Both the position numbers and the translations under genes were made by a program. Source: an uncultured Candidatus Binatia bacterium (GTDB lineage Bacteria; Desulfobacterota; Binatia; Bin18). Taken from it: a stretch of 64,000 nt of DNA. A model generated the notes under the pieces. The model was given only the letters and a program-made list of their open reading frames with translations, was not told the origin of the DNA and did no database searches. The stretch spans positions 862,912 through 926,911 of the forward strand of contig OZ243961.1 of NCBI GenBank assembly GCA_965214605.1, written 5' to 3'. This document shows, piece by piece, positions 1 through 64,000 of this stretch (within the stretch, counting starts at the first letter, position 1; each line of letters starts with the position of its first letter).

Positions 1-399
1 CACTCCGATACGGCTGTCGGGCGTGCAGTAGCGTAAATCGCAGGCCAGAGCCAGTGCCGCACCACCGCCAACCGCCACCCCCTCAATGGCGGCAATAGTC
101 GGCTTGTTGACCGCCTCGACCCGACGCAGGACACGCTCCAGCCGGCCTTCGTAGTCAATCGCGTCGTCCGGCGTCTGAAAGGCTTGAAACTGGCCAATAT
201 CCGTTCCCGCCACAAACGCCTTCCCCCCGGCCCCACGAACAATCAGCACCCGGATATCGGACTCGGCATCGGTCTGCTCACACGCCTCGAGCAGGCCGTC
301 ATACATGGCCCAGGTCATAGCATTCCGAAACTCCGGCCGGTTAAAGGTTACCAGCGCAACCGCCCCCTGTCGCTCAAACAAAATCTCAGCTTGGCTCAC
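1..399 (-). CDS. enoyl-CoA hydratase/isomerase (crotonase) family protein, N-terminal part only (gene runs off the window start)
   Basis: Reverse translation from GTG at 397-399 reads VSQAEILFERQGAVALVTFNRPEFRNAMTW...IRVLIVRGAGGKAFVAGTDI...AAIEGVAVGGGAALALACDLRY, a typical crotonase fold. GGAGGAGG lies just upstream. Missing from the ORF track because the window edge truncates it. Confidence 0.8.
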   Translation of the reverse strand, partial: MSQAEILFERQGAVALVTFNRPEFRNAMTWAMYDGLLEACEQTDAESDIRVLIVRGAGGKAFVAGTDIGQFQAFQTPDDAIDYEGRLERVLRRVEAVNKPTIAAIEGVAVGGGAALALACDLRYCTPDSRIGV

Positions 400-449
400 G
401 CGCCTCCTCCCCTGTTTAGACTTCCTGACTGTTCGCTGCCCGACCTCCA

Positions 450-1379
450 TTGTCCAACCCTGTTTCTTCCGATACTGCCTCAGCCATGCATTTTTTCAAC
501 ACGCCGCTCGGCCGACTCGTTCTGACGAGTATCGGTGTAGTGGCGATCTCGACCGCGGCGCCGCTGATCAAACTCATCCCCGAGGTGCCGAGTATGCTGG
601 TGGCAGCCTATCGGCTCGGCTTTGCCAGCCTGCTCCTGCTGCCGATCGGCTGGAGGCGGCGCCAAACGGTGACCGTCAGCCGCAAACAGAGCGCCCTGAT
701 GCTCGGAGCCGGTCTGTGCCTCGCGCTTCACTTTGTCAGCTGGATTGCCTCACTGCGCTACACCTCGGTTGCCAGTTCCGTCGTCCTGGTCACGCTCACC
801 CCCCTGCTCCTCCCCCCGGCCGCCTACCTGATCTGGGGCGAACGGTTGACCCGTCTGCTCATCATCGGCATCGGCCTGGCCACCATTGGTATCGGGTGCA
901 TTGCCTGGAACGATTTTCAGCTCAGCCCGCCACAAGCTCTGTTCGGCGACCTGCTGGCCGCAGGAGGGGCGGTCATGATGTCGGCCTATCTGGTATGCGG
1001 GCGGCTGGCCCGGCCGACCGTCCCCCTGCCGCTGTACGTCGGCCTGGTGTACACCTGTGCGGCACTCTTGTTGTGGACGGGGTGCCTGCTCAGCCCGGTG
1101 TCCATCCTCGGCTATCCCGGGTCGGCCTATCTGGTCTTGCTGCTGCTGGGCCTCGGTCCCCAGCTCATCGGCCACACGATTGTGAACTGGGCACTGGCCT
1201 ACCTCTCGCCGACCATTGTCGCCGTCACCCTGTTGGCTGAGCCGCTGGGCGCCTCTGTCCTGGCCTGGGTGTGGCTCGGCGAGTCGGTGTCGTGGCTCCA
1301 GGGATGTGGCGGCGTCCTCATTCTGGCCGGGATCAGTCTGGCCAACTATCAGGCTCAGCACGCCGCAACACCAGGATGA
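450..1379 (+). CDS. DMT superfamily (EamA-like) permease
   Basis: 309-aa ORF, hydrophobic throughout with about 10 predicted TM helices and the duplicated EamA-type architecture. Start is uncertain: TTG at 450 or ATG at 486. Confidence 0.75.
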   Translation: MSNPVSSDTASAMHFFNTPLGRLVLTSIGVVAISTAAPLIKLIPEVPSMLVAAYRLGFASLLLLPIGWRRRQTVTVSRKQSALMLGAGLCLALHFVSWIASLRYTSVASSVVLVTLTPLLLPPAAYLIWGERLTRLLIIGIGLATIGIGCIAWNDFQLSPPQALFGDLLAAGGAVMMSAYLVCGRLARPTVPLPLYVGLVYTCAALLLWTGCLLSPVSILGYPGSAYLVLLLLGLGPQLIGHTIVNWALAYLSPTIVAVTLLAEPLGASVLAWVWLGESVSWLQGCGGVLILAGISLANYQAQHAATPG

Positions 1380-1992
1380 GCAAGACAAAGGCCACGGCGC
1401 CCAGCAGCTCAAACGCCTCTTCAATATATGGATCTTTGGTGGCCCGGTCATAGATCTGAATCCCCCAATCACGCTGAAAAGCGGTCGCCTTATCCCAGAT
1501 TTGAGCCAGTCCAAAACACACCAGGGTCAGCCCACCCCACACCACGCTTGGAGTCTGGTTGTACCGCCGCAGCATGGCCACGAGCGTCGGTCCTCGCCAC
1601 ACCATATAGCCGCCCCAGGCCAGGCTCAGCCCAAGCGAGGGCAGACCAAGGATCACCTTGTTTGTCAGCGGCACACTGTCCCGAAACAAATAGGCCCACG
1701 AAAACATCCGATCCTCAAAAAACTCCTGATCCAGATCCAACTCTCGCCAAAAAAAGAAGAACGCAAAGCCCAGAACAAAAACCCAAAACGTGCGTGTCTG
1801 TCCCTCGGCCCGCCACAAGCTCAGCAGGCTTAAGGCGAAAGCCCAGCCTAGCAGCACGGCCTGGACGTTTTGAAACAGCCCGTACTCCTGCATACTGAGC
1901 CATTCCTCGGCCCCGAGCAGACCTAGCACAAGAGTTACCACGCCACAGCCCACAAAGACGGAGAGCTGAGGGCCGGGGATTTTTCTTGACAA
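1333..1992 (-). CDS. hypothetical integral membrane protein
   Basis: 219-aa ORF with several hydrophobic helices. Its 3' end converges on and slightly overlaps the DMT gene. No family recognised. Confidence 0.55.
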   Translation of the reverse strand: MSRKIPGPQLSVFVGCGVVTLVLGLLGAEEWLSMQEYGLFQNVQAVLLGWAFALSLLSLWRAEGQTRTFWVFVLGFAFFFFWRELDLDQEFFEDRMFSWAYLFRDSVPLTNKVILGLPSLGLSLAWGGYMVWRGPTLVAMLRRYNQTPSVVWGGLTLVCFGLAQIWDKATAFQRDWGIQIYDRATKDPYIEEAFELLGAVAFVLLILVLRRAEPDSWPD

Positions 1993-2044
1993 AACCGCCC
2001 CCTCCTCGCACTATGCGAGCATAACAGAAAGGACGGGAGGCCGT

Positions 2045-2455
2045 ATGTCAAGCGAACACAACAAAGCTATTGTCCGAAAAGCCATTGACGCTCTCAGCCG
2101 TGGAGACATGGCCGGCTTTATGGCCGATGCCGCCGACGAGGTGTCCTTTACCCTGATCGGCTCCACCCCGCTGTCGGGAACAATTCAGGGCAAGCGTACT
2201 ATTGAGCAGGGTCTGACCAACATTCTGGGCCAACGCCTTGAAGGCGGCGCGATCGCGATGACGATCCAAAACCTGATTGCCGACGGCGAATACGTGGCCG
2301 AGCAGGCCACCGGCGTGTCCCACACCCACACCGGCAAGGACTACAACAACACCTACTGCCGAGTCTGGCGTATCGTGGACGGGAAAATTCACTCCCTGAC
2401 CGAATACCTCGACACCGAACTTGTCCGTGACGCGCTGTGTGACGAGGAGCGCTAG
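2045..2455 (+). CDS. SnoaL-like / NTF2-fold (ketosteroid isomerase-like) protein
   Basis: 136 aa. N-terminus NKAIVRKAIDALSRGDMAGFMA and C-terminus YCRVWRIVDGKIHSLTEYLDT are the usual SnoaL-like pattern. Confidence 0.75.
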   Translation: MSSEHNKAIVRKAIDALSRGDMAGFMADAADEVSFTLIGSTPLSGTIQGKRTIEQGLTNILGQRLEGGAIAMTIQNLIADGEYVAEQATGVSHTHTGKDYNNTYCRVWRIVDGKIHSLTEYLDTELVRDALCDEER

Positions 2456-2456
2456 G

Positions 2457-3524
2457 ATGGATTTTGGGATTTGTACCGCCTCGAAAATCGACGAGATCGG
2501 CTATATTACCCACGCCGAGAACCTTGGCTATTCGCACGCCTGGATCGCTGACAGCCAGATGATCTGGTCGGACTGCTATGCGGTCTTGGCCCTGGCCGCC
2601 CAGCAGACCCGCCGGATGAAAATCGGGACCGGGGTGTCGGTTGCCGGCATCCGGCTGGCTCCGGTCACGGCAAACAGTATCGCCACCATCAACCAACTCG
2701 CCCCGGGCCGAACCTTCCTGGGTATTGGCACCGGCAATACGGCCACCCGGCTGATGGGTCACAAGCCGATGAGGCTTAAAGAGTTCGCCGATTACCTACG
2801 GGTCCTGCGCGCCCTGTTACGTGGCCAAGAAGTTGATTTCACCTGGCAGGGCCAGACCCATCCGGTCCGGTTCCTGATGCAGGACCATCAATTCATCAAC
2901 GTCGAGGAACCGATTCCGCTGTACGTGTCCGGTTTCGGTCCCAAAGCCCAGGCCCTGGCCGGCGAATACGGTGAGGGGCTAGTCATGTCGGTTCCGCCCA
3001 ACCCCGGCTTTATGCATCGCGCCCTCCGCAATGCCGAGGCTGGGGCCCGGCGCGCCGGACGACGCTTGGCGGACGACTTTTATACGGCCTCGCTGACGAC
3101 GGCGGTGATTTTGCAGCCGGGTGAATCTCTCAGCTCTGAACGCGTGCTGCGTGAGTGCGGCGCATTTGTGATCGCCTCCATCCACTATATCTACGACAAG
3201 ATTCGCCAGTTCGGCGGTGACCCGCCGGGCCATCTGCGCCAGCTGTGGGAGGAGTACAGCGCCCAGGTCGAAGCCACCCCCGAGACGCACCGGCATATGC
3301 GTATTCATGCCGGGCACTGCACCTATCTGCTGCCCGAAGAGGCCAAGTTTGTGACCCCCGAGCTTATCAAATCGACGTGTCTAGTCGGCAGTCCGGAAGC
3401 CATCATTGAACAGGTCCGCCAGCTTGAGCAGGCCGGCCTCAAGCAACTCATGCTGCTGCCGTCGTTTGAAACTCAGTACCAGGTGATTGAGGATTTTGCC
3501 CGTCAGGTGATGCACAAGCTATAA
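2457..3524 (+). CDS. LLM-class (luciferase-like) flavin/F420-dependent oxidoreductase
   Basis: MDFGICTASKIDEIGYITHAENLGYSHAWIADSQ...GTGVSVAG...FLGIGTGN is a luciferase-like TIM barrel pattern. The ATG at 2457 directly follows the upstream stop. The track ORF starts earlier (2421), inside the upstream gene. Confidence 0.8.
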   Translation: MDFGICTASKIDEIGYITHAENLGYSHAWIADSQMIWSDCYAVLALAAQQTRRMKIGTGVSVAGIRLAPVTANSIATINQLAPGRTFLGIGTGNTATRLMGHKPMRLKEFADYLRVLRALLRGQEVDFTWQGQTHPVRFLMQDHQFINVEEPIPLYVSGFGPKAQALAGEYGEGLVMSVPPNPGFMHRALRNAEAGARRAGRRLADDFYTASLTTAVILQPGESLSSERVLRECGAFVIASIHYIYDKIRQFGGDPPGHLRQLWEEYSAQVEATPETHRHMRIHAGHCTYLLPEEAKFVTPELIKSTCLVGSPEAIIEQVRQLEQAGLKQLMLLPSFETQYQVIEDFARQVMHKL

Positions 3525-3536
3525 TGGTCGCGGCAC

Positions 3537-4475
3537 TTAGAAGGCCTGGTGCAGGAGGGGTTCACCCCGCGCGTAGCGTCCCAAATTCTCCAGCCAGATG
3601 TTTGCCACGCGGGGCAGATACAGGGGGGAGGACCAGGCGTTATGCGGGGTCAAAAACAGGTTCGGCGTGTCCCACAGGGGATCGTCTTTTGGCCACGGCT
3701 CGCTGGGCAGTACGTCCAAACAGGCCTGGCCAAGCCGGCCCGAGCCCAAGGCCTCCCGCACCGCGTCAATATCCACAATGGCGCCGCGGGCAATGTTGAC
3801 CAAGGTGCTGCCCGATTTCATGAGGGCCAGCTGTGTTTTACCGATCAGCCCCTGAGTATGCGGCGTAAGCGGCAGTGCCACCACCACAAAATCCGCCTCC
3901 GGTAAAAACGCTTCCAAATCGGCCAGGGTTCCCTGCCGGTCGACCTGCTCGACCCCGGCCGCAGATCGTCTCAGCCCCAACACCTGCATGCCAAAGCCCT
4001 TGGCATAGCGCGCAATTCGGCTGCCGATCGCGCCAAGGCCAATGACCAAGAGGGTCTTGTCGCTGAGGCTTTGCAGGTCGAGCAGCCGCCATTCGTGAGC
4101 CCGCTGCTGGGCCTGTAAGTCGCCGAGCCGCTTGGCGGTCCACAGGATGAAACCCAGCGCAAATTCGGCCACCTCAGGCGCGTTGGCAGCCGGGCTGTGG
4201 GTGAGCATCACGCCCTTGGCCCGCATGGCGTCGTAGAACGGCCCATCAACGCCAGCGTCTTCGGTGTGCGCCCAGCGCAGTCCGGGCAAGGCCGACACCG
4301 TCTCGACAAAGGCTCGGCTATAGGCATCCCCGGCCAGGACAATCAGCTCACACTCATCGGGTGGGGCCGACCACACTCCGTCCGGCTCAAGCAAGGCCCA
4401 GCCAATATCCGACACAATGCGTTGGGCCGCAGTCCCATAGCGTTCATAAAAGCCACGTCCGGTTGCTACTTTCAT
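3537..4475 (-). CDS. D-isomer-specific 2-hydroxyacid dehydrogenase family protein
   Basis: NAD-binding motif VIGLGAIGSRIA plus downstream LVNIARG and TPH motifs. Start placed at the internal ATG (MKVATGRG), which is preceded by GGGAGGAGAGG. Confidence 0.85.
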   Translation of the reverse strand: MKVATGRGFYERYGTAAQRIVSDIGWALLEPDGVWSAPPDECELIVLAGDAYSRAFVETVSALPGLRWAHTEDAGVDGPFYDAMRAKGVMLTHSPAANAPEVAEFALGFILWTAKRLGDLQAQQRAHEWRLLDLQSLSDKTLLVIGLGAIGSRIARYAKGFGMQVLGLRRSAAGVEQVDRQGTLADLEAFLPEADFVVVALPLTPHTQGLIGKTQLALMKSGSTLVNIARGAIVDIDAVREALGSGRLGQACLDVLPSEPWPKDDPLWDTPNLFLTPHNAWSSPLYLPRVANIWLENLGRYARGEPLLHQAF

Positions 4476-5264
4476 ACGCCTCTCCTCCCGTGCTGATTCC
4501 GACCCGCTCTCAGACGTCCGCGCGGAGCACTGCGGGCGGCATTGCCGCATTCGCCGCTACTGTCCCATTGAAATCAACGCCAAGCCAAAGCGGTAAGGAT
4601 TCAGCCACAGGGTTTCACCATACCTGGAGCACGCCGCCCAGCAAAGGAGATGTTGTTTCAAGCCGTCTCCGGCAGGGGCCGGTAAGCTCGAAACTTATTC
4701 CCATTGTGTTATATCCGAGTCTAGGATGCCAGGTCCGGCGGGCTATGCACTCATGAAGACGGCTCCCGGTCATGCTCATAACAGCGTTCGGCTGCGCCCG
4801 GAGCGTGTCCCAGGACTCGTTCTTCTGCGGCTTTCGGCGTTTGGGCCGCCTCGCTCAGCTGGCCCCTAGCGTTGCTGAACAGAGCCGTAATACGGCAGTA
4901 CGCTTATGGGCCCCGGTCGGAGCGTGTATCATGGGCGAACACTTATGACCGGCGGCTTACTCGCCGTCGGTCTTCTCCCAGAGGTGTCGTCGCAGATCGC
5001 TAGTCCGGCCCTATTTTATCCGCGCCCTCCGGCTGGGGCGCGGGGTCCCATACTGTCCAATCCCGTCTTCATCGTGCTCACTCCAACCTTCCATAAGAGT
5101 CGGCCGTTTGGGGGAGCGTCCGTATTTGACGTTTTCTCGGCAGTGTCGGATGCTTTCGGCTGATATTCCCAACAAATGGCGTTGGGTAAGGAGCTTGGCT
5201 ACGGCGCGCTCCGGGTTTTCCTCCTTACGGCAATCGGCACTGTAGCAGCTTTCTCCTAGAAAAC

Positions 5265-5296
5265 TCTTGTCGCTCATTCCGGCCTGAGCGACAAGA
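5265..5296. other. perfect 12-bp stem / 8-nt loop inverted repeat inside the ORF-poor gap
   Basis: 5265-5276 tcttgtcgctca pairs perfectly with 5285-5296 tgagcgacaaga; the loop is ttccggcc. On the minus strand it is followed by AGTTTTCT, so it could be an intrinsic terminator downstream of nudC. Confidence 0.6.
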
Positions 5297-5963
5297 ACAG
5301 GCCTCGGCAACGTGTCGCAAACAGTAGGGGTGTAGAGGCGGCAGCTATTGCCCGGGCAGAGATGATTCCGAGTCAGCCTGTAGATTCCGTTGTAGGGTTT
5401 GGTCATTCCGGCCTGGGCCGGCGACATAACTATAGACTCCATTACGAGTTCGATGTCCCCTCAGAAGAACGAGTCACGGGGGAGCCCTCCTCACAGGCGG
5501 CTTCGGCAAGCGGCTTCTCTTCCGTCCGGATTTCGCAGCGGTCAATCGGCTTCTTCCGATCCTCCCCACCTTATCTCTACAGCCGTCCCATTGGGGAGGC
5601 ATACCCCGGGGTCGCCGGGAGATAAGCTCGGTTCCGCAGAGACGCGTGTCGGCCCAAGCCCATCCCCTGAGACGGCTCTATCCAAGGCGACAACCACGCC
5701 GTTTTCCTCGGCCCATCCACGCCTTTGCCGGTTGCCGGTCGGGTCCATCCGCTGCTTCCCCCCGCAATCCCGGTGTCTTTCGGGTGAAATGGACCCCGCG
5801 CGCCAAACGCCCTCTCCAGCGATCGGGCCGTCACACGTTATCCTACCTAGCAGCGTCCCGCGAGTCACCAAGACGCCTGTTGTCTCGCTAGATGAAGATG
5901 CAGTTTAGGCCGCGTCATCCCCAAGCGGCCCCGTTGGCGCGCTGCGGCCCGACAGTCGCCGCT

Positions 5964-6833
5964 TCACGGGCGGGCGGAAGAGGGCTGTTTTTTCCGCCCC
6001 TGCTTTTCCACAAACCTATCAATCAGCCGCCGGGCAATGCTGATCCGCCCTGGGATGGACGGCAGGGTATCCACGGTAAACCAGCCCGCCTCGGCAATCT
6101 CGACCGGGTCGGGCGTGATCTCGCCGGCGAGGTACTCGGCGCTAAATCCCAGCATCAAGGAGTTTGGAAACGGCCACGGCTGGCTGGCCACATAGCGCAC
6201 CTTGCCGACGGTGATCCCGACTTCTTCGCGGACTTCCCGCACGACGCACTCCTCAATGGTCTCACCCGGCTCAACAAACCCGGCTAGGACGCTGTACAGG
6301 CCGGTGGGAAAACGCGATGAGCGGGCCAGCAGCAGTTCGCTCCCCTTCTCGACCGCCATAATAACCGCCGGCGACAAACGCGGGAAATTCGTCAACTTGC
6401 ACTCGGGGCAGGCTTTCGCCCGCTCATTGCCCTTGGTGTAGGTTTTGCCGCCACACTGACCGCAGTATTGGTGGGTGCGGTCCCACTCCACAATCTGAAC
6501 CGCCCGTCCGGCCAAGACAAACAGGTCTTCGTCCAGCGAACTGTACACCTGGCGCAAATCCCTGAAGTCCATGCCGCTGGGAGCGATCTCTTCCACCACG
6601 TCCACCCCGTAACACGGCCGCTCCTCATAGCGACCAAGATAGTGCTGCTGTTTAGCGGTCACTCCGAGTTCTTCCAGACGCTCGGCATACGGGACGGCGA
6701 GGCCGCGGTCTGTCACGTGGACGAGCAGGCGGTTGCGGTGGAAGGCAAACCACCACGCCGCCCCTGATATCCCCGGTGGAGGAGTGACCTCGGAAATAAA
6801 CGATTTTTGCATGCCAAACATGTGGTCTGCCAT
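5964..6833 (-). CDS. nudC: NAD+ diphosphatase (NADH pyrophosphatase), Nudix family with zinc ribbon
   Basis: Zinc ribbon CGQCGG...CPEC followed by the Nudix box GFVEPGETIEECVVREVREEVG. Start set at the internal ATG (MADHMFGMQ...) at 6833. Confidence 0.85.
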   Translation of the reverse strand: MADHMFGMQKSFISEVTPPPGISGAAWWFAFHRNRLLVHVTDRGLAVPYAERLEELGVTAKQQHYLGRYEERPCYGVDVVEEIAPSGMDFRDLRQVYSSLDEDLFVLAGRAVQIVEWDRTHQYCGQCGGKTYTKGNERAKACPECKLTNFPRLSPAVIMAVEKGSELLLARSSRFPTGLYSVLAGFVEPGETIEECVVREVREEVGITVGKVRYVASQPWPFPNSLMLGFSAEYLAGEITPDPVEIAEAGWFTVDTLPSIPGRISIARRLIDRFVEKQGRKKQPSSARP

Positions 6834-6983
6834 AACTGGGGTCCTCTCATCTCGTTGGTCGTTTGAGCATAGCAAACACGGCGGGCGATGTCCCGGTCCG
6901 TCCAAGCGTTGAGTTCTGCCGGGCGTCTCGTTATGTAGAGAGCGCTCAGGATTCCAAGATTCTGTTGTATCAGGGAGGACGTC

Positions 6984-8165
6984 ATGCACTCACTCAAAGA
7001 TCAGGCGTGTATTACGGGTGTCGGAGAGACCGCCTATACCCGTGGCACCGATAAAAAAGAGTTCCCCCTCATGTTGGAGGCCTCAATGAACGCCATTGCC
7101 GACGCCGGCCTCAGTCCCCATGACATCGACGGCATCATTCCGCCCCCGACCCCGTTTGCCACGGCCGAGCATTTTGCGGCCAATCTCGGCATTGAAGATA
7201 TGCGCTACGCCGCCACAGTGCATATGGGCGGTGCCAGCTCGGTTACGGCCCTCCAAAATGCGGCCTTAGCCGTGGCCTGCGGTGTGGCCAAACACGTGCT
7301 GATTCCATTTGGCTGGAAAGGTTATTCGGGGGCTCGGGTCCGGAGCCTAGGCAGCGACAAGGGCAGCAGTATGAGCGGTGCCCTCGGCGCGCTGATGACC
7401 ACCATCACCGAATACTATCTGCCCTTTGGTGCCTCGGTTCCGGTCCAATGGTACGCCTGGATGGCCACCCGTCACAAGGCGCTGTACAACGTTCCGGACG
7501 AGACGACCGGGGCTATTGCCATTGCTTCACGCAAGCACGCCCAGCTCAACGACAAAGCCTATATGTGTGGCCGTCCACTGACGATGGAGGATTATTTGAA
7601 CTCGCGTTGGGTGGCCAAACCGTTTCGTCTGTTTGACTGTTGCCTCGAGACGGACGGCGCCTGCGCGGTGGTGATCTCGGCCGCCGAACAAGCCGCCGAT
7701 TGTCAACACACTCCGGTCTATATTTCAGGTCTGGCCGAAGGTCACCCCTACCCGGCCGACGATATTCCGGCCCGGCCTGACCCGTTCAAGATTGGACTCA
7801 GCTTTGCCACCCCTAAGGCTCTGCAGATGGCCGAAATCGACCGCGGCGATCTTGACTTCATCGAGGTCTACGACTGCTTTACCTATGTCGTGCTGCTCCA
7901 ACTTGAAGCCCTAGGTTTGTGTCAGCGGGGCGAAGGCGCCGACTTTGTGAAAGACGGCCGTCTGGAACTTGGCGGTGAGCTGCCGATGAACACCCATGGC
8001 GGACTGCACTCAGAAGCGCACGTGGCCGGCCTCAATCACGTGGTCGAGGCCACCCGTCAGCTACGCCACGAGTGCGGCCAGCGGCAGGTGCCAAACGCCC
8101 AAGTCGGGCTGGTGACCGGCTGGGGTGACTTTGGAGACGGCAGTTTGGCCGTTCTGCGGCGCTGA
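6984..8165 (+). CDS. thiolase-fold protein (SCP-x / lipid-transfer type acetyl-CoA acetyltransferase-like)
   Basis: 393 aa. ACITGVGETAYTRG at the N-terminus, CCLETDGACAVV, and NTHGGLHSEAHVAG near the C-terminus. Confidence 0.8.
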   Translation: MHSLKDQACITGVGETAYTRGTDKKEFPLMLEASMNAIADAGLSPHDIDGIIPPPTPFATAEHFAANLGIEDMRYAATVHMGGASSVTALQNAALAVACGVAKHVLIPFGWKGYSGARVRSLGSDKGSSMSGALGALMTTITEYYLPFGASVPVQWYAWMATRHKALYNVPDETTGAIAIASRKHAQLNDKAYMCGRPLTMEDYLNSRWVAKPFRLFDCCLETDGACAVVISAAEQAADCQHTPVYISGLAEGHPYPADDIPARPDPFKIGLSFATPKALQMAEIDRGDLDFIEVYDCFTYVVLLQLEALGLCQRGEGADFVKDGRLELGGELPMNTHGGLHSEAHVAGLNHVVEATRQLRHECGQRQVPNAQVGLVTGWGDFGDGSLAVLRR

Positions 8166-8231
8166 CAGTCCTGAAAGACCGGTTCCGTTCGGTCTGACCC
8201 TGGAACGACAACGCCCGAAGGAGAAGCCCGC

Positions 8232-9188
8232 GTGCCTATTCCACCCCAATTCGATGACCGTGTATGTCTGCCCCTGATTGCCGCCCCGATGTTCTTGGTT
8301 TCCGGCCCGGAGCTGGTCATTGAAACCTGCCAGGCCGGCGTTATTGGCGCCTTCCCAACCGCCAACTGTCGCAGCGTCGAGCAGCTAGACGACTGGTTTA
8401 CCCAGATTACCCGGCGGCTCAGCGATTTCCGTTCCGCCCACCCAGACCAGCCTGTTGCGCCGCCGTGCGCCAACCTGATTGTGCATCGCTCAAACCCGCG
8501 TCTCGGGGACGACCTGGAGCTGGTCAGAAAGCACCGGATTGAGCTTATTATTGCCAGTGTCGGTAGCCCGCACAATATCATCGAACCCATTCATGACTAT
8601 GGCGGTGTGGTCTATGCAGACGTGGCCAGCATGCGCCACGTCGAAAAAGCGTTGGCCGCTGGCTCGGACGGCCTGGTTCTACTCACAGCTGGTGCTGGAG
8701 GCCAGACCGGTTGGGCCAACCCCCTCGCCTTTGTCCGACAGGTCCGGGAAGTCTTTGACGGCCCGGTGGTCCTGGCCGGCGGAGTGGCCGACGGCACGGC
8801 GCTCTATGCAGCCGAAGTGCTGGGCTGCAACCTGGCCTACATGGGAACGCGCTTTATCGCCACCCAGGAAAGTATGGCTCCTGAAGCCTACAAACAGCTG
8901 ATTGTCGGTACGACCATGGACGGCATCACACTGACCAAAGCCTTTAGCGGCTTGGAAACCAACATGATTCGACAGTCAATCGAAGCCGCCGGACTCGACC
9001 CGGACAACTTACCCGAGCGAGGGATGATCGATGTGTCAAAAGACCTCGATCCCGGTAACCAGGATAAGAAGCGCTACCGCGATATCTGGAGCGCCGGACA
9101 CACTGCCGGTTCTATTCACGATGTGCCGGGTGTTCGGAATTTGGTCGCGCGGCTCCGCAAGGAATATGAAGCGGCAAGAGCCGGCTAG
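8232..9188 (+). CDS. nitronate monooxygenase (2-nitropropane dioxygenase / FabK-like) family protein
   Basis: IAAPMFLVSGPELV...GVIGAFP..., LLTAGAGGQTG and GVADG..YMGTRF motifs of the NMO TIM barrel. GTG start. Confidence 0.8.
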   Translation: MPIPPQFDDRVCLPLIAAPMFLVSGPELVIETCQAGVIGAFPTANCRSVEQLDDWFTQITRRLSDFRSAHPDQPVAPPCANLIVHRSNPRLGDDLELVRKHRIELIIASVGSPHNIIEPIHDYGGVVYADVASMRHVEKALAAGSDGLVLLTAGAGGQTGWANPLAFVRQVREVFDGPVVLAGGVADGTALYAAEVLGCNLAYMGTRFIATQESMAPEAYKQLIVGTTMDGITLTKAFSGLETNMIRQSIEAAGLDPDNLPERGMIDVSKDLDPGNQDKKRYRDIWSAGHTAGSIHDVPGVRNLVARLRKEYEAARAG

Positions 9189-9416
9189 GCCTTCACAAAA
9201 ATATGGAGAGCGGCCGAGAGGGTGTAGATGACGACAAGAACAGCATTCCTGTCTCGCCCGCCAATACTGACAGCGTGCTCCTGCCTCTGGTCTTGCCGAT
9301 CACTTAGCCGATATCACTGCCCAAACCGCGGGTATCACGATCAAAGCCCACCGTCATGATTGTCCCGGCATACGCATTGGCTTGCGAGAGGAGCCACCAG
9401 CAGGCACCATAGGGGC

Positions 9417-10277
9417 ATGGCCTTCCAAACGAACCCGACTCCGACGATAGACTCGCAGGTACACGCCTATGAGCGGGATCGTCCAGAGCGGCCGTGGATT
9501 GGGACACTACCCGGCCCATCCGAGGTCACGGGCGACGATATGGTTGCAGCGATGGATGCTGTTGGCGTTGACGGGGCCCTTTTGGTCTCGCCGTGGAGCA
9601 TGTATCGCTTCGACGCGAGTTACGCGCTTGAAGTGGGTGCGAGTCATCCGGGCCGCTTCGGTCTCATCAAACCCTTCGATCCGCGGGCAGAATCCGTCCC
9701 AGACGAGATGGCGCAATGGGCTGCAACGCCGGGGGTGGTTGGGGCGCGAATCATGATGATGGATGAGAGGCCGGCCGACGATCCGGGTCTGAATCGGATA
9801 CTGACTGCCGGTGCGCGACATGGTCTCCCTGTGAACGTTCTGTGTTGGGGGAAACTGCCGCTATTGGGTGAGTTGGCCCGCAGGAACCCGGAAACTCAGA
9901 TCGTAGTGGATCACGTGGGCCTGCGGCAACCCTTCCACCCCCCTGTTCCACCACAGCCCTTTTCCGATCTCGCCAACGTCATCGCCCTTGCCGAGAACGA
10001 CAACGTGGCCATCAAGCTCTCCGGGGCGTGTACCCTGTCGCGTCAGCCCTTCCCCTACAGCGATATTTGGGAGCCTCTAGGACGGATCTTCGAAGCCTTC
10101 GGCTTCGATCGGTGCCTGTGGGGTACGGACTGGACCCGGGCCGTCGGGTTGCTGACCTATGAGCAGGGGGTTGAGGCGTTCCGGATCACCGACCAGTTGT
10201 CTGACTCCGAGCGAGCCGCGCTCATGGGCGGCAGCCTTGCCCGTATCTATAACTGGTCGCCCACGGTTGCGCGCTGA
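9417..10277 (+). CDS. amidohydrolase-2 family metal-dependent hydrolase
   Basis: IDSQVHAY near the N-terminus, VVDHVG, and WGTDW near the C-terminus (TIM-barrel amidohydrolase pattern). ATG at 9417 chosen over the longer track ORF. Confidence 0.75.
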   Translation: MAFQTNPTPTIDSQVHAYERDRPERPWIGTLPGPSEVTGDDMVAAMDAVGVDGALLVSPWSMYRFDASYALEVGASHPGRFGLIKPFDPRAESVPDEMAQWAATPGVVGARIMMMDERPADDPGLNRILTAGARHGLPVNVLCWGKLPLLGELARRNPETQIVVDHVGLRQPFHPPVPPQPFSDLANVIALAENDNVAIKLSGACTLSRQPFPYSDIWEPLGRIFEAFGFDRCLWGTDWTRAVGLLTYEQGVEAFRITDQLSDSERAALMGGSLARIYNWSPTVAR

Positions 10278-10283
10278 TCAGCC

Positions 10284-11073
10284 TTATTCCACGGTGCTCC
10301 CTCCCCCCACCCGCAGCAGTGGCCTCCCCCGGCCGGCCTCAGCTCCGAGGTCAGCGGTTGCGAGGCGCATTGCACGGCCTTGTATCATCACCGCATCATT
10401 TCCCCTCTCATCAATGGCTGGATACAAAAGAAGGCCGGCGGCATTGTCTGCCGGGCGGGCTCCCCTCCCGGGATTTGGGGTAGGCAGACATCTCTGATAC
10501 AGGTGACTGCCGTGCCAAGTCTTTTCGCTGCTCAATCCCGGCATAAGGATAGAGGCAAATTTTGTGTCGAGAACAAGACGATCCCCCACCCTGGAGCGGT
10601 CCCAAATGATATCGGTCTGCATGGACGGGAGGATTCTGCCAATCCCAGAGATCTCGCGCTGTAGGTGTCAATCAATTCTCTTTCCCGCAGACACACGCCA
10701 TCCGGAATCGGACGGCACGGCATCATAAAACCCTGCACCCGCTCTCTCCTACGCATGCCTTGCCCGAATGATTTCTCCGTCCCGCTAAGGAAGCCCCGGG
10801 TCTGCCTCTTCGGTGGGCAACGCTGAATCGAAAGCAGGCTGCGGCCGCCCTTTGCCGGTCGTCAATATCATGACGGCCAAACCGGTTGGCGGACGCGTCG
10901 GTTCGCTTGAGGTTCTTTCCACAATGCCGCCCATTCGCCTCAAGCGTGCAGTAAGAGTAGGACAGCGGTCCGCAAGATCGAGAGTCGAATGACTTTAGCA
11001 GTTTCTTCCAATGCCCCTCAAACGTAGTGGTTGCGTGATGTGTCAACGAGAAATTCCTCTCCATATACAGCAA
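10284..11073 (-). pseudogene. McrC-like (type IV restriction, PD-(D/E)xK) gene remnant
   Basis: ORF 10284-10622 reads MQTDIIWD...RLVLDTKF...SHLYQ...GLLLYP, the C-terminal McrC-family pattern (TDI..., ..LDxK[FY], ..LYQ.., ..LLYP). Upstream pieces are in other frames and the full-length N-terminus is missing. Confidence 0.4.
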
Positions 11074-11563
11074 GTTTATACGTCCCCGAACTCGGCCAAG
11101 GACAGCTTCTCTTGGCTGGTATCCGAAACTCAGATTTCGTCTCAGACGACGTCCAGTCCAGGCGCGTCGGGATTTCGGCCATCAGATCAGGAATATCATC
11201 GGGATTTTCCCGCGCTCGCCGTACCGAAAGAGCTGATCGGTGAACATCTTTTCCAGACTGTAGATTTTGACGGACACTCCGCCGATTTGATACTCCTCAA
11301 TGCCTGTCACAATATGCCGGGTCAGAGAATCCGTGAACGCTGAAGGGTGGATAATCCGGAGCCGGCCGGCGTGATTCTCTTGGCACGGCTACGGAAACTC
11401 TATGTGGCACCTGTGTGATGATTTCGTGATATGCCAGGCTGATGCAAGGCAGATAACCGCATTCGGGAAACGCAGTCCGACCATTATCAGGTCCAGATTG
11501 CTGATGGGGCGTTCCATTCGCTTCGGATGATCGGTTGAGGCGACTAGGGATATCAAACCAATT

Positions 11564-13484
11564 ATGAAGGGATACCAGACCAATTATGTCAACCTGATCG
11601 CAGACAACCTCCAGGATCGCTACGAGAGCGGTTTCCCTATTCTGAAGGAATTAATTCAGAACGCTGACGACGCAAAGGCTTGCACGTTAATCTTCGGAAG
11701 CCATCCTGGGTTTCCCAACACGTCCCATCCATTGCTGCACGGCCCCGGTCTCTGGTTCTTCAACGATGACGAGTTCAAGAAAAGCGATGCGAATGCTCTT
11801 CGGTCTTTCGGCATCAACGGCAAAGCTGGCGACGCTGGTGTCATAGGCAAGTTTGGACTCGGGATGAAGAGCGTCTTCCATACTGTGTGAGGCTCTCTTC
11901 CACGTCGCTCGGAATGGGATGGACTTCTACCGTGAAGGACTCACTCCATGGAAACACGGCCGTCCCACTCCCCATCCAGAGTAGGACGAGACGAGTTCGG
12001 CTGATTGGGACACATTGATAGGCCTCGGCTCAGGACTAACCGAAACGACGGTCGATCACTGGTTTTTGTTATGGCTCCCGCTGCGAATGAAGCGACACTT
12101 GCAAACGCGTTCGGGCGAGGAGACGGGAGTCATTATCAGTCGATTTCCCGGTGACGATCCGTCCCAGTGAGCTTGCATTCCTTAGCGATCCGAAACTGGC
12201 TCGGGACGTGGCCGAGATGTTGCCCTTGCTTCGACATCTGAAGCGCGTCGAACACAGAGGGGATGTCAATCGCTTCGTTCTGGAGCTGTCCGACGGACCC
12301 CGACTAACGGGGGACCCGCCTTGTGCACAAGACGACGGTCAGGTCGTACTGAACGGCGGACGCCCTCTGCTTGGTTTCTCCGGGCTCAGGCTTGAGAGCA
12401 GTGATTCGGACGAAAGATTCGCTTCTATGAAGGCACGCGGCGAGTGGCCTCGCACTTGGTATCGCGACGAGTTAGGGCGTGAATATTTAGCAATGGACAA
12501 GATTTCACCGGAGGCCGCCGTATTGTTTTATGTGGATCTCATTTCTGCTCCCAGCTCTCGCCTGCATTGGGCGGTGTTCTTGCCGATGGAAGATGGTGGC
12601 CAATCTCTCGAAGCTCCCCGCTGCACGGTTGGGCACGGTGTTGTCCTCCATGGCCAGTTCTTCTTAGATGCAGGACGAAAGAAGATTCACGATTTGGAAT
12701 CCCTCCATCTCGAGCCCGTAGAGGTCGCCGATGCAAGCGATGAGAGTCAGCTGCGCAGGATCTGGAATCAACGGCTGGCGCAGGACGTCTTGCTCCCGAT
12801 GGTGCTGCCGGCCTTGGAACGTCATGCCGTTCAGCAGAAGATCTCAACAGAGGAGTGTGGCCTGCTGACCGCAACTATATCAAAGACCGATTGGTTTCAA
12901 ACTTTTCAGAATTATATCTGTCGGGACAGCGTCTGGCTACGAACGCTGGAGCCAGGAGCCGAACCGCTATGGCGCTTGGTAGGGGGAGATACTCGGTTTC
13001 GCCTCCGCCCTGTTCCCACACCGCCTAAATCAGCTCCGGAGAGGCCGTGGGCAGTCTTCCCAGAAATGTCCAAGAGCAAAGGTGTTGCCTTACGACACGA
13101 ATGCTCCGTGTCTGTGGGACCGGCCTCAGCAATGGCGGGAGCCTGAACTGGATCACCTTCTATCTCGGATCGATGGATTATTTGGCAGAGTTCTTGGAAT
13201 CCTGTGCAGGGCCGTACCTCGCCACGGAGCGGATACAGCGTCGACTTCTTGTAGTCCTACGGACTGGTCTGCAAGCAGCCGGCAGACGCGCCCTGCGTCA
13301 GATGGCAGCGAAAGGAAGGCGAGTTGTCCACTTCCTTCAACTAGTATGTGGCGTCGTGTTGACTCTGGCTTTCAACCTGTATGTGTCCAACCGGCGGTTC
13401 ATTTCCGCTCCAAGACTCTGCCCTCTCGCCTCGCTGTTAAGACCGAGACTGTTGACGGGAGAGCGACCGCTGCCTGTGGTCTAG
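11564..13484 (+). pseudogene. sacsin-like GHKL (HATPase_c_3) ATPase, multiply frameshifted and 3'-truncated
   Basis: N-terminus has ELIQNADDAKA and GKFGLGMKSVFH (sacsin/Hsp90-like Bergerat fold). The reading continues in another frame after the stop at 11888-11890 (CEALFHVARNG...), passes an in-frame stop near 11982, changes frame again at about 12150 and again near 13100. It ends where the low-GC block begins. Confidence 0.6.
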
Positions 13485-14243
13485 GACCATATCGATCACT
13501 TCAATAATGTCAACGTATACCCGTGCTATGACGCCGTTTCTTCGCCACACTAGGTGCCATTCGACCTTTCCATTCCTTATCCATTTTTGATTGGCGTGGG
13601 GGCGATTATCGTCGATCGTATTTGTTTCTGGGTCTACCTCAACGGAATGCGGTTCGAAGAACCGCTCCCAAATCGTCTCAAGTAAGCTAGGCCAACTGGC
13701 AATGTGCCACAATAATCTTTCAAAATCGCCCACTCCAGGAATGCGATCTATTGGATAGTCTCTTGAGTTTGAATTTGTTGGCTTGATATGTTCTTCCAGG
13801 TGCGATTTAGCCAAATGACAAATGACCAACTGAATTTCGTCGCTTGACAGTAATAAGCGCTTTAAGGCGCAAAAAAATGGTCCGCGTGGAACGATTAGAC
13901 GTCGTCCTGCATCATTTGATACATCTAATACTAGGTCATCTACTCTCAAATAATAGGCATGGATAATCATGCCGAGAATACACACCAGATGCACCGACTC
14001 CTTCTGTCTACGCTCGGATTCTACCTCCAGCTTCCATCGACGTAGGCGGACGGGGAGTTTATCCGCTCCTGGATCAGCCTTCTTGACCGTTGTCATGATG
14101 TCTCGTGCGGGATGGATCAGGTGAATGAAATGGTAGGCATCTCGTGTGGAGCTTTCCCCACCCATCAAAGGCAATGAAATTCTTTGACGGCGTAGGTGTT
14201 TGAGGTTATCCCGCAGCAGGCTCACTTGGTCAATTAGCAACAT
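13437..14243 (-). CDS. hypothetical protein (268 aa) in a low-GC block
   Basis: Uninterrupted ORF in a segment visibly more AT-rich than its surroundings. No recognisable motif. Confidence 0.5.
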   Translation of the reverse strand: MLLIDQVSLLRDNLKHLRRQRISLPLMGGESSTRDAYHFIHLIHPARDIMTTVKKADPGADKLPVRLRRWKLEVESERRQKESVHLVCILGMIIHAYYLRVDDLVLDVSNDAGRRLIVPRGPFFCALKRLLLSSDEIQLVICHLAKSHLEEHIKPTNSNSRDYPIDRIPGVGDFERLLWHIASWPSLLETIWERFFEPHSVEVDPETNTIDDNRPHANQKWIRNGKVEWHLVWRRNGVIARVYVDIIEVIDMVLDHRQRSLSRQQSRS

Positions 14244-14399
14244 GGTGCAACCCTTCTCATTCTTCTGTGCCCGTCCTGGTACGTTGGACTAACGCAGTGA
14301 TATGTAGCGGCAGAACGTCGACCTGGAAATCCCCTGCTCGTCGGCGCTCACCCAGGCATAGCCGAATTCAGGGTATCGCAGAAGCGGAGGAAACCTTAT

Positions 14400-14867
14400 G
14401 TGGGCGGGAAGCCTCGGCGCACGACCAAGAAGGCAAATCATAAGCCGAATAAGCCGGGTCGAGGGACTAAGAAAACGGCAGTGCTGGGTGTCATAGAACG
14501 TGGCGGTGGGGCTGTTGTCAAGGTAGTTGAACGGCTGACCGGGCCAACCATCGCCACGTTTCTCAGGGACGTGATTGATGTAGGTGGCTCCGTCCTGATT
14601 ACAGATGAGTACAAAGGCTACAATACTCTCCGGGAGCAGATATCTCACGCCCTCATTAATCATGAAGAGGCCTATGCCGAGGGGTTGTTGGCCCACACCA
14701 ATACCATTGAAGGCTTCTGGGCCCTGCTGAAATGTTCCTGGTACGGCCAGCACCGCCACTACAGCAAACTGTACCTGCCGCTGTACGTGATGGAAACCTG
14801 TGGGAAAGACAACGCCCGTAAAGACAGCACCCCTGTGGAACTTTCATCCGGGGGAGTCTTCTCATGA
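14400..14867 (+). mobile_element. IS1595-family (ISXO2-like) transposase, C-terminal fragment
   Basis: VGGKPRR...GRGTKKTAVLGVIERGG...VLITDEYKGYNTL...HTNTIEGFWALLK... matches the ISXO2-like DDE domain. The zinc-ribbon N-terminal half is absent. Confidence 0.7.
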
Positions 14868-16014
14868 GTCCCAATCGCCTTCATAGGAAAATCTCATTTG
14901 AAGACGAGTGAAACTGAAAAGGAATTGTGACGGCTAAGCCCCCAGCTACTAATTCCGTTTTCTGATAAGCCTGAATCTACTAATTGCGATCGATTTTCAT
15001 CCCCAATCGAAAAGCGGAGCAGAGCGAGATCAGAAGAAACTTAAGAATGAATTGCACTATGTGGGCATACGCATCTCGAACCCCACCCAAACCCGTCGCA
15101 AACCGACATTCAAGGCTTTCAAGATATGTATCGGAAATCCACCTATCAGCCGGCCGGTTTTCTGATGGTACTTGTTAGGAGCAGCACCGGGAGAAGGCGG
15201 CCCTTACGTCGCGTTATGCAATGACAGGGCAACTCGTCGATTGAGCGTGAGTGACTGAGACGGGGCCGCGGTTTGTTTCGCGGGTCGCTCGAAACAATGT
15301 CCATGCCGGCCCGTATCCTGTTCTGGTGATCGCTGGAAAAGTCATGCCCTGACGAGTTGTACTCGTCAGGGTATTCCTGCATGTGAGGCCGTGCCACGGG
15401 TAGCTGCTTTCGCCCAACTTCGTACCCGTGCGGGTGCGGGACGGTGTGCTGCTGCATACGGACCATCATTTCCAACTACGTCCGTCCTTCGGGCAGCCAT
15501 TATCCGATCGAGTGGCAACGGTTGTAGGAAAAAAGACGCCTGCCAAGCCGAGGACTTCAAGGACCACACCACGCTGTGCCTTGACTTGATTGACGATGCC
15601 CTCCCGGCACGGGACATGTCCGACGATTTCACCTTTGACAGCTATTGCACCCACGCCAAAGCCTGCCCTGTGCCCGACGATGTCTGTCTTGTTACATCCC
15701 CAAGCCGCAACCTGCTGAAGGCTTGTTGTTTGACGAGCGTGGGTGTTGAGGGAGTAGCGCCCGCGTGGTGCGACCGTCAGGGAGCACGGCGCGGGTTGTG
15801 GCTGCGGGGGCTGGGTTCGGTGGGCAGGCCGGCAGAGATGCTCTCGGCGCTTCGATGGTCCCACCATCGGCTCTTCCCCGCTCCCGGTCTGCTGGCGTCA
15901 CAGGCGGAAAGAGAACGCATCTGAACGCTGTGCGCACCTGGAAATGACCGGCTGCTTGACCGCTTCGGAGCCTGACGCCATAGTCGTGGTTGATACCAAG
16001 ACCGGGGGGAAAAC

Positions 16015-16917
16015 ATGGCCATGCAGGTTAAACTCGAAAGCCGGGAATTTGAAGTCCGAGCCGTGTCGCCGTTCCTGGAAATGGGGGCCTACGAGGCCTT
16101 GTGGTCCCATCCTGACACCACCTTCAAGTCGTTGTCGGAGCGATTTGCGCGGTGTCTCGGCAGCGTGTCGTCAGATTTCGTCCCCCGCGAGCAGGCGTAT
16201 GCCTGCGCGGCTTTCGTGAAACGGCGGTTTGCTGAAGCCGGGGTGAAGCGGTTCGGGGTGCGGGTACACGGCGCGGGTGAATACCCCGACCAGTTGCGGG
16301 ATGCCGTGCATCCGGTGGAACTGCTCTATTACCAGGGTTGGTGGGACTTGGCGGCGTCGCGCTCGGTCGCCGTCGTGGGTAGCCGGAAGCCGTCAGCCGA
16401 GGGGTTGGCGCGCACGCGGCGTTTGGTGCGGGCGTTAGTGGCGGACGACTTCACCATTGTGTCGGGACTGGCGGCGGGGATCGACCGCATGGCTCATGAG
16501 ACCGCCATGGCGGAAAACGGGCGGACGATCGCGGTCATCGGTACGCCGCTTTCGCATGCCTATCCGAAGGCGAATCGTGAGCTGCAGCGGCTTATCGCGG
16601 AGCGTTTCCTGGTCATCAGCCAAGTGCCTTTGAAACGCTATGAGTCGCAGGATTACCGCCGGAATCGGCTGTTCTTCCCCGAGCGTAACGCCACCATGTC
16701 GGCATTGACCGAGGCGACCCTCATTGTGGAGTCGGGCGAGGCCTCGGGAACGCTGATTCAGGCTCGTGCAGCTCTGGCTCAGGGCCGCAAGCTGCTGCTG
16801 GACAACTGCTTCCGCAATCCGCACTTGACTTGGCCGGCCCGGTTTGCCAAGCGAGGCGCCCTTCGGGTCAAGACCTGGGATGACATCCGCAAGCACCTTT
16901 CCGCAGCGCCTCGCTGA
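16015..16917 (+). CDS. DprA/Smf-like Rossmann (SLOG) protein; ShosA-like
   Basis: VAVVGSRKPSAEG...IVSGLAAGIDRMAHETA...TIAVIGTPL...ERNATMSAL...LIVESGEASGTLIQA is the DNA_processg_A pattern. Confidence 0.8.
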   Translation: MAMQVKLESREFEVRAVSPFLEMGAYEALWSHPDTTFKSLSERFARCLGSVSSDFVPREQAYACAAFVKRRFAEAGVKRFGVRVHGAGEYPDQLRDAVHPVELLYYQGWWDLAASRSVAVVGSRKPSAEGLARTRRLVRALVADDFTIVSGLAAGIDRMAHETAMAENGRTIAVIGTPLSHAYPKANRELQRLIAERFLVISQVPLKRYESQDYRRNRLFFPERNATMSALTEATLIVESGEASGTLIQARAALAQGRKLLLDNCFRNPHLTWPARFAKRGALRVKTWDDIRKHLSAAPR

Positions 16918-17607
16918 AATCGACGATCTGAGCCGGGCGGATCATGCGTACCTGACCGAGGCCGACAGGTGTTACTTCATTGGCGAGTACACGGCGCGCC
17001 GGGACTTTTCCTACAGCGCGACGAACAACCTGATCCTGAATTTCAAGAAGTCGGTGAACCGGCGCGGGCTACCGGAATGGGGCTACAAGGAAGAAGCGAT
17101 CGCAACGGCCGCGGCGGCATTCCGCAGGGCTCTGCACGTGAGCGCCCTTGATCTCTTGACGTTCGTGCCGGTGCCGCCTTCGAAAGCGCCGGGGGACGCG
17201 CTTTACGATAATCGTCTGACGCGTATGCTGCGAGCCATCCGACCGCATCCACCCCTGGATATTCGCGAACTGATCATCCAGACGCAAAGCACGGAGGCCG
17301 CGCATTGCAGGGTGGTGCGGCCGCGGCCCGGCGAGATCGCGGCGTTTATCGCATCGACGAGACGTTGACGGCGCCGGCGCCCGGCGCTCTTGCCATCGTC
17401 GACGACCTCCTGACGACCGGCACGCATTTCCAGGCGGTGGCGTCGGTCTTGTCGACGCGCTTTCTGGGCGCATACATCGTCGGGTTGTTCATGGCGCGGC
17501 GGGTGCCGGAAACCGCTGCACCGAAGGAGGTCGGCGTGAAAGGCACATGGAAGCGCGGAGGCGTCTCCAGCCAAGTCTTCACCGTCGCATGTTTGTGGGT
17601 GCAGTAG
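16880..17607 (+). pseudogene. phosphoribosyltransferase (ComF/PRTase-like; ShosT-like), frameshifted
   Basis: First frame ends at 17368. The PRPP-binding loop LAIVDDLLTTGTHF sits in a second frame (17305-17607), with the shift around 17330-17345. The 3' end abuts an IS630 remnant. Confidence 0.65.
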
Positions 17608-17735
17608 TTGTCGACGATCAGATGAATATCCAGCGGCGTCTCCCGGTCGATTTGCTTCAGGAAGCGCAGCCCTTCGACATGGGTATGCCCGGCCTCGATG
17701 CGGCCGATGAGCTTGCCTGGGTTGGCGAGGAGTAG
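17522..17735 (-). mobile_element. IS630-family transposase fragment
   Basis: Reverse translation reads ...LIGRIEAGHTHVEGLRFLKQIDRETPLDIHLIVDNYCTHKHATVKTWLETPPRFHVPFTPTS, the conserved DDE C-terminal block of IS630. About 70 aa are clear. Weaker remnants may extend towards 18.05 kb. Confidence 0.6.
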
Positions 17736-18310
17736 GAAGACATTGATGTCCGGGTCCTATAGATAAGGATCAGGTTCTGGTCCACCCATATAGCAAGCTG
17801 TAGAGTTTATCGTCTGCGGGATCTGTCTGAGCACTGCCGGCCGGGAACCGAATGGCGACGCACCGACCGCGGTTACCGCCTGGCCTCTCATCACAGCATT
17901 TGATTCACCGACCTCGTCTTCTGGATCCGAAAGCGTGCGGTCTGGGTCTTCCTCTGCAAGAGTCTATACGATATGAGGTCCGATTGAGCCGTACCAATTG
18001 GACAGCTTGTGCTGCGAGGGGTTGCAAAGCGGCTCCAGGATCAGGCACGATGCCCTGCCGGGTTTCACGTCAGGGGAAACACAAGAGGGCTAAAGACCGA
18101 CGGCTCTCGGGCGGCGAGATTGCGTCCTGTAGTGCAGGGTCAAGCGAGCTTCCGTATACAAATGGATCAACCGCAAGCAGCTGGTCGGGAGCTGTGGAAA
18201 TCCAGAAAAGAAGAGATCGATCAATGGCTTCGAATGGGATGGGGACGGGACAAATGACCGCCGATGCGGTGTCGCCGCTCATGAGGATACCTGGAGGATA
18301 AGAGGTCGCA

Positions 18311-21300
18311 ATGAAGCTGGCAGACCTCCAGGTCAATGCCGCCGTGCGCGGCATTCTCTCGGACGAACTCGTCACGGTGGTCGGCGTGCAGTGGTTTGGA
18401 GCCGAGGCTCTGGAGCTGACCTACAAAACGCCGACTGGAAAAGTCGCCAATGAGCTGCTCTATCGGCACGACGAGCCCCGGCTCGAAATCGTTGAGGTCG
18501 GTCGGCCCTGGAGTTTTGACGGAGACGGGGCGCTGTTCCGTCTCGTCTCCGAAGCCCAGCGCATTCGTCTCGCCCACCTTTTCGACCCGGTGCTCGCGGT
18601 CCATACCTCCGTTGTCGAACCGCTCCCACACCAGATCACCGCCGTCTACGAATCGATGCTGCCACGCCAGCCGCTGCGCTTCCTGCTCGCGGACGACCCC
18701 GGCGCCGGCAAGACCATCATGGCCGGGCTGCTCATCAAGGAACTGATTGCCCGCGGCGACCTGCAAGGCTGCCTGGTGGTGTGTCCCGGCAGCCTTGCCG
18801 AGCAGTGGCAGGACGAGCTCTATCGCCGTTTCCAGCTGCCGTTCGAGATCTTGACCACCGACAAGCTTGAGGCGGCCCGCACCGGCAACTGGTTCCTCGA
18901 AACGCCTCTGGTGATTGCCCGCCTCGACAAGCTCGCCCGCAACGACGACGTCCAGCAAAAGCTCCAGGCTCCGGATTGTCGGTGGGACCTCGTCGTGTGC
19001 GACGAGGCGCACAAGATGTCGGCCACCTTCTTCGGCGGCGAGGTCAGGTATACCAAGCGCTACCGGCTCGGGCAGCTGCTGTCTTCGCTGACCCGGCACT
19101 TCCTCCTTATGACCGCGACCCCGCATAACGGCAAAGAGGCCGACTTCCAACTTTTCATGGCGCTGCTGGACGGCGACCGCTTCGAGGGGCGCTTCCGGGA
19201 CGGCGTGCATGTGGCCGATGTCTCGGACCTGATGCGCCGCATGGTCAAGGAGACCCTGCTCAGATTCGACGGCACGCCGCTGTTTCCGGAGCGGATCGCG
19301 CACACAGTTCCCTACAAACTCTCGGAAGCAGAGGCCCGTCTCTATAAATCGGTTACCGACTACGTGCGCGAGGAGTTCAATCGTGCCGAGGCGCTTGAGA
19401 ACGACAAACGGGCCGGCACCGTCGGATTCGCATTGACCATCCTGCAACGCCGCCTGGCGTCTTCTCCGGAAGCCATCTCCCAATCGTTGCGGCGACGGCG
19501 GGAACGCCTGGAAAGCCGGCTGCGCGAGCTCCAAGTGCTGCAGCGGGGTGGTCAGGCGACGCTCGCCGCGACCACGGGCCCGGAGCTGGACCCGGAGGAC
19601 GTTGAGGATCTCGACGAAGCACCGGACACCGAGGTCGAGGCCGCTGAGGAGGAAATTCTTGACCAGGCCACCGCCGCGCGCTCAATCGCGGAGCTCAAGG
19701 CGGAAATTGGAACACTGAAATCCCTGGAAGGCCTAGCGGTCGGCGTCAGACACAGCGGGGCCGACACGAAGTGGCGTGAGCTCGCGAGCCTACTCGGAGA
19801 GATCTTCACCGCGGGCGGGCTAGCCGGCCGGATTGCCGAACCCGACACGCCTTACGGCGCGGGAGAGATACCCAAGCCCAAATCGTCGCCCAGGCAGAAG
19901 CTCGTCATCTTCACCGAGTATCGCGACACGCTTAGCTATCTTCAGGACCGCATCACGACAGTCCTCGGGTGCCCGGAGTCCGTCGTCGTGATCCACGGCG
20001 GCCTGGGACGGGAAGACCGGCTCAAGGCCCAGGAGGCATTCCGGCACGATCCCAAGGTGCAGGTGCTGCTCGCTACCGACGCCGCCGGCGAAGGCATCAA
20101 CCTCCAGCGCGCCCATCTGATGGCGAACTATGACCTGCCTTGGAACCCGAACCGGCTGGAGCAACGCTTCGGTCGTATTCATCGCATCGGCCAGACTGAG
20201 GTCTGCCATCTCTGGAACCTGGTAGCGGACGAAACACGGGAAGGCGATGTCTACCGCAAACTGTTGGAGAAGCTTGAGCAGGCCCGTCGGTCGCTGGGCG
20301 GTCGAGTGTTCGACGTGCTCGGCAAGCTCCACTTCGAGGGCCGGCCACTGCGCGACCTGCTGGTAGAAGCGATCCGCTACGGGGAGCAGCCCGCAGTGCG
20401 AGCGCGTCTGACCACGGCTGTTGATCACGCCCTGGACCGAGTACACCTCCAGGACCTCCTTGAGGAGCGTGCCCTGGCTCATGATGTGATGGACGCAAGC
20501 CGCGTGCATCGCATCCGGGAGGACATGGAGCGAGCGGAGGCGCGTCGCCTCCAGCCTCACTACATCGAATCATTCTTCCGCGAGGCGTTCCAGCGGCTCG
20601 GTGGTTCGGCCAGACAGCGTGAGTCCCGGCGCTACGAGATCACCCACGTGCCGGCGCCCGTCAGAAACCGGGACCGGCTCATTGGTATCGGGGAGCCGGT
20701 ACTGCCGCGCTACGAACGTATCGCCTTCGAGAAGTCTCTCGTGGCGCCGCAAGGGCAGCCACTCGCGGCTTTCGTCTGCCCAGGCCATCCGTTGTTGGAC
20801 GCCGTTATCGACCTGACACTCGAACGCCATCGGGACCTGCTAAAGCGTGGCGCCGTTCTGGTAGATGAAAGAGACCTGGGCACAAAGCCCCGGGTGCTCT
20901 TCTCCCTTGAGCATGTCCTCCAGGATGCCAGCGTCACCCGCTCGGGCGATCGGCGCATTATCTCCAAGCGCATGCTTTACGTCGAGCTCGATGAGGACGG
21001 GGTGACCCGCCACGTCCACTATGCGCCCTATCTGGATTACCGTGCTCTCGCCGATGGGGATCCAGACCTCGATTCGCTTCTTGATTGCCCTCAATGTGCC
21101 TGGCTTGAGCGCGACATGGAGTTGCGGGCGCAAGCCTACGCGGTTGCCAATGTCGTGCCGGAGCATCTCAAAGAGGCCCGGGATGCCAAACTGGCGCTTA
21201 TCGCGAAGACGGAGGCCGCCGTCAAAGACCGGCTCACCAAGGAAATCACGTACTGGGATCATCGGGCCGAGCAGTTGAAGCTCCAAGAGCAGGCCGGCAA

Positions 21301-21886
21301 GACCGGCGCTCGGCTCAACTCCGGCGAAGCGCGCAAGCGCGCAGACAACCTCGAGGCGAGACTTCAGAAGCGCTTGGGAGAGTTGAAGCTTGAAGCGCAG
21401 ATTTCGCCCTTACCGCCAGTGGTGTTGGGAGGCGTGCTCGTGGTGCCCCAAGGCCTGCTGCACGAATTGAAAGGGAGCGAGTCGGTCCCCACCACTGTAT
21501 CGGTAGACACGCAGGCGTCGGCGGCCCGTGCACGCGAGATCGTCATGGCGGTGGAGCGAGAGCTTGGCTTCGAGCCGACCGACCGGGAGTTCGAGAAGCT
21601 GGGCTACGACATCGAGAGCCGCGTCCCCGGCACCGGTCGACTCCGGTTCATCGAAGTCAAGGGACGCGTCAGCGGCGCACCCACGATTACGGTTACCCGT
21701 AACGAGATTCTCTACTCCCTCAACAAACCCGAGGACTACATCCTCGGCATCGTGGAGTTTCTTGATGGGGGCGAGCATCGGGTTCACTATGTCCGGGAGC
21801 CGTTCCAACGGGAGCCGGACTTCGGGGTGACGAGCGTGAACTACGATTTTGCAGAGCTGCTCGCGCGAGCCCGGCAGCCTTCGTGA
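18311..21886 (+). CDS. SNF2/DEAD-like superfamily 2 helicase with C-terminal DUF3883-type nuclease-like domain
   Basis: Helicase motifs LADDPGAGKT (I), VVCDEAHK (II), MTATPHNG (III) and QRFGRIHRIGQ (VI). C-terminus has RFIEVKGR...ITVTRNEI...YILGIVEF (DUF3883-like). Confidence 0.9.
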   Translation: MKLADLQVNAAVRGILSDELVTVVGVQWFGAEALELTYKTPTGKVANELLYRHDEPRLEIVEVGRPWSFDGDGALFRLVSEAQRIRLAHLFDPVLAVHTSVVEPLPHQITAVYESMLPRQPLRFLLADDPGAGKTIMAGLLIKELIARGDLQGCLVVCPGSLAEQWQDELYRRFQLPFEILTTDKLEAARTGNWFLETPLVIARLDKLARNDDVQQKLQAPDCRWDLVVCDEAHKMSATFFGGEVRYTKRYRLGQLLSSLTRHFLLMTATPHNGKEADFQLFMALLDGDRFEGRFRDGVHVADVSDLMRRMVKETLLRFDGTPLFPERIAHTVPYKLSEAEARLYKSVTDYVREEFNRAEALENDKRAGTVGFALTILQRRLASSPEAISQSLRRRRERLESRLRELQVLQRGGQATLAATTGPELDPEDVEDLDEAPDTEVEAAEEEILDQATAARSIAELKAEIGTLKSLEGLAVGVRHSGADTKWRELASLLGEIFTAGGLAGRIAEPDTPYGAGEIPKPKSSPRQKLVIFTEYRDTLSYLQDRITTVLGCPESVVVIHGGLGREDRLKAQEAFRHDPKVQVLLATDAAGEGINLQRAHLMANYDLPWNPNRLEQRFGRIHRIGQTEVCHLWNLVADETREGDVYRKLLEKLEQARRSLGGRVFDVLGKLHFEGRPLRDLLVEAIRYGEQPAVRARLTTAVDHALDRVHLQDLLEERALAHDVMDASRVHRIREDMERAEARRLQPHYIESFFREAFQRLGGSARQRESRRYEITHVPAPVRNRDRLIGIGEPVLPRYERIAFEKSLVAPQGQPLAAFVCPGHPLLDAVIDLTLERHRDLLKRGAVLVDERDLGTKPRVLFSLEHVLQDASVTRSGDRRIISKRMLYVELDEDGVTRHVHYAPYLDYRALADGDPDLDSLLDCPQCAWLERDMELRAQAYAVANVVPEHLKEARDAKLALIAKTEAAVKDRLTKEITYWDHRAEQLKLQEQAGKTGARLNSGEARKRADNLEARLQKRLGELKLEAQISPLPPVVLGGVLVVPQGLLHELKGSESVPTTVSVDTQASAARAREIVMAVERELGFEPTDREFEKLGYDIESRVPGTGRLRFIEVKGRVSGAPTITVTRNEILYSLNKPEDYILGIVEFLDGGEHRVHYVREPFQREPDFGVTSVNYDFAELLARARQPS

Positions 21887-21910
21887 CAGGGTGATTTGGA
21901 TCCCCGAGCA

Positions 21911-24900
21911 ATGCAATCGAACAAGAAGCTGATCGAAGTCACCCTGCCGCTTGATGCGATCAACAAGGCGGCGGCCCGAGAGAAGTCGATCAGGCATGGC
22001 CATCCCAGTACGCTGCACCTGTGGTGGGCGCGCCGGCCTTTGGCGGCGGCCCGGGCGGTACTCTTCGCGCAGCTGGTTGATGACCCCTCTGCCTATGTGG
22101 AGGAGCTGCTCTCAGAGCCAAAGAAGAAACAGGCGGCAGAACAGGAATTGCAGAAACGGCTGGACGAGCATACGGCGAAGCAGGCCCTCGCCGATACGGA
22201 CGCAATTCCCGAGCCGGCGCCGACGCTTAAGGAGGTCATCGCAGAGAGCGAGCGTGCTCGTCTGTTCGGCTTCCTGGAAGAGTTGGTCCTGTGGGAGAAT
22301 ACGACCAATACCTCGGTCCTGGAGAAGGCGCGCGGCGAGATCCAGCACAGCTGGCGGCGCGCCTGCGCGCGCAATGCCGACCATCCCAGGGCCAAAGAGT
22401 TATTTGATCGTACCAGGTTGCCCGCCTTTCACGACCCCTTTGCCGGTGGCGGGGCGCTGCCGCTCGAAGCCCAGCGGCTTGGCCTTGAGGCCCACGCCAG
22501 TGACCTGAACCCGGTGGCGGTGCTGATCACCAAGGCGCTGATCGAGTTCCCGCCGAAGTTCGCCGGTAGGCCGCCGGTCAGCCCGGCGGCGCGCAGGGAC
22601 GAGGAGCTGTTGTCCCGGCAGTGGCGGGGCGCGCAGGGGCTGGCCGAGGATGTGCGCGCCTACGGCGAGTGGATACGCGAAGAGGCGGAGCGGCGTATCG
22701 GGCCTCTCTATCCGAAGGCCGCCGTCACCGCCGAGATGGCGCATGAACGGCCTGATTTGCAAGCGTATGTGGGAGGCAACCTCACCGTGATCGCCTGGCT
22801 CTGGGTGCGCACGGTCAGGAGCCCGAACCCGGCTTTTGCGGCCGTGGAAGTCCCGCTAGCCTCAACCTTCATGCTGTCGACCAAGAAGGGTAAGGAAGCC
22901 TATGTCGAGCCGGTGATCGAGGCTGGCGGGTACCGGTTCATCGTAAAGGTGGGGAAGCCACCTGATGCCGCCGCGGCGAAGTTAGGAACGACAGCCGGCA
23001 AGCGCCATGCTTTTAAGTGCCTGCTGTCAGATGTTCCGGTCACATATGCTCACATCCGAAGCGAGGGTCAGGCCGGGCGCATGCGCACCCGCCTGATGGC
23101 GATGGTGGCCGAGGGCGACCGTGGCCGAGTTTACCTCTCACCGACGCCGGAACACGAGGCGGCAACACGCAAAGCGAGGCCCGAATGGAGGCCGGAGACG
23201 CCGCTGCCCGAGAATCCGCGCAATTTCAATACGCCGCATTACGGCCTCGCCACCTACGGCGCCCTCTTCACCGCCCGTCAACTCGTTACGCTCACGACCC
23301 TCTCAGACCTGGTAGGCGAAGCGATAACGCGGGTCCGCCAGCACGCCGTCGCAGCAGGCGTGCCTGATGACGAGGTGCCGCTGCGCGACGGGGGAACGGG
23401 GGCGACCGCGTATGCCGAGGCGGTCGCCCTGTATTTGGCGCTAGCGGTCGATCGCTTCAGCGATCGCTCTTCAACTATCTGCAGTTGGGATAACGGACGC
23501 ACGACAATACGGAACACATTTGGTCGTCAGGCCCTTCCAATGACGTGGGACTACGCGGAAACGAATCCGTTTTCTGAATCTACCGGCAGTTTCAGCGGTC
23601 AGCTCGAATGGGTAGCAAAGTCCTTGGGGACTGCTCCGGCACTTCCAGCAGGGTTCAGTGCACAGCTGGACGCTTGTACCCAGACCATGAGCGCGGACAA
23701 ATGCATCTCCACCGACCCTCCCTATTACGACAACATTGGCTACGCGGACCTCTCGGACTTCTTCTACGTCTGGCTGCGTCGTTCACTACGCACCGTCTTA
23801 CCTGAGCTCTTTGCTACGCTTGCGACCCCCAAGGCGGAAGAGCTTGTCGCCACCCCGTACCGCCACGAGACCAAGGAGAAGGCGGAGGCTTTTTTTCTGG
23901 AGGGGATGACCCAGGCCATGTACCGTGTGGCCGAGCAGGCACATCCGGATTTCCCGGTCACCATCTATTACGCCTTCAAGCAGTCGGAGAAAAAAGGCGA
24001 GGAAGGCACGGCGTCAACCGGCTGGGAAACTTTCCTGGAGGCCGTGCTCCACGCCGGCTTTGGCATCAGCGGCACCTGGTCGATGCGCACCGAGCTGGGG
24101 AACCGGCCAGTCGGCTTGGGCACGAATGCCCTTGCGTCCAGCATCGTCCTCGTCTGCCGTAAGCGCGACCCGAACGCTGCGAACGCCAGCCGTCGGGAGT
24201 TCGTGACCGCTCTGAAGCGGGAACTGCCCAGGGCCCTTATCCACCTGCAGCGCGGCAACATCGCGCCGGTGGACCTCGCCCAAGCGGCCATCGGCCCCGG
24301 CATGGCGGTCTACACGCGCTATGCGAAGGTGCTCAATATTGAGGGGCAACAGCTTTCGGTCCGCGAGGCCCTGGCGCTCATCAACCAGACACTGGACGAG
24401 ACACTCGCTGCGCAGGAGGGGGATTTTGAGGCGGACAGCCGCTGGGCGCTGGCCTGGTTCGAGCAGGAGGGCTTCAAGGAGGGCGCATACGGGCTCGCGG
24501 AAACCCTCTCCAAAGCCAAGAACACCAGTGTCGGAGGCCTGGTGGAGGCCGGCCTCCTCGCCTCGCAAGGCGGGAAGGTACGTTTGCTCAGGCCCGCCGA
24601 GCTGCCCGAGAGCTGGGACCCGGCGACCGATCCGCGCCTGACCGTCTGGGAGATGGTCCATCATTTCATCCGTGTCCTTGAAGCAGGCGGTGAGAGTGCT
24701 GCTGCCGAGCTCGCCCGCAAGCTCGGCGCCAAAGCCGAGGCGGCGCGGGAACTCTGCTACCGGCTCTACACCTTGTGCGAACGCAAGCACCGCGCGACCG
24801 AGGCTTTATCCTATAACGGTTTGGTGCAGAGCTGGCCCGAAATCATGCGGCTCTCTCGCGAAGAAAGCCAGGCGGAGGCTGAGCAATCGTCCCTGTTTGA

Positions 24901-24916
24901 GACCGGGGAGCGCTGA
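21911..24916 (+). CDS. DUF1156-type DNA methyltransferase (DPPY motif)
   Basis: N-terminus LIEVTLPLDAINKAAAREKSIRHGHPSTLHLWWARRP (DUF1156), SAM motif DPFAGGGA and catalytic motif STDPPYYDNIGYADLSDFFYVW. The track start TTG at 21896 is also possible. Confidence 0.9.
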   Translation: MQSNKKLIEVTLPLDAINKAAAREKSIRHGHPSTLHLWWARRPLAAARAVLFAQLVDDPSAYVEELLSEPKKKQAAEQELQKRLDEHTAKQALADTDAIPEPAPTLKEVIAESERARLFGFLEELVLWENTTNTSVLEKARGEIQHSWRRACARNADHPRAKELFDRTRLPAFHDPFAGGGALPLEAQRLGLEAHASDLNPVAVLITKALIEFPPKFAGRPPVSPAARRDEELLSRQWRGAQGLAEDVRAYGEWIREEAERRIGPLYPKAAVTAEMAHERPDLQAYVGGNLTVIAWLWVRTVRSPNPAFAAVEVPLASTFMLSTKKGKEAYVEPVIEAGGYRFIVKVGKPPDAAAAKLGTTAGKRHAFKCLLSDVPVTYAHIRSEGQAGRMRTRLMAMVAEGDRGRVYLSPTPEHEAATRKARPEWRPETPLPENPRNFNTPHYGLATYGALFTARQLVTLTTLSDLVGEAITRVRQHAVAAGVPDDEVPLRDGGTGATAYAEAVALYLALAVDRFSDRSSTICSWDNGRTTIRNTFGRQALPMTWDYAETNPFSESTGSFSGQLEWVAKSLGTAPALPAGFSAQLDACTQTMSADKCISTDPPYYDNIGYADLSDFFYVWLRRSLRTVLPELFATLATPKAEELVATPYRHETKEKAEAFFLEGMTQAMYRVAEQAHPDFPVTIYYAFKQSEKKGEEGTASTGWETFLEAVLHAGFGISGTWSMRTELGNRPVGLGTNALASSIVLVCRKRDPNAANASRREFVTALKRELPRALIHLQRGNIAPVDLAQAAIGPGMAVYTRYAKVLNIEGQQLSVREALALINQTLDETLAAQEGDFEADSRWALAWFEQEGFKEGAYGLAETLSKAKNTSVGGLVEAGLLASQGGKVRLLRPAELPESWDPATDPRLTVWEMVHHFIRVLEAGGESAAAELARKLGAKAEAARELCYRLYTLCERKHRATEALSYNGLVQSWPEIMRLSREESQAEAEQSSLFETGER

Positions 24917-24930
24917 AGATACCGGACCAT

Positions 24931-25281
24931 GTGGACACCATTGGCGCCGAGAGATGGGCACACCGGGTACGGGTTGGTCCATATGTCGTTGAAGACGCAA
25001 TGGCTCCGGCGGAGACGGAGCTCACTCAGCGCAGAGAGCACATTGAGCCATGGCTCTCTGCGCTGCTGCAGGCGGAGCATCTGAACCTGCCGGTAGGCAG
25101 CGGACTGACAGCCGCAATTGCGGAGCCCCTAGGCGCCCCAGTAGTGGATATGGCTCCGGTAGGGCCCGGCCACGAGTACGAAGAACTCGTGCTTTCCGCC
25201 GCCGAGTGCCGCGCGGAAATCAGTGGGCGCGGGAAGACGAACGTAGAGGACATGATTCGGGCGACCGGGGAGTTGATGTAG
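24931..25281 (+). pseudogene. short ORF resembling the N-terminus of a SIR2-like (ThsA-type) protein; probable fragment
   Basis: LLQAEHLNLPVGSGLTAAIAEPLG resembles the nLnfLiGSGaS NAD-binding start of SIR2_2 proteins. The ORF stops after 116 aa and is followed by about 0.8 kb of stop-rich sequence. Confidence 0.3.
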
Positions 25282-26077
25282 GATCCCACAGTTTTGTATG
25301 GATTCGGTGACGATCACATCAATCGGATACTGCGGAATATGTTGACCCTTCCTTCGACGCACCCGGCAATCATCTCCTTCAATGAGGCACGGAAGAATCC
25401 CGAGGTTCTGCAGCGGCGCTGGTCGTGACGAGCAGATAACGCTATCCGTCGGTCCACACTTTGGCTACTTACCAACCCTGGTAAACCATGATCTACCGAA
25501 GCCTTCGATAGATCATACGACTTGGCGAATGGTCAAATTCCTCAACAAACGGACTCCGAGAGTCACGACGGTGACCTTGTGAGGAGCCATTCGCATGGCC
25601 TGGCTAGTCGAGCGTCTTGGTGATCGCGCCGTGGGTGGTTGTCGAGAGCGTCAGTACGAGCTCCATTAGCGTGGACAGTCCGGCAACGCCACAAGCTACC
25701 ACACTGCATACTGGCACCCCGACTGGCTTTCCAAGAAACAATGGCTATATTACTTGCTCGTGTCGAATGAATCAGGGGCGACGGTCGGTTCCATCACGTC
25801 CGTACGGGTAGAAAGGTTGCCATATCCAAAGCGAAAAGGCATGCAGGGCCTCTGCTCAGCTGGGGCGCGCCGGCTCCGCTTCTTGTTGAAGTACACGAAC
25901 TTCCCGCTCCAGAAAGACCTTACTCTCGAGACCCGGCGTTTTGGGCCGTTTGGACAGGATCGCAAGAATACAAGATCGCCTGGCAGTGGGTGTCTGGGCC
26001 CTCGACGTCGCCGCCCCTTGCCGAGACCGAGGGCCGGAATGAACCGAGCGGTGCTCACGAGCCCGTAGGAGCAACGT

Positions 26078-29000
26078 ATGGCAACATCAAATCACGAACG
26101 CGTAGGGAAAGCGCTCGACCTCCTGAAAGCCGGACTAGGACCTTTTGTTGAGCGCGAGGTCAAGAGCGCGCTGAAGTCTCGGCGCCTCGCCGCTCACAGA
26201 CTGCGGGACTACGCCGAAGATCGGGTTCTAGCGAACAAGCCGCTATTGGAATGGGATGCCGCTGGCTTGTTGAAGCTCATGGGGGAAACGTGGAACGACG
26301 TCTTTCGCGAGATTCTTGGACCTGGGGAAAGAGGCTTTGTCGGTGAGCTTCGTGGATATCGAAACAGATGGGCACACCAGGAAAGCTTTACGAGCGACGA
26401 TGCCTACCGGGCGCTTGATTCCGTCGAACGGTTGTTGGCCGCGGTGTCAGCCCCGCAGTCGGGGGACCTCGAGCGTCTCAAAATGGAACTGCTCCGGGTC
26501 CGGTTCGACGAGCAGGCGCGCGGCGAACGCCGCAAGCGGGCGGGAACCGCGATCGAGAGCGCCGCCGCCACAAATCTGAAGCCCTGGCGGGAGATCGTCA
26601 CACCGCACAGGGATGTGGCAAGCGGGCGATACCAGCAGGCCGAATTCGCTGCTGACCTGTGGCAGGTGCATCTTGGCGAAGGGCCGGACGAGTATCGCGA
26701 GCCGGTTGAGTTTTTCCGACGCACCTACCTGACTGAAAGCTTGAAGGGGCTTCTGGTCGGCGCTCTTCATCGTCTCACCGGCAAGGGCGGCGATCCGGTC
26801 GTCCAGCTGCAAACCAACTTTGGGGGCGGCAAAACGCACTCAATGTTGGCGCTCTACCATCTGTTCTCCGGTACAAATCCTACCGAGCTTTCCGGTATTG
26901 AGACCGTCATGCGGGAGGCGGAAGCCACGCAACTGCCCACAGTGCGTCGCGTCGTGCTGGTCGGTAACAAGATCTCTCCGGGCAATCCGGCGACCAAGGA
27001 CGACGGCACAGTGGTCCGTACGCTCTGGGGTGAACTGGCCTGGCAACTGGGCGGGAAGAAGGCCTACGCATCCATTGCCGCGGACGATGAGAAGGCCACA
27101 AGTCCCGGCGACACACTGCGGGAGCTGTTCAAGGAATACGGCCCTTGCCTCATCCTCGTCGACGAGTGGGTTGCCTATGCGCGCCAGCTTCACGACCGGA
27201 GCGATCTGCCCGCTGGCGGATTCGAAACACAGTTTAGCTTCGCCCAGGCACTGACCGAGTCTGCCAAGCTCGCCGGCAACTGCCTGCTGGTGGTCAGTTT
27301 GCCGGCTTCCGACACCGCTGGGTCGCCGCATACCCAGGCCGATGATGTGGAAGTCGGAGGACAACGCGGGCGGGAAGCACTCGACCGTTTACGGAACGTC
27401 GTAGGTCGCATTGAGTCCTCCTGGCGCCCGGCGAGTGCCGAGGAAGGCTTCGAAATCGTACGTCGTCGCCTGTTTGAGCCGCTCTCGGATCCAGCGCAGT
27501 TCAGGGACCGAGACGTGGTCGCGCGGGCGTTCGTAGAGCTCTACCGCACGGAGCATCGGGAGTTCCCGCCTGAATGCCGGGACAGTGACTACGAGAAGCG
27601 CATCAAGGCTGCGTACCCGATCCATCCGGAAATCTTCGATCGGCTCTACACCGACTGGTCAACATTGGTGAAGTTCCAGCGAACGCGCGGGGTGCTGCGC
27701 CTGATGGCAGCCGTCATCCATAGCCTTTGGGAGAAGGAAGATCGGAATCCGCTGATCTTACCGGCGAACATCGCGATCGACGCTCCCCGCGTGCAGTTCG
27801 AGCTGACCAGATACCTTCCGGATACCTGGGTGCCCGTGATCGCGAAGGATGTTGACGGCCCGAGTTCTCTTCCGCTGCGCATCGACGGTGAAGTTCCGAA
27901 TCTCGGAAAGTCCGCCGCGTGCCGACGCGTTGCGCGCAGCATTTACCTTGGGTCGGCCCCCACAGCGGATGCGGCGCACCGGGGACTCGAAGATCGGCGG
28001 GTGAAACTGGGGTGCGTGATGCCGGGCGAATCTTCTGCGGTCTTCGACGATGCGCTCCGTCGCCTGGCCGGCGCTGCGACGTACCTCTACCAGGATGAGT
28101 CGCGGTACTGGTACTCCACGCAGCCAACCGTGACGAAGCTCGCTGAGGATCGCGCTGAGCAGCTGAAGCGCCACCCCGACAAGGTGGTGCAGGAACTTCA
28201 GGCGAGGCTCCGGGCCGACCTGGGCGAGCGGGGCGACTTCAGCCGCGTTCACCCCTTGCCTCAATCCGGACAGGACGTGCCGGACCACCTCGATGCACGC
28301 CTGATCGTGCTCGGCATCGACCATCCCTATAGCAGGGAGAAAGGCAACCCCGCCGAAGTTGCTGCGAAGAAGATCCTGGAGAACTGTGGGAATACACCTC
28401 GACTTTTCCGCAACACGCTTGTGTTTCTGGCCGCCGACAAGACACGGCTTCAGGACCTGGACGAAGCGGCGCGCCGCTACCTGGCGTGGGAGTCGATCCT
28501 CGCCGAGCGTGAGCAGCTCGACTTGTCTCCGCACCAGGTGAAGCAGGCTGCGATGCAGAAGGACACGGCATTGAGCATGGTGACCACGCGAGTCCCTGAG
28601 ACGTACCAGTGGCTGCTCGCCCCTATTCAGGAAAACCCGCAGGCCTCCATAGAGTGGCAGGCCCTGCGCCTATCGGGTCAAGACGCCTTGGCGGTACGGG
28701 CCAGCAAGAAGCTTCGAAGCGACGAACTGTTAGTGACAGGGTTTGCCCCGACCCGTCTGCGGATGGAACTTGACGGCGTACCTTTATGGCGCGGAGATTA
28801 CGTATCCACCAAACAGGTTGTCGAGGATTTTGCCAAGTATCTCTATCTGCCCCGCAGCAGCGAGCCACAGGTGCTGCTGAACGCGATAGAAGACGGCGTC
28901 GCTTTGCTGACCTGGGAACGGGAGACGTTCGCGTTCGCGGACAGCTATGACGAAGAGGCAGGCCGCTACCGCGGGTTGCGTGGTGGACAGGCTGTCAGGC

Positions 29001-29434
29001 TTCCCGATGCTGACGCGTCTGGAGTGCTGGTGAAGCCAGACGTCGCGCGTCGGCAGATTGATGCAGAAACCAAGAAGCCGACGGCAGGCGAGGAAGGCAT
29101 TCCAGGGGGGGATACGACAAAACAAGGGGCCGATGTTGATAGCGGCGGAGGAGAAACAGGCGCGGGCGGGGAAACGCCGTCTCCACCGAAAGCAGCGCAG
29201 CACAAGCGCTTTCACGGCACGGTGCAGCTGGATGTCACGCGCGTCGGGCGTGACGCGAGCCGCGTTGCCGAGGAGGTCATCTCGCACCTGGCGGGCTTAG
29301 TAGGAGCAAAAGTCACGGTCACCCTCGAGATCGAAGCCGAGTTCCCTTCGGGTGCATCGGACCATGTTGTCCGGACCGTCACCGAGAATGGTCGGACGCT
29401 GAGATTTGCGAGCCAGGGGTTCGAAAAGGAATAA
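26078..29434 (+). CDS. DUF499-type P-loop ATPase
   Basis: 1118 aa. Walker A NFGGGKTHSMLALYHLF and Walker B CLILVDEWVAY. The long C-terminal region has a low-complexity G/E/T linker. Typical DUF499 architecture, usually next to DUF1156 methylases. Confidence 0.85.
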   Translation: MATSNHERVGKALDLLKAGLGPFVEREVKSALKSRRLAAHRLRDYAEDRVLANKPLLEWDAAGLLKLMGETWNDVFREILGPGERGFVGELRGYRNRWAHQESFTSDDAYRALDSVERLLAAVSAPQSGDLERLKMELLRVRFDEQARGERRKRAGTAIESAAATNLKPWREIVTPHRDVASGRYQQAEFAADLWQVHLGEGPDEYREPVEFFRRTYLTESLKGLLVGALHRLTGKGGDPVVQLQTNFGGGKTHSMLALYHLFSGTNPTELSGIETVMREAEATQLPTVRRVVLVGNKISPGNPATKDDGTVVRTLWGELAWQLGGKKAYASIAADDEKATSPGDTLRELFKEYGPCLILVDEWVAYARQLHDRSDLPAGGFETQFSFAQALTESAKLAGNCLLVVSLPASDTAGSPHTQADDVEVGGQRGREALDRLRNVVGRIESSWRPASAEEGFEIVRRRLFEPLSDPAQFRDRDVVARAFVELYRTEHREFPPECRDSDYEKRIKAAYPIHPEIFDRLYTDWSTLVKFQRTRGVLRLMAAVIHSLWEKEDRNPLILPANIAIDAPRVQFELTRYLPDTWVPVIAKDVDGPSSLPLRIDGEVPNLGKSAACRRVARSIYLGSAPTADAAHRGLEDRRVKLGCVMPGESSAVFDDALRRLAGAATYLYQDESRYWYSTQPTVTKLAEDRAEQLKRHPDKVVQELQARLRADLGERGDFSRVHPLPQSGQDVPDHLDARLIVLGIDHPYSREKGNPAEVAAKKILENCGNTPRLFRNTLVFLAADKTRLQDLDEAARRYLAWESILAEREQLDLSPHQVKQAAMQKDTALSMVTTRVPETYQWLLAPIQENPQASIEWQALRLSGQDALAVRASKKLRSDELLVTGFAPTRLRMELDGVPLWRGDYVSTKQVVEDFAKYLYLPRSSEPQVLLNAIEDGVALLTWERETFAFADSYDEEAGRYRGLRGGQAVRLPDADASGVLVKPDVARRQIDAETKKPTAGEEGIPGGDTTKQGADVDSGGGETGAGGETPSPPKAAQHKRFHGTVQLDVTRVGRDASRVAEEVISHLAGLVGAKVTVTLEIEAEFPSGASDHVVRTVTENGRTLRFASQGFEKE

Positions 29435-29546
29435 GGACCCGTACGGTCGGAAATGCTCGCTAGGAAGCAGGCAGTTAGGGGTTTGTGCTTCCCTTCGGTC
29501 AGACCGCGCAACGTCTTGTGGGAACTCCGGCTTTCGGCTCGCTCAA

Positions 29547-29873
29547 CTACTCTGGGACGCACCCGCTGTTCACGGTAGCTGGGACGCTTCGCCGCAAAAA
29601 GACCCCCATCCGGGGAGAAGCAGGCACTCTACGTCCTTCGATCAACCTGACAAGCTCCTCTGAGCCGATGATCCCGACGGAAAGTTGATCAAGCCTGTTA
29701 CCCTTGATCCGAAAGCCAGGCAGCGCCCCCGTCTTTGGATCCCGGAGACCGCTTGTCCTTCTCTTGGCGTGCGCTAGAAACTCGTTTTTCGTGGAATTGA
29801 GAACGGCCCTTTCAAACTCCTTCCCAGCCCGATGGTACGAACCTCGCGGTCGTCCATCTTGAATGTCGATCAT
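29547..29873 (-). CDS. hypothetical protein (108 aa)
   Basis: ATG preceded by AGGAGG at good spacing. Begins 12 nt after the stop of the upstream small gene. No family recognised. Confidence 0.45.
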   Translation of the reverse strand: MIDIQDGRPRGSYHRAGKEFERAVLNSTKNEFLAHAKRRTSGLRDPKTGALPGFRIKGNRLDQLSVGIIGSEELVRLIEGRRVPASPRMGVFLRRSVPATVNSGCVPE

Positions 29874-29885
29874 CGCTGAGACCTC

Positions 29886-30101
29886 CTACTGGCGACGGCC
29901 GCTGTCCTTCGTCGGATCAACGAGCTTGTACTTCTGACCGCGTTCCAGCGGCAACGGCAGGGGTTTCCCTCTCGTCACGGTACGCTCGACACCCGTTCCG
30001 TCGCCGCAAGAGCCGGCGATCTCGTATTGCCCTGAACGCGGAGCCTTTTCTCCGGGTTTGGAGCGATATTTCTTGGAAAATACTGGTGGAGGTGACGACA
30101 A
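29886..30101 (-). CDS. small YjzC-like protein (71 aa)
   Basis: GEKAPRSGQYEI...G...ERTVTRGKPLPLP..GQKYKLVD resembles the YjzC-type small beta proteins (G.kaP.sG.Y...v..g..fPP). Confidence 0.45.
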   Translation of the reverse strand: MSSPPPVFSKKYRSKPGEKAPRSGQYEIAGSCGDGTGVERTVTRGKPLPLPLERGQKYKLVDPTKDSGRRQ

Positions 30102-30169
30102 TCACATCGCCTTATAAATCGCTATCCTTAGGATGTTGAACGCCAAAAATGCCCCCATAGATACCCCCA

Positions 30170-31420
30170 TGGCTTTGGGGATTCTCTCGCTGGATTCAGA
30201 CCGATTTTATCGCTCCTCTGGCGCCCGCCGTGCGTCGAATCGCTCCAGCGTGTCGGTGGTGCCGCCGGGCAATCCGCGCACCTAGCGGAGGCGTTCTACT
30301 ATGCACTCTCGTTGCTCGTCAGGTAAATTCTGCGCCTGGCGTTCGGTATCGGCCAAGAACGCTTTGAGCCGCTCTGCTGCCACCTAGAAGACGTCGATGA
30401 TCTCAAGCAGCTCCTCTCTACTGTCCTGCAGTGCCTTCGCGACCCGCGTCCCCCTCCTCTTCGCGCTGCCACCGCTCATATTGAGCTTCTCGCGCTGACG
30501 TTCAATCTCCGCCCAACGCTCCCCCCTCTTCAACGAGCCGCGCGTTCTCCACTGAGCCTTCTCCAGTTTCTGGACAACGGCTGGGATGCGGGCTGGAGAG
30601 GTGCTGGTCCAGCGTCTCACACCACTGGTAGGACCACTCGGCCTGAAGGTATGGCGAGTAGACCTGCAGGCAGAGGTGCCCCCCGGTCGGGAAATCGCGC
30701 GTGCCGGTCCAGCCATCGTCCTGTGCGTATCGACAGATCAATAATGTATTCTCCGTTGACGTACCGGGCCTCCGCTTCCCCGGACATCTTGATGACGGTG
30801 AGGCCGATCGCCACCGTCCCGATGTGGACACCGTACAGCGCATCAGAGACCACAGGGCGTTATGATAGGGCCCCTTTCCGGGATTCTCGCGTTTGTCGCC
30901 CTTTGCGCGATGGAATTGCTCGGAGTTGGGCGCGATGACCACACGATGGCCATGTTCTTCCAAGGCCAGGAAGAAGGTATTTGCAAAGGCGAGGGTTTTC
31001 TCCAAGCCCGTCTTGGTCAGGGCCAGGTTGACGAACAGGTTCTTGGCTGGCTTGAGGTACCCGCCGTAGTTAGGAGAGACGCCGGCTTCGAAGAGTGGCT
31101 TAGCTCCGGTCACCAGCAGATATCGATCCTGTAGCGTCCGCCGCGCGGTGCGCTTCCTCCCGGACTTTCGGTCCAGAGGCGTTGGTAGCGAGCAAGCCCG
31201 TTTCGGCTGGGCACCGTCGCGCATCCACTCGAGCTGGTCGCCGGGACGACGCCGAGACACGGCTCAGGGGATACAGGTTGCTTCGGCGCTTTGCCGACCG
31301 CCAGTTTCGCCCAGCCGCCGCACTCCAGCCGCGGCGGCACGCTGAGCTGCGTGCAGACCCTGGCCATGTCGCTCGCCGAAACGCCGAACCGGACTGCTAC
31401 TTTGAGCATGGGTTCTGACT
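30170..31420 (-). pseudogene. decayed copy A of an HTH-containing hypothetical gene (paralogue of 36100-36852)
   Basis: The pieces MLKVAVRFGVSASDMARVCTQLSVPP..., GGYLKPAKNLFVNLALTKTGLEKTLAFANTFFLALEEHGHRVVIAPNSEQFHRAKGD... and a coiled-coil tail lie in at least 3 different frames. Confidence 0.6.
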
Positions 31421-31615
31421 AGACGAGGTTGTATCGTCCTTCTCAGCTTGCAGGACCGTCGCCGCTGTCGGCCGGTTGCGCCGGGATCTCCGGGTTGCTT
31501 TGTCCCTCTGCCACGCCGGTCAATCAGTCCCAATCCCAGGGATTCTACCAATGAGAACGCCTCTCGGGTTGATTGTGGCCCGGTCCTTGGCTCCACAAAA
31601 CCGCGGCCTACCAGA
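30610..31615 (-). repeat. direct repeat copy A (~1 kb, roughly 80% identical by eye to 36140-36955)
   Basis: Long collinear matches, for example gtattctccgttgacgtaccg.gcctccgcttccccggacatc at 30746 versus 36288, and caatca..cccaatc.ca at 31521 versus 36850. Indels are present: the offset changes from 5542 to 5329. Confidence 0.75.
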
Positions 31616-31618
31616 GCT

Positions 31619-34600
31619 CTAGTTGCAGAGACTCGAGAGCTCTTCTTTCGTAAGAACACGCACGCCACAATTGGCTGCGACGCCAGCGAAGTACATTGGA
31701 ACGACTTCGCTAAACACGAACAGCCCCTCTAGTGATGGCGACGCTTGCTCACCAACGAAACACGCGACCGCCGCGCGGTGCTCGTTCAACAATTTGAGCC
31801 GCACAAGGTGCTTTTTCATTCGATCGGGCTTTCCGTGAACGTTGAGTTCTCCGCGAAAATCGTGCAGCTGGCGAGCAATCTCGGCCATTGTCATTGCCAG
31901 CTCCAAGTCCTTGCACTCTATCGCGAGCACGCGACCCGCCTTCCAGGCAAGGACATCGACATCTCCGTAGTCCTGATCAAGCTTGCGGTTGAGAATCTCG
32001 GTTAGCTTGATCTCCAGTCGGGTCTTCCAACCGAGCTTTTCGAGGTGGGCAGCAACTTCCTTATTAAATTCCTGTCCGCGCCTGTTTTCGGCCGCGCCGA
32101 TCCAGGAGCGCATCCGTCCCGGAGGAAAGTCCTTCGCCTCGTAACCTCCCGTGTAGCAATAGTCCAAGACCTTTCGTATGCCTGCGCGGACCAACCCGGG
32201 CGCAACTAGATAGCGCGGGGATGGATCGTCGAGCCGCACGATAGGTCTGCTAATGAGGGCCAGACGACGCCGAAAGCGCCATGGATACCAGTCTTTGGGC
32301 CGGAATCCATTCGGCGTGGAAGCCCACGTGGAGCGCGGTGAAAGAGAAAAGGCTTTAAGTATCTTTCTAACTACCACTTCATCGAGCGGCTTAGAGCCAT
32401 CGAGAGCAAATATTTCCGTTTCGGTTGTCGAGAAGACCAACTCCTGACGTTTGATCCCCTCATCTTCCAGATTGTCCATGAAGATATGCACGTCATCAAT
32501 GGTAAAGCAGAAAGCTTCTGTCCAAGCCTCACAGAACTCAGGGTCCGGTTCTCCGCGCGCAGCGCCGACTAGCTCTACATCGCGAAAGTGTTGCTCGTAG
32601 GTGTTCGCGCCATGCCGATATCGGATGACACCGAGAGTCTGTCCGTAAGGAGTGACAATGGTCTCATCGAAGTCAACGTCCGTGTGCACATCGCCGAAAG
32701 GAGTGATTCTGATCTCTGGTGCCTTGCTCTGGTATCGGATTGCCTCAGACCATCCGCCAAAGCTGTGCATCTGCATGACCTCTGCGAGGAGTCGGGAGAT
32801 GTCAAGCCGGCCCGGGTGTATCCCGGCATCTTTCGGGCATTCGCACAAAGCCATCTCGACAAGAATTCGCGTGCTAAGCGACGCTGCGTTAAGCCGGGCG
32901 ATCTCTTTCGAAGCCTCCCTCTCGGCGGCCTCCTTGTCATGATGTAAGGAAAGGGCAGCACGCGCGGTCCTGAGCCAGCGGCCGGCCTCGATTTCGACGG
33001 CTTCGTGATTCCGTAGTAGGGCGAACAATAAATGCTCGCGGTTATACTCTTTCAGCTTCGACTGGAGCTCGGTCCAAATGCTGTCAACGAGGCTGTTGAG
33101 GTACTGACAGCAAGGTTCGATTCCCTCTATACGGGGTCCTTCGTCCAGCTTTCTTGACCGCCATCCAAGCCCAATCCGCGATAGCGCGTCATCAATCTTG
33201 GAGATCACAATCGGTTTGCCCCGCGCTTTGCGGGCAACGAAATTCCGAAATTCTCGGGCGGAGAATAGATGCATGTCGCGGGCCCACTGGTCCGGGACGA
33301 TCTGCTGGACGAGGGAATTAAATATCTCGGGCGAATGGTCTTCGCTGGACAATCGGCAGGTGCCTGACACGAATGCTTCGACGAGCAAGCTTTCGGCCAT
33401 GTTCTCGGGTACGCGAAACGAGGCTAGGAAACCGTCGTGAGCTGTGACACGTACAACGTGATCGTCGACGTTGATTTCAAGTAGTGCTTTGGCCTGAGCG
33501 CGCAAGGGAATTGGTATTGCTTGGTCTGTAGGATCCCTATCTTCGAACCGACATATCCATGCAATAGGACCTTCTGGCAATGACCGAATCTTCTCCTCGA
33601 TAACCCTTGCTGAGCGTTCGAGCCAGGTAGCGAGGGCGTGCCACAGTGGGAAATGAAGATCGCGATCCGTCGAGTTTGGTATTTCCACTGTGATCCACCA
33701 ACCGCGTGAGTTGGTTTCGCACACTGCCACGAGCCGTTGCTGGTCGAGGTCGTCGAGACTGACGTAGAGCGGAGCGTTCTCATCTTCTTCGAAAAATGAG
33801 CTCTCATCCAATCGTCGAACTCTGACGGTTCGCTTGTCCCACGTCCGTGCGCGGTGGATATCGCTGCTCTTAGCGCCTTTCTTGCGGACTTCGAGCAGAC
33901 TGTTCGGTTTAACAACGATCATGGACGGCTTGCCAGCTAAGTCGTCCGGCAGCTGGCCGTGAGGGATGAGATGACCTTCGAGTGATTCGGACCAGGCATA
34001 GAGGTTCAGTAGGCCGTTGACATTCATGAGACGAACGCCGATCTGGGCAAGGCGGGCCTGCATATCAAGCAAGCTCCAGAGGTTCAACGGAGAAAAGCTC
34101 GATGCCCAACTCATTGAAATTAGGTCCGGCGCCGAAACTGACTCGACCCGCCAGCGTCGGTCCTCAACGCTTTCGAACTCACACATCATCGGCCGACCCC
34201 AGGGACATAGGACGATCAACGACAATCCCGCGCGAAAGCGTGGCTTGGAAGAGTAAGCCTGCTGTATTTGAGCGATGCTAGTCTTTATCGCTCTACTGAA
34301 GCGACTAGGGTCAGGATTTAGGCCAACCACTCCAGTCAGATCGTAGTGAACGAAACTGTCGACGACAAAACAAATATGTAGCAATCGGCCTTCGTCGACC
34401 CAATCGGCTGCATTGGCGAAGAACACGCCGCCCAGCTTCTGGAATGGCAGCGGTGGCGCGAGGTCACCGCCGAGGAGAGGAACATTTCTGAAGGTCTCTG
34501 CGAATTCGTTCACGTAAACCCGATAGAGTTGCTCTTCGTATCCATTAGATAGGCAGAATTCAATGACCATCCGGCGAACCGCCATTGAGACGGCCGCTGG

Positions 34601-35401
34601 AAGCGTAAGGTAGAGATCACCGCCAATCGCGAGAAGCGGACGCCGCTCGAGCGAGGAATGGCCGTAGCTCTCACGACGCAATCGATCACGATCCTGTCTG
34701 TCCAGGATAAACGTCTCAATGTCTTCGCGTGCGATGCCCAGGCGGGCTAAATCGTTCTCGCGAAAAACAACGCGTTCTTTTGCTATCCCTCCCCGACGGA
34801 CGAGACTCTTGGCCACGCTGCGAATAGGTTTCGTGTCGCCCACAGCGAACGCTGGGATTCCGGAACGTTTGATGGTTTCATCAGACAGTGTGAGAAGAGC
34901 GTACGCCGCACGCCTAAGGCCAGCAAACGGCTCCTGGGACGGCATATTGTCTAGCACATTGATGAAGCATTGTAGATAGAACGCCGAGCTTTCGTACAGC
35001 CCCTGGAATATCAGGAAGTCCCGATTGCTGGTGGACACGCGCGACACGAAGACATCCTCTGCGGGGTCTTCCATTTGGCCAGCCCAACCTTCTCCAAGTG
35101 TTTCGAGCCAAGACGTCAGCGAGCATGTGAGCGGCGTTAGCTCGCCGCGCGCGTTCGCGACGGCGAGATGTTGAAGAAGCTCGAGGCGAACCGCACTTGC
35201 CTGAAACTCAGGCATAGTGAACAGGCCAGCGATAAAAGAGGTGAGCGACGATAGCTTGTACTTCCTTAATGAGCGCGCCAGCTTTCGATGCGCTTTAAAG
35301 AGACGCGAATACGTGGAGCTGGCCAACGGGTCTTCTTCTGGGTGGTACAGACTTTCGATGTGTTTGGTCACAGCTCCCAGTATCAGCTTTAGGCGGTACA
35401 A
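31619..35401 (-). CDS. large hypothetical protein (about 1250-1260 aa) with C-terminal PD-(D/E)xK nuclease-like motif
   Basis: Uninterrupted 3.78 kb ORF. The C-terminus FNKEVAAHLEKLGWKT...DYGDVDVLAWKAGRVLAIECKDLE fits a restriction-endonuclease-like D...ExK core. No GxxxxGK[ST] anywhere. Start uncertain: TTG at 35401 or GTG 30 nt downstream. Confidence 0.8.
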   Translation of the reverse strand: MYRLKLILGAVTKHIESLYHPEEDPLASSTYSRLFKAHRKLARSLRKYKLSSLTSFIAGLFTMPEFQASAVRLELLQHLAVANARGELTPLTCSLTSWLETLGEGWAGQMEDPAEDVFVSRVSTSNRDFLIFQGLYESSAFYLQCFINVLDNMPSQEPFAGLRRAAYALLTLSDETIKRSGIPAFAVGDTKPIRSVAKSLVRRGGIAKERVVFRENDLARLGIAREDIETFILDRQDRDRLRRESYGHSSLERRPLLAIGGDLYLTLPAAVSMAVRRMVIEFCLSNGYEEQLYRVYVNEFAETFRNVPLLGGDLAPPLPFQKLGGVFFANAADWVDEGRLLHICFVVDSFVHYDLTGVVGLNPDPSRFSRAIKTSIAQIQQAYSSKPRFRAGLSLIVLCPWGRPMMCEFESVEDRRWRVESVSAPDLISMSWASSFSPLNLWSLLDMQARLAQIGVRLMNVNGLLNLYAWSESLEGHLIPHGQLPDDLAGKPSMIVVKPNSLLEVRKKGAKSSDIHRARTWDKRTVRVRRLDESSFFEEDENAPLYVSLDDLDQQRLVAVCETNSRGWWITVEIPNSTDRDLHFPLWHALATWLERSARVIEEKIRSLPEGPIAWICRFEDRDPTDQAIPIPLRAQAKALLEINVDDHVVRVTAHDGFLASFRVPENMAESLLVEAFVSGTCRLSSEDHSPEIFNSLVQQIVPDQWARDMHLFSAREFRNFVARKARGKPIVISKIDDALSRIGLGWRSRKLDEGPRIEGIEPCCQYLNSLVDSIWTELQSKLKEYNREHLLFALLRNHEAVEIEAGRWLRTARAALSLHHDKEAAEREASKEIARLNAASLSTRILVEMALCECPKDAGIHPGRLDISRLLAEVMQMHSFGGWSEAIRYQSKAPEIRITPFGDVHTDVDFDETIVTPYGQTLGVIRYRHGANTYEQHFRDVELVGAARGEPDPEFCEAWTEAFCFTIDDVHIFMDNLEDEGIKRQELVFSTTETEIFALDGSKPLDEVVVRKILKAFSLSPRSTWASTPNGFRPKDWYPWRFRRRLALISRPIVRLDDPSPRYLVAPGLVRAGIRKVLDYCYTGGYEAKDFPPGRMRSWIGAAENRRGQEFNKEVAAHLEKLGWKTRLEIKLTEILNRKLDQDYGDVDVLAWKAGRVLAIECKDLELAMTMAEIARQLHDFRGELNVHGKPDRMKKHLVRLKLLNEHRAAVACFVGEQASPSLEGLFVFSEVVPMYFAGVAANCGVRVLTKEELSSLCN

Positions 35402-35865
35402 GCAATAAAATCGCGGCTCCGGTGAGTGAGTTCCTAAATCTGAAGGACCTCCCGCAAGCGTCTCGCTGCTTTGTGTCGGCGCTCACCCATTTCTTGAGCG
35501 TCACCGGCCTGGACCAGTGGTGACACTCGAACCAGGCCGGCAACTTGGGACCGTGTCTGCCGAACAGGACAGCCTCGCGCTGTCCGAACGCCAGGTAGTG
35601 TGGGTAACCGCGCAGCTCGATGGCGGTGATTCCGCCTGGGTGAAGGTCAAGACCCAGCTGAATCTGCAGCACGTGGACGGCTCCGGCCCGGTCCACCGTC
35701 GCGTCGGTTCGCTTGTAGGCACTCTGACCCAACCGTTCCAGCCCAGCCGGACTGGATGTACTTATCCGCAAGCCGACGGCCGACGCCTCTGCTGCTCAGC
35801 TAGCGCAGCGTGCCGGCTGTTCGTGGCGGCCACTGCTGTAGCAATTGGTTTATTTTCGAGCTCAT
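35400..35865 (-). pseudogene. AbiEi_3-like antitoxin-family gene, N-terminal remnant (in-frame stop, frameshift, 3' truncation)
   Basis: From the ATG at 35865: MSSKINQLLQQWPPRTAGTLR*, then ...GRRLADKYIQSGW, a frame change, then LERLGQSAYKRTDATVD..GAVHVLQIQLGLDLHPGGITAIELRGYPHYL...LFGRHGPKLPAWF..HHW. Similarity ends where the 1260-aa gene starts. Confidence 0.5.
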
Positions 35866-36099
35866 GCGACAACCAATCGGCGACTATCAAGCCTCAAAAT
35901 GAACTAAGTGTGAAGATTTCAGTACGGAGTTCAAATAAACGCCAGATTATGCCTAAACGACGACAATCTGGCGTGGAGCCGAGCTGGCCTCGGCAGCCCC
36001 TCAAGATCGACACCCGTATGTCGGGACGCCAGGTCGATCCAGCGACGAGCCGCGCAACTTCCACGGGCAGCGCTAGGCGGCGAAGTCACCTAGCGCGGG

Positions 36100-36852
36100 C
36101 GGGATGACACCAGTGTCAGGAAGTTGCTTTGAGGCGGTCGGACGTCAGCCACTGCGAAGGGCCCGACACCTTTTGCAGCTTCTTGAGGGTGGCGAGCGCC
36201 TGCTGTGAAAGCAGAGGCACCCAGACGGGAAATCGCGCGTGCTAGTCCAGCCATTCCTGTGGAAACGTCGTAGTCGGTCAGGCAAATGTATTCTCCGTTG
36301 ACGTACCGCGCCTCCGCTTCCCCGGACATCTCGATGACGGCGAGGCCGATCGCTGCTGTCCCGATGTGGGTCACCGTGCAGCGCATTGGCGACCACAGGT
36401 CGGTATGGTGGTGACGCTTTCCCGGATTCTCGCTTTCGTCGCCCTTCGCGCGGTGGAATTGCTCGGAGTTGGGCGTGCTGACCACACGATGGCCGCGTTT
36501 TTCCAAGGCCAGGAAGAATTGCGTTGGCAAAGGCGAGAGCCTCGTCCAACCCTGTCTTGGTCACGGCCAGGTTACCGAGCAGTTTCTTGGCCGACTTGAG
36601 GTATCCGCCGTGCCAGGAGACGCGACCGGCTGCCGGCTTCGCCCACCAGCCATACTCCGGCCGCGGCACGTTGAGCAGCATGCAGACCCGGGCCATGTAG
36701 TTCAACGAAACGCCGAATCGGGCCGCGACCTTGAGCATGGGCTCGGAGCAGACTAGTTCGTACAGCGCTTCTCGGCCGACAGGCCTCTCGCCGTGATTAA
36801 CCAGTGGTGTGGGGATCTCCGTGGTGTCCCGTTCCTCTGTCACGATGCTCAA
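36100..36852 (-). pseudogene. decayed copy B of the HTH-containing hypothetical gene (paralogue of 30170-31420), 3'-truncated
   Basis: ...EALYELVCSEPMLKVAARFGVSLNYMARVCMLLNVPRPEYGWWAKPAAGR... and ...FFLALEKRGHRVVSTPNSEQFHRAKGDESENPGK...IGLAVIEMSGEAEARYVNGEY lie in different frames. Confidence 0.6.
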
Positions 36853-36955
36853 TCAACCCCAATCTCAAGATTCCTCCCCGAGGGGTCGCCTGACGGATTG
36901 CTCCAGCCAGACTGCTCTCTGGTTCGAAACGCCGCGGGTCCGGTCTGCCAGAGGT
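36140..36955 (-). repeat. direct repeat copy B (partner of 30610-31615)
   Basis: See copy A. Similarity extends past the gene start into the upstream non-coding region in both copies. Confidence 0.75.
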
Positions 36956-37032
36956 CGCGAGGGTGGGATGTTACGCCGATCAATGATACAAATCCTCGGA
37001 GTATAGGATCTACACATCAAGTATTTGTATCA

Positions 37033-37650
37033 ATGGAGAAACGGCGCTCGCAGCGCGAGCTGGCACAGGCCCTTCTAAGAGAACGGGGAATCCTACGGTT
37101 AGCCGAGTTGCGCGAGGCCGGCGTGACCGCTGCGACGACGAGTCGTATGGAGCGGGCCGGTGAGGTCGTCCGTCTGTCGCGGGGAGTCTATCAGCTGTCC
37201 GACGTTGAGCTGGACCCGAACCACAGCTTGGCGGAAGCCGCAAAGCGGGTACCGAAGGGGGTCGTCTGCCTCGTTTCGGCCCTAGCGTTTCACGGCCTAA
37301 CGGACCAACTGTCGCCCAAAGTCTGGATGGCGATCGGACCGAGGGCCTGGGCACCGCAGCGCGACGGCACGCCCATTCGCCTCGTCCGCTTCACCGATAG
37401 TCTGCTGAGAGAGAGCTTTGAGACGCATGTGATCGAAGGCGTTGCGGTCAAAATCTTCGGAGCCGCTAGAACAGTGGCGGACTGCTTCCGGCATCGCGGC
37501 AAGGTCGGTCTGTCCGTCGCAATCGAAGGACTTCGGGAGGCTCTGAGACAGCGCAAGACAACCCCCGCGGAAATCGCTCGCCAAGCCGAAAAGGGCGGGG
37601 TTTCGACGGTGCTCAGGCCGTATCTTGAGGCGCTGACCGCCAATGCCTAG
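37033..37650 (+). CDS. abiEi: type IV toxin-antitoxin AbiEi-family antitoxin / transcriptional regulator
   Basis: MEKRRSQRELAQALLRERGILRLAELREAGVTAATTSRMERAGEVVRLSRGVYQL...VCLVSALAFHGLTDQ...IEGVAVKIFGAARTVADCFRH is the AbiEi pattern. ATG at 37033. Confidence 0.8.
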   Translation: MEKRRSQRELAQALLRERGILRLAELREAGVTAATTSRMERAGEVVRLSRGVYQLSDVELDPNHSLAEAAKRVPKGVVCLVSALAFHGLTDQLSPKVWMAIGPRAWAPQRDGTPIRLVRFTDSLLRESFETHVIEGVAVKIFGAARTVADCFRHRGKVGLSVAIEGLREALRQRKTTPAEIARQAEKGGVSTVLRPYLEALTANA

Positions 37651-38458
37651 AGAGATCAGGAATATCGGCGCCTCCATACGCGCCCGCCGGCAAAATCTCT
37701 CCAGAGAAACGGGTCAGAGCTTCGAACTGATACTGACTCGCTACGCACTCGAAAGGCTCCTCCATCGCCTCAGCACGTCTGCCTATGCCGAGCGATCCGT
37801 GCTCAAGGACGCAATACCGCTCACGAGTTGGTCCGAGGCTCCACACCGTGCCACGCGCGATCTTGACCTCGCAGGCTTCTGCGATCCAAGCCCCGACGCG
37901 ATGGTCGCCGTGTTCAAGGAAACCCTCGGCGGCGGACGTCGCCGACGGCGTCGAGTTCGATTTGGACGCACTTCGCGTCAACCCAGATCCGGGGGGAACT
38001 CAAGTACAGCGGACTACGGTTGCGTACGACAGCGTCGATCAGAGGTCATCGACTATCCGTCTGTGCTCGACCTTCCGAAACCGCGCCTGCGGGCCTATGT
38101 CCGAGAAACGGTGATTGCAGAGAAGTTCCAGGCTATGATTGCACTGGGACACGCAAACAGCCGAATGAAGGATTTCTACGACATTTGGCTCCTCAGCCGA
38201 TCGTTCCTTTTCGACGACGATCGGCTGGCGCGCGCAATCGCCGCAACCTTTGAACGACGTGGGACGGAGATTCCAGATGCGCTCATCCCAGGATTCGCTG
38301 AAGATGAGCAGAAGCAGCGTCAGTCGAACGCCTTTCTGGAAAACGTGGTCCTCGATCCCGGCAGCCTCGCCAATGTGATTGCGACGGTTTCCGAGTTCAT
38401 TATGCCGCATGCGATGTCGGCAGCAGAGTTAAAGCGGGGCAGTGAGCCTAGTGGTTAA
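37643..38458 (+). pseudogene. AbiEii/AbiGii-family nucleotidyltransferase toxin, internally frameshifted and deleted
   Basis: The ends match the family (IRARRQNLSRETGQSFELILTRYALERLLHRLS...RATRDLDL; ...RETVIAEKFQAMIALGHANSRMKDFYDIWLL). The middle switches frames: DVADGVEFDLDALRVNP sits in frame 2 and LRLRTTASIRG in frame 3, and it is shorter than expected. Confidence 0.65.
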
Positions 38459-38490
38459 CCTGAGAGCCCTGAGAACGAAGAACGATCGTT

Positions 38491-38720
38491 GCAGACAACG
38501 AAACCTCCCTTGATCTTCTCTATTACGAGGCTATCGCGCCCACGATAATACGCCTGATCAACGAGAAATCTGACGAACCGTTAACAGTGGGGTGTGCACG
38601 GCGTTGGGGGCCGGGAAAATCAAGCGTGCTTATGATGAATGGTGCAGGAGGCATTCGCCAGACAGGACCACGTGCTCCGCGTGCGTTTCAGCTGAAAGAC
38701 GAGAATATGATATTTGCGGC
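38491..38720 (+). pseudogene. KAP-family P-loop NTPase, N-terminal fragment
   Basis: ADNETSLDLLYYEAIAPTIIRLINEKSDEPLTVGVHG, then after a frame change WGPGKSSVLMM (Walker A of KAP NTPases). It decays within about 200 nt. Confidence 0.45.
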
Positions 38721-38925
38721 GGAAGAGCCAGAGATTGCTCTTCCGCCGTACCCGCAAAGACGAATTACGAACTACCTGATCGAAAACACGGCCCCTTCGA
38801 ATCCGCTCGTATCACGTTGCTGAGACGTAGTGATGAGACAGAAGTCGCCAGCAACGCGGTGAGCCTCGGCAACATGAAGGCGAAGACGTATCGCAGCGAG
38901 GGCTCGCCGAGGCGATCTGGGCCAA

Positions 38926-39386
38926 GGAGTGGTGATCGCCGAAGGCTTGACCGAACAGCTCAGCCTCGCAGCGGTGGCCGACAAGACGTGCTCTGCTGAC
39001 GATGAGTGCTATCCGCTTGACCTCTCTCCGTGACCCTAATCTCTGCGGATGGCGACGGGAATACCTCTGAGCCGGGAGGGTTTTTCGTCGCTCTCGGGCT
39101 ACCGACCTTTGCCTTCCTCGACAATAAGAAACGGCCCGCCAAAGAGGCACCAGCTTTGGCTGATGCGGGATTCAGACTTTTGTGTGAAATCCCCTTCCCA
39201 GGGATGGAGGAACTACTCGCATCCGAGGTCCCTCTGGAACATCAATGGGAATATCTGTCTTTCCTGTACGACGAGGAGTTGGTGCCAAAGGCTGGGAGCC
39301 CCGTTGATCGCCCTGATGATGACACGGTCCGCTCGCTCACCAGAAACGTTCTCAAGGACTATACGGGGATGGGGGCGCGCCGCTGA
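38926..39386 (+). pseudogene. OLD-family / TOPRIM nuclease, C-terminal fragment
   Basis: GVVIAEGLTEQLSL..., then in another frame ISADGDGNTSEPGGFFVALGLPTFAFLDNKKRP, which is the TOPRIM arrangement of OLD/GajA-like enzymes. No ATPase part is present. Confidence 0.45.
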
Positions 39387-39491
39387 GTTGATTGAGCTTT
39401 CAGGAGATGTCGAAAGAAATCATCACCATAATGAAGACCTGCTGCGAGTCGGGCCAGTCCCAGCGCAGCCAGAGGCAATGACCGGCTGCGC

Positions 39492-40245
39492 CAGCACCGC
39501 GGGAAGATTCTTAAGTTTGCTCCCGAGGGGCGGCGCCGGGTCAAGGAGCAGATAAAAAATGGGCTCTTTTGAATACTATCAGACCTCGTTCAGCTACCAG
39601 ATCAGCGAGACCGACGAAGAAAATTTCGTCGGGGTACCCGAGCAGGGCGGCAAGGACTTGATCTCGCCCGACCCATTGGCGCCCGGAACCATCTACAGCG
39701 CCTTGGTGAGCGGCGATGGCACAGCCGGCATGTACCGTCTAGAGATCGCTACCTCGTCTGGTAGCGGCAAGCTTAAGCTGGCCGGCGGCGTCTCTGGTGC
39801 AATGAAGGAATCAATCAACCGCACCTTCAGCTATCTGCTCGCCAACAAGGAGGCCTTTGGTGTCGCCCGCGAGGTCGACACGTTCGACTTCCATGCAGAG
39901 GTCCTCGACCTCTTTAGCAACAAGGTAGAGGCCGAGCTCGGTGTCGCCTTCTTCCTCGCCGCATACTCGGTCTCCCCGCAGCCCAGGCTTCTAGTCCTCG
40001 GCGACATGAGCGTCCAGGGCAACGTGAAGACCGTCCAGTCGCTCACCGAGCCGCTGCAGGTCGTCATGGACAACGGCGCCAAGCACGCCCTTATCCCCAT
40101 TAAGAATAAACGCCGGTTCTTCGAAGTGCCCCCCGACGTCTTCGAACACGCCGACCCCATTTTTATGGCGACCTTCGTCAGGCTGCATTCAAGGCGTTGG
40201 GGTTGGCCCAACGAAATTGGCACAGGGAGGGACCTTGTTCGATGA
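39492..40245 (+). pseudogene. brxL: BREX BrxL (Lon-like C-terminal domain) 3' remnant with homopolymer frameshifts
   Basis: ...ILKFAPEGRRRVKEQIK in one frame, then MGSFEYYQTSFSYQ...GMYRLEIATSSGSGKLKLAGGVSGAMKESINRTFSYL...LVLGDMSVQGNVKTVQSLTEPLQVVMDNGAKHALIPIKN... (BrxL/Lon C-terminal fold). The canonical tail FYGDLRQAAFKALGLA is in a third frame after a T5 run at 40160-40164. Confidence 0.6.
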
Positions 40246-42344
40246 GGATCAACCAGCTCGCAACGAAGGAGAACCTTAAGTTGGCTTGGCGGCGAATCAC
40301 GACCGGCAGCAACCGCCCATACAAATCTTTCTATCGATTGATCTATTACGCGTACGAGGTCGCGCTTGATGCGAATCTATCTGACCTTCGGCAACGCCTG
40401 ATCGGTGGTGCTTTCGAACCGCGCCACCCGGAGCGCATCTACATGCCGAAGGCATCGGGCCTTCATCGGCCGCTTGCACTGCTCAACATCGAGGATCAGA
40501 TCGTCCTTCAGGCGTTCGCGAACCTCGCAGCAAAGCGAATGCACAAGAAGCGCGCTCCACTTCAGTTCGAGGTTGTGTTCAGCAATATCCTTCAGAAACC
40601 GGATAGCATCTTCTTCTTCCAGCGCTGGCAGTACACGTACGGGGCGTTTCAGCGACAGATCAAGAAACATTATGCGGACGGAATGCGATGGGTCGGCGAC
40701 TTTGACCTTGCCGCATTCTACGACACCATTTCTCACGAGCTTCTTCTCAGGACTATCTATCCACGCACGAAGCACGACGCCCTGCCTTGGATCGCGAAGT
40801 GTTTGAAGACGTGGAGCTCCGACCAGGCAGCCTCCGGACACGGGCATGGGTTGCCTCAGGGCCCGCTCGCATCCGACTTCCTTGCTGAGTGCTTTCTCCT
40901 TCCCATAGACTTCGCATTGCAGAAACGCCGGGGCTATACGAGGTACGTCGACGACGTACGGCTCTTTGGCACAACAGAGGATGAGGTTCGCGCCGATCTG
41001 ATAGAGCTCGAAAATCATTGTAGAGAGCGGGGTCTCATCCCGCAGACCGGCAAGTTCGCGGTCAGGCGTGCTCACAAGGTGCAGGACGCGCTGGGGATGC
41101 TGCCTAGCATCTCTGACCCACAACATGAAGAAGCTGGGAAGGAAAAAATCAATAAGAAGCAAGCACTCGACGCCTTTCGCTCTGCAATTGGGGGGAAACC
41201 GTACCGAGTGATCGACAAGACTAGACTTCGGTTCGTTCTCTACCGTGCGGAGCCGGATACGGATTTGCTTGAGCTGGTTCTACGTCTGCTCCCGCGTCAC
41301 CCCGAGCATGCAGATGCTTTCTTCGCCTACCTCGGCCAATTCGGTTACCGGAAGCCGATCGAGCGACTCTGCCTTGATCTCGTTCGGAGCAATCCGTATC
41401 CATACGTTCGCGGAGAAGCGTGGCATGTGCTGGCGAAGTACATCCGCAAATCAAGGTCAGAGGCCGCGAGCAATCTCCGAGCCCTTACAGACCGCGCGGT
41501 GAACATCGCCAAAAATAAATCCCAGGAGAGCTTCATGGAGAAGTGGGGAGGCTGTCACTTCTTGTGCGTCTCGGAAGAACTGACCGCACGACGTCACAGT
41601 GGACGGCTGAGGAAACAAGCAGCGTTGTTGCAATCGCTATTGGCGCCTGTTCTTCCGGATAGTGCTTTTGGAAAGGGCGGGGTCGTCAGGACGTTTCTTT
41701 CGCATAGCAGCCCGGAGCCTGGACTCTCGGTTTGCTCTGCCCTGTATGAGCGCGGCCTGATGCCATCTTCGTTCGGATTGAAAGTCGCGGAACTTCCCTC
41801 CCAAGTGGCCCATACGCTCCGAGAGCTGAGGGTGATCTCGTCGCCGCCGGGCCCGAAAGTTGATCCCATTTCTGAGATTCTAAGCGCCCGATACAGGGTG
41901 CCACAAGGCAAGTCGTGGCGCACGCTGTTGGCGGCCGAGTATGTCCATGCACTCGGCCTTCTGAAGCAGGCTGAGGCGGTCTTCGACAGCGGGCGTTCGT
42001 TCTGGTTGGCATGTCAGAATTCGTTCAATCAGACCGTATTCTTGGCTTTGCAGCGTCACCTGTCCGCGACGAGGCACCCAGCGGCTTGCGAGACGGTCGA
42101 TAAGAAAGGGCGGGTGGTCGATTTCGGTGTGACGCTGGTCGCCAACGGACCTTTCTCGAAGAGCTGTCCGACGATCGGTGACTGCTTCCGCGACATGAAC
42201 ACGCGTCGCAATCATCTACCGGTCTCGCACCCCTACGAGAAGAAGACCGCAGCTCGATCGCGTCACCTCAAGAAGCGAGAGAGGGACCAATTTGTTGACA
42301 AATTGCGCACAGCCTACGCACATTTTGTCGCGCTAATGCCTTGA
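40242..42344 (+). CDS. reverse transcriptase with C-terminal alpha-helical (HEAT-like) repeat region; UG/Abi class-1-like defence RT
   Basis: RT motifs PKASGLHRPLALLNIEDQIVLQA (1-2), GDFDLAAFYDTISHELL (3), HGLPQGPLASDFLAE (4), YTRYVDDVRLFG (5, YxDD) and GLIPQTGKFAV (6). About 400 aa of helical sequence follow (for example NPYPYVRGEAWHVLAKY). ATG at 40242 is preceded by GGGAGGGA. Confidence 0.85.
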   Translation: MRINQLATKENLKLAWRRITTGSNRPYKSFYRLIYYAYEVALDANLSDLRQRLIGGAFEPRHPERIYMPKASGLHRPLALLNIEDQIVLQAFANLAAKRMHKKRAPLQFEVVFSNILQKPDSIFFFQRWQYTYGAFQRQIKKHYADGMRWVGDFDLAAFYDTISHELLLRTIYPRTKHDALPWIAKCLKTWSSDQAASGHGHGLPQGPLASDFLAECFLLPIDFALQKRRGYTRYVDDVRLFGTTEDEVRADLIELENHCRERGLIPQTGKFAVRRAHKVQDALGMLPSISDPQHEEAGKEKINKKQALDAFRSAIGGKPYRVIDKTRLRFVLYRAEPDTDLLELVLRLLPRHPEHADAFFAYLGQFGYRKPIERLCLDLVRSNPYPYVRGEAWHVLAKYIRKSRSEAASNLRALTDRAVNIAKNKSQESFMEKWGGCHFLCVSEELTARRHSGRLRKQAALLQSLLAPVLPDSAFGKGGVVRTFLSHSSPEPGLSVCSALYERGLMPSSFGLKVAELPSQVAHTLRELRVISSPPGPKVDPISEILSARYRVPQGKSWRTLLAAEYVHALGLLKQAEAVFDSGRSFWLACQNSFNQTVFLALQRHLSATRHPAACETVDKKGRVVDFGVTLVANGPFSKSCPTIGDCFRDMNTRRNHLPVSHPYEKKTAARSRHLKKRERDQFVDKLRTAYAHFVALMP

Positions 42345-42724
42345 TGCAGGTTTCCCGTCGTGTCGTAGTTTTACCTTGCAGTTTCCGCCGACGGTGCTTG
42401 AGGCGCCGCGAAGTAAGGCCGAGCTATCGCTGGGATTGACAACGGAAAACTCAAATACCTTACTTCCATACAGAATTTGTTGATGACGATTCGGGCACCT
42501 TCTGGAACAAGCGGCCGATTATTGGACGCCCCTTCGGTGCGGGTAGTCATCCATGTTTTGACCTGCTGTCATCCCTAAGCCGTCACCTGTGCTTCGCGAC
42601 CTCGGCGGTCGCCGCCTCTGGCGCGAATTTCAAAGCTATCCCTGTTGTGACTCTCGGCCTCTATGTACCCCACTGATATACGAAGTCCATCAGATCAGCG
42701 ATTGGGGGTTTCGGAATCGCTTAC

Positions 42725-44632
42725 GTGCCGGGAGCTAGCTCTCAGGCGACGCACAATCTGACTATCTCCTTACGCTCGAACGATGAACCAGAGGCGATGT
42801 TGAAGCCCGTGATGCTGGAACACGGATTGTCCGCCAATGGTGAGCAGTCGATACAGGTCCTGGCAAACCTTCGCTCGCCGTCCGGTCAGCTAGCGTTGAA
42901 GTTGATTTCCGCAAGGACGCAACAGACAGAAGCGCTCGGCTTGGCGTTAGCGAGGCTTTATCTAGAGTATCAAGGCGCGCTGGACAACCAAGTCGTTGTT
43001 CCTTTAGATGCGCACGCCGACCTTTATCCGTCAAGCGCCGAGTCCGACGAGGTTAACGATACTATTAATCTGCAACGGACTGACTCACGCAGATTCTTAG
43101 CGAGCAGTTTATACCGAATGTGCCAAAGCTCGATACAGTGGCCTTTATCGCTCCTGAGAGAGCCCAGATCAACGTCCTGGTCAGTAGATGAGATCTGGGA
43201 TGATGAACCGGAGTCACCGGTCACCCCGACGGCAGCCTCGGCTGAGGCGGCAGAACCTGCGCCGGCACAAGAACAACCAAGTGAAAAAAGGATATCTGTC
43301 GAGCAAACATCTCCGCCGTCCAATGCTGCTGAAGGTGACAACGAGGACGAACAGGGCACCACCGCATCTTCCGGCTCGGAAGCGCCTGTTGATCCAAAGA
43401 TTGAAGCACGAGAGCGCCTAGTATCCGAGCCTGCACCTCATGCCGAAGGAGGTTTCGGGCCAGAAGGTCGCCCTGGGACCTTAATCATGCTCACACGATC
43501 AGTCTCTTTGGAGTCCAAGGCGGCGGCAAGAGCTACACGCCAGGAACGGTGATTGAGATGGCATCCATGCCGCTTCAGCACATCAATAGTGCTTCCAGGC
43601 CCGCTGGCGACCGTGATATTCCACTACAGCCCGACGCAGGATTATGCGCCGGAATGTACCTCGATGATCAATGCCAACTCGGTTGAAGAGGAGGTCCGCA
43701 GTCTCCGTGAGCGTGACAAGGCAAATCCAGAGGTGTCAGAAGGATGTGTTGATCCTTGCCCCGGCAAAGAAGGTGGACGATCGCCGAGCCGAGTACTCGG
43801 ATATCGAGGTTAAGCCGACTGCCTTCTCTGCCTCCGAGCTCAAGACCGCGCACCGGAAGTTTCTGATGGGAGCGATTGGCGGTCAGCACAAGCACATGTA
43901 TATGCGCCAAATCAATCTCATCATGAGGGGGCTTCGGGGCAACCTGACGTTGGATGCGCTGCGAGCAGGCATTGTGCTAACTCTGGTCTGTCCGACCACC
44001 TCAAAGAGCTGGCCCAGACGCGGCTATTGTTTGCTGGCGAATACATAGACGACCAGCAGCGGTTCAGGACCTGATTCGCCCCGGCCGCTTGATCAGCGTG
44101 GATCTGCGTTATGAGTACTATGAGTACATTGAGAAGGACGAGGCGCTTGGGCTGTTCGTGGTAATGCTGCAGATCTTTTCGGAAGCAGCCTACCAAGGGC
44201 GTGCTTTCAATGAGTTAGTGGTTTTCAATGAAGCTCACAAGTACGTCGGGAACGATGATCTCGTGGTCCGGTCTTGTTGAGGTTGTGCGCGAGATGCGCT
44301 ACAAGAGGACCAGTACCATGGTGGCTTCTCAGGACCCACCATCAGTACCCGTCTCCCTCATTGAGCTGTCATCGCAGATCATCATGCACAAGTTCAACTC
44401 GCCAGCCTGGTTGAAACACATCCATAAGGCGAATGCTGCGCTTGGTGAGCTGACCTCCGACAAGATGAGCCACCTCGGAACCAGGGGGGAAGCCTACGTG
44501 TGGTCGAGCAAGGCCTCGGATGAGGCGTTTACTCGGGGAGCGGTGAAGATCACGCGGGTCACCCAGCATGGCGGCAGCACAAAGACCGCTGTTGGCTCAG
44601 GGGCAGGCTGGGCTCAAGAACGGAGAGGGTAA
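42725..44632 (+). pseudogene. DptH/HerA-like (DUF87 FtsK-HerA type) ATPase, multiply frameshifted
   Basis: The fragments ISARTQQTEALGLALARLYLEYQG...VVPLDAHADLY, a Walker A SLFGVQGGGKSYT (frame shifted near 43500-43560), Walker B-like FNELVVFNEAHKY and ...VREMRYKRTSTMVASQDPPSVPVSLIELSSQIIMHKFNSPAWLKHI...GEAYVWSSKA...VTQHGGSTKTAV are spread over all three frames. Confidence 0.6.
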
Positions 44633-44797
44633 AACCGAGCGGCACCACAACTTCCGGCCGAGGGCTGGCTCCGACCACTCTGGCGGGGAGGCAAGCGACA
44701 ACAAATGGGACTCCGTTTTGCGTCCGGGATGGCGTAGATGCAGGGTCTGATGTCTTGTGCTTGGGAAGTCAGGACGGAATCTGGAGAGGAGTCTTGA

Positions 44798-46492
44798 GTG
44801 GCGAAAGCTGAGGCGACGGTTGAAGAGCTCGTTGGCATGATTGAGCGGGGGGAGTTGCGGCTTCCCGAGATGCAGCGCCGATACGTTTGGCGTTCACCCC
44901 GGGTCAGAGATTTGCTTGATTCCCTGTATCGAGGTTATCCATCGGGTGCGATCCTGCTATGGGAAACTGACGAAGATGTGCCGCTTCAGGATTTCGCGAT
45001 CACACAGCAGGGAACCTCTTATCAGACAACGCGGCTGTTGCTTGATGGTCAACAGCGTCTGACTTCGCTTTCGGCCGTGATTCGAGGCGAACCGGTGACG
45101 GTTCGTGGTCGCCGTAGACCTATCGAGATCTTGTTCAACCTGGAGCACCCCGAGGATCTTGCAGTAGTCACCGAAGTGAATGAGGACTCGGATGAAGAAG
45201 AGGGGCGGAGCGAAGATGAGGTCGATTCGACAGAGAATGAGCTGCAGGCGCGTTTCAACCGGATGACTTTCGTAGTGGGTACGCGGAAGCTCGAGCAGCT
45301 GCCACACTGGGTGAAAGTCTCGGACGTATTCAAGAGTGAAAGCGATAGACCCTTTTTGAAGCGTGCAGGCATTAGTGACCTCGACGATCCGCGCGCGGAA
45401 AAATATAGTCAACGACTCGCGCGACTCCGCGGCATTCGCAGGTACGTGTACCGGATGGACATTCTCGAACGGTCATTGCCCTACGACGAGGTCACAGAAA
45501 TCTTTGTCCGAGTGAATTCCCTGGGGACGAAACTGCGCGGTTCGGACCTCGCGCTAGCTCAGATCACAGCCAAATGGCGGGGTGCTCTGAGGATATTCCA
45601 AGACTTTCAGGAGGAGTGCGCGAAGTCTGGTTTCGATCTTGAGCTCGGAACTTATTTGAGGAACCTCGTTGCGTTCGCAACCGGGCAGTCGGGCTTCCTT
45701 ACTGTCGGCAGTCTCTCTCTCGAACGACTGCGGACAGCGTGGACCGAGTGCGTAGAGGGCATGCAATTTGCCCTGAATTTCTTGAAAAGCAACGCATCGA
45801 TTGATAGCCCAGCGTTGCTGTCCTCTCCGTTCCTGATTGTGATGCTGGGCTACTATGGGCATACAAGAAACTACGAACTGGTCCCCGAAGAAGCGGATCG
45901 GTTGCGGCACTGGGCTCTAGTGGCCAATGCCAAAGGACGCTACTCTCGGGGCTCAACCGATACCTTCCTGGACCAAGACCTGGCAACGGTTCGACAAGGC
46001 GGCGGGGCGGAAGAGATGTTGGAACGCCTACGCTTGCAGGTCGGACGACTGGATATTGCCCCCGGGGAGTTAGAGGGTCGGAATCGGAGTAGCGCCGTTT
46101 TCAAGACAATGTTTCTCGCTTTCCGTTCCGGAGGGGCGAGAGACTGGCGTTCGAACCTCCAGATCGCACTTGATCACAGGGGATCAGGGCATCGCCTGCA
46201 GTTCCACCATATCTTCCCAAAAGCGATCTTGAAGAGCAGCTACACCGCGCGAGAAGCGGATGATATCGCGAACCTGGCATTCATAGGCGGGAGGACCAAC
46301 CGCCAGATCAGCGACAAGGCGCCGGAGAAATATTTTCCCGGACTCATTCAGGAATCCGGTATCGCTCCGTTTGAAGCGCAATGTATCCCGACTGATAAAA
46401 CCTTGCTGGGTGCGGATGCCTACAAGAAGTTCCTGAGAGAACGGCGAAAGCTGGTGAGCCGACGGCTGAATGAATTTCTCGGGATCGAGTAG
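44798..46492 (+). CDS. DUF262 (ParB-like, DGQQR) + C-terminal HNH/DUF1524-like nuclease protein (GmrSD/SspE-like)
   Basis: LPEMQRRYVW...SLYRGYPSGAILLW...LLLDGQQRLTSL (DUF262). C-terminus has RLQFHHIFPKAIL...ANLAFIGGRTNRQI (HNH-like). Confidence 0.85.
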   Translation: MAKAEATVEELVGMIERGELRLPEMQRRYVWRSPRVRDLLDSLYRGYPSGAILLWETDEDVPLQDFAITQQGTSYQTTRLLLDGQQRLTSLSAVIRGEPVTVRGRRRPIEILFNLEHPEDLAVVTEVNEDSDEEEGRSEDEVDSTENELQARFNRMTFVVGTRKLEQLPHWVKVSDVFKSESDRPFLKRAGISDLDDPRAEKYSQRLARLRGIRRYVYRMDILERSLPYDEVTEIFVRVNSLGTKLRGSDLALAQITAKWRGALRIFQDFQEECAKSGFDLELGTYLRNLVAFATGQSGFLTVGSLSLERLRTAWTECVEGMQFALNFLKSNASIDSPALLSSPFLIVMLGYYGHTRNYELVPEEADRLRHWALVANAKGRYSRGSTDTFLDQDLATVRQGGGAEEMLERLRLQVGRLDIAPGELEGRNRSSAVFKTMFLAFRSGGARDWRSNLQIALDHRGSGHRLQFHHIFPKAILKSSYTAREADDIANLAFIGGRTNRQISDKAPEKYFPGLIQESGIAPFEAQCIPTDKTLLGADAYKKFLRERRKLVSRRLNEFLGIE

Positions 46493-46503
46493 GCGACTCG
46501 AGA

Positions 46504-46680
46504 TCAGAGGCCAATAAGTGCAGCGATTGCTTTGTCCGCCTCGTCCCCGGGCGTCGCGTTTCGGTTCCCGAGCTTTTTCGGCTTAGGCAGCTTGCCGTCC
46601 CTCCTTAGCCGCCAAATCGTCATTTCGGAGCAGCCTCCGAGTTTCTGACGGAGCTGCTTGGCGGTGATCACTCGGAGCAT
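46504..46680 (-). CDS. alpA: AlpA-family (phage P4-type) HTH transcriptional regulator / excisionase-like, 58 aa
   Basis: Reverse translation MLRVITAKQLRQKLGGCSEMTIWRLRRDGKLPKPKKLGNRNATPGDEADKAIAALIGL, preceded by GGAGAG. Below the track's 60-aa cut-off. Confidence 0.7.
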   Translation of the reverse strand: MLRVITAKQLRQKLGGCSEMTIWRLRRDGKLPKPKKLGNRNATPGDEADKAIAALIGL

Positions 46681-46825
46681 CCACCGTCTCTCCTGCCATA
46701 TCAGGTCTTAACGCTTGGTGATGCTACTGATGGCGCTGGAAATCGCCGCAGGAAACCAATGCAATCGGCGTCGTGGTTTTCAAGTCGCTGAGCTTCCAGA
46801 GGAAAACAGATCAGACGCTAAGCCC

Positions 46826-48307
46826 GTTGATCACCGCGCCTCCGCCGATGCCTTCGCCACAGAATTGAGGTGGTCCGCCCACCACTGCATCATCCGGGTT
46901 CGTTCTTCGAACCGATCACTCCGGTCGTAGGTGCCCTTAACCTTGTTCTGCTCCGTGTGAGCTAGCGCCCGTTCCACGGCATCAACGGACCATATGCGGT
47001 GCTTTTACCGTCGACCTCGGCGACAGCCTCATTGAGGAGCGTCGAAGCGAGGGCGCGGAAACCGTGGACGGTGGTGAATCCGGTACACGGCGAAGATCAT
47101 CGTGTTCTAGCTCGCCGGTTTGTCCTCAAGGCGGCCGGGCATCAGCCACCGCGAATGGCCCGATACCTTGCGAAGCTCCTCAAGCGTGGCGAGCGCCTGC
47201 TGTGACAGAAAGATGCGGTGTTCGCGGCGGTTCTGCATCCGTTCCCCCGGGACCGTCCACACGCCTTCCTCACAATCGAACTCCGCCCACCTCGCTTCGC
47301 GGACCTCGCTGATGCGCGCCAGGGTGAGGATCAGCAGCCGCAGTCCCAGCCGGGTTGCCGCATCGCCGTTGTAGGTCTCAAGTCCATGCAGGAACCTCGG
47401 TAGTTCGTCGGCGGCGAGGGCGCGGTCTGCTCGCTCTCCTTGCGTGGCTTCAGGTTATCGTGGAGCTCGCCGGCAGATTGACCTTGCGGTAGCCGAACGC
47501 GACGGCGCGGGAGAACACGGCCCACATGCGCTGCAGCACGCGCGTCGCGATCTCGCCAGCGCCGCGGTCCTCCATGCCCTCGATCAGGGCCATGATCTCG
47601 CGCGGTTGGATCTCGTCGATGGGGCGCGGGCCCAGGGTCGGCAGGATGTCAGTCTCGAAGGATCGCCATACCTAGGAAGCGTGCTTGCGGGGCGAGCCGG
47701 GCGTTTGTCGCGGGTACCACTCCTTGGCGACGGAGAAGAAGGTCGGGATCGATGAGTCGACCGCCTGTTTCTCTGCCTGCTTGGCGGCGGAGGGGTCGTC
47801 GAGCTTACGGGCATTCTACCATTTCTCGCAGGCCTCGGCCAGGGCGACTTTGGCTGAGGGGCTTCTCCCATGACGCGGGGGCCTTGCCGCGCCAGAGCTT
47901 GCCGCCAGCCGAGGTCACGAACACACTGTCGGCCAGCCGGAGCTTCCCCGCGTTCACGGGCACCACGAAGGTCGCACCGCGTCGGGCCAACTCCTCAACC
48001 AATTCCATCACCAGCGCGCGATTGCTCGACCTCAACCGTCGGCACCACCGTGAGGTCACCCGAGATGTAAAATGATGAATTTCGCGAACGGGCCCGCTTT
48101 CCCCGCCCTTGTACTCCTGATCCCCGTCTTGTCCCGAACGCTTCGGCTGAGCTCCACGATGAGACGATCGGCCTGACCGTGGTACTCCTTCCACTTGTCG
48201 GCCGGAAGGCGGAGCACGTTACTATCAAAGGAGCGAATCTGAGTGTTCGTCAGGGGCAGGCTGCACCCCTGTTTATCTTCGATTCGTTCACCAAACCGCT
48301 CTTTCAT
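46826..48307 (-). pseudogene. P4-type tyrosine recombinase (integrase), multiply frameshifted
   Basis: Recognisable blocks in different frames: ...DILPTLGPRPIDEIQPREIMALIEGMEDRGAGEIATRVLQRMWAVFSRAVAFGY; RLGLRLLILTLARISEVREARWAEFD; REHRIFLSQQALATLEEL; TVHGFRALASTLLNE; AVERALAHTEQNKVKGTYDRSDRFEERTRMMQWWADHL*. The N-terminal third (47.9-48.3 kb) is assigned less securely. Confidence 0.7.
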
Positions 48308-48942
48308 GTCGCTATGCCGAAGTGCCGCCGGACCTCGCCGGTGCCAACAAACTGCGACAGTAGCCGGTAGTTCTGCTTTTGGTGCCGGACCCTGCCCGCG
48401 ACAATCGCCGGATGAATCCCGAGTGCTTCTGCCAAATTCATGACGGCCATGGGCGTCGGATGTGCCTTCACGGCGTTCGCCTCCCAGACCGCCTTTGGTA
48501 TGAGAGCCTCTTCCGCCCAGTCATCCGCCTGCCTCTCTCGCAGATCTTCCCGTCCGCCTTCCACTTTGCGGAGCGTCAAGTCATCGACGAAGGCATTGCC
48601 CTTGTCGTTGTCCAGGTGCCGGCCGACATGGGCCAACTCGTGCAGTAGGCAGAACCAAAAATTGTCGATGCAGTCGTGGCGCAGGGTCAGCCTGACGACC
48701 GGCCGTTCATCACCGAGCCGCAATGCCGCTCCGTCGAGATATGTTTGTGGCAGATGGTGTACGATCACGAGCGGAATCCCGCGTCTGGCCAGAAGTTCCT
48801 TGGCCAGACGCGGCCTCTCCCCGGAGCAGCTCAGTTGTGCCACCTTCTTGAGAAAGTCCACAGTGACGGCGCCGCGCTTGTAGTTCACCTGCGGCCGCTC
48901 CTCGTTCGTCTTCGCCAGAACCTGCCAGCACCAAGCTTTCAT
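48304..48942 (-). CDS. ImmA/IrrE-family zinc metallopeptidase (possibly N-terminally frameshifted)
   Basis: HEXXH motif FCLLHELAHVGRH plus the C-terminal helical part. A likely original N-terminus (MAKLNWIPGG... from 49102) is in another frame, with the shift near 48950. The stop overlaps the integrase ATG (ATGA). Confidence 0.7.
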   Translation of the reverse strand: MKAWCWQVLAKTNEERPQVNYKRGAVTVDFLKKVAQLSCSGERPRLAKELLARRGIPLVIVHHLPQTYLDGAALRLGDERPVVRLTLRHDCIDNFWFCLLHELAHVGRHLDNDKGNAFVDDLTLRKVEGGREDLRERQADDWAEEALIPKAVWEANAVKAHPTPMAVMNLAEALGIHPAIVAGRVRHQKQNYRLLSQFVGTGEVRRHFGIAT

Positions 48943-49123
48943 GGGGATCCATCTTGGCGTTTGCGCGCACGTGATCGTTCTTCCGGTGGAGTACGGCGCC
49001 GGCAACCTTCGCTCCTCCCGCACGAGTGATCAGATCACGGATGATCTCATCCGCGCGCTCCACGAGATTGGGGCCGCCTGGAATCCAGTTCAGCTTCGCC
49101 ATCGCCTTGACGGGAAACCGGCT

Positions 49124-49525
49124 CTACTCCATGTCCGCCAGCGGATCGCTGAGCTCGACCCCCGCCTCGCGCAGGAGCACGTCCGCGGGAATCCCAAGAT
49201 GCTTGTGGAGCGTACGGGCCATTGGCATGGTAATCGCGCGCTTGCCGGATAGGACCTCCGAGACCTTGGCGCGACTCCCGATGCAGGGGATCAGATCGCG
49301 CGGGCTCAGGTTCTCCTGTTCCATGCGGAACTTGATCGCAGCCACCGGGCTGGGATAGCCCATCGGCTCGTGCTTGCTCTCGTAGAGCTCGACAAGGTCG
49401 GCAAGAACGTCGAGTTCGTCGAACTCGACGGTGCTCGGCTCTGCGCTCATCAGCGCGTCGATCCGCGCAAGCGCGGCCTCGTAATCTTTCTTGGTCCGGA
49501 TCGGCTTGATCTTGCTATTAGCCAT
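49124..49525 (-). CDS. higA: HigA-type antitoxin (XRE HTH)
   Basis: IRTKKDYEAALARIDALM...DELDVLADLVELYE...IKFRMEQENLSPRDLIPCIGSRAKVSEVLSGKR is the typical HigA/COG5499 layout. Begins 1 nt after the higB stop. Confidence 0.8.
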   Translation of the reverse strand: MANSKIKPIRTKKDYEAALARIDALMSAEPSTVEFDELDVLADLVELYESKHEPMGYPSPVAAIKFRMEQENLSPRDLIPCIGSRAKVSEVLSGKRAITMPMARTLHKHLGIPADVLLREAGVELSDPLADME

Positions 49526-49526
49526 C

Positions 49527-49820
49527 TCACACCTCCCCGACGTCTATGGCGTCATACTCGACGTGGGTGCCCACAAAACGTACGTAGACGATACGTGCCG
49601 GATAGTGAATCATCACCACGAGCCGGTAGTCGTTGCCCTTGATGTTGAAGACCACCCGGTTGCCGCCAACGATGCTGGCACTACGGTACTTCTCCTTCAC
49701 TTTTGCTGGTCTATCCCAGTCCTCCTTCAGGACCTCGCGATACCAGGCGAGTAGCGGATCCCTGGCATTCGGATTCCGCTCCCAGAACTCCCGGAGCATC
49801 CTCTTGGCGATGATCCGCAT
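49527..49820 (-). CDS. higB: HigB-family type II toxin (mRNA interferase)
   Basis: MRIIAKRMLREFWERNPNARDPLLAWY...NRVVFNIKGNDYRLVVMIHY...VYVRFVGTHVEYD is the HigB_toxin pattern. An AT-rich promoter region lies upstream. Confidence 0.8.
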   Translation of the reverse strand: MRIIAKRMLREFWERNPNARDPLLAWYREVLKEDWDRPAKVKEKYRSASIVGGNRVVFNIKGNDYRLVVMIHYPARIVYVRFVGTHVEYDAIDVGEV

Positions 49821-50053
49821 AGCTATACATACTTCGTTCCCATAATATTGTTAACTCTATTGATCCTAAAACAGACCATTATCGATATCCCTTACCATGA
49901 ATCAGCTGTTGCTTGCCATGCCCGGTATATTCTGTCCGCGCAATTGCTGACCAATCATTACGTTTGAAGACGCGACGCTGGCAGCCGCAGCTGAAAGCGC
50001 ACTTGAGAGGAGAGTGGCGCCACGATCTGGTCTCCGTCCGAAATTAGATTCCA

Positions 50054-50144
50054 TCATTACCCCTCATGGGGATCAGTAACTTTCCCCTCCGCATTGCGGA
50101 ACACCGCGGGCGCCGTCTCATTACCCCTCATGGGGATCAGTAAC
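50054..50144 (-). CRISPR. mini CRISPR array: 2 identical 27-nt repeats (30 nt with one mismatch) and one 37-nt (34-nt) spacer
   Basis: TCATTACCCCTCATGGGGATCAGTAAC at 50054-50080 and 50118-50144, with an internal CCCC/GGGG stem. In minus orientation it reads GTTACTGATCCCCATGAGGGGTAATGA. It lies about 170 nt downstream of the cas2-like ORF, in leader-like position. Confidence 0.6.
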
Positions 50145-50316
50145 CTTGTTTTTATCCCTTTCCCTCCCAAGAATAGCTTTTAGAGTGAGCCTGCATACTA
50201 TTACAGGCCCTGGAAATTTGCGCCTGAGTCCCAGACCTAAAGAGGGTTCCGTGCTCAAGCGCACAAGGAACTCGTCAGAGAGTAGACCAGTTTTTACCAT
50301 GCCACGTGTCCTCATC

Positions 50317-50622
50317 CTAACGCATCGGCCCACCGAGCGCATCCTTGCTCAGCCTCTGTACCTCCACGTTGTGACGATTCTCGCACACGAGCTTCAGCAC
50401 GCGGTCTTCAGGGCTAATCTTCTCCGAGATTCTCGCTACCAGCCGGACAACCTCGGACTCCGGCAAGTCACCTATGAAAACGGACGCCTGCTCATGGATG
50501 AGAAACTCCTTCAGTATCTTCCTGTACATGTCCGTCCGCTTGGCGGACCGGAAGTCATTAATGTGCGTTTCGTTTGAGATGTAGAATTTTTCGGAGTTGA
50601 GATCCCTGTGCAGGCGTTTTGA
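50317..50622 (-). pseudogene. cas2: Cas2-like ORF lacking a canonical start codon
   Basis: The open frame reads ...KFYISNETHINDFRSAKRTDMYRKILKEFLIHEQASVFIGDLPESEVVRLVARISEKISPEDRVLKLV..., resembling Cas2 (beta1, helix, ..vy.Gd.. layout). The only ATG/GTG/TTG is at residue ~31 (50529). No cas1 lies upstream. Confidence 0.5.
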
Positions 50623-50921
50623 CTACAACCGGCCAAGCCTTTGCGGGAATTCTTGGTATCAAAGTGACCGCACTTTAGCTCTCACCTGTCCAGGTACACC
50701 GCCGTGGCCTGTTGCGGCCCAACTCCCTGCTGATCGTCATGCGGGCTTCGCAATCAAGGGTCTTTTCTTCCCGCTACCAAACTCATTTCTCACCCTCCCT
50801 TTCATGAGCGTCTGGGAGGGGTCGCTGAACCTTGAAACTCTTGAAGACTCAATGTATGATACCGAAAGAGGTACGACTCGCCGCGTATTTCGCCGAGCAC
50901 GACCACAGGGAGGAGCACATA

Positions 50922-51149
50922 ATGAGGGAAGAACAACAGGAGTGGACCGGACATGCGGACAAGACGCAGTCGAACCGCGCAGCTGTCCATGCAGCAATGC
51001 TGAAGGAGGCGTTGCGGCGGCCCGGGGTGCGTGAAGCTATGGAAGTCTATCGGGACTGGCAGCGAACCGACAACGGACTCGCTTCATACCGGGCGGCAAC
51101 AAAACAACCGTCGATTACAACGACGACGGACCACGCCAACGCCCAGTGA
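50922..51149 (+). CDS. small hypothetical protein (75 aa) upstream of the SDH protease
   Basis: ATG preceded by GGGAGGAG. Ends 21 nt before the protease start. No family recognised. Confidence 0.4.
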   Translation: MREEQQEWTGHADKTQSNRAAVHAAMLKEALRRPGVREAMEVYRDWQRTDNGLASYRAATKQPSITTTTDHANAQ

Positions 51150-51170
51150 CAAGTTTGAGGGAATCCGACT

Positions 51171-52154
51171 TTGCCTATCTGGAGCGAGATCCTCGCCGAA
51201 CTGCACGCCGGCACCCAAGGTGGAACGCCGGATTTTGACGGTGTTCGACGCAAGTACCTGTTGGAGCTTCATACTTATACGGAGCGCAATGTCATCCTGT
51301 ATGCATCGGGCTGGCTGCAGAAAGAAGAGGGACTGCCTAGGGCTGTCTCAATCGGCGATGAGGATATCCAGGCACTCATGGAGGTTAGTCAGGGTCTGCA
51401 AGGCTCTCAACTCGACCTCATTCTACATAGCCCAGGTGGCTCTGTGGAAGCAGCCGAGGCAATCGTCTCATATCTGCGGTCTCGATTTCGGCACATTCGT
51501 GTGATTGTGCCGCAACTCGCCATGTCGGCCGCAACTATGATTTCTTGTGCTGCCGATGAGATCATCATGGGCAAGCATTCCTTCCTCGGTCCCACCGATC
51601 CTCAACTGACGTTGTCGACTTCCTTGGGCATTCGCTCCGTCCCGGCTCAGGCCATTCTTGACCAGTTCGACAGGGCACAGCGCGAATGCTCGGACCCTGC
51701 AAAGCTATCGGCTTGGCTGCCCATGTTGAGTCAGTTCGGCCCGGATCTGCTCGTGCGCTGCGAGTCGGCGCTTGCCATGTCGAAAGAGCTCGTACAGCAA
51801 TGGCTGCAGCAGTATATGTTCAAGAATCTTCCCGAACGCCAGGAACGAGCGGAGGATGTTTCCACCTGGCTTGCAAGTCACCAGCAGTTCAAGAGCCACG
51901 GCCGACATTTGCCACGCGCTGAACTGATCGATCACAGGCTTGTCGTAACACCCTTGGAGACAGATGGGAAGTTGCAGGACCTGAACCTATCCGTGTTTCA
52001 CGCAACAACCCACACGTTTACTGGAACGCCGGCCGTGAAGATCGTGGAAAACCACACCGGTCGGGCGTTCATCAAGCAACAGATCGTCCACGCTCCTCCC
52101 GGATTACCGGTCGATATGGGCGGCCAACCCCTACCGCCTGCGCCGCTTGGTTGA
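51171..52154 (+). CDS. SDH-family Clp-fold serine proteinase (SppA/ClpP-like)
   Basis: ...NVILYASGW...DLILHSPGGSVEAAEAIVSYLRSRF..IRVIVPQLAMSAATMISCAADEIIMG is the ClpP/SppA-type Ser-containing core (AMSAAT). TTG start. Confidence 0.75.
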   Translation: MPIWSEILAELHAGTQGGTPDFDGVRRKYLLELHTYTERNVILYASGWLQKEEGLPRAVSIGDEDIQALMEVSQGLQGSQLDLILHSPGGSVEAAEAIVSYLRSRFRHIRVIVPQLAMSAATMISCAADEIIMGKHSFLGPTDPQLTLSTSLGIRSVPAQAILDQFDRAQRECSDPAKLSAWLPMLSQFGPDLLVRCESALAMSKELVQQWLQQYMFKNLPERQERAEDVSTWLASHQQFKSHGRHLPRAELIDHRLVVTPLETDGKLQDLNLSVFHATTHTFTGTPAVKIVENHTGRAFIKQQIVHAPPGLPVDMGGQPLPPAPLG

Positions 52155-52205
52155 CCAGATCGGAGAAGCTGGGGCTGTTCTCCATTATCTCCTACAAACC
52201 ATTCT

Positions 52206-53203
52206 TCACCAGACGGAGGCGTCAAAGAGCAAGTCGGCGCTGGTATTGCCCCCACTGTGACCGACAATCGACCCAGAGCAGCCGGACCCGATTGAAAGTG
52301 GTTCGGCACAGCGTAGCCCGGCGAATAACTCCACAGCTTCCCACCTGCCCCAATACACGGCCGTAATCTGCTCACGTCCGTGCCCCCAGTTCATTGTCAT
52401 TCTGATCTCGTAGTCCAGCGCCTTCTCCTCGGCTGACAACCGGCCCGTTCACCTTCCCGCCGGCCGCCGATGCCGCCCATCCCATCAGTTTCTCGTAGCG
52501 CGCCTGTGCATCAACATGCCGCAAGCCGTGCAGCTTGTGCAGGCCCGCTGCCACGGTCCGGCGCTCATACAGCTTGAGCTGCTCAACATAGCTGCGCCCA
52601 TCTGGAATCATCGAGCCGCATCCGACCAGGTGGGGTGCCTAGTCCAGCACTTGCCGCTGCCGTGCCGTGAGGACGGTATTTCCCGCCCCCGTCCACCCTC
52701 ACACCAGGACGCCTTGAGCACCAGCCTGTCGCCCTTGTCGGCCACGCAGGGTCGAAAGTTCAGGCATTCCTCCCGCCGCAGGCCGAAGGCCCGCTGCAAT
52801 TCCAGGCCAGCACGCGGGTGCACGTCTTGTACCTTGCCCAGGTCGCCTAGGCCCAGACTCACCGCCTTCGACGCATTGGTGACGTAGCGACGCTCGGCGA
52901 TGCCGTAGGCCGCATTGCGGGGGTCGATGACCGACTGGCGCCCGCCCTTTTCCGCCCACTAGCGCAACGATGCCATGCGCGCCTTAATGGTGCCGGCGGA
53001 GGACCCTCGGCCTGCCAGTGCGCCACCAGCGCTGCGACGTGGCGGCCCTTGAGCTGATCGGGGTCCTCGAGGCGCGTGTAGCCCAGTTCGTGGAGTTGCC
53101 GGGCGCACAGATCGAACTCCCTGGCGCGGCGCGCGCAGGTGGCGAAACTGCCGTCCCGGTTGCGCTGGCAGAGTTGTTGCAGTCGACAGTTCAAGTCACG
53201 CAT
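52206..53203 (-). pseudogene. phage/plasmid-type integrase (Integrase_1-like), frameshifted
   Basis: MRDLNCRLQQLCQRNRDGSFATCARRAREFDLCARQLHELGY...LKGRHVAALVAHWQAEG, then AFGLRREECLNFRP..ADKGDRLVLKASWCEGGRGREIP, then HKLHGLRHVDAQARYEKLMGWAA and ELGHGREQITAVYWGR, in successive different frames. Confidence 0.65.
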
Positions 53204-53352
53204 GGTCCAAATCACTCCATTCGGTAAATGTTGATGGCCTGAACCTGTAACCGCCCGGAAACGTCTACAGGTGTTTGAATAGGCCGGAATCTGGAAACCC
53301 GTTTTCCCGTCTGGGAAGACACCCGGCGTCCCTGTTGGGCAGTATTTCCGGG

Positions 53353-53457
53353 GTTGGCTCAACCTCTTGTTGGAACATCCTGCGGGGACGTACTTGCGAG
53401 CTTCCAAGGCCGACCGGTGTGAGTTGGCTCAACCTCTTGTTGGAACATCCTGCGGGG
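53353..53457. CRISPR. CRISPR-like unit: two identical 35-nt repeats separated by a 35-nt spacer
   Basis: GTTGGCTCAACCTCTTGTTGGAACATCCTGCGGGG at 53353-53387 and 53423-53457. It is unrelated to the 50.1 kb repeat. Only two copies exist, so array status is tentative. Confidence 0.45.
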
Positions 53458-53858
53458 GGCAAGGTTGCAACTCCTCGGAGCGGCGCCGGATAGCCCCGTT
53501 GTTCATCGAAAGAACCGCTGCGGCCTTGCAGGACGTGGTAATCCCGGTGTCGTCAGTACCCGCTTCGCTCGTACTGACGACGCTGAGTGCCGTAGGTGCA
53601 AGGCGTGGCAGCACGCCGCCGTCTTGCCGAGGCCGCTAGGCCGCGGCCCTGAAACCGTTGTCGGCTGCACGCCGACAAGGACGCTTTACAGCGCCCGTAA
53701 TGCCCACGCCGCCGGGTTGTCCGGCGGCGCCGTGCACGGACCGATTTTCGGGAGTTTCTTACGGAACGAGCGGGTACGGCGAACGCTTCGCGAGCTGCTC
53801 GCGCCGTAATAGAGCATTTTCGGGTCTGATTGAATGATGTGTGGACTGACGGCTTCAA

Positions 53859-53947
53859 GTAGGTCGGGTTAGCCGTAGGCGTATCCCGAAGCAGAAGCCT
53901 ATGGAGCGCAGTGGAATGTCGGATTACGCTTCGCTAATCCAACCTAC
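53859..53947. repeat. inverted pair of REP-like palindromic units
   Basis: GTAGGTCGGGTTAGCCGTAGGCGTATCCCGAA (53859-53890) faces the reverse-oriented ATGTCGGATTACGCTTCGCTAATCCAACCTAC (53917-53947). Each unit is internally palindromic, with a GTAGG(T)YGG head typical of REP/BIME elements. Confidence 0.5.
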
Positions 53948-53994
53948 AGCTCAATACGGACATGCGCCAAGTGTCCCGCGCCCATATGCAGGAC

Positions 53995-54539
53995 CTACGG
54001 TTGACCGTCACCGAACAACTCGTCGACCGCGTTACGAAACTCTTGAAAGAGCGGACCATTCCGATCGTTCAGACTCTCAACCAATCCGCGATAGTACCAC
54101 GCCTGTAATGCCTTCCCCTCCCGGAAGCCCTCCCACACCCTGTCGCCAATCACCCGACGCTCGGCCAGAATCGACCGCACGTTGTGTAGCTTATCGGCGC
54201 AGGTCACCATGCACACCTCCGGCGATGCGCCTCGCAGCGACTCAATGGGGTGGCGTTCCGGTCTTTCCAGGGCGGCGACTTGTCTGATTCCCAGCACGTC
54301 TTGGCGATATTGGCAACCGCGCTGCCGAAGTCCTTTTCAATGTCGTCCAGCGTCAGTTCCGTATCCTTGACCGTATCATGGAGGATGCCTGCGACCAGAA
54401 CGTCCTCGGCGCAACCCGTGCGCGCCAAGATCAAACCAATGGCGCCAGGGTGGGCGATGTACGGAACGTCGGTTCCCTTGCGGACTTGATCGCGATGCGC
54501 CTTGGCAGCCACTTCAATTGCGCGATCTACTTTGTTCAT
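53995..54539 (-). pseudogene. HD-domain (SpoT/RelA-hydrolase-like, small alarmone hydrolase type) protein, one frameshift
   Basis: MNKVDRAIEVAAKAHRDQVRKGTDVPYIAHPGAIGLIL...AGILHDTVKDTELTLDDIEKDFG...WKDR in one frame, then ...VTCADKLHNVRSILAE...WYYRGLVESL in a second frame. The shift is near 54220. Confidence 0.65.
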
Positions 54540-54814
54540 GGCTCTCCAACTTTGAATCGGCTCCGCAGAAGGCTGTCGAAGAGGTCGATTCGGGGCGACG
54601 GTCGGCGACCGTCTAACGTGGCCTCTGTTAAACCGGGGTCCGTCGATGCTATGTGTGCCGGAACAGCAGTTACCGAGGCAGCAGGCGTCCCGCGAACCGC
54701 CCTCCAGACGTATAACGACCCCTCCATCAGGTTTTTCAATCGTCCTCAGACGTATCTCTGAATAGCTGCAGCCATCATCCTAAGTGATGTTGCGCAGCCT
54801 TAAGGGATTGGAGT

Positions 54815-55480
54815 TCATTGAAGGTATAACGCACCCCTGAGATAGAGCCGGGTTCGTAGGGCCACGTAATTGAGCCGGTCTGTCACACTGAGCCAACTCA
54901 AGCGGCGCGCGGCGTAGCTCACCGGAAAGCAGTGATTGCTCTGCGTCCGTACCGTCTTCGTAGGCGACTTGGCAAGCGACGCGTGACTCTTGAGCGTCTT
55001 GTGATACGTCTCCACTTTCCACCGCCTCTGGTAGATTGCGATGATGCCTTCTCCGTTACCATTGAGGTCGCTGCAAGCCAGATACACAACCCCGGTGCTA
55101 CCATCTTTGTTTCTAAAGGCCTGACGGACGAGAAAAACGGGAAAGTCCATTCCTCTAGCTTCATCACGCAGGGCCGCCGTACGGTTGGCTTTGAGGGCAA
55201 CCACAAAATGCTTGTTCAGGCCATGGCGGATGAAGGTCGGGTTTCTTTGGCTGAAAACCAACTGTCAGCCAGCACGCAGCGATACGTCACCTGATTGTGC
55301 AGGCAGACGGCGCAGGTGTTCGTTCTTGGAAACGGTACCCTTACGTTTCAAGCGGCCTGTGTTCTCATCGCGGTACACGAGTCGATGCCGTTCATGGCAA
55401 AACGCCGTGAAGTGACCGTGCTGCGGGTCGAGCGACGCCTGGACGATGCGGTTGCGGCCGCTGAGGGGGGCAGGCTCTAG
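54815..55480 (-). mobile_element. IS4/IS701-like DDE transposase remnant (frameshifted, N-terminally truncated)
   Basis: ...GIIAIYQRRWKVETYHKTLKSHASLAKSPTKTVRTQSNHCF is the conserved C-terminal block. An upstream piece (55265-55480) is in another frame. Confidence 0.6.
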
Positions 55481-56049
55481 GGGGCAGGGTTGACGTGGGG
55501 TGGGGAGAGGGGCGTCCACACCTTATCCTGGGGTGACTTGCCAACCAGTGCCACCAGGGCGGCATCTACGATGCCTGCCAAGGCACTTTCGGGATCATAG
55601 TCGATCACCTGTTTGAGTTTCAGACACAAGGGCGGATTGCGGCAGTTTAATTCTGATGCCAATGGCAGCCAAATTTCCGCCCCGCGCTCTTCCGCCAATG
55701 CCACCCAGGGCGGCGTACCGTGCTTCAGCTGGTTCCCCCACAGGACGTGGTATTCCGTCAGGGCATGGGCGGCGGTCATACACTCCGATTTCAGAAGACG
55801 GCTTTGCCAGGTTTCATCCCAATGGGGCCAGATATGCCATTCGCCAGCCTCGCCAAACAGACGGAGATCGCTGACCCGGGTCCAATCGGGTTGTACATTC
55901 GGAGGCCAGCAGATTCCGTTCGACTGTACCACGCCAAAGCCGATAAAGCCGGGTTCCTGTAACAAGATCCAAGCCGTTTTACGAGAGGTCACATCGGACA
56001 GGCGCGAACAGATCAAGGTTTCGTTGAGTTCTGTAAGCGTGTCAGGCAT
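55477..56049 (-). CDS. csx19: small type III-D accessory protein, Csx19-like by position (190 aa)
   Basis: Last gene of the effector operon, 13 nt after the Cas7-2x stop. It has no RAMP G-rich loop. The assignment rests on size and synteny with III-D(v) loci, not on a recognised motif. ATG at 56049 is preceded by GAAGGGA. Confidence 0.4.
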   Translation of the reverse strand: MPDTLTELNETLICSRLSDVTSRKTAWILLQEPGFIGFGVVQSNGICWPPNVQPDWTRVSDLRLFGEAGEWHIWPHWDETWQSRLLKSECMTAAHALTEYHVLWGNQLKHGTPPWVALAEERGAEIWLPLASELNCRNPPLCLKLKQVIDYDPESALAGIVDAALVALVGKSPQDKVWTPLSPPHVNPAP

Positions 56050-56062
56050 TGGTGATCCCTTC

Positions 56063-57526
56063 TTAGACGGGTCGGCGTGAGCCGACAGGCCGATTGGAAT
56101 AGTCCCTGGCCTTCTTGACACAACATTCAAGGAATAAGGCATTATCCTTATCTTTGACGTCAATTCCGCCGTTCCCGCTATTCCGCAATTCCCACTCAGG
56201 CTTTGGCAAACCGCGCTCAGGATCTATTAGCCGCAAGTACGCTTTGATGCCCTTCAGGGTGCCGCGGCCATTGCTCGTTTCTCCGCCAAGCGCGGCGTGG
56301 CCGTGCCAGAAGTCGCGCAGGGTCAAGAGCAACAAGCCGATTTCTGCGTCGTCAGGCTCCTCCAACGTCAGCGTCAGCCGGATGTGACGTTCAGGCTTTT
56401 TCGGAAAAATCGGTTCCTCGTCAAACAAGGCGCTCGGCAGGCTGCCACCGGTAAACCGATCAATGGCAACACGATGCTGCCGACGTGATTCCACATGCTC
56501 CACCAGACGTTCCTCAATCCGTACCCGGCTTGCCCACACATCCTTTTGCCGACTTGTGGATTGTTGCTCATGGATGGGCCCGAACATTTCGCAAACCGCG
56601 TCCTTGTCCTCGTGTTTTTTGCGCCAACCGATGGTATTCGCAATCAGGGCAGCACGATGTCGGAACGCACCGGCGAAGGAAGTACCGGGAACAACGGGCT
56701 GTCCATTGGATTGCAGATGAACCATCTCCGGGTCCTTCGGTTTACCGGATGAATTGCGGATTAACAGGGAGGTGCGCAGCTCAAATTCCACTTCAATGTG
56801 AAAATATCGCCGGCGGTCGGGCAATGGGTGTGGCTTCAGGCAGCTCTCAGGGCGGGACCAGGCATCGTCACGTAACCACGCCATGACATCCTCTGGGTTG
56901 TTCATGCACAATTTGCGTATGTCCCAAGCTGCCACCTTGCCGCGTCCATAGCCGCGGCGGGTACGTGCGCCCAAGCGGATGTCGCCTTGCTGGAACCCGT
57001 ACAAGAGAGCCAAAAACAACTTCTCCAGTTCAGCGTCGTTTTCTCCCTGACGAATAATACACTCCAGACACAACTCAAACTCGGCACCGCGTTCGACAAC
57101 TTCCACATCGAATTTTGCTCCTACAGCAGCGGAACCAGACCGGGCATTCACACGCACCCCGTCGCGAATTATCGTCTTCACCGTTTTCTGCCTACAGGCA
57201 GCATCAGCCACGGTCAAGGCGCTCATGGTGTCATCTTTGCCCGCTCCACCGAAGAATTGTTTGATCTCCTGCGGTTCATTCTCCTCCTTGATGTAGTCCT
57301 CCCAAGCTAAACTCTGCCGGGCCAGAAAACTCCGTGCGACACCAACGATCGACGCGGCCGGAATAAAGGGGCGTCTATCCGCATCCTGCAAGAGGCACAT
57401 ATCCGCTACTCCGGTTTCGTCACCCCCAAAGTGGGCTGCACTGTGCAGTTTCCAGGTGCCACGGGCATACAGACGGCGCACAACGGCATCGGCGGCTACT
57501 GTCATTGCGGTCAGCGTATTCACCAT
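56063..57526 (-). CDS. cas7: RAMP protein with two Cas7 (Csm3/Cmr4-like) modules (Cas7-2x)
   Basis: Two RAMP units: ...PFIPAASIVGVARS...GARTRRGYGRGKV, and ...QPVVPGTSFAGAFRHRA...RVAIDRFTGGS...LGGETSNGRGTLKG (G-rich loops). Confidence 0.75.
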   Translation of the reverse strand: MVNTLTAMTVAADAVVRRLYARGTWKLHSAAHFGGDETGVADMCLLQDADRRPFIPAASIVGVARSFLARQSLAWEDYIKEENEPQEIKQFFGGAGKDDTMSALTVADAACRQKTVKTIIRDGVRVNARSGSAAVGAKFDVEVVERGAEFELCLECIIRQGENDAELEKLFLALLYGFQQGDIRLGARTRRGYGRGKVAAWDIRKLCMNNPEDVMAWLRDDAWSRPESCLKPHPLPDRRRYFHIEVEFELRTSLLIRNSSGKPKDPEMVHLQSNGQPVVPGTSFAGAFRHRAALIANTIGWRKKHEDKDAVCEMFGPIHEQQSTSRQKDVWASRVRIEERLVEHVESRRQHRVAIDRFTGGSLPSALFDEEPIFPKKPERHIRLTLTLEEPDDAEIGLLLLTLRDFWHGHAALGGETSNGRGTLKGIKAYLRLIDPERGLPKPEWELRNSGNGGIDVKDKDNALFLECCVKKARDYSNRPVGSRRPV

Positions 57527-57576
57527 GATGCCGTCCTCATCTTGTTGCTGTATTTTCCGACAGAATCACCTTCGTC

Positions 57577-59982
57577 CTAAATCCGCTGTCGCCGGTGTAA
57601 TGCCGTCAGTAGATGATCAAGGAACACTGTGCACATGGTCGTGCTATCGTCTCGCACTAACTCGGCGACCATGGCTTGGCACATATCAGAGTCGTGATCC
57701 TTGACAAGCTCTTGGACACGCTCTGTAATCAATTCCTGAGTTAAGGACTCGGGGGCAGTCCAAGCCTTCTCGAACAATTGATGCAGTGTTATTTGATTCG
57801 GCAACCCCGAGAGATCACGTGTATCAATCCGATAATCCGAAAGTTGTTCCTTTGCCGGATCACGCAGTTTTTTTAAACTCTCCACGGGCGAGTCCTGTTG
57901 AAAAAACAAACGCAACCGTCCAAGGAGCGAATTGCTCGGAAAATTCTTGCTCGGTATCTGCTTGGAGATAAGCATGGCACGCTGCTGCATCTCTGCCAAG
58001 CAACGCGTTCGCACAACGCCCCGCAGAATATCCCGGGGTATCTTCGAGTCAGGCGCCTCGGGGATATCTAGTCTTTCGGGATCGTCAAGCGGTGTTTCTT
58101 TTTTCCCCGTCAATTCGAGGCTGCCCTGACGATTGACGGCAATGCGTCCCATACCCTCTCCCTTACGCAGCCCCAGGCCATCGTGCTCCAGTAGGAAGAG
58201 TACTCCTTGTCGGGGGGCCCGTTGCATGTCGAATACAAAAACACTGCCGGCAGCAATAGCAGGCCACTGCTGCCGTGGCAGCCGCAGGTGGGTGTGATAT
58301 CCGCCAACCAGTTCCGTGCGGGTATAACTGTGCGAAAGTTTTAGTTTCGTTGCAGAGGCGGTATCCAGACCAAGGGCTTCGGCCAACTCACGCTCCGGAA
58401 AACGCGCTTCGGAGTGCCCTTGGTCATTGACAGTCAACAAGGGGGAGAGAGTGGTAATGATCAAACGATTGTCAAGAACCGGCGGCATGATCTTGGAGGG
58501 ACACTGATCAACGAATCCGTCCCACTCGCTGGGCATCTTGTTCAGGGCAAGCGGTGTCTCATCAATCCATTCAAATTTTGCCTCGCCGTACTGTGCGCTG
58601 CGCGAGCGTCCGATCCCTATTGAGTTTACCCCCTGTAACCACGTTTGCAGAGCCTTGAGATCAATATCTGAGCCGAGTACGGCACCTTGAAACGACTGGC
58701 CAGCGCAGATGGCTTCATACATAAAGAACGCACCTCCATCTGCGACTTCTGCGCCTAGAGCACGTCCTTTGCGGCGATCACCAGCACGGGCATGGTGATA
58801 GTTGCGCTCCGTCTTAACCGCCTGTGTTTTCAAACTCCATTGCTCGATCTTGGCGTAGCGGCGATCAAGACGCTGTGTCTGTTCCTCGGTCGATTGTTCC
58901 ACGAAATCTACCAAATGGTCATCGTTCTTGAGTTTGCGTATGGAGTGGGGAATGGGGATCATGCGCTGTGTCTCATCAAATACCTCGGGGTCATCCGCTT
59001 CCGGGTAGGCCGTCAGGAACCGCAAGCCCCCATCAAGAAAGGCGTGATGAAATTCCTTATCCGTTGGTGTATGGCCCGATTGACGTAGGTAGTGCCAAGC
59101 GGCAACCCCCAGTATGTGACCTCCGGGCACGTCCTGCCGGGTCATAACGGTATTCGGGTCACCATCTGCCACCGGGATAACCGCCGGTGCTGTTAAGGTC
59201 AGCCGATAGCGCAGCAAATGGGTGGGAGTTGGGCTGTTTGAACGGGGAGAGGAAACCGTCTGCTTCTTTGGCGTTTGGGATGGCTGAGCAGGGCTGTTCG
59301 CGGTTATTGATGGAAGCGCGTCGTTGCTCAGGGCCTGTCCGGTCAAGTCGCATTCTTGACCGCCCGCGTCGCGGGCAAGCAGGCGGCAACAGACCTTTCC
59401 GAGACCGCGTGTGCGTGCCGTTCCTATGTGTTGCAGAGCGGCGGCACCCAGACTCAATGCCTTGAGCAGTGCTTCGTCAGGAGGCTCAACAAAGCGCAAA
59501 GGAGCACGAAATACCAGGCCCGCTTGTAGGGTGCGGGTAAGGCGCAGAGTATTTTCACGCGCCGCACCGGTCTGGCGGTCAATGGCGGTTTGGGTACGTA
59601 TGTCGGCAAAGTGTTGCACGATGTCGTCAGGGTGCAGTTTTTGAATTTTGTGATGTTGCAGGTAGGCCAACCAGGGCTTTAAGGATGGTGCCTCCTGCAA
59701 CTCTGCATTGGCGATATATAGGCTGGCGTCCCCATCACCGGGTTTTTGCCCCGGCTCACCGAAAATTTGATCTACCGGTATTGACGACTGTCTATTCAAA
59801 GCCCACGCCTCAGCAACATCGCGATAGGCTTCTCGCCACAACCCTTTGAGACGCCTCCCCGGGAGAATGGGCAGCCCCACTTCATCAAAGGCCACGTCTC
59901 GGTCAACCAAGCCCACACGTCCTTCACCGGCAGCGGACGTGAGCGACGATTGCAGTGTGATCTGCAAAACATAATCCGTCAT
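57577..59982 (-). CDS. fused RAMP protein: Cas7-like + Csx10/Cas5-like + helical (Cas11-like) C-terminal region
   Basis: N-terminal RAMP (GLPILPGRRLKGLWREA...GTARTRGLGKV). Second RAMP resembling Csx10 (RQDVPGGHILGVAAWHYL...IGIGRSRSAQYGEAKFEW). About 250 aa of helical tail follow. The ATG lies 3 nt after the cas10 stop. Confidence 0.7.
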   Translation of the reverse strand: MTDYVLQITLQSSLTSAAGEGRVGLVDRDVAFDEVGLPILPGRRLKGLWREAYRDVAEAWALNRQSSIPVDQIFGEPGQKPGDGDASLYIANAELQEAPSLKPWLAYLQHHKIQKLHPDDIVQHFADIRTQTAIDRQTGAARENTLRLTRTLQAGLVFRAPLRFVEPPDEALLKALSLGAAALQHIGTARTRGLGKVCCRLLARDAGGQECDLTGQALSNDALPSITANSPAQPSQTPKKQTVSSPRSNSPTPTHLLRYRLTLTAPAVIPVADGDPNTVMTRQDVPGGHILGVAAWHYLRQSGHTPTDKEFHHAFLDGGLRFLTAYPEADDPEVFDETQRMIPIPHSIRKLKNDDHLVDFVEQSTEEQTQRLDRRYAKIEQWSLKTQAVKTERNYHHARAGDRRKGRALGAEVADGGAFFMYEAICAGQSFQGAVLGSDIDLKALQTWLQGVNSIGIGRSRSAQYGEAKFEWIDETPLALNKMPSEWDGFVDQCPSKIMPPVLDNRLIITTLSPLLTVNDQGHSEARFPERELAEALGLDTASATKLKLSHSYTRTELVGGYHTHLRLPRQQWPAIAAGSVFVFDMQRAPRQGVLFLLEHDGLGLRKGEGMGRIAVNRQGSLELTGKKETPLDDPERLDIPEAPDSKIPRDILRGVVRTRCLAEMQQRAMLISKQIPSKNFPSNSLLGRLRLFFQQDSPVESLKKLRDPAKEQLSDYRIDTRDLSGLPNQITLHQLFEKAWTAPESLTQELITERVQELVKDHDSDMCQAMVAELVRDDSTTMCTVFLDHLLTALHRRQRI

Positions 59983-59985
59983 TCC

Positions 59986-61632
59986 TCATCCCTCTTTGCC
60001 TCCATCACCGGTTGCCGGCGAGGATGTCGGCTTCGTCTCTATATAGAAATCAATTGCCTCAAGCGGATCGAAATACGGTGTCGTGCAATCTGGAGGATCT
60101 CCACCTGTAAAGCCTGTGCCGCGCACGTCTGACGGCGGCAGCTTTATCCCACGCCATTGTGCGCCCTCGACGAAACGTTTGGTTGCAACCGATCCCTGGG
60201 TTAGAACCTGGAGAAGCTCTTTGGCACGGCTGCGGGGCCATTGCGGCGACTGGAACGCTTTCAAAATCGCGACGAACTCACCCCATTTTTCTGGTACTTG
60301 GTAGGGTCGCTGATGTAATGTTTGTCCTTCGAGACTGCGATATTGTGTCTCTCTAAGGACGGAAATTGATCGGGTGGCACCTTCTTGGATGATCTGAAAA
60401 TCCAGCCAACTGCCGGCTCCCTCGTTCCCCGTCTGTTTTTCCTCCCGGCGGCGTTTCTTGGCCAATCCGCAGAGTTCATCGGCAAAGCCGTAAGCACGGG
60501 CAAAGGGAAATTTCGTGGGCACAATGGCCACTCCTGCACAGGCGTCAACGGATTTGTCCTCGTCCAAAACTCTGATCCTGCCCTTGGCAAATTCCTCCAG
60601 ATAGAAAGCCGCTAGATCAAGCCCCAAGCGACCGTCGCAGACAAACGTCAGATCGTCACCGCCGTACACAATGGGACGCAGAGGAAAGATTTGTTCGTCC
60701 TTCAGCGACAGGACATCTTTCAGGTACGGCAGGGCATCTTGTAGATACTTCAAGGTTTTCTCTAAGGCCAAGTGGGACAGATGCGACACAGAGGCCGAAA
60801 ACGCCCGGACGTGATGAAGAAAATCAGCATCACCCTGGTCGTTGCCTATCACCCGATTGAGCAGTTCTCCCATCCCGTTACCGTCGGCATGCACCACGGC
60901 AATATGCGACTGTCCCTCACTGCCACCTAATTTATCAAGTTCAATAGCAAAGCGTTGTCCTTGCTTCAGAATCGATCTAAATTCCCCTGTAATGGCGTTT
61001 TGCGCAGCACCCGGCTGACGTTCAGAGCCAACTTCCTTTTGCTTGCAGGCCGCGGATCGAGATATCCACTGGTTCTCCTCGTATTGTTCTTGACTGGGCT
61101 CGCTCGCCGGGAGGCCCGTAGTGGTGCAAGTGCGAACGACGGGTAAGCCGTGTAATGCGGCCCCAAACGGCAATGCTTCTTCGCAACGGGCCAAACCCTT
61201 CAATGCGGCACGATACGCCTTGGACAATGATCCGTTGACCTCCCCATAGCCAACGGCCACGCGCAGTCCTGGGGCATTTACGAGTAATTCGCGGCTCCAT
61301 GCCGAGACGGTCTTGTTGGCGGTTTCACGGTCTTTGAACAGCAGAGCAGCATTGCCCCCACCTACGTAGAGGAGATTGACATCTTTAGTCGTGTCCGCCG
61401 GCTTTTCAGGTTGAGATATTGAGGAATTTTTTTGGTACGCATCCCATGCAGTCGTGTCAATGGTGCATCCCGTTCGGCGCACAGCCCCGGTCAAGCCTTT
61501 GTCAAGCCAGTGTTTTGCCAGATAGGATGCACCGATGTTCTCTTTCAGGCGGTTGCTCTGAAAGATATACCGCTGAATACCCGCCGTGCCAAAGACCACG
61601 ACACATTGACCTTTACCGATAGAAATTGACAT
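59986..61632 (-). CDS. cas10: Cas10-like polymerase/cyclase subunit without HD domain (548 aa)
   Basis: N-terminus FGTAGIQRYIFQSNRLKENIGASYL, AVVHADGNGMG, and the cyclase motif IVYGGDDLTFVCDG. No H..HD motif at the N-terminus. Start set at the ATG at 61632 (MSISIGKG), preceded by AAGGA. Confidence 0.8.
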   Translation of the reverse strand: MSISIGKGQCVVVFGTAGIQRYIFQSNRLKENIGASYLAKHWLDKGLTGAVRRTGCTIDTTAWDAYQKNSSISQPEKPADTTKDVNLLYVGGGNAALLFKDRETANKTVSAWSRELLVNAPGLRVAVGYGEVNGSLSKAYRAALKGLARCEEALPFGAALHGLPVVRTCTTTGLPASEPSQEQYEENQWISRSAACKQKEVGSERQPGAAQNAITGEFRSILKQGQRFAIELDKLGGSEGQSHIAVVHADGNGMGELLNRVIGNDQGDADFLHHVRAFSASVSHLSHLALEKTLKYLQDALPYLKDVLSLKDEQIFPLRPIVYGGDDLTFVCDGRLGLDLAAFYLEEFAKGRIRVLDEDKSVDACAGVAIVPTKFPFARAYGFADELCGLAKKRRREEKQTGNEGAGSWLDFQIIQEGATRSISVLRETQYRSLEGQTLHQRPYQVPEKWGEFVAILKAFQSPQWPRSRAKELLQVLTQGSVATKRFVEGAQWRGIKLPPSDVRGTGFTGGDPPDCTTPYFDPLEAIDFYIETKPTSSPATGDGGKEG

Positions 61633-61648
61633 AGAAGCATCCTTAATT

Positions 61649-62746
61649 TCATTTCCAATATAAGTCTCGGCGCAGGTAACGTCCAAAATGTCGAGATAGT
61701 TGTTTCCATTTCTTCTTTCCCCAGACTTGCAAGGGCAGCTTTTCACTGCCCGTTTCATCCTGCAATTCTGCTTCGACCCGCTCTATTGCCTTAGGATCAT
61801 AGTTTGCACACAGCACTATGGCACGCGCTTCATCACCGCCGAGTTGTCGCGCCCGTAGAATAGCCTCCATGCCTTTTTCTTTGATCGTGTTTTGACAAAA
61901 ATCAGTGGTGCATGAAACAACAACAATTTGATACCCCAGTACTGCAACTACATCGAGTTCAAAAGGCTTAACCTCTTGATTTCCCTCTCCAGCCCGCCGG
62001 ACGTACACTGTGTGGAAAAGCTCACAATTACGTCGAGATTCATTTTCTTCTGAAATTCGCTGTAGGGCTTCCTCAAAGGCAGCGTATGCACCGTACTCAA
62101 GCCAAAGGGGATTTTTACAGCGATCCTGGAAAAGCGCTTGACGGCCCGCTGTTAATTGTGCTTGATCCGGCGTTGCGGGGCCTGGGCACTCTTTCTTATG
62201 GGAAGCACTTCTCTGCCAATATGTGTGCTCAAATGGTCCGATCGTAAAACCGTTGAGAAGAGCAATGGTCTTAAGACGTGCATCAACTTTTTTGCGGGTA
62301 TCTCCTACAAGTACCCCGTTCCGACTCCTGATTGTTGGTGCTGAAGTGCGCCCCGGATCCAGGTAGGACGCATCTATTTGGACCGCCCGATTGTTTCGCA
62401 GCGTGGCCTCAAGGGCGGCAACGGTTTCCACGCCCATTGCTTGGGTACCACCGGTGTAGTGGATGTGCAAATTAGTGAGGGTGTTGACGGGATTAGTTGG
62501 GTCATTCGACATAGCTTCTTTAATGTCCCTCCGTATCACCTTGGGATCTCCCGCCGACGTTAGGATGGAGCTAAGAAAAGTGGCACCTTCGCAATGACGC
62601 TTCAGCCGCTCTTCTTCAGCCTCCGTGCCCGTCGTACGCACAAATCGCACCTGAACAGGCTGTGGCAATTTGTCTTTCAAATGATGCCAAGCCACCCAGA
62701 CGGGCAGCGGATTGGTCCCGACCGTAAGAATAAGTTGCGTTCCCAT
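61649..62746 (-). CDS. CARF-domain protein with Card1/Can2-like (DUF1887) C-terminal nuclease-fold domain
   Basis: N-terminus LILTVGTNPLP...HIHYTGGTQAMG (CARF Rossmann pattern). C-terminus WLEYGAYAAFEE...FELDVVAVLGYQIVVVSCTT (PD-(D/E)xK-like topology, but S-C-T where E-x-K is expected). ATG at 62746 is preceded by GGAGAA. Confidence 0.6.
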   Translation of the reverse strand: MGTQLILTVGTNPLPVWVAWHHLKDKLPQPVQVRFVRTTGTEAEEERLKRHCEGATFLSSILTSAGDPKVIRRDIKEAMSNDPTNPVNTLTNLHIHYTGGTQAMGVETVAALEATLRNNRAVQIDASYLDPGRTSAPTIRSRNGVLVGDTRKKVDARLKTIALLNGFTIGPFEHTYWQRSASHKKECPGPATPDQAQLTAGRQALFQDRCKNPLWLEYGAYAAFEEALQRISEENESRRNCELFHTVYVRRAGEGNQEVKPFELDVVAVLGYQIVVVSCTTDFCQNTIKEKGMEAILRARQLGGDEARAIVLCANYDPKAIERVEAELQDETGSEKLPLQVWGKKKWKQLSRHFGRYLRRDLYWK

Positions 62747-62948
62747 GACGATTTTCTCCGTGTGAGTGAACGAGAAGTAAAGGCTCTTGGACGACGGCAA
62801 CTACCCAACGGGTCAACCAGTGACGGCGCAACAAATGGAGAGTATTTCGCTCAAGCGGGATACGTTCCACGGCGACTGGAATTACAGCCCTGCACCAAGA
62901 GGAGACCTGCAAATAACCAATTTATTTTGGCGGGATGCCCAACCTGAC

Positions 62949-64000
62949 TTATGGGTTGTAAGGCAATCCTTTTTTGGCCGTCACTTCCGGGAGCGCGACC
63001 TTCTTACCCTTCTTATTTTGTGCACCTCTCTCATTATGCGTAAACCATTTAAAGTTCTCGCCTTCCGGGTTCGGGTTGGGTCGCAGACGAGGATAGTGAA
63101 TGGGCCCGTCTTCCTTCGGACCTCTTAGAACTTGCTTTAACCCCTTGATGAAAGACAAGGCGTCATAAGTGTTCTCGACGCTGGACCCAGGGGAGGTGTA
63201 TGCAGCTACCATGCCGGCTTTGAAGGCCTGAATATGGGTGTTTCGTCGATCGTCATCCAGCTTTGCGGGCAAAGACGCATTAAAGGCGGCATAGTACTCT
63301 TCTTTCCAGTCTTTACCGGTGCCAAGCGGCAGACACCCGTTTACGCATCGTTCCTCATCAACTTCCATCCTCACGCTGCCAAAACCCAAGGGCTTGCCAT
63401 ACCCCAGCCTGAAGTAATGATCTTCGGGAAGCGACAGCAGCCACAGCAATGCGCCGACCTCTTCGGGTTGCAGATTTTGCATGTACAAAGTCGCCTTGAA
63501 AACGGTAGCAGGTTTGATCCAGCCTGTGATGGATCGGTTCTGAGAATCGGTTTGCGGCTGACCATTTGCCCCATTGGGGCGGCGGTATTCCTGGTATCGA
63601 CCGTTTGTCTTGCGTTGTGTTCGATCCTCAACCGACGGCTTCCAATAGTCCAGGGCCTGGATGACTTCCAATCCTTTGTGGTGCCAGTATTGCTTGCGCC
63701 CCCGCAAGCCCTTGTCTTTGCTATAGCCGGCGTCCTGCTTGCTAATTCCGTCGTTTTGCGGATTACCCCGCTCATCCTCAGCAACGTAGAAACGGCCCTG
63801 TGCCGGTTTCGGTTGTCCCAGGATCGTCAATGGCATGGTTTGGCCATCCTCAAAGCGTTCGATGATGCTTGGGCGTGGGCCATCCTCACAGACGACACGT
63901 ATACGGCCCTTGTAGCCTCCGTCACTTCCTTGGCCTTGTAGTGTCCACCCGAACAACCGGTCCGCGGGGGACAACTCACTCAGGTTCTTGGCCGGACGAA
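62949..64000 (-). CDS. large RAMP protein (Cas7 with insertion, TIGR03986-like), C-terminal part; gene continues beyond the window end
   Basis: ...SPADRLFGW... and ...FRLGYGKPLGFGSVRMEV (G-rich loop), with a long charged insertion between them. The reading frame is open to position 64000. Confidence 0.7.
   Translation of the reverse strand, partial: RPAKNLSELSPADRLFGWTLQGQGSDGGYKGRIRVVCEDGPRPSIIERFEDGQTMPLTILGQPKPAQGRFYVAEDERGNPQNDGISKQDAGYSKDKGLRGRKQYWHHKGLEVIQALDYWKPSVEDRTQRKTNGRYQEYRRPNGANGQPQTDSQNRSITGWIKPATVFKATLYMQNLQPEEVGALLWLLSLPEDHYFRLGYGKPLGFGSVRMEVDEERCVNGCLPLGTGKDWKEEYYAAFNASLPAKLDDDRRNTHIQAFKAGMVAAYTSPGSSVENTYDALSFIKGLKQVLRGPKEDGPIHYPRLRPNPNPEGENFKWFTHNERGAQNKKGKKVALPEVTAKKGLPYNP

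Follow-up and report, generated by a model that had tools for sequence, protein, structure and literature searches.

The Hma system was defined by Payne et al. 2021 (PMC8565338). Its helicase-nickase, HmaA, has been tested experimentally in the version of Halomonas meridiana: on its own, this protein makes E. coli resistant to T4, and its motif VI and nuclease residues are required (Liu et al. 2024, PMC11232893). In the same study, overexpression of HmaB left the sensitivity to T4 unchanged, and 15-20% of the HmaA loci were without hmaB or hmaC. Insertions were counted in 66.5% of the hma loci, described as a "defence gene insertion hotspot".

The same system has been treated as the HEPN-fused Type-1 form of the DUF499-centred BREX-related (BR) systems, which are restriction-modification-like and for which a mechanism has been proposed (NAR 2026, PMC12839542). 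The authors of that paper report the HEPN-fused ATPase from 1370 of 2446 taxa, attribute the fusion of HEPN and DUF499 to work by Aravind and colleagues (2013), and argue for deep homology with type 3 BREX in the ATPase, the methyltransferase and the Snf2 helicase. The initial annotation of the present locus called this gene trio poorly understood. This holds to the extent that only HmaA, from Halomonas, has been shown experimentally, but it is too strong for a system in which HmaA was tested (PMC11232893) and the family was dissected comparatively (PMC12839542).

The locus described here is very probably a canonical Hma anti-phage system, with a dead SIR2-HerA passenger in the junction between hmaB and hmaC; its activity is predicted from the sequence. 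The system type, the HEPN fusion, the breadth across phyla and the hosting of defence genes are all already published, and the value of the locus is mainly that of a clean annotated example, with a canonical Hma operon on which purifying selection is strong.

Organization of the hma operon

The window, i.e., the whole stretch of 64,000 nucleotides that was analysed, contains hmaA, hmaB and hmaC in this order, all on the + strand and within 11.1 kb, which is the single co-directional locus that PADLOC asks of Hma. hmaA (18311-21886) encodes 1191 aa from an ATG start. hmaB (21896-24916) encodes 1006 aa from a TTG at 21896; an alternative ATG at 21911 is the likelier start and gives 1001 aa, matching the length called in a relative (L005). 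hmaC (26078-29434) encodes 1118 aa from an ATG start. The three large co-directional ORFs reported at first (1191, about 1000 and 1118 aa) are real, full length and without internal stops.

hmaA and hmaB are spaced by 9-24 nt, and hmaB and hmaC by 1161 nt (24917-26077). The genes had been presented as a triad: they do lie on the same strand in one locus, but hmaB and hmaC are not contiguous. Spacers of relatives reach 9.2 kb, and the 1.16 kb of this locus fall within their range. This gap is identical in contigs from two independent runs, X1 (2024) and X5 (2019), the runs containing the hma locus being metagenomes.

The same gene order was found at 80 loci in genomes of many phyla and, also, on plasmids of cultured bacteria. 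Cultured carriers of close homologues include Burkholderia sp. PAMC 26561 (plasmid NZ_CP014311.1, with a HmaC 73% identical), Meiothermus taiwanensis WR-220 and Thermus oshimai JL-2. Cargo is present in 44 of 49 relatives' hmaA-hmaB junctions and in 33 of 73 hmaB-hmaC junctions, so that the published insertion of passengers in hma operons is reproduced here. A second, compact Hma operon is located ~630 kb away in the same genome. As the two systems are diverged, two separate methylation motifs are predicted.

A 149-aa ORF just upstream of hmaA (17852-18301) was treated as non-coding: it is of low complexity, rich in Arg, Pro and Ser, and without a Pfam match. Nor does it resemble the WYL fragment that precedes the other Hma operon of the genome; relatives show no conservation of that fragment ahead of their hmaA. 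Scans for promoters and terminators gave results at chance level, and no tRNA genes were found within the window. A search for RNA-seq data yielded no run identifiable as RNA, just runs of unspecified type belonging to one study.

The three Hma proteins

HmaA matches its PADLOC profile (PDLC00659) end to end, with 1688.4 bits and E = 0 (residues 1-1190 on profile positions 2-1172 of 1176). In Pfam, a SNF2-rel_dom/ResIII domain (~103-359) is followed by Helicase_C (525-627) and by NOV_C at residues 1073-1160 (nt 21527-21790, E 5.9e-18). NOV_C is the Pfam name of the former DUF3883. The helicase motifs are GAGKT at 131-135, DEAH at 231-234, TAT at 268 and QRFGRIHRIGQ from 618, and the tail holds a PD-(D/E)xK-type set composed of D1100, E1115-V-K1117 and E1132. 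By motif only, their counterparts in the HmaA of Halomonas are R610, D1084, E1104, K1106 and E1121. On this footing, the residues essential for defence in Liu 2024, i.e., the motif VI arginine and the D/E/K/E set of PD-(D/E)xK, are present here. The NOV_C domain (1073-1160) is predicted to be the active PD-(D/E)xK REase that characterizes the Type-1 BR helicase. Among solved structures, a PDB sequence search with HmaA matched only RapA and other Snf2 proteins.

HmaB was matched over its full length and with E = 0 by PDLC00660 (1511 bits) and PDLC00661 (1415 bits). The DUF1156 head typical of Type-1 BR methyltransferases is found at residues 17-82 (Pfam, E 7e-28). Numbered from the TTG start, DPFAGGGA is at 180 and DPPY at 607; between these motifs I and IV, residues ~351-600 are variable in the conservation profile. 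HmaB is a predicted DNA methyltransferase of the N6-adenine type, so that methylation and a target motif are expected rather than observed. No solved relative was found for HmaB, or for HmaC, in the PDB sequence search.

The last protein, HmaC, starts with a HEPN_Swt1 domain (PF18731) at residues 11-124 (nt 26108-26449, E 8e-32), followed by DUF499 (PF04465, E 1.4e-28). Its match with PDLC00662 reaches 1172.5 bits and E = 0 (residues 166-1116 on profile positions 2-940 of 941). RNRWAH, an Rx4H motif, occupies residues 95-100, the P-loop GGGKT is at 249-253 and Walker B (LILVDE) at 358-363. HmaC is a Swt1-type HEPN RNase domain fused to a STAND/ORC-like DUF499 ATPase (~166-1116), the HEPN-fused ATPase of Type-1 BR. 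HmaC has 8000 or more relatives, and both domains are present in 120 of the 120 best ones (79-88% identical); members of the family normally have this fusion. The C-terminal ~70 residues are well conserved in this clade, with an identity of 0.75-0.78 to the window protein. In RefSeq, homologues are named "Swt1 family HEPN domain-containing protein".

The profiles of HmaA, HmaB and HmaC, matched full length with E = 0 when the proposed PADLOC check was run, bear out the assignment to Hma. Every catalytic motif named earlier for the helicase, the methyltransferase and the ATPase could be read directly from the sequence. The statement that no nuclease exists besides the DUF3883 tail, on the contrary, overlooked the HEPN RNase domain on HmaC.

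Compared with relatives, dN/dS is 0.04-0.07 for HmaA, 0.15-0.18 for HmaB and 0.06-0.10 for HmaC. These values, 0.04-0.18 overall, indicate strong purifying selection, in the sense of a long-term constraint and not as proof of present-day function. The module had been called well preserved and under selection, and the values of hmaA and hmaC (0.04-0.10) and of hmaB (0.15-0.18) agree with this.

The SIR2-HerA relic

The interval between hmaB and hmaC, whose content had escaped the initial annotation, begins with the relic of a SIR2_2-family gene (24934-25561, + strand), mapped by BLASTP and tblastn. It starts 18 nt past the hmaB stop. Intact relatives count ~455-460 aa, of which residues ~5-130 and 352-440 survive, i.e., ~215 of ~459 codons. 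About 220 codons are lost internally, an in-frame TAG is present at 25279-25281 and a frameshift near 25390. A HMMER search with the gap, reading through the TAG, gave 276 matches at E <= 0.001 among 1.84 billion proteins, and the full-length ones carry Pfam SIR2_2.

The second relic is of a HerA-type ATPase (25595-26070, + strand) and ends at the hmaC start. Residues 1-83 (25595-25846) and 638-710 (25852-26070) are retained in different frames; ~156 of 716 codons are left and ~555 are deleted. The corresponding tblastn matches of the HerA protein of an intact relative, L097, have E-values of 5e-13 and 3e-19, and tblastx agrees. In L097, both genes are intact: the first (5932-7299, 455 aa) is PADLOC SIR2 (E 2e-166) and the second (7296-9446, 716 aa) is PADLOC HerA (E 8e-253), with Pfam DUF87 in addition. 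The relics align in order and orientation with this adjacent pair (L097:5932-9446).

The SIR2-HerA defence system is said to go back to Gao et al. 2020. The relic resembles it in gene order and orientation and differs in its stop, its frameshifts and the loss of most codons. Since SIR2 and HerA are both broken here, 24934-26070 is, judged by these lesions, a non-functional pseudogene pair of a SIR2-HerA cassette and not a working member of the system. An intact hmaB-SIR2-HerA adjacency was seen in the metagenome contigs L095 and L098. Pfam gave no match on six-frame pieces of 24917-26077, even at E <= 1, and it took the exhaustive HMMER search to recognize what the gap contains. When the gap was compared by blastx and blastn with cargo ORFs from the 80 related genome loci, nothing matched, and the SIR2-HerA pair occurs in none of these 80. 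Of the ~1400-aa sacsin-type cargo of relatives, no remnant was found in the window.

The relic may reduce or uncouple the transcription of hmaC. If it were a polar block, with hmaC poorly expressed or silent, the operon would be only partly functional, and any activity left would be that of HmaA, alone or together with HmaB. A non-coding relic of 1161 nt between the two genes fits this reading, as does the fact that HmaA alone suffices against T4 in E. coli, with ~19% of HmaA loci lacking hmaC (PMC11232893). Moreover, in a genome of the same genus (G004), hmaC is fragmented and has an internal stop. In the window, however, hmaC is intact over 1118 codons with all its motifs and is strongly constrained, and between a third and a half of the related loci have retained hmaC despite kilobases of cargo at the same junction. 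A polar block is unlikely, and the locus is better read as a complete Hma operon with a dead passenger.

Proposed mechanism and comparison with known systems

In the proposed mechanism, largely drawn from the literature on the family, HmaB (DUF1156 and DPPY, with a variable target-recognition insert) would mark a specific motif of the host DNA. HmaC, as an ATPase of the ORC/STAND type that carries wHTH domains and, at its C-terminus, an RRM-like domain, would assemble the complex and sense nucleic acid that is unmodified or invading. The DNA effector would be HmaA, in which a Snf2 translocase is combined with a PD-(D/E)xK nickase tail; for this step, there is experimental proof from the homologue of Halomonas. 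The HEPN domain of HmaC would be a further effector, directed against RNA, and may serve as an abortive arm of last resort. The SIR2-HerA pair was probably an independent passenger and was wrecked later, each of its genes by an internal deletion, while purifying selection kept the three hma genes. This assignment of roles to HmaA, HmaB and HmaC is tentative, given the lack of effect of HmaB overexpression on T4 and the 15-20% of HmaA loci without hmaB or hmaC. The HmaB target and the HmaC/HEPN trigger are no more tractable at this locus than in cultured carriers.

As the SIR2-HerA passenger is caught decaying, cargo appears to turn over while the carrier persists. It is a rather doubtful proposition that both hma junctions are dedicated docking sites, where whole defence systems are exchanged that share their transcription with Hma and depend on it in function. 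SIR2-HerA, for example, could then be a back-up arm that depletes NAD once the Hma sensor sets it off. If true, the window would capture an arm discarded by two clean internal deletions, with the Hma frame and the exact junctions kept.

That the locus is instead a true type 3 BREX, a DISARM, or a DUF3780/PLD-helicase relative (Type-2 BR, the NCBIfam "anti-phage-associated DUF499/DUF1156" set) is very improbable. HmaA has secondary matches with DrmD (381 bits) and BrxHII (312 bits) among the best 25 of its 54 PADLOC matches, HmaB and HmaC match NF042963 and NF042962 weakly, and the deep homology with type 3 BREX argued in PMC12839542 points the same way. However, DrmD scores 369 for a curated cut-off of 610, far under the HmaA score. 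Similarly, NF042963 (DUF1156_antiphage) reaches 108 for a cut-off of 1000, NF042962 (DUF499_antiphage) 177 for 1200 and NF042964 157 for 1100. PglZ (PF08665) had no match in the whole genome, while two of 14 control genomes were positive. The helicase carries NOV_C and, according to Pfam, no PLD domain; a genome-wide search for DUF3780 had no match, nor had its control. In type 3 BREX (BrxC, a BrxXI/PglX-type methyltransferase and BrxHII), the likeness is in the BrxHII profiles matched by HmaA. The ATPase there is BrxC/DUF6079, in place of DUF499 here, and the nuclease on the helicase and the HEPN on the ATPase are additions of this locus.

[quoted passage not shown] The suggested overlap with the core of MADS is not supported. 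The MADS papers describe an eight-gene operon, mad1-mad8, of Pseudomonas aeruginosa SMC4386, with kinase, specificity subunit, methylase and OLD-like modules, and the words helicase, DUF499 and DUF1156 are absent from the preprint. Both gene set and families differ.

In comparison with Type-1 BR of the HEPN-fused form, the ATPase, N6-methyltransferase and helicase, the DUF1156 head, the C-terminal PD-(D/E)xK and the N-terminal HEPN are all alike. The HmaC C-terminus is hypervariable across the whole family according to PMC12839542 and conserved in this clade; otherwise, nothing substantive differs. The Hma passengers listed in Liu 2024 (PMC11232893) are Septu, PARIS, Ppl, AAA_21 pairs and GmrSD-like genes, whereas here it is SIR2-HerA, dead and of a type unlisted there. 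The host also differs from Halomonas meridiana: it appears to be of an uncultured lineage, with a GuaB 83% identical to Candidatus Binatia MAG proteins. In comparison with the Hma of Halomonas meridiana, the profiles are alike end to end, as are the gene order and the presence of passengers inside the operon; HmaA counts 1191 aa in both, and motif I, motif VI and the PD-(D/E)xK residues are common to the two proteins.

Gene products and family assignment

Three large co-directional ORFs, reported in the initial annotation, are present on the + strand and encode HmaA (18311-21886, 1191 aa), HmaB (21896-24916, 1006 aa from a TTG start) and HmaC (26078-29434, 1118 aa). The ATG at 21911, which yields an HmaB of 1001 aa, is probably the true start, as the homologue in the related locus L005 was called at the same length. 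Every catalytic motif claimed for helicase, methyltransferase and ATPase was found: GAGKT (131-135), DEAH (231-234), TAT (268) and QRFGRIHRIGQ (from 618) in HmaA, DPFAGGGA (180) and DPPY (607) in HmaB (TTG numbering), and the P-loop GGGKT (249-253) and Walker B LILVDE (358-363) in HmaC. The NOV_C tail of HmaA displays a PD-(D/E)xK-type set consisting of D1100, E1115-V-K1117 and E1132.

The identification as Hma was right. In the PADLOC check proposed with it, the HmaA, HmaB and HmaC profiles were matched end to end: HmaA at 1688 bits (residues 1-1190 on profile 2-1172 of 1176), HmaB at 1511 and 1415 bits against two profiles, and HmaC at 1172 bits (residues 166-1116 on profile 2-940 of 941). 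The Pfam architecture is SNF2/ResIII, Helicase_C and NOV_C for HmaA, DUF1156 for HmaB and DUF499 for HmaC. The initial annotation saw no nuclease beyond the DUF3883 tail of the helicase, thereby overlooking an N-terminal Swt1-like HEPN domain in HmaC (residues 11-124, E 8e-32), whose residues 95-100 form the Rx4H motif RNRWAH.

Related systems fit less well. The NCBIfam DUF1156, DUF499 and PLD-helicase anti-phage models of the DUF3780-containing relative match only far below their cut-offs, as does the DrmD model of DISARM. BREX proper is ruled out, a domain search with working positive controls having found no PglZ domain in the whole host genome. The locus is therefore assigned to Hma rather than to any of these three, and by its sequence it is a textbook Hma, or Type-1 BR, system.

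Other genes were noted in the window. A 300-aa DprA-like protein (16015-16917, +; Pfam DNA_processg_A, E 6e-53) is encoded 1.4 kb upstream of hmaA; between the two (17608-18310), only a low-complexity 149-aa ORF without homologues in Pfam was found. Downstream are a 1260-aa gene (31619-35401, -; PADLOC Upx, E 1e-261; NCBIfam Upx_antiphage 987 bits, under the 1900-bit cut-off), a 715-aa reverse transcriptase matching the PADLOC defence-RT class RT_UG19 (40197-42344, +; E 6e-156) and two defence-island members, a 271-aa AbiEii match (37643-38458, +; E 1e-75) and a 564-aa protein matching PADLOC candidate HEC-05 (44798-46492, +; E 1e-43). Type III-D-like CRISPR-Cas effector genes stand in a row at 56063-63974 (-): Cas7_IIId, an 801-aa Cas7-Cas5/Csx10-like protein, Cas10d, Csx1/CARF-PD-(D/E)xK and a further Cas7/Csm3-like gene.

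The hmaB-hmaC spacer and passenger genes

The initial annotation needs correction on one point: hmaB and hmaC are not adjacent, 1161 nt (24917-26077) separating them. A Pfam search of this gap gave no match. Since frame +1 continues past a single TAG (25279-25281), its 175-aa read-through was used as query against 1.84 billion representative proteins. It retrieved 276 matches at E <= 0.001, the full-length ones being proteins of 360-520 aa with Pfam SIR2_2. Mapping against intact relatives placed three SIR2 pieces: 24934-25317 (residues about 5-130 of about 459), followed by a deletion of about 220 codons, 25297-25389 (residues 352-382) and, after a frameshift, 25391-25561 (residues 384-440). 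Two HerA pieces follow in different frames, 25595-25846 (residues 1-83 of 716) and 25852-26070 (residues 638-710), with about 555 codons deleted between them. The intact gene pair of comparison locus L097 matches PADLOC SIR2 (E 2e-166) and HerA (E 8e-253, also Pfam DUF87). The gap is thus what remains of a ~3.5-kb SIR2-HerA defence pair after the loss of ~2.3 kb. Its ends still adjoin hmaB (18 nt past the stop) and hmaC, and in two metagenome contigs (L095 and L098; HmaB 68-82% identical to that of the window) the intact order is HmaB, directly followed by SIR2 and then HerA. An assembly artefact is ruled out, as contigs from two independent studies (X1, 2024; X5, 2019) cover the relic with zero differences. 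The spacer is a dead SIR2-HerA passenger.

Passengers were surveyed by tblastn of the three window proteins against 80 related loci, an insert being more than 300 nt. Such inserts, reaching 4.9 kb at the hmaA-hmaB junction and 9.2 kb at the hmaB-hmaC junction, occur in 44 of 49 and 33 of 73 loci, respectively. The + strand slot ORFs belong to varied defence and toxin-antitoxin families: AAA_15/AAA_21 ATPases, ~1400-aa sacsin-domain ATPases, GmrSD, YhcG PD-(D/E)xK nucleases, HepT with nucleotidyltransferase pairs, DuOB with DUF488, PIN, Fic, RloB and AbiJ. SIR2-HerA is one further cargo type among many. This agrees with Liu et al. 2024 (PMC11232893), who found genes inserted between hmaA, hmaB and hmaC in 66.5% of hma loci and named this a "defence gene insertion hotspot".

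A ~1400-aa ATPase recurs in the hmaA-hmaB slot of distant hosts (L018, L020, L026, L040, L050, L057, L058); seven slot proteins, not itemised, carry a sacsin domain by Pfam. On a Burkholderia conjugative plasmid, a gene of comparable size (L089, 1563-5804), with no annotation other than 'ATPase', is found upstream of the DUF1156 gene. In L039 (5437-10040) and L066 (10001-14531), the HmaC match spans ~4.5 kb versus the usual 3.35 kb, which suggests an insertion inside hmaC.

Selection, second operon and distribution

Preservation by selection, as initially proposed, is borne out over the long term, with no bearing on present expression: Nei-Gojobori dN/dS against six relatives, with dS near saturation, is 0.04-0.07 for hmaA, 0.06-0.10 for hmaC and 0.15-0.18 for hmaB. 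HmaB is the fast-evolving part of the operon. In related loci it is 42-80% identical to the window protein (mostly 60-80%, with a separate group at 42-46% and a few at 52-56%), flanked by HmaA and HmaC at 63-92%. The low-identity group beside conserved neighbours points to exchange of the methyltransferase module among operons that are alike in other respects. HmaB is least conserved at residues about 51-150 and 351-600 (the latter is the insert between motifs I and IV), as would be expected of a methyltransferase that determines specificity.

A second complete Hma operon, without passenger genes, lies on the same chromosome (G000:C1:252812-262451, i.e., L004 6813-16452). Its HmaA (1202 aa), HmaB (908 aa) and HEPN-containing HmaC share 42-52% identity with the window proteins in the best BLAST segment, or 45-54% in whole-length alignments. 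It is directly preceded by guaB-guaA and a 146-aa WYL fragment and followed by a HipA-like kinase gene. The host seems to belong to an uncultured lineage; its GuaB shares 83% identity with proteins of Candidatus Binatia MAGs. Two Hma loci (L075 and L084) were likewise present in one further MAG of the survey. Two diverged methyltransferases in one genome predict two independent methylation motifs.

HmaC has at least 8000 relatives among 5.8 billion proteins, and all of the best 120 (79-88% identical) combine HEPN_Swt1 with DUF499. The 80 related loci (69-81% identity) represent many lineages, among them Latescibacterota, Acidobacteriota, Planctomycetota, Chlorobiaceae, Chloroflexota, Bacillota, Actinomycetota, many Proteobacteria and one Methanobacterium MAG. 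Plasmids of cultured strains carry homologues, for example the conjugative Burkholderia plasmid (73% identity; RefSeq 'Swt1 family HEPN domain-containing protein'), and the sequencing runs containing the locus are metagenomes. A match occurs in 11 of 30 relatives of the host (12 of 31 with the host included), one copy being fragmented. This distribution, patchy even inside the genus, fits an accessory, horizontally moving system. In a same-genus genome (G004:C4:1085147-1088161), hmaC lies in three pieces, one with an internal TGA, and looks like a decaying copy.

Comparison with described systems

Hma was named by Payne et al. 2021 (PMC8565338) from 1638 three-gene operons in 26 phyla. Halomonas HmaA on its own protects E. 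coli from T4, which requires the motif VI arginine and NOV_C residues D1084, E1104, K1106 and E1121; its isolated tail is a Mn-dependent nickase (Liu et al. 2024, PMC11232893). A 2026 NAR study (PMC12839542), which renamed the family Type-1 DUF499-centred BREX-related systems, detected an ATPase with fused HEPN in 1370 of 2446 taxa and attributed the first sighting of this fusion to a 2013 HEPN survey. In the model proposed there, the methyltransferase labels DNA as self and the ATPase does the scanning and sensing, leaving restriction to the helicase-nuclease and the role of a last-resort suicide RNase to HEPN. From these three studies, the whole finding, including the HEPN domain missed initially, is already described.

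The overlap with the MADS core initially suggested is unsupported. PADLOC-DB does include mad profiles, since mad8 weakly matched a HerA protein; none occurs among the complete PADLOC match lists of HmaB and HmaC. The words helicase, DUF499 and DUF1156 have zero occurrences in the MADS preprint. [quoted passage not shown]

Follow-up and report, generated by a model that had tools for sequence, protein, structure and literature searches.

A divergent but full-length Upx protein, one of a family of single-protein anti-phage nucleases, in a partly decayed defence island of a Candidatus Binatia bacterium

Characterized Upx proteins and comparable systems

Upx was first reported by Gao et al. 2020 (Science 369:1077), and its structure and mechanism are the subject of two 2026 papers (PMC13099982 and PMC13601566). 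The prototype is SeUpx from Salmonella enterica NCTC6026 (SQI81149.1), the cryo-EM structure of which is 9WUF. SeUpx is a monomer and a Mg2+-dependent 3'-5' ssDNA exonuclease in vitro (PMC13099982). Its E1176A substitution abolishes defence (PMC13601566, PMC13099982), and toxicity is also lost (PMC13601566). The other tested homologues, HpUpx (Hydrobacter penzbergensis) and PbUpx (Pyrinomonadaceae), belong to the same family, and all three proteins are activated by diverse terminase ATPase domains, as seen from co-expression toxicity (PMC13601566). Phage protection, and its loss when the ExK glutamate is mutated, have been shown for SeUpx and HpUpx only (PMC13099982, PMC13601566). The two studies nevertheless disagree. 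The N-terminal domain (NTD) of SeUpx is a second nuclease in PMC13099982 and a sensor in PMC13601566; the trigger is gp16 in the former and the large terminase in the latter; and the outcome of Upx action is disputed between them, as direct immunity versus cell death.

Among other known systems, Avs2 and Avs1-3 more generally resemble Upx in that one large protein carries a sensor, which binds the phage large terminase and activates an effector nuclease at either the N- or the C-terminus. However, Avs and Upx are homologous neither in sequence nor in structure (PMC13601566). Avs proteins contain a STAND NTPase. Upx is monomeric in its apo state, and its trigger is predicted to be recognized via an unfolded ATPase domain. 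Shedu (DUF4263) and the Mrr/type IV enzymes likewise combine a PD-(D/E)xK effector with a variable N-terminal region in a single gene.

Sequence and fold of the window protein

The window is the whole stretch of DNA analyzed here, 64,000 nucleotides in length. It contains an intact ORF of 1260 codons followed by a TAG stop (31619-31621) at 31619-35401 on the minus strand. No other ORF in the window is as long, as the sequence-only reading had stated; the next three encode 1191, 1118 and 1006 aa. Both peptides quoted in that reading are found in its translation. The probability of 1260 sense codons in a row by chance at this composition is about 2e-22, and the other two forward frames of the gene contain 37 and 52 stops. 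The first possible start is TTG at 35401. The true start is probably GTG at 35371 (codon 11), giving a protein of 1250 aa, because the closest relative, L008, carries ATG at the equivalent codon and because the homologues P0005-P0007 start in that alignment column, with P0008 starting a few columns later.

The protein matches Upx over its full length in two profile collections. The PADLOC model Upx (PDLC02221) aligns with aa 30-1240 over profile positions 29-1251 of 1271 (E=1.2e-261), and the NCBIfam model NF042954 Upx_antiphage ('anti-phage protein Upx') aligns with aa 30-1247 over positions 11-1231 of 1240 (E=7.8e-297). The latter is an equivalog model, and despite the full-length alignment the score of 987.3 bits misses its curated cut-off of 1900; thus, automatic annotation would leave the protein unnamed. 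By this score, the protein belongs to the wider Upx family but not to the narrow SeUpx equivalog group, and is no close SeUpx orthologue. The local copy of Pfam gave no significant match, and the source-named homologues among the matches listed are all 'hypothetical protein'. The Pfam family PF28173 'Upx-like' is precomputed on every homologue listed (the 120 best of 144) and on the identical database entry, P0001. Relatives number 2,322 representative clusters with a cut-off of E<=1e-3, and 797 with one of E<=1e-30.

Sequence and fold both lead to the SeUpx structure. By phmmer, PDB chain 9wuf_A aligns in a single collinear stretch (aa 34-1240 with 33-1252, E=2.7e-180). The identity to SeUpx is about 30%, falling to 28% across the first 296 aligned positions and rising to 40% in the nuclease core. 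The AlphaFold2 model of aa 41-1240 (pLDDT 92.4, pTM 0.90; model numbering is the window residue minus 40) was searched against the PDB with Foldseek, and 9wuf was the sole significant match (E=7.8e-83, TM 0.83/0.82, 1226 columns, 29% identity), the next having E=0.2. The window protein shares with SeUpx its length class (1260 versus 1272 aa), the collinear order, the three-domain NTD-MD-CTD fold, the C-terminal D...ExK triad, the lack of an NTPase and the setting of a stand-alone gene in defence islands. HpUpx is only 16% identical to SeUpx and so lies further from it than the window protein, yet terminase sensing and nuclease-dependent toxicity persist in HpUpx (PMC13601566).

Regarding other activities, a motif scan of the protein found no Walker A, even with a loose pattern, and no DEAD/H, YxDD, DPPY or HKD motif, in agreement with the earlier statement that helicase and reverse transcriptase motifs are lacking. 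Unlike Avs proteins, it has no STAND module, and no Avs model of PADLOC matches it.

Sequence and fold together show that the window protein belongs, over its full length, to the Upx single-protein anti-phage nucleases, as a divergent but complete member; the whole reading, with the architecture and the mechanism carried over from the homologues, is very probable. The mechanism is most likely the published one, and we infer the anti-phage activity, trigger and substrate by analogy with the characterized proteins. The protein would be a latent monomer, the large N-terminal and middle region of which binds a phage protein during infection. The trigger with the best support would be the large terminase, specifically its ATPase domain caught in a partly unfolded state. 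Once bound, it would license degradation of nucleic acid by the Mg2+-dependent nuclease at the C-terminus, and phage replication would be halted either by killing of the infected cell or by destruction of replication intermediates.

The C-terminal nuclease and the N-terminal pocket

The domain limits were obtained by alignment with 9wuf_A. The NTD, a putative sensor, covers about aa 1-515 (33857-35401, minus strand; SeUpx NTD 1-515), and the middle domain about aa 516-713 (33263-33856, minus strand; SeUpx MD 516-714; limits of both SeUpx domains from PMC13099982). The C-terminal domain covers about aa 714-1260 (31619-33262, minus strand; alignment with 9wuf_A 1075-1252). It ends in the PD-(D/E)xK core that the sequence-only reading had recognized, at about aa 1109-1260 (31619-32077; limits from PMC13099982 and alignment with 9wuf_A), and the AlphaFold2 model shows the strands of an α/β core at 1086-1092, 1107-1114, 1117-1124 and 1183-1190 in model numbering. 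The catalytic triad is encoded within 31910-31957 on the minus strand, by D1149 (31955-31957), E1162 (31916-31918) and K1164 (31910-31912). D1149 and E1162-C-K1164 align with D1161, E1176 and K1178 of SeUpx. The triad is intact in the window protein and invariant in both sets compared, in 118/118 of the homologue set and 130/130 diverse representatives.

The NTD shows a different pattern. In ungapped alignment with 9wuf_A, S123, D128 and L130 (35012-35035, minus strand) take the positions of SeUpx D122, D127 and R129; N148 (34958-34960, minus strand) stands for E147; and D174 (34880-34882, minus strand) keeps D173. Thus, two of the five reported catalytic residues of the SeUpx NTD are kept and three are replaced (D122 to S123, R129 to L130 and E147 to N148), and the β2 motif of the pocket is D-x-L here versus D-x-R in SeUpx. 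Among the 130 representatives, position 122 has no consensus (T in 18, S in 17, H in 13, I in 11, and others), position 127 carries N in 76 sequences and D in 19, and position 147 is D in 57, N in 48 and E in 6. D-x-L rather than D-x-R is found in 26 of the 32 close relatives, and a basic residue at position 130 never occurs in the clade. The nearly invariant residues lie elsewhere. The motif E111-D112-P113-A114-E115-D116 (35054-35071, minus strand) lies in the loop just before β1 of the NTD pocket in the secondary structure of the AlphaFold2 model, and by column counts the EDPxED pattern is nearly invariant in the same 130 sequences (E in 125, D in 128, P in 116, E in 126 and D in 115), in line with the 118-sequence set. 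E137 (34991-34993) is similarly conserved, in 117 of 130.

These columns suggest, tentatively and at somewhat less than even probability, that the NTD of this clade, and perhaps of most of the family, is not the nuclease described for SeUpx, and that the EDPxED loop together with E137 is the truly conserved site. In that reading, the loop and E137 would be either the real metal site or, with greater probability, a part of a pure sensor domain that serves trigger binding and activation. If this is true, comparison of NTDs would help to settle the dispute between the dual-nuclease model with gp16 and the terminase-sensor model.

According to the dual-nuclease model, the NTD is a second, auto-inhibited 3'-5' ssDNA exonuclease built on D122, D127, R129, E147 and D173, as proposed for SeUpx. 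PhiV-1 gp16 or a similar protein ejected by the phage would free the NTD, both nucleases would degrade phage DNA intermediates and the cell would survive. In PMC13099982, the isolated SeUpx NTD cleaves ssDNA, D127A/R129A abolishes defence, gp16 relieves the inhibition and growth goes on at an MOI of 3. The window protein retains D128 and D174, and in its model the acidic cluster of E111, D112, E115, D116 and E137 lies beside the same β1/β2 elements, so that a metal pocket in the NTD is possible. However, the three replacements fall in columns that vary across the family, the clade favours D-x-L without any basic residue at position 130, and in PMC13601566 gp16 does not activate Upx and the terminase is the sole activator, also in the case of a Upx homologue directed against T4, a phage without gp16. 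The residue pattern lowers the probability of the dual-nuclease model for the window protein, to the point where we regard it as unlikely; membership in Upx is unaffected.

Decay, lineage history and the retained gene

The gene lies in a defence island. A complete HmaA/HmaB/HmaC module occupies 18311-29434 on one side (PADLOC E=0 each), and AbiEi/AbiEii lie at 36793-38458 on the other, which is the setting originally described. The accompanying claim that almost everything around the gene is decayed holds in part. Directly downstream of Upx, a decayed copy of a gene here called gene X (30078-31618, minus strand) carries at least two frameshifts (tblastn frames -2 and -3); L008 has an intact version of the gene (438 aa) in the equivalent place, and no Pfam, PADLOC or NCBIfam family covers gene X. 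Directly upstream of Upx is a remnant of an AbiEi_3 antitoxin gene (35496-35907, minus strand) with aa 3-139 of 267 and one frameshift, recognized by Pfam AbiEi_3_N (E=2e-12), by tblastx to the related locus L003 and by tblastn with the L008 AbiEi_3. Upstream of this remnant follows a second copy of gene X, truncated and frameshifted (36211-36852, minus strand; blastn and tblastn to L008). The two copies of gene X form a direct repeat (30682-31571 and 36220-36900, 71-93% identical). Remnants of GajA (39030-39386) and of the BrxL C-terminus (39559-40245) lie beyond, and the profile matches of AbiEii are confined to two separated stretches. In contrast, AbiEi at 36793-37650 and the Hma module on the left look intact.

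The immediate neighbours of Upx differ among ten related loci, which makes Upx a single-gene system without a conserved partner; eight of the ten carry defence genes within 8 kb. AbiE is found upstream of Upx in only two lineages among these loci. The order AbiEi_3-AbiEii-Upx is kept in L008 and L003, and this comparison indicates that the window lineage descends from such a block and lost its AbiE genes by deletion. About 1.24 kb is missing directly upstream of Upx relative to L008 (window 35384-35495 versus L008 688-2039, blastn). As a secondary possibility, the inherited gene order may reflect co-regulation, with Upx under the promoter of the AbiE antitoxin gene.

This history bears on whether the gene is an intact but silent relic, the frame of which survives while expression and use are gone, the deletion of AbiEii and half of AbiEi_3 having removed the transcription signals. 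The upstream deletion, the decay of both gene X copies and of AbiEi_3, GajA and BrxL, and a simple σ70 scan of 31300-36300 that found no promoter are consistent with such a relic. In L008, the closest genomic relative, the Upx gene is inactivated by an IS insertion, so Upx loss is tolerated in this lineage. The deletion and the missing σ70 match also weigh against the preferred reading of a working Upx, and expression of the gene is putative. However, the scan is uninformative, as it used an E. coli-type consensus alone and gave fewer matches than shuffled sequence, and the 5' region of AbiEi_3 has been retained upstream in the same orientation, probably together with its promoter. Moreover, the 1260 sense codons carry no lesion, whereas the adjoining gene X, which has diverged to the same degree (a single uninterrupted blastn HSP of 74.6% to L008 spans the Upx 3' end and gene X), has several frameshifts. 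The gene is under purifying selection, with a dN/dS of 0.14-0.17 against L008, and every invariant family residue is retained. A silent relic is therefore distinctly improbable, and an active Upx-family protein remains the preferred reading.

That the protein is an undescribed orphan defence factor outside every named family, as the sequence-only reading had proposed, has practically no probability left, given the confident full-length matches to a described defence family in the PADLOC and NCBIfam Upx profiles, PF28173 on the homologues, the sequence match to 9WUF, a fold already known from that structure and the 2,322 clusters of relatives. The idea of a single-gene defence factor in which a sensor-like N-terminal region is joined to a nuclease does match the logic of Upx; it is 'orphan' and 'undescribed' that fall. 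The resemblance to Shedu and Mrr turned out to be an analogy alone: DUF4263 is absent from the Pfam matches at E<=1, PADLOC gives Upx alone, and no Mrr_cat, McrB/C or GmrSD model matched in Pfam, PADLOC or NCBIfam, and Foldseek gave no structure of these kinds at a significant E. The points that once favoured an orphan were the silent local Pfam search, the 'hypothetical protein' names and the NCBIfam score below its threshold.

The consequence for discovery is small, since the family has already been named, its structure solved by cryo-EM and its mechanism addressed in two studies. Divergent Upx proteins that share about 30% of their residues with the prototype from Salmonella miss the NCBI naming threshold, are labelled 'hypothetical' and look like orphans unless PADLOC, DefenseFinder or a recent Pfam is consulted. 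The family-wide pattern of an invariant C-terminal triad, variable residues at the reported catalytic positions of the NTD and a nearly invariant EDPxED motif bears on the 2026 dispute over a nuclease or a sensor in the NTD. Finally, the locus illustrates the turnover of defence islands: from one AbiE-Upx-X block, the window lineage lost AbiE and gene X, and L008 lost Upx to an IS.

Family assignment and fold

The Upx-family gene, at 31619–35401 on the minus strand, has a reading frame of 1260 codons closed by TAG. No other ORF in the window is as long (the runners-up encode 1191, 1118 and 1006 aa), and the description of the gene as intact in the sequence-only reading held: both peptides quoted there are present, and the frame is unbroken throughout. 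At the regional base composition, a run of 1260 sense codons would arise by chance with a probability of about 2e-22, and the other two forward frames of the region contain 37 and 52 stops. The earliest in-frame start is TTG 35401, from which residues are numbered here. GTG 35371 (codon 11) is more likely to be the start, because an ATG stands at this codon in the closest relative, and several homologues have their first residue in that alignment column or close to it.

We compared the protein with profile and structure collections. PADLOC PDLC02221 'Upx' matches aa 30–1240 (E = 1.2e-261, profile positions 29–1251 of 1271), NCBIfam NF042954 'anti-phage protein Upx' matches aa 30–1247 (E = 7.8e-297, profile 11–1231 of 1240), and PDB chain 9wuf_A matches aa 34–1240 with its residues 33–1252 in a single collinear stretch (E = 2.7e-180). 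The 9WUF entry is the structure, solved by cryo-EM, of Upx from Salmonella enterica, SeUpx (PMC13099982). That the window protein is a member of the Upx family is practically certain. A word-indexed search returned 144 homologues; among the best 120 of these, 118 are full length with identities of 30–74%, all carry the precomputed Pfam entry PF28173, named 'Upx-like', and every one named by its source is labelled 'hypothetical protein'. A scan with our local Pfam copy, which is older than PF28173, gave only sub-threshold noise (NOD2_WH, ImpA_N, CDC4_D). Searched exhaustively with phmmer, a set of 1.84 billion cluster representatives contained 2,322 relatives at E<=1e-3, of which 797 reach E<=1e-30; with thousands of representative relatives, the protein is no orphan. 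Its NF042954 score of 987 bits lies below the 1900-bit equivalog cut-off, and given this score and the 'hypothetical' labels, it looks unannotated.

The AlphaFold2 model, built from a 65-sequence alignment, covers aa 41–1240 with a mean pLDDT of 92.4 and a pTM of 0.90. In a Foldseek search of the PDB, the sole significant match is 9wuf, entitled 'Cryo-EM structure of Upx', with a TM-score of 0.83/0.82 across 1,226 columns, 29% identity and E = 7.8e-83; the next match has E = 0.2. This lone match fits the published statement that nothing else of known structure is homologous to the Upx fold (PMC13099982). The sequence-only reading had placed the protein in no named family and proposed both the profile searches and the structure comparison. 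The former, run on Pfam and PADLOC, gave the full-length Upx match in PADLOC, the latter superposed the model on a known structure, and the matches in PADLOC, NCBIfam and the PDB run end to end. An undescribed orphan family is thereby ruled out, with next to no probability left to it, since a full-length match to a described family is the very result that this reading had named as counting against itself.

Catalytic sites and activation

A motif search of the ORF was negative for Walker A, in its strict and its loose form, and for DEAD/H, RT YxDD, methylase DPPY and PLD HKD motifs, bearing out the earlier statement that Walker A, helicase, methylase and RT motifs are absent. The C-terminal D...ExK core claimed in the same reading was located at D1149 and E1162-C-K1164. 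These residues align with D1161, E1176 and K1178 of SeUpx, and the triad columns are invariant in full-length homologues, both close (118/118) and diverse (130/130).

The N-terminal domain shows a different pattern. A second nuclease activity of this domain is reported to require residues D122, D127, R129, E147 and D173 of SeUpx (PMC13099982). In the ungapped part of the 9wuf_A alignment, they correspond to S123, D128, L130, N148 and D174 of the window protein; three of the five reported catalytic residues are substituted. Among 130 representatives, the D122 column has no consensus (T18, S17, H13, I11), and the other columns are divided at D127 (N76, D19, S15), R129 (R89, L16, K10), E147 (D57, N48, E6) and D173 (D70, E46, N9). 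N-x-R is the majority state of the family, in which D-x-R, the SeUpx state, is in the minority. Within the clade of the window protein (sequences of at least 45% identity, n = 32), D-x-L is found in 26 of 32 sequences and a basic residue at position 130 in none. The nearly invariant positions of the domain, family-wide, are the loop E111-D112-P113-x-E115-D116 just before strand β1 (aa 111–116; 35054–35071, minus strand) and E137 (codon 34991–34993, minus strand). Judged by this conservation, the EDPxED loop and E137 may form the real functional site of the Upx N-terminal domain. The control mutants K111A/K134A and D135A/N138A of Zhou et al. (PMC13099982) mismatch the residues of the 9wuf_A alignment (D111, V134, W135 and A138), and were left out of the interpretation.

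Gao et al. 2020 described Upx as a defence gene, and two 2026 papers partly conflict on its mechanism (PMC13099982; PMC13601566). Zhou et al. describe a monomer built of NTD, MD and CTD, a Mg2+-dependent 3'-5' exonuclease activity on ssDNA ends that leaves dsDNA uncut, and an immunity that is direct and not abortive infection (PMC13099982). In the genome-wide co-expression screen of Evans et al., no PhiV-1 protein other than the large terminase activates SeUpx or HpUpx from Hydrobacter penzbergensis, which is 16% identical to SeUpx, and gp16 is non-activating (PMC13601566). Diverse terminases activate SeUpx, HpUpx and PbUpx (from Pyrinomonadaceae) alike, the terminase ATPase domain alone is sufficient, and E1176A in SeUpx abolishes both toxicity and defence; in the AlphaFold 3 prediction, the ATPase domain runs in an unfolded state through the N-terminal sensor, by β-augmentation (PMC13601566).

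We adopt a sensor-plus-single-effector reading for the window protein. The N-terminal/middle region would recognize a protein of the phage, for which the terminase ATPase domain is the most probable candidate, and this recognition would license the C-terminal PD-(D/E)xK nuclease. The behaviour of the homologues makes the terminase a somewhat favoured candidate for the trigger, and we infer the substrate from homologues as well. A dual nuclease triggered by gp16-like proteins is unlikely; the lack of conservation of the reported N-terminal catalytic residues lowers its probability for this clade, although the invariant acidic EDPxED pocket leaves room for a metal-dependent function there. With a sensor and a single effector, the intuition of the sequence-only reading, a sensor joined to a nuclease as a single-gene defence factor, was correct in the form of a Upx family member.

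The surrounding defence island

The window is one long defence island. A complete Hma system (18311–29434), convergent with Upx, is composed of the SNF2 helicase HmaA (18311–21886), the DUF1156 methylase HmaB (21896–24916) and the HEPN_Swt1+DUF499 ATPase HmaC (26078–29434), each with a PADLOC E value of 0. The closest genomic homologue of the Upx protein (P0004, 63% identity, locus L001) is likewise convergent with HmaC. On the other side lies a second AbiE pair (36793–38458), which confirms the position between Hma and AbiE noted from the sequence. The AbiEi profile is matched end to end at 36793–37650, only from about residue 84 of the ORF, and AbiEii (37643–38458) matches in two separated profile stretches (about 6–73 and 155–287), its centre being replaced by an Arg-rich stretch. 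As judged by the split profile match, this AbiEii is probably damaged; the alternative-frame ORF at 37785–38114, scanned for a double frameshift, gave no match. Further members are ShosA (DprA-like, 16015–16917, E = 7.7e-92), a GajA remnant (39030–39386, profile 433–545 of 600) and a BrxL remnant that comprises its C-terminal third (39559–40245, profile 459–668 of 680). The end of the BrxL remnant is overlapped by an intact RT_UG19 reverse transcriptase of 715 aa (40197–42344, PADLOC E = 5.6e-156), about 150 aa longer than its 562-position profile. The island also holds a GmrSD-like HEC-05 protein (GmrSD_N, 44798–46492), an SDH-type ClpP-like protease (51171–52154) and type III CRISPR-Cas genes encoding two RAMP proteins and a Cas10 palm domain (56063–61758). 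Avs1 and a second Upx are reported associations of Upx (PMC13601566); neither is present among the large ORFs of the window.

The comparison of homologue contexts proposed earlier gave the same picture, with recognizable defence genes within 8 kb at 8 of 10 related Upx loci: type I restriction-modification, McrBC, SIR2+DUF87, CBASS-like SMODS+patatin, GmrSD, Gabija-like AAA_15+UvrD, AbiE and Hma. Conjugative or mobilisable elements carry one of these eight loci (L012) and another outside them (L011); locus L009 has neither defence genes within 8 kb nor such an element.

History of the AbiE–Upx–gene X block

A genome-collection scan with the single protein as query found only one related locus, L008, from an uncultured gammaproteobacterial MAG, with about 75% DNA identity to window positions 30078–35884. 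Its gene order is AbiEi_3, AbiEii, Upx and an intact gene X of 438 aa (L008 7892–9208). The L008 Upx is split at codon 567 by an insertion of about 2 kb (L008 3723–5697) carrying an rve-type integrase/transposase (ORF 4568–5653, minus strand). Thus, L008 has an interrupted Upx with intact neighbours, the reverse of the window pattern.

Directly upstream of the window Upx lies an AbiEi_3 antitoxin remnant (35496–35907, minus strand; aa 3–139, one frameshift), and its AbiEii is absent from the window. The loci of L008 and of the more distant homologue P0006 (59% identity) keep the full AbiEi_3–AbiEii–Upx block, all on a single strand, with some 50–60 bp in front of Upx; it follows that the window has lost about 1.24 kb, the C-terminal half of AbiEi_3 and AbiEii. 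The pair is on the Upx strand at L008 271–1991 and L003 868–2604. The same order at P0006 shows that the arrangement is old in this clade; since it is missing from the other loci examined, the genes are linked here but AbiE is no partner that defines the system. With this layout, Upx may be co-transcribed with AbiE. Gene X occurs in the window as two decayed copies, one frameshifted and downstream of Upx (30078–31618) and one truncated and upstream (36211–36852). They form direct repeats (30682–31571 and 36220–36900, 71–93% identical) that bracket the AbiEi_3-remnant/Upx cassette. The L008 gene X combines an N-terminal region, 'MLRVAARLGVS...RGYWAK', with a charged, coiled-coil-like tail at the C-terminus; searches of Pfam, PADLOC and NCBIfam gave no family. 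A tblastx comparison of the left flank with the Upx loci L001–L007 found nothing, which means that gene X does not accompany Upx as a conserved partner. The G+C content of Upx is 55% (GC3 0.62) versus 62% (GC3 0.71) for the adjacent HmaC, consistent with the cassette having been acquired separately by horizontal transfer.

The deletion upstream of Upx and the decay of its surroundings would suit an intact but silent relic. This is improbable given that all 1260 codons are unbroken next to an equally diverged neighbour with frameshifts, and given the low dN/dS between the window and L008 (0.17 for the N-terminal and 0.14 for the C-terminal half, rough values at a dS of about 1), which indicates purifying selection on Upx over most of their divergence. 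A sigma-70 scan of 31300–36300 with an E. coli-type consensus gave 0 promoter sites versus 1.5 expected in shuffles, a count that carries no weight either way.

In summary, the window protein adds a divergent new member to a family that is already known and has recently been well characterised, and its comparison yields two by-products: the pattern in which the N-terminal site is conserved, and an AbiE–Upx–X block that is decaying reciprocally in two genomes.

Follow-up and report, generated by a model that had tools for sequence, protein, structure and literature searches.

A UG19-large reverse transcriptase in a decaying bacterial defence island, with relatives carried as integron gene cassettes

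The stretch of DNA analysed here (64,000 nucleotides, referred to as the window) carries a stand-alone reverse transcriptase (RT) gene, the domains and immediate surroundings of which are collected in Table 1. The gene is intact, as the original prediction had proposed: it is open throughout and is translated into 700 residues without an internal stop, Pfam RVT_1 covers residues 138–274 of the product (E=1.8e-13), and the catalytic YVDD is found at residues 235–238 (nt 40944–40955). In an alignment of 60 relatives reaching down to 24% identity, D155, R234, Y235, D237, and D238 are invariant. The gene also has its own putative ribosome-binding site, again in agreement with the earlier reading, in the form of a Shine-Dalgarno-like run; conservation of this run was looked for in the relatives of the RT and was not found. 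An alternative TTG start at 40197, which would add 15 codons to the ORF, was rejected, since these codons belong to the brxL remnant upstream, the tail of which is read through here. One copy of the RT gene is present in the 4.37 Mb genome.

Table 1. Features of the RT gene and its upstream neighbour, in positions of the window.
Feature	Coordinates	Strand	Remarks
brxL 3' remnant, Lon-like C-terminal part	39559-40245	+	PADLOC BrxL 459-668 of 680, E=1.4e-54; Pfam Lon_C
Shine-Dalgarno-like GGGAGGG	40225..40231	+	10 nt before the ATG; read off the sequence
UG19-large reverse transcriptase gene	40242..42344	+	700 aa plus stop
RT (fingers/palm) domain, residues 1-288	40242..41105	+	RVT_1; alpha/beta region in AF2
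Flexible linker, residues 289-299	41106..41138	+	sole segment with pLDDT<50
Alpha-helical repeat domain, residues ~300-535	41139..41846	+	stack of ~18 short helices in AF2
C-terminal helical domain, 165 aa, residues 536-700	41847..42341	+	separate fold in AF2
RRN-x5-H motif, R655-H663	42204-42230	+	in the C-terminal domain

The window copy sits in a dense but decaying defence island. Shosta, Hma, Upx, AbiE, and GmrSD are the defence genes of the window, which additionally holds fragments of Gabija (GajA), BrxL, mad8, and PD-Lambda-2 (PD-Lambda-2_B). Both genes flanking the RT gene had been described as wrecked, and this description stands, with a truncated, frameshifted brxL on the 5' side and, on the 3' side, nothing but a mad8 fragment and ORFs that could not be assigned. 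The brxL remnant is N-terminally truncated and has lost 1 nt from a run of T close to its end, because of which its stop overlaps the start of the RT gene (ATGA); the tail of the remnant is 94% conserved, but its frame is shifted. Homologous remnants of differing lengths lie upstream of the RT gene in three related loci (L002, L004, and L044) and are missing at most loci. The dN/dS of the remnant is low (0.12 versus L002), and brxL was therefore intact for most of the divergence. The brxL fragment was considered as a working partner of the RT and discarded, given its frameshift-made overlap, its variable lengths, its absence at most loci, and the lack of any other BrxL in the genome of the window copy. 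Rather, in the subclade that includes the window copy, the remnant is a trace of former adjacency to BREX, with the RT gene placed at the 3' end of such a locus.

Surrounded by such fragments (GajA, BrxL, mad8, and PD-Lambda-2_B), the RT gene could be a silent or dying passenger, itself intact but having lost its expression or its use. Genes in cassettes usually lack a promoter of their own, and a consensus scan found no sigma-70-like promoter upstream of the RT gene; furthermore, a relative in another genome (G312) has three in-frame stops. However, such a scan is weak evidence here, and the state of the gene itself makes this reading quite unlikely. The 2.1-kb frame has remained open with all family-invariant residues present, the dN/dS of 0.16 against an 81%-identical relative indicates purifying selection, the Shine-Dalgarno-like motif precedes the ATG, and several independent samples (public runs of the same strain, library type unspecified) contain the RT sequence without a single difference. 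From the invariant motif residues and this dN/dS value, the RT is predicted to be catalytically competent.

The AlphaFold (AF2) model of the RT is confident (pLDDT 90.1, pTM 0.85), all-helical toward the C-terminus, and divided into four regions: the RT domain is joined by a flexible linker to a domain of alpha-helical repeats, behind which a further helical domain forms the C-terminus. Profile searches match the RT domain to the group II, AbiK, DRT9, and UG15 RT domains of the PDB. The first residue of the linker, S289, is nearly invariant, and the modelled helices of the repeat domain run from residue 305 to residue 530. No maturase X/En, nitrilase, protease, or primase domain is present in the protein, a point on which the earlier reading was right. 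The last ~400 residues had been taken for one repeat region free of any fusion; they are indeed all-helical, but the final ~165 residues form a separate conserved domain. Among the PDB folds retrieved by Foldseek for the whole RT, the best are AbiK, DRT4/UG15, DRT6, Abi-P2, AbiA, and DRT9, over 440–760 columns. The alignments to AbiK, DRT4, DRT6, and Abi-P2 (440–670 columns) extend well past the RT domain into the alpha-repeats.

Modelled alone, the C-terminal domain is an all-alpha bundle of high confidence (pLDDT 94.4, pTM 0.90), in which the RRN-x5-H motif is located. Across 60 sequences, down to 24% identity, H663 is invariant and R655, R656, and E680 are nearly so, R656 being present in at least 90% of them. 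The segment R656-N-x5-H663 reads as Rx6H and fits the Rx4-6H motif of HEPN proteins. Sequence and profile searches gave no match for the domain in Pfam or the PDB, and Foldseek returned sub-threshold matches only (best E=1.7, nothing at E<1), among which the HEPN toxins 7ae2/6/8/9 and 5yep recur with E-values of 2.6–5.5 and TM-scores of 0.37–0.51. The domain looks HEPN-like and is a candidate member of that superfamily.

The UG19 group was defined in 2022 by Mestre et al. (PMC9226505; PADLOC model PDLC03756) and belongs to Class 1, of which a C-terminal alpha-helical repeat domain is a hallmark; it includes a "large" form with a fused "unknown, distantly HEPN-like" domain (PMC9226505). Its role in defence was predicted by the same authors only from looking over individual loci (PMC9226505). 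The present protein is matched by the PADLOC RT_UG19 model end to end (519 bits, E=5.2e-156; residues 3–697 versus profile positions 3–559 of 562), followed by UG21 (173.7 bits) and UG32 (135 bits). It has been held that no specific UG group could be assigned to this RT, which this match contradicts, whereas the broader proposal, that this is a defence-type RT of UG/Abi Class 1 with helical repeats, is upheld. What UG19 is described by is found here, namely the full-length best profile, YxDD and the motif A aspartate, the alpha-repeats, and the extra C-terminal domain. Judged from the protein sequence, with HMM ranking as a proxy for a tree with the reference RT set, the RT is a UG19-large enzyme and belongs to Class 1 within the UG/Abi defence RTs, and its C-terminal 165-aa domain is the fused domain that defines this form. 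The window copy is thus a further member of a catalogued type and not an unclassifiable one.

Two neighbouring assignments were weighed against this placement. The first, the AbiK/Abi-P2/DRT4-5 type of the original prediction, is right as to architecture, the nearest structures being of this kind, and wrong as to family membership, since NCBIfam Drt4 and Drt5 score 30.1 and 19.5 against cutoffs of 450 and 550, respectively. The second takes the RT for a retroelement enzyme, i.e., one from a group II intron, a retron, or a DGR, instead of a UG/Abi defence RT. The best NCBIfam match by E-value is indeed the group II intron RT/maturase (TIGR04416, E 2e-25), and some sources label the homologs "retron-type reverse transcriptase". 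However, with 89.6 bits this match stays below its cutoff of 300, as does the retron model NF038233 with 18.8 (cutoff 235), compared with the 519 bits of UG19. No X/maturase or En domain is present, the C-terminus consisting of alpha-repeats and the further domain described above; Rfam finds no intron or msr/msd RNA, and the flanking non-coding DNA is not conserved. No TR/VR pair exists either, the two direct repeats of 26–27 nt (70–73% identity) within 10 kb being at chance level. The retroelement reading is refuted, with a negligible probability left to it, and the RT falls outside the group II intron, retron, DGR, and DRT3/4/5 families. Intron, retron, or DGR placement and the corresponding RNAs or repeats had been named beforehand as what would speak against a defence RT, and Rfam, the repeat search, and NCBIfam revealed none of them.

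Homologs of the UG19-large RT with ~699 residues form more than 120 clusters at 67–82% identity, and full-length relatives reach down to ~27% identity. A pattern scan of genome contigs added one partial locus only, patterns from a single sequence being too specific. At all loci, the neighbours of the RT gene vary from one locus to another. attC sites adjoin the gene in 9 of 43 related loci (21%), five of which hold complete attC-to-attC cassettes of 2222–2286 bp, one of them in Synechococcus (L006:7967-10188). The non-coding DNA of these five cassettes amounts to 35–61 nt on the 5' side and 20–82 nt on the 3' side, plus attC. We infer that the RT unit is self-contained in about 2.25 kb, without a neighbouring gene or a long ncRNA; it is therefore as integron gene cassettes that the relatives would circulate across phyla, and this carriage would in turn account for the patchy, cross-phylum spread of the family. 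No attC accompanies the window copy, the best attC covariance-model match (14.9 bits, E=0.26) being at 47489, away from the gene. A stretch at 42370-42430 that resembles an attC core by eye was considered as a degenerate attC and rejected, as the covariance model gives no match there.

The origin of integron cassettes is an open question, and the proximity of attC to the RT gene at 21% of the loci might indicate a non-defence role in the integron, such as the provision of cDNA for cassette formation or recombination. This role is very improbable. Of the 43 copies, 34 have no attC site next to them, and the one in the window, like others, is surrounded by defence genes; IntI showed no link to the RT, the characterised relatives are all anti-phage enzymes, and the storage of defence genes in integrons is established (PMC13434031). 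Defence systems as integron cassettes are attributed to Darracq 2025, Kieffer 2025, and Getz 2025 in PMC13434031 and bioRxiv 10.64898/2026.03.17.712381. Within the papers that were searchable, neither UG19 nor a defence RT is mentioned among the genes carried by cassettes.

Membership of the class cannot by itself settle whether synthesis is templated, because DRT2, DRT9, and DRT3 copy an ncRNA, and several UG/Abi Class 1 systems are pairs of an RT and an ncRNA (PMC12489045, PMC12596737). In the manner of these systems and of retrons, the RT could copy a dedicated ncRNA beside or within its gene, for which the 380-nt ORF-free tract on its 3' side (42345-42724) would offer a place; moreover, DRT9 is among its fold matches. 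However, conservation on the 3' side stops at the stop codon, in six loci and then in ~35, and the tract folds with z=+1.27, 91 of 100 shuffles folding at least as well. Rfam contains nothing at E<=1 save for one noise match inside the ORF (CRISPR-DR29, 23.9 bits versus a gathering score of 39), which was dismissed. The complete cassettes hold only the few flanking nucleotides given above plus attC, and the upstream DNA in the subclade of the window copy is the brxL remnant, with no conserved RNA. An ncRNA template is thus unlikely, and the 380-nt tract, which is unconserved, has no structure signal, and lacks an Rfam match, was set aside as a candidate. Separately, an RNA may be embedded in the RT coding sequence or in attC.

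Since the minimal unit of ~2.25 kb includes no partner gene and is too tight to accommodate a long ncRNA, untemplated synthesis is predicted. AbiK, Abi-P2, AbiA, DRT4, and DRT6 synthesise DNA in a protein-primed, template-independent manner (bioRxiv 10.64898/2026.10.21.760695; PMC11077055). By analogy to these enzymes, the UG19-large RT would prime DNA synthesis on a hydroxyl residue of its own, for which two guesses can be made, Y27 in the N-terminal fingers (cf. AbiK) and S289, with which the RT-helical linker begins (cf. AbiA). Single-stranded DNA would then be made without a template and, upon phage infection, either this product or its contact with a phage protein may switch on an effector step, in which the C-terminal domain could act as a HEPN-type RNase or, as in AbiA, provide an oligomerisation needed for polymerase activity, so that phage replication would be arrested. 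In AbiA, the tyrosines used for priming lie in the loop that links the RT and helical domains, and the HEPN domain is catalytically inactive and mediates dimerisation (PMC11077055), for which reason the RNase role of the C-terminal domain is uncertain.

Taken as a whole, the explanation of the locus as a single-protein UG19-large RT with self-primed, untemplated DNA synthesis, mobile as a cassette and residing here in a decaying island behind brxL, is in our judgement fairly probable. A bolder version is rather doubtful, in which UG19-large is a one-protein module of ~2.25 kb that combines untemplated, protein-primed DNA synthesis with an active HEPN-type RNase, arose at the 3' end of BREX behind brxL, and became a cassette together with a piece of brxL. 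If true, this would be a rare case of a cassette whose genomic source is still readable from the cassette itself; the brxL remnant would then give a small glimpse of its place of origin.

UG19 is a group that has been named and, in the literature searched, has no member with a defence or enzymology test; the window copy and its 67–82%-identical relatives are compact, intact, and confidently modelled candidates. The cassettes indicate in practical terms how small the functional unit can be, about 2.25 kb, and the invariant Arg/His pair is a handle on whether UG19, unlike AbiA, uses a live HEPN nuclease. In addition, integron carriage places a large RT on the list of integron-stored defence genes.

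With UG19 as described (PMC9226505), the RT shares the full-length profile, the three-part make-up, the single-gene format, and the defence-island setting, without any departure at the protein level; what is new is the integron-cassette relatives, the brxL-adjacent history of the subclade, and the definition of the invariant RRN-x5-H motif. Similar to other integron-borne defence cassettes, the UG19 relatives are compact, single-ORF, attC-bounded, and found across taxa; compared with other integron cassettes, however, theirs is large at 2.25 kb, and the window copy itself lies outside an integron. AbiA of Lactococcus (PDB 8OZ7) has in common with the RT a single-gene defence format, a flexible linker, and the layout of an RT-like, a helical, and a C-terminal helical HEPN(-like) domain, with a whole-length fold alignment of 754–760 columns at a query-normalised TM-score of 0.39–0.40 and an identity of 11–12%. 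However, AbiA does not figure among the 25 PADLOC families that score best for the RT, which differs in its invariant Arg/His pair, its longer helical domain, and a linker that begins with S289 and contains no Tyr. AbiK, Abi-P2, DRT4 (UG15), and DRT6 (UG12) rank highest among the structural matches (Foldseek E 2.5e-10 to 4e-9) and likewise combine an RT with alpha-repeats in a single gene, a likeness of fold only at 12–15% identity; they do not possess the extra C-terminal domain of UG19-large. In DRT4, ssDNA synthesis is coupled to an RNase effector, the site of which is an H/D pair at the interface of the fingers and the alpha-repeats rather than a separate domain.

The reverse transcriptase (RT) of the window is encoded on the + strand by a single long open frame (40197/40242-42344 in the ORF listing), in which the ATG at 40242 yields a 700-residue product and is preceded 10 nt upstream by a GGGAGGG run. 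The RVT_1 domain of Pfam covers residues 138-274 (E=1.8e-13), residues 234-239 read RYVDDV, and the gene is present in one copy in the nine-contig genome of 4.37 Mb. These features bear out the original prediction of an RT gene at this place, and its description as an intact gene amid wrecked neighbours agrees with the defence-gene fragments of the window. The idea of a possibly unclassified RT was wrong, since PADLOC assigns it to UG19: RT_UG19 aligns residues 3-697 with profile positions 3-559 of 562 (519 bits, E=5.2e-156), followed by UG21 (174 bits) and then UG32 and UG23. UG19 belongs to the UG/Abi RTs of Class 1, which is marked by C-terminal alpha-repeat domains, and its defensive role was predicted from individual loci, not from experiment (Mestre et al. 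2022, PMC9226505); no later papers on UG19 were found in the literature searched. The RT is a new member of this known, experimentally untouched family. Group II intron, retron and DGR RTs had been named as readings that would speak against a defence RT, and no sign of them was found: the RT scores far under the cutoffs of all curated NCBIfam models, including group II intron RT/maturase (89.6 bits; cutoff 300), Drt3a (38.6; 200), Drt4 (30.1; 450), Drt5 (19.5; 550), and retron St85 RT (18.8; 235), Rfam returned no intron, retron, or other RNA at E<=1 in positions 38000-45000 of the window save one noise match, and no template/variable-type (TR/VR) repeats lie within 10 kb of the RT.

A word-indexed search retrieved >120 clusters whose proteins, ~699 aa long, are 67-82% identical to the RT, with source labels of Gammaproteobacteria, Synechococcus, Korobacteraceae (Acidobacteriota), and Aminicenantes, and an exhaustive HMMER search gave 329 representative clusters at E<1e-30, in which full-length relatives of ~700 aa reach down to ~27% identity. 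The family is sparse and patchy, occurring in 5 of 401 genomes of the phylum and missing from the genome of the same taxonomic family. In G312, another genome of the phylum, a copy that is 63-76% identical (G312:C6:147532-149635; loci L048 and L052) is, by its sequence, decaying, because it is interrupted by two TGA and one TAG. In a 60-sequence alignment, K28, L49, R76, Q90, D155, H165, P205-Q206-G207, S211, D223, R234, Y235, D237, and D238 are invariant; the catalytic residues of the RT are intact. H663 is also invariant despite its distance from the RT domain, and R655, R656, and E680 are nearly so.

An AlphaFold2 model derived from these 60 sequences is confident (mean pLDDT 90.1, pTM 0.85) and shows four regions: an alpha/beta RT domain (residues 1-288), a disordered linker that is the sole segment with pLDDT <50 (289-299), a run of short helices (~305-530), and a distinct bundle of long helices (~540-700). 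The top PDB folds in Foldseek are AbiK, DRT4/UG15, DRT6, Abi-P2, group II RTs, DRT9, and AbiA, with alignments of 440-760 columns that run well past the RT domain. The helical repeats initially ascribed to the whole C-terminus are recognizable in the run of short helices; however, the separate fused terminal domain, which defines UG19-large, had been merged into them and missed. The original prediction was sound in its observation and right in kind in its interpretation, with two corrections, i.e., the UG19 group and the fused C-terminal domain. Modelled alone, residues 536-700 reach a pLDDT of 94.4 and a pTM of 0.90, and they have no sequence match in Pfam or PDB and no significant fold match in Foldseek. 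Among their sub-threshold fold matches, the HEPN toxins 7ae2, 7ae6, 7ae8, 7ae9, and 5yep recur (TM 0.37-0.51), and the conserved motif [N/H]-x-R-R-N-x-x-P-x-x-H-P provides an Rx6H, which is as long as the HEPN signature Rx4-6H allows. Because of these folds and this motif, the domain is provisionally called HEPN-like, an assignment that is unproven.

When RT flanks were compared among 46 related loci, neither neighbouring genes nor non-coding DNA past the RT stop codon proved conserved, with the sole exception of a ~60-nt element in several loci. At the sequence level, this element bears the signature of attC, the integron recombination site: an imperfect palindrome in which one base is extrahelical, together with R'' GCCTAAC (RYYYAAC) and R' GTTAGGC (GTTRRRY). 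In ten copies, the proposed pairing is upheld in 88% of cells, register-shifted controls drop to 20-47%, and compensatory changes occur in ten pairs, a level reached by 0 of 500 shuffles. A covariance model made from these copies also recovered sites outside its training set at 34-40 bits (E 1e-6 to 4e-5): in L028 and L044, on either side of the RT in L039, and as a third site in L006. The attC lies directly beside the RT in 9 of the 43 informative loci, including members just 57% identical to the window protein. Complete cassettes, with attC on both sides, are present in five loci (2222-2286 bp; attC to start codon 35-61 nt, stop codon to attC 20-82 nt), one of which belongs to Synechococcus sp. 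CCY9201 (L006), a named genome. The RT is independent of neighbouring genes, and its minimal unit is ~2.25 kb. The model found no attC in L002, L004, or the window, where the top match (14.9 bits, E=0.26) lies in an unrelated place. Integrons are established as stores of defence genes (PMC13434031; bioRxiv 10.64898/2026.03.17.712381), and neither UG19 nor any other defence RT is named as integron cargo in the literature searched.

Right after the RT cassette of Synechococcus sp. CCY9201, a long stretch (L006:10275-15832, JAYGIC010000118.1) encodes an unknown 385-aa protein, Peptidase_C14 (caspase-like), Y4kD_C, and DUF8370 and is closed by the third attC (15734-15832, 39.9 bits); it may be a multi-gene defence cassette. 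In two loci with no other relation to each other (L005:7179-7752 and L044:3076-3670), the RT is directly preceded by a DUF6883/DUF4926 gene pair; this pair, which in L044 itself follows an attC, may represent a small toxin-antitoxin-like cassette that often adjoins the RT cassette. The leaders between attC and RT in L007, L008, L010, L006, and L012 (35-61 nt) begin alike, with a short GGCAGCC-AAAGGCT-like sequence, and have in common a GACGAAAC-like element located ~25-30 nt ahead of the ATG; this element also ends the brxL-type upstreams of the window, L002, and L004 and may be a translation signal or merely reflect shared ancestry.

Homologous brxL 3' ends lie directly upstream of the RT in the window (~690 bp), L002 (~940 bp), and L004 (~130 bp), and L044 keeps the last ~24-26 codons. 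In the window, a T6 run of brxL is T5, which causes a frameshift, the original TGA is CAA, and the true tail, PHFYGDLRQAAFKALGL, is found in the shifted frame with 94% identity to L002. Translational coupling through the overlap of the remnant stop with the RT start (ATGA) was rejected, since alignment with relatives places the true tail in another frame and the overlap is accidental. A comparison of the window with L002 gives dN/dS values of 0.12 (brxL remnant) and 0.16 (RT) at dS ~0.7-0.8; the RT is under purifying selection, and brxL was thus selected beside it for most of this divergence and truncated independently and recently. The window genome contains no further BrxL and no intact BREX-RT example was found; we infer that a BREX locus carried the ancestor of the subclade at its 3' end. 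The brxL tail of L044 sits downstream of a strong attC inside a cassette array, and just before it lies another attC of marginal score (17.6 bits, E=0.078), which tentatively suggests that this RT cassette formed from a brxL-adjacent copy. The brxL-remnant and RT pair of L002 (L002:8469-10733) lies in an island by a fragmented phage-type integrase and SmpB, whose vicinity is a classic tmRNA-adjacent integration hotspot.

The surroundings of the RT form a dense defence island.

Features of the defence island around the RT (window positions)
Feature	Coordinates	Strand
ShosA	16015-16917	
HmaA, HmaB, HmaC	18311-29434	
Upx	31619-35401	
AbiEi/AbiEii	36793-38458	
GajA fragments	38587-39386	
BrxL C-terminal fragment	39559-40245	
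RT	40242-42344	+
ORF without family match	42725-43552	
mad8 fragment	44228-44632	
GmrSD/HEC-05 gene	44798-46492	
PD-Lambda-2_B fragment	48304-49023	-

The Hma system is complete (HmaA SNF2 helicase 1688, HmaB methylase 1511, and HmaC ATPase 1172 bits), with a gap of 1.1 kb between HmaB and HmaC and a Swt1-like HEPN domain at the HmaC N-terminus. ShosA is DprA-like (DNA_processg_A; 306 bits). Two separate pieces of Gabija GajA survive (profile 301-333 and 433-545 of 600), the rest being gone, and no GajB was seen; PD-Lambda-2_B is a truncated defence gene that retains the C-terminal half (profile 195-396 of 402, E=4e-74). The 380-nt tract downstream of the RT was rejected as an ncRNA, since it is not conserved and its fold is weaker than those of shuffled controls (z=+1.27).

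The family becomes easier to test through four modest additions: its carriage by integrons, the limit on system size that follows, the brxL footprint, and the definition of the Arg/His motif. Since the cassette leaves no room for an ncRNA of the DRT2 or DRT9 type, and since its nearest structural neighbours, AbiK, Abi-P2, AbiA, DRT4, and DRT6, are protein-primed polymerases that need no template, the RT would most likely prime on its own hydroxyl residue and make untemplated ssDNA. Two nearly invariant residues are speculative candidates for priming: Y27, in an N-terminal fingers loop like the tyrosine of AbiK, and S289, at the start of the flexible linker between the RT and helical regions, where the priming tyrosines of AbiA sit. 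That H663 and R656 do not vary across the family speaks for a role in catalysis or in nucleic-acid binding. The C-terminal domain could either be active as an RNase effector of the HEPN type or serve as an oligomerisation module needed by the polymerase, as in AbiA, whose HEPN is inactive yet essential (PMC11077055).
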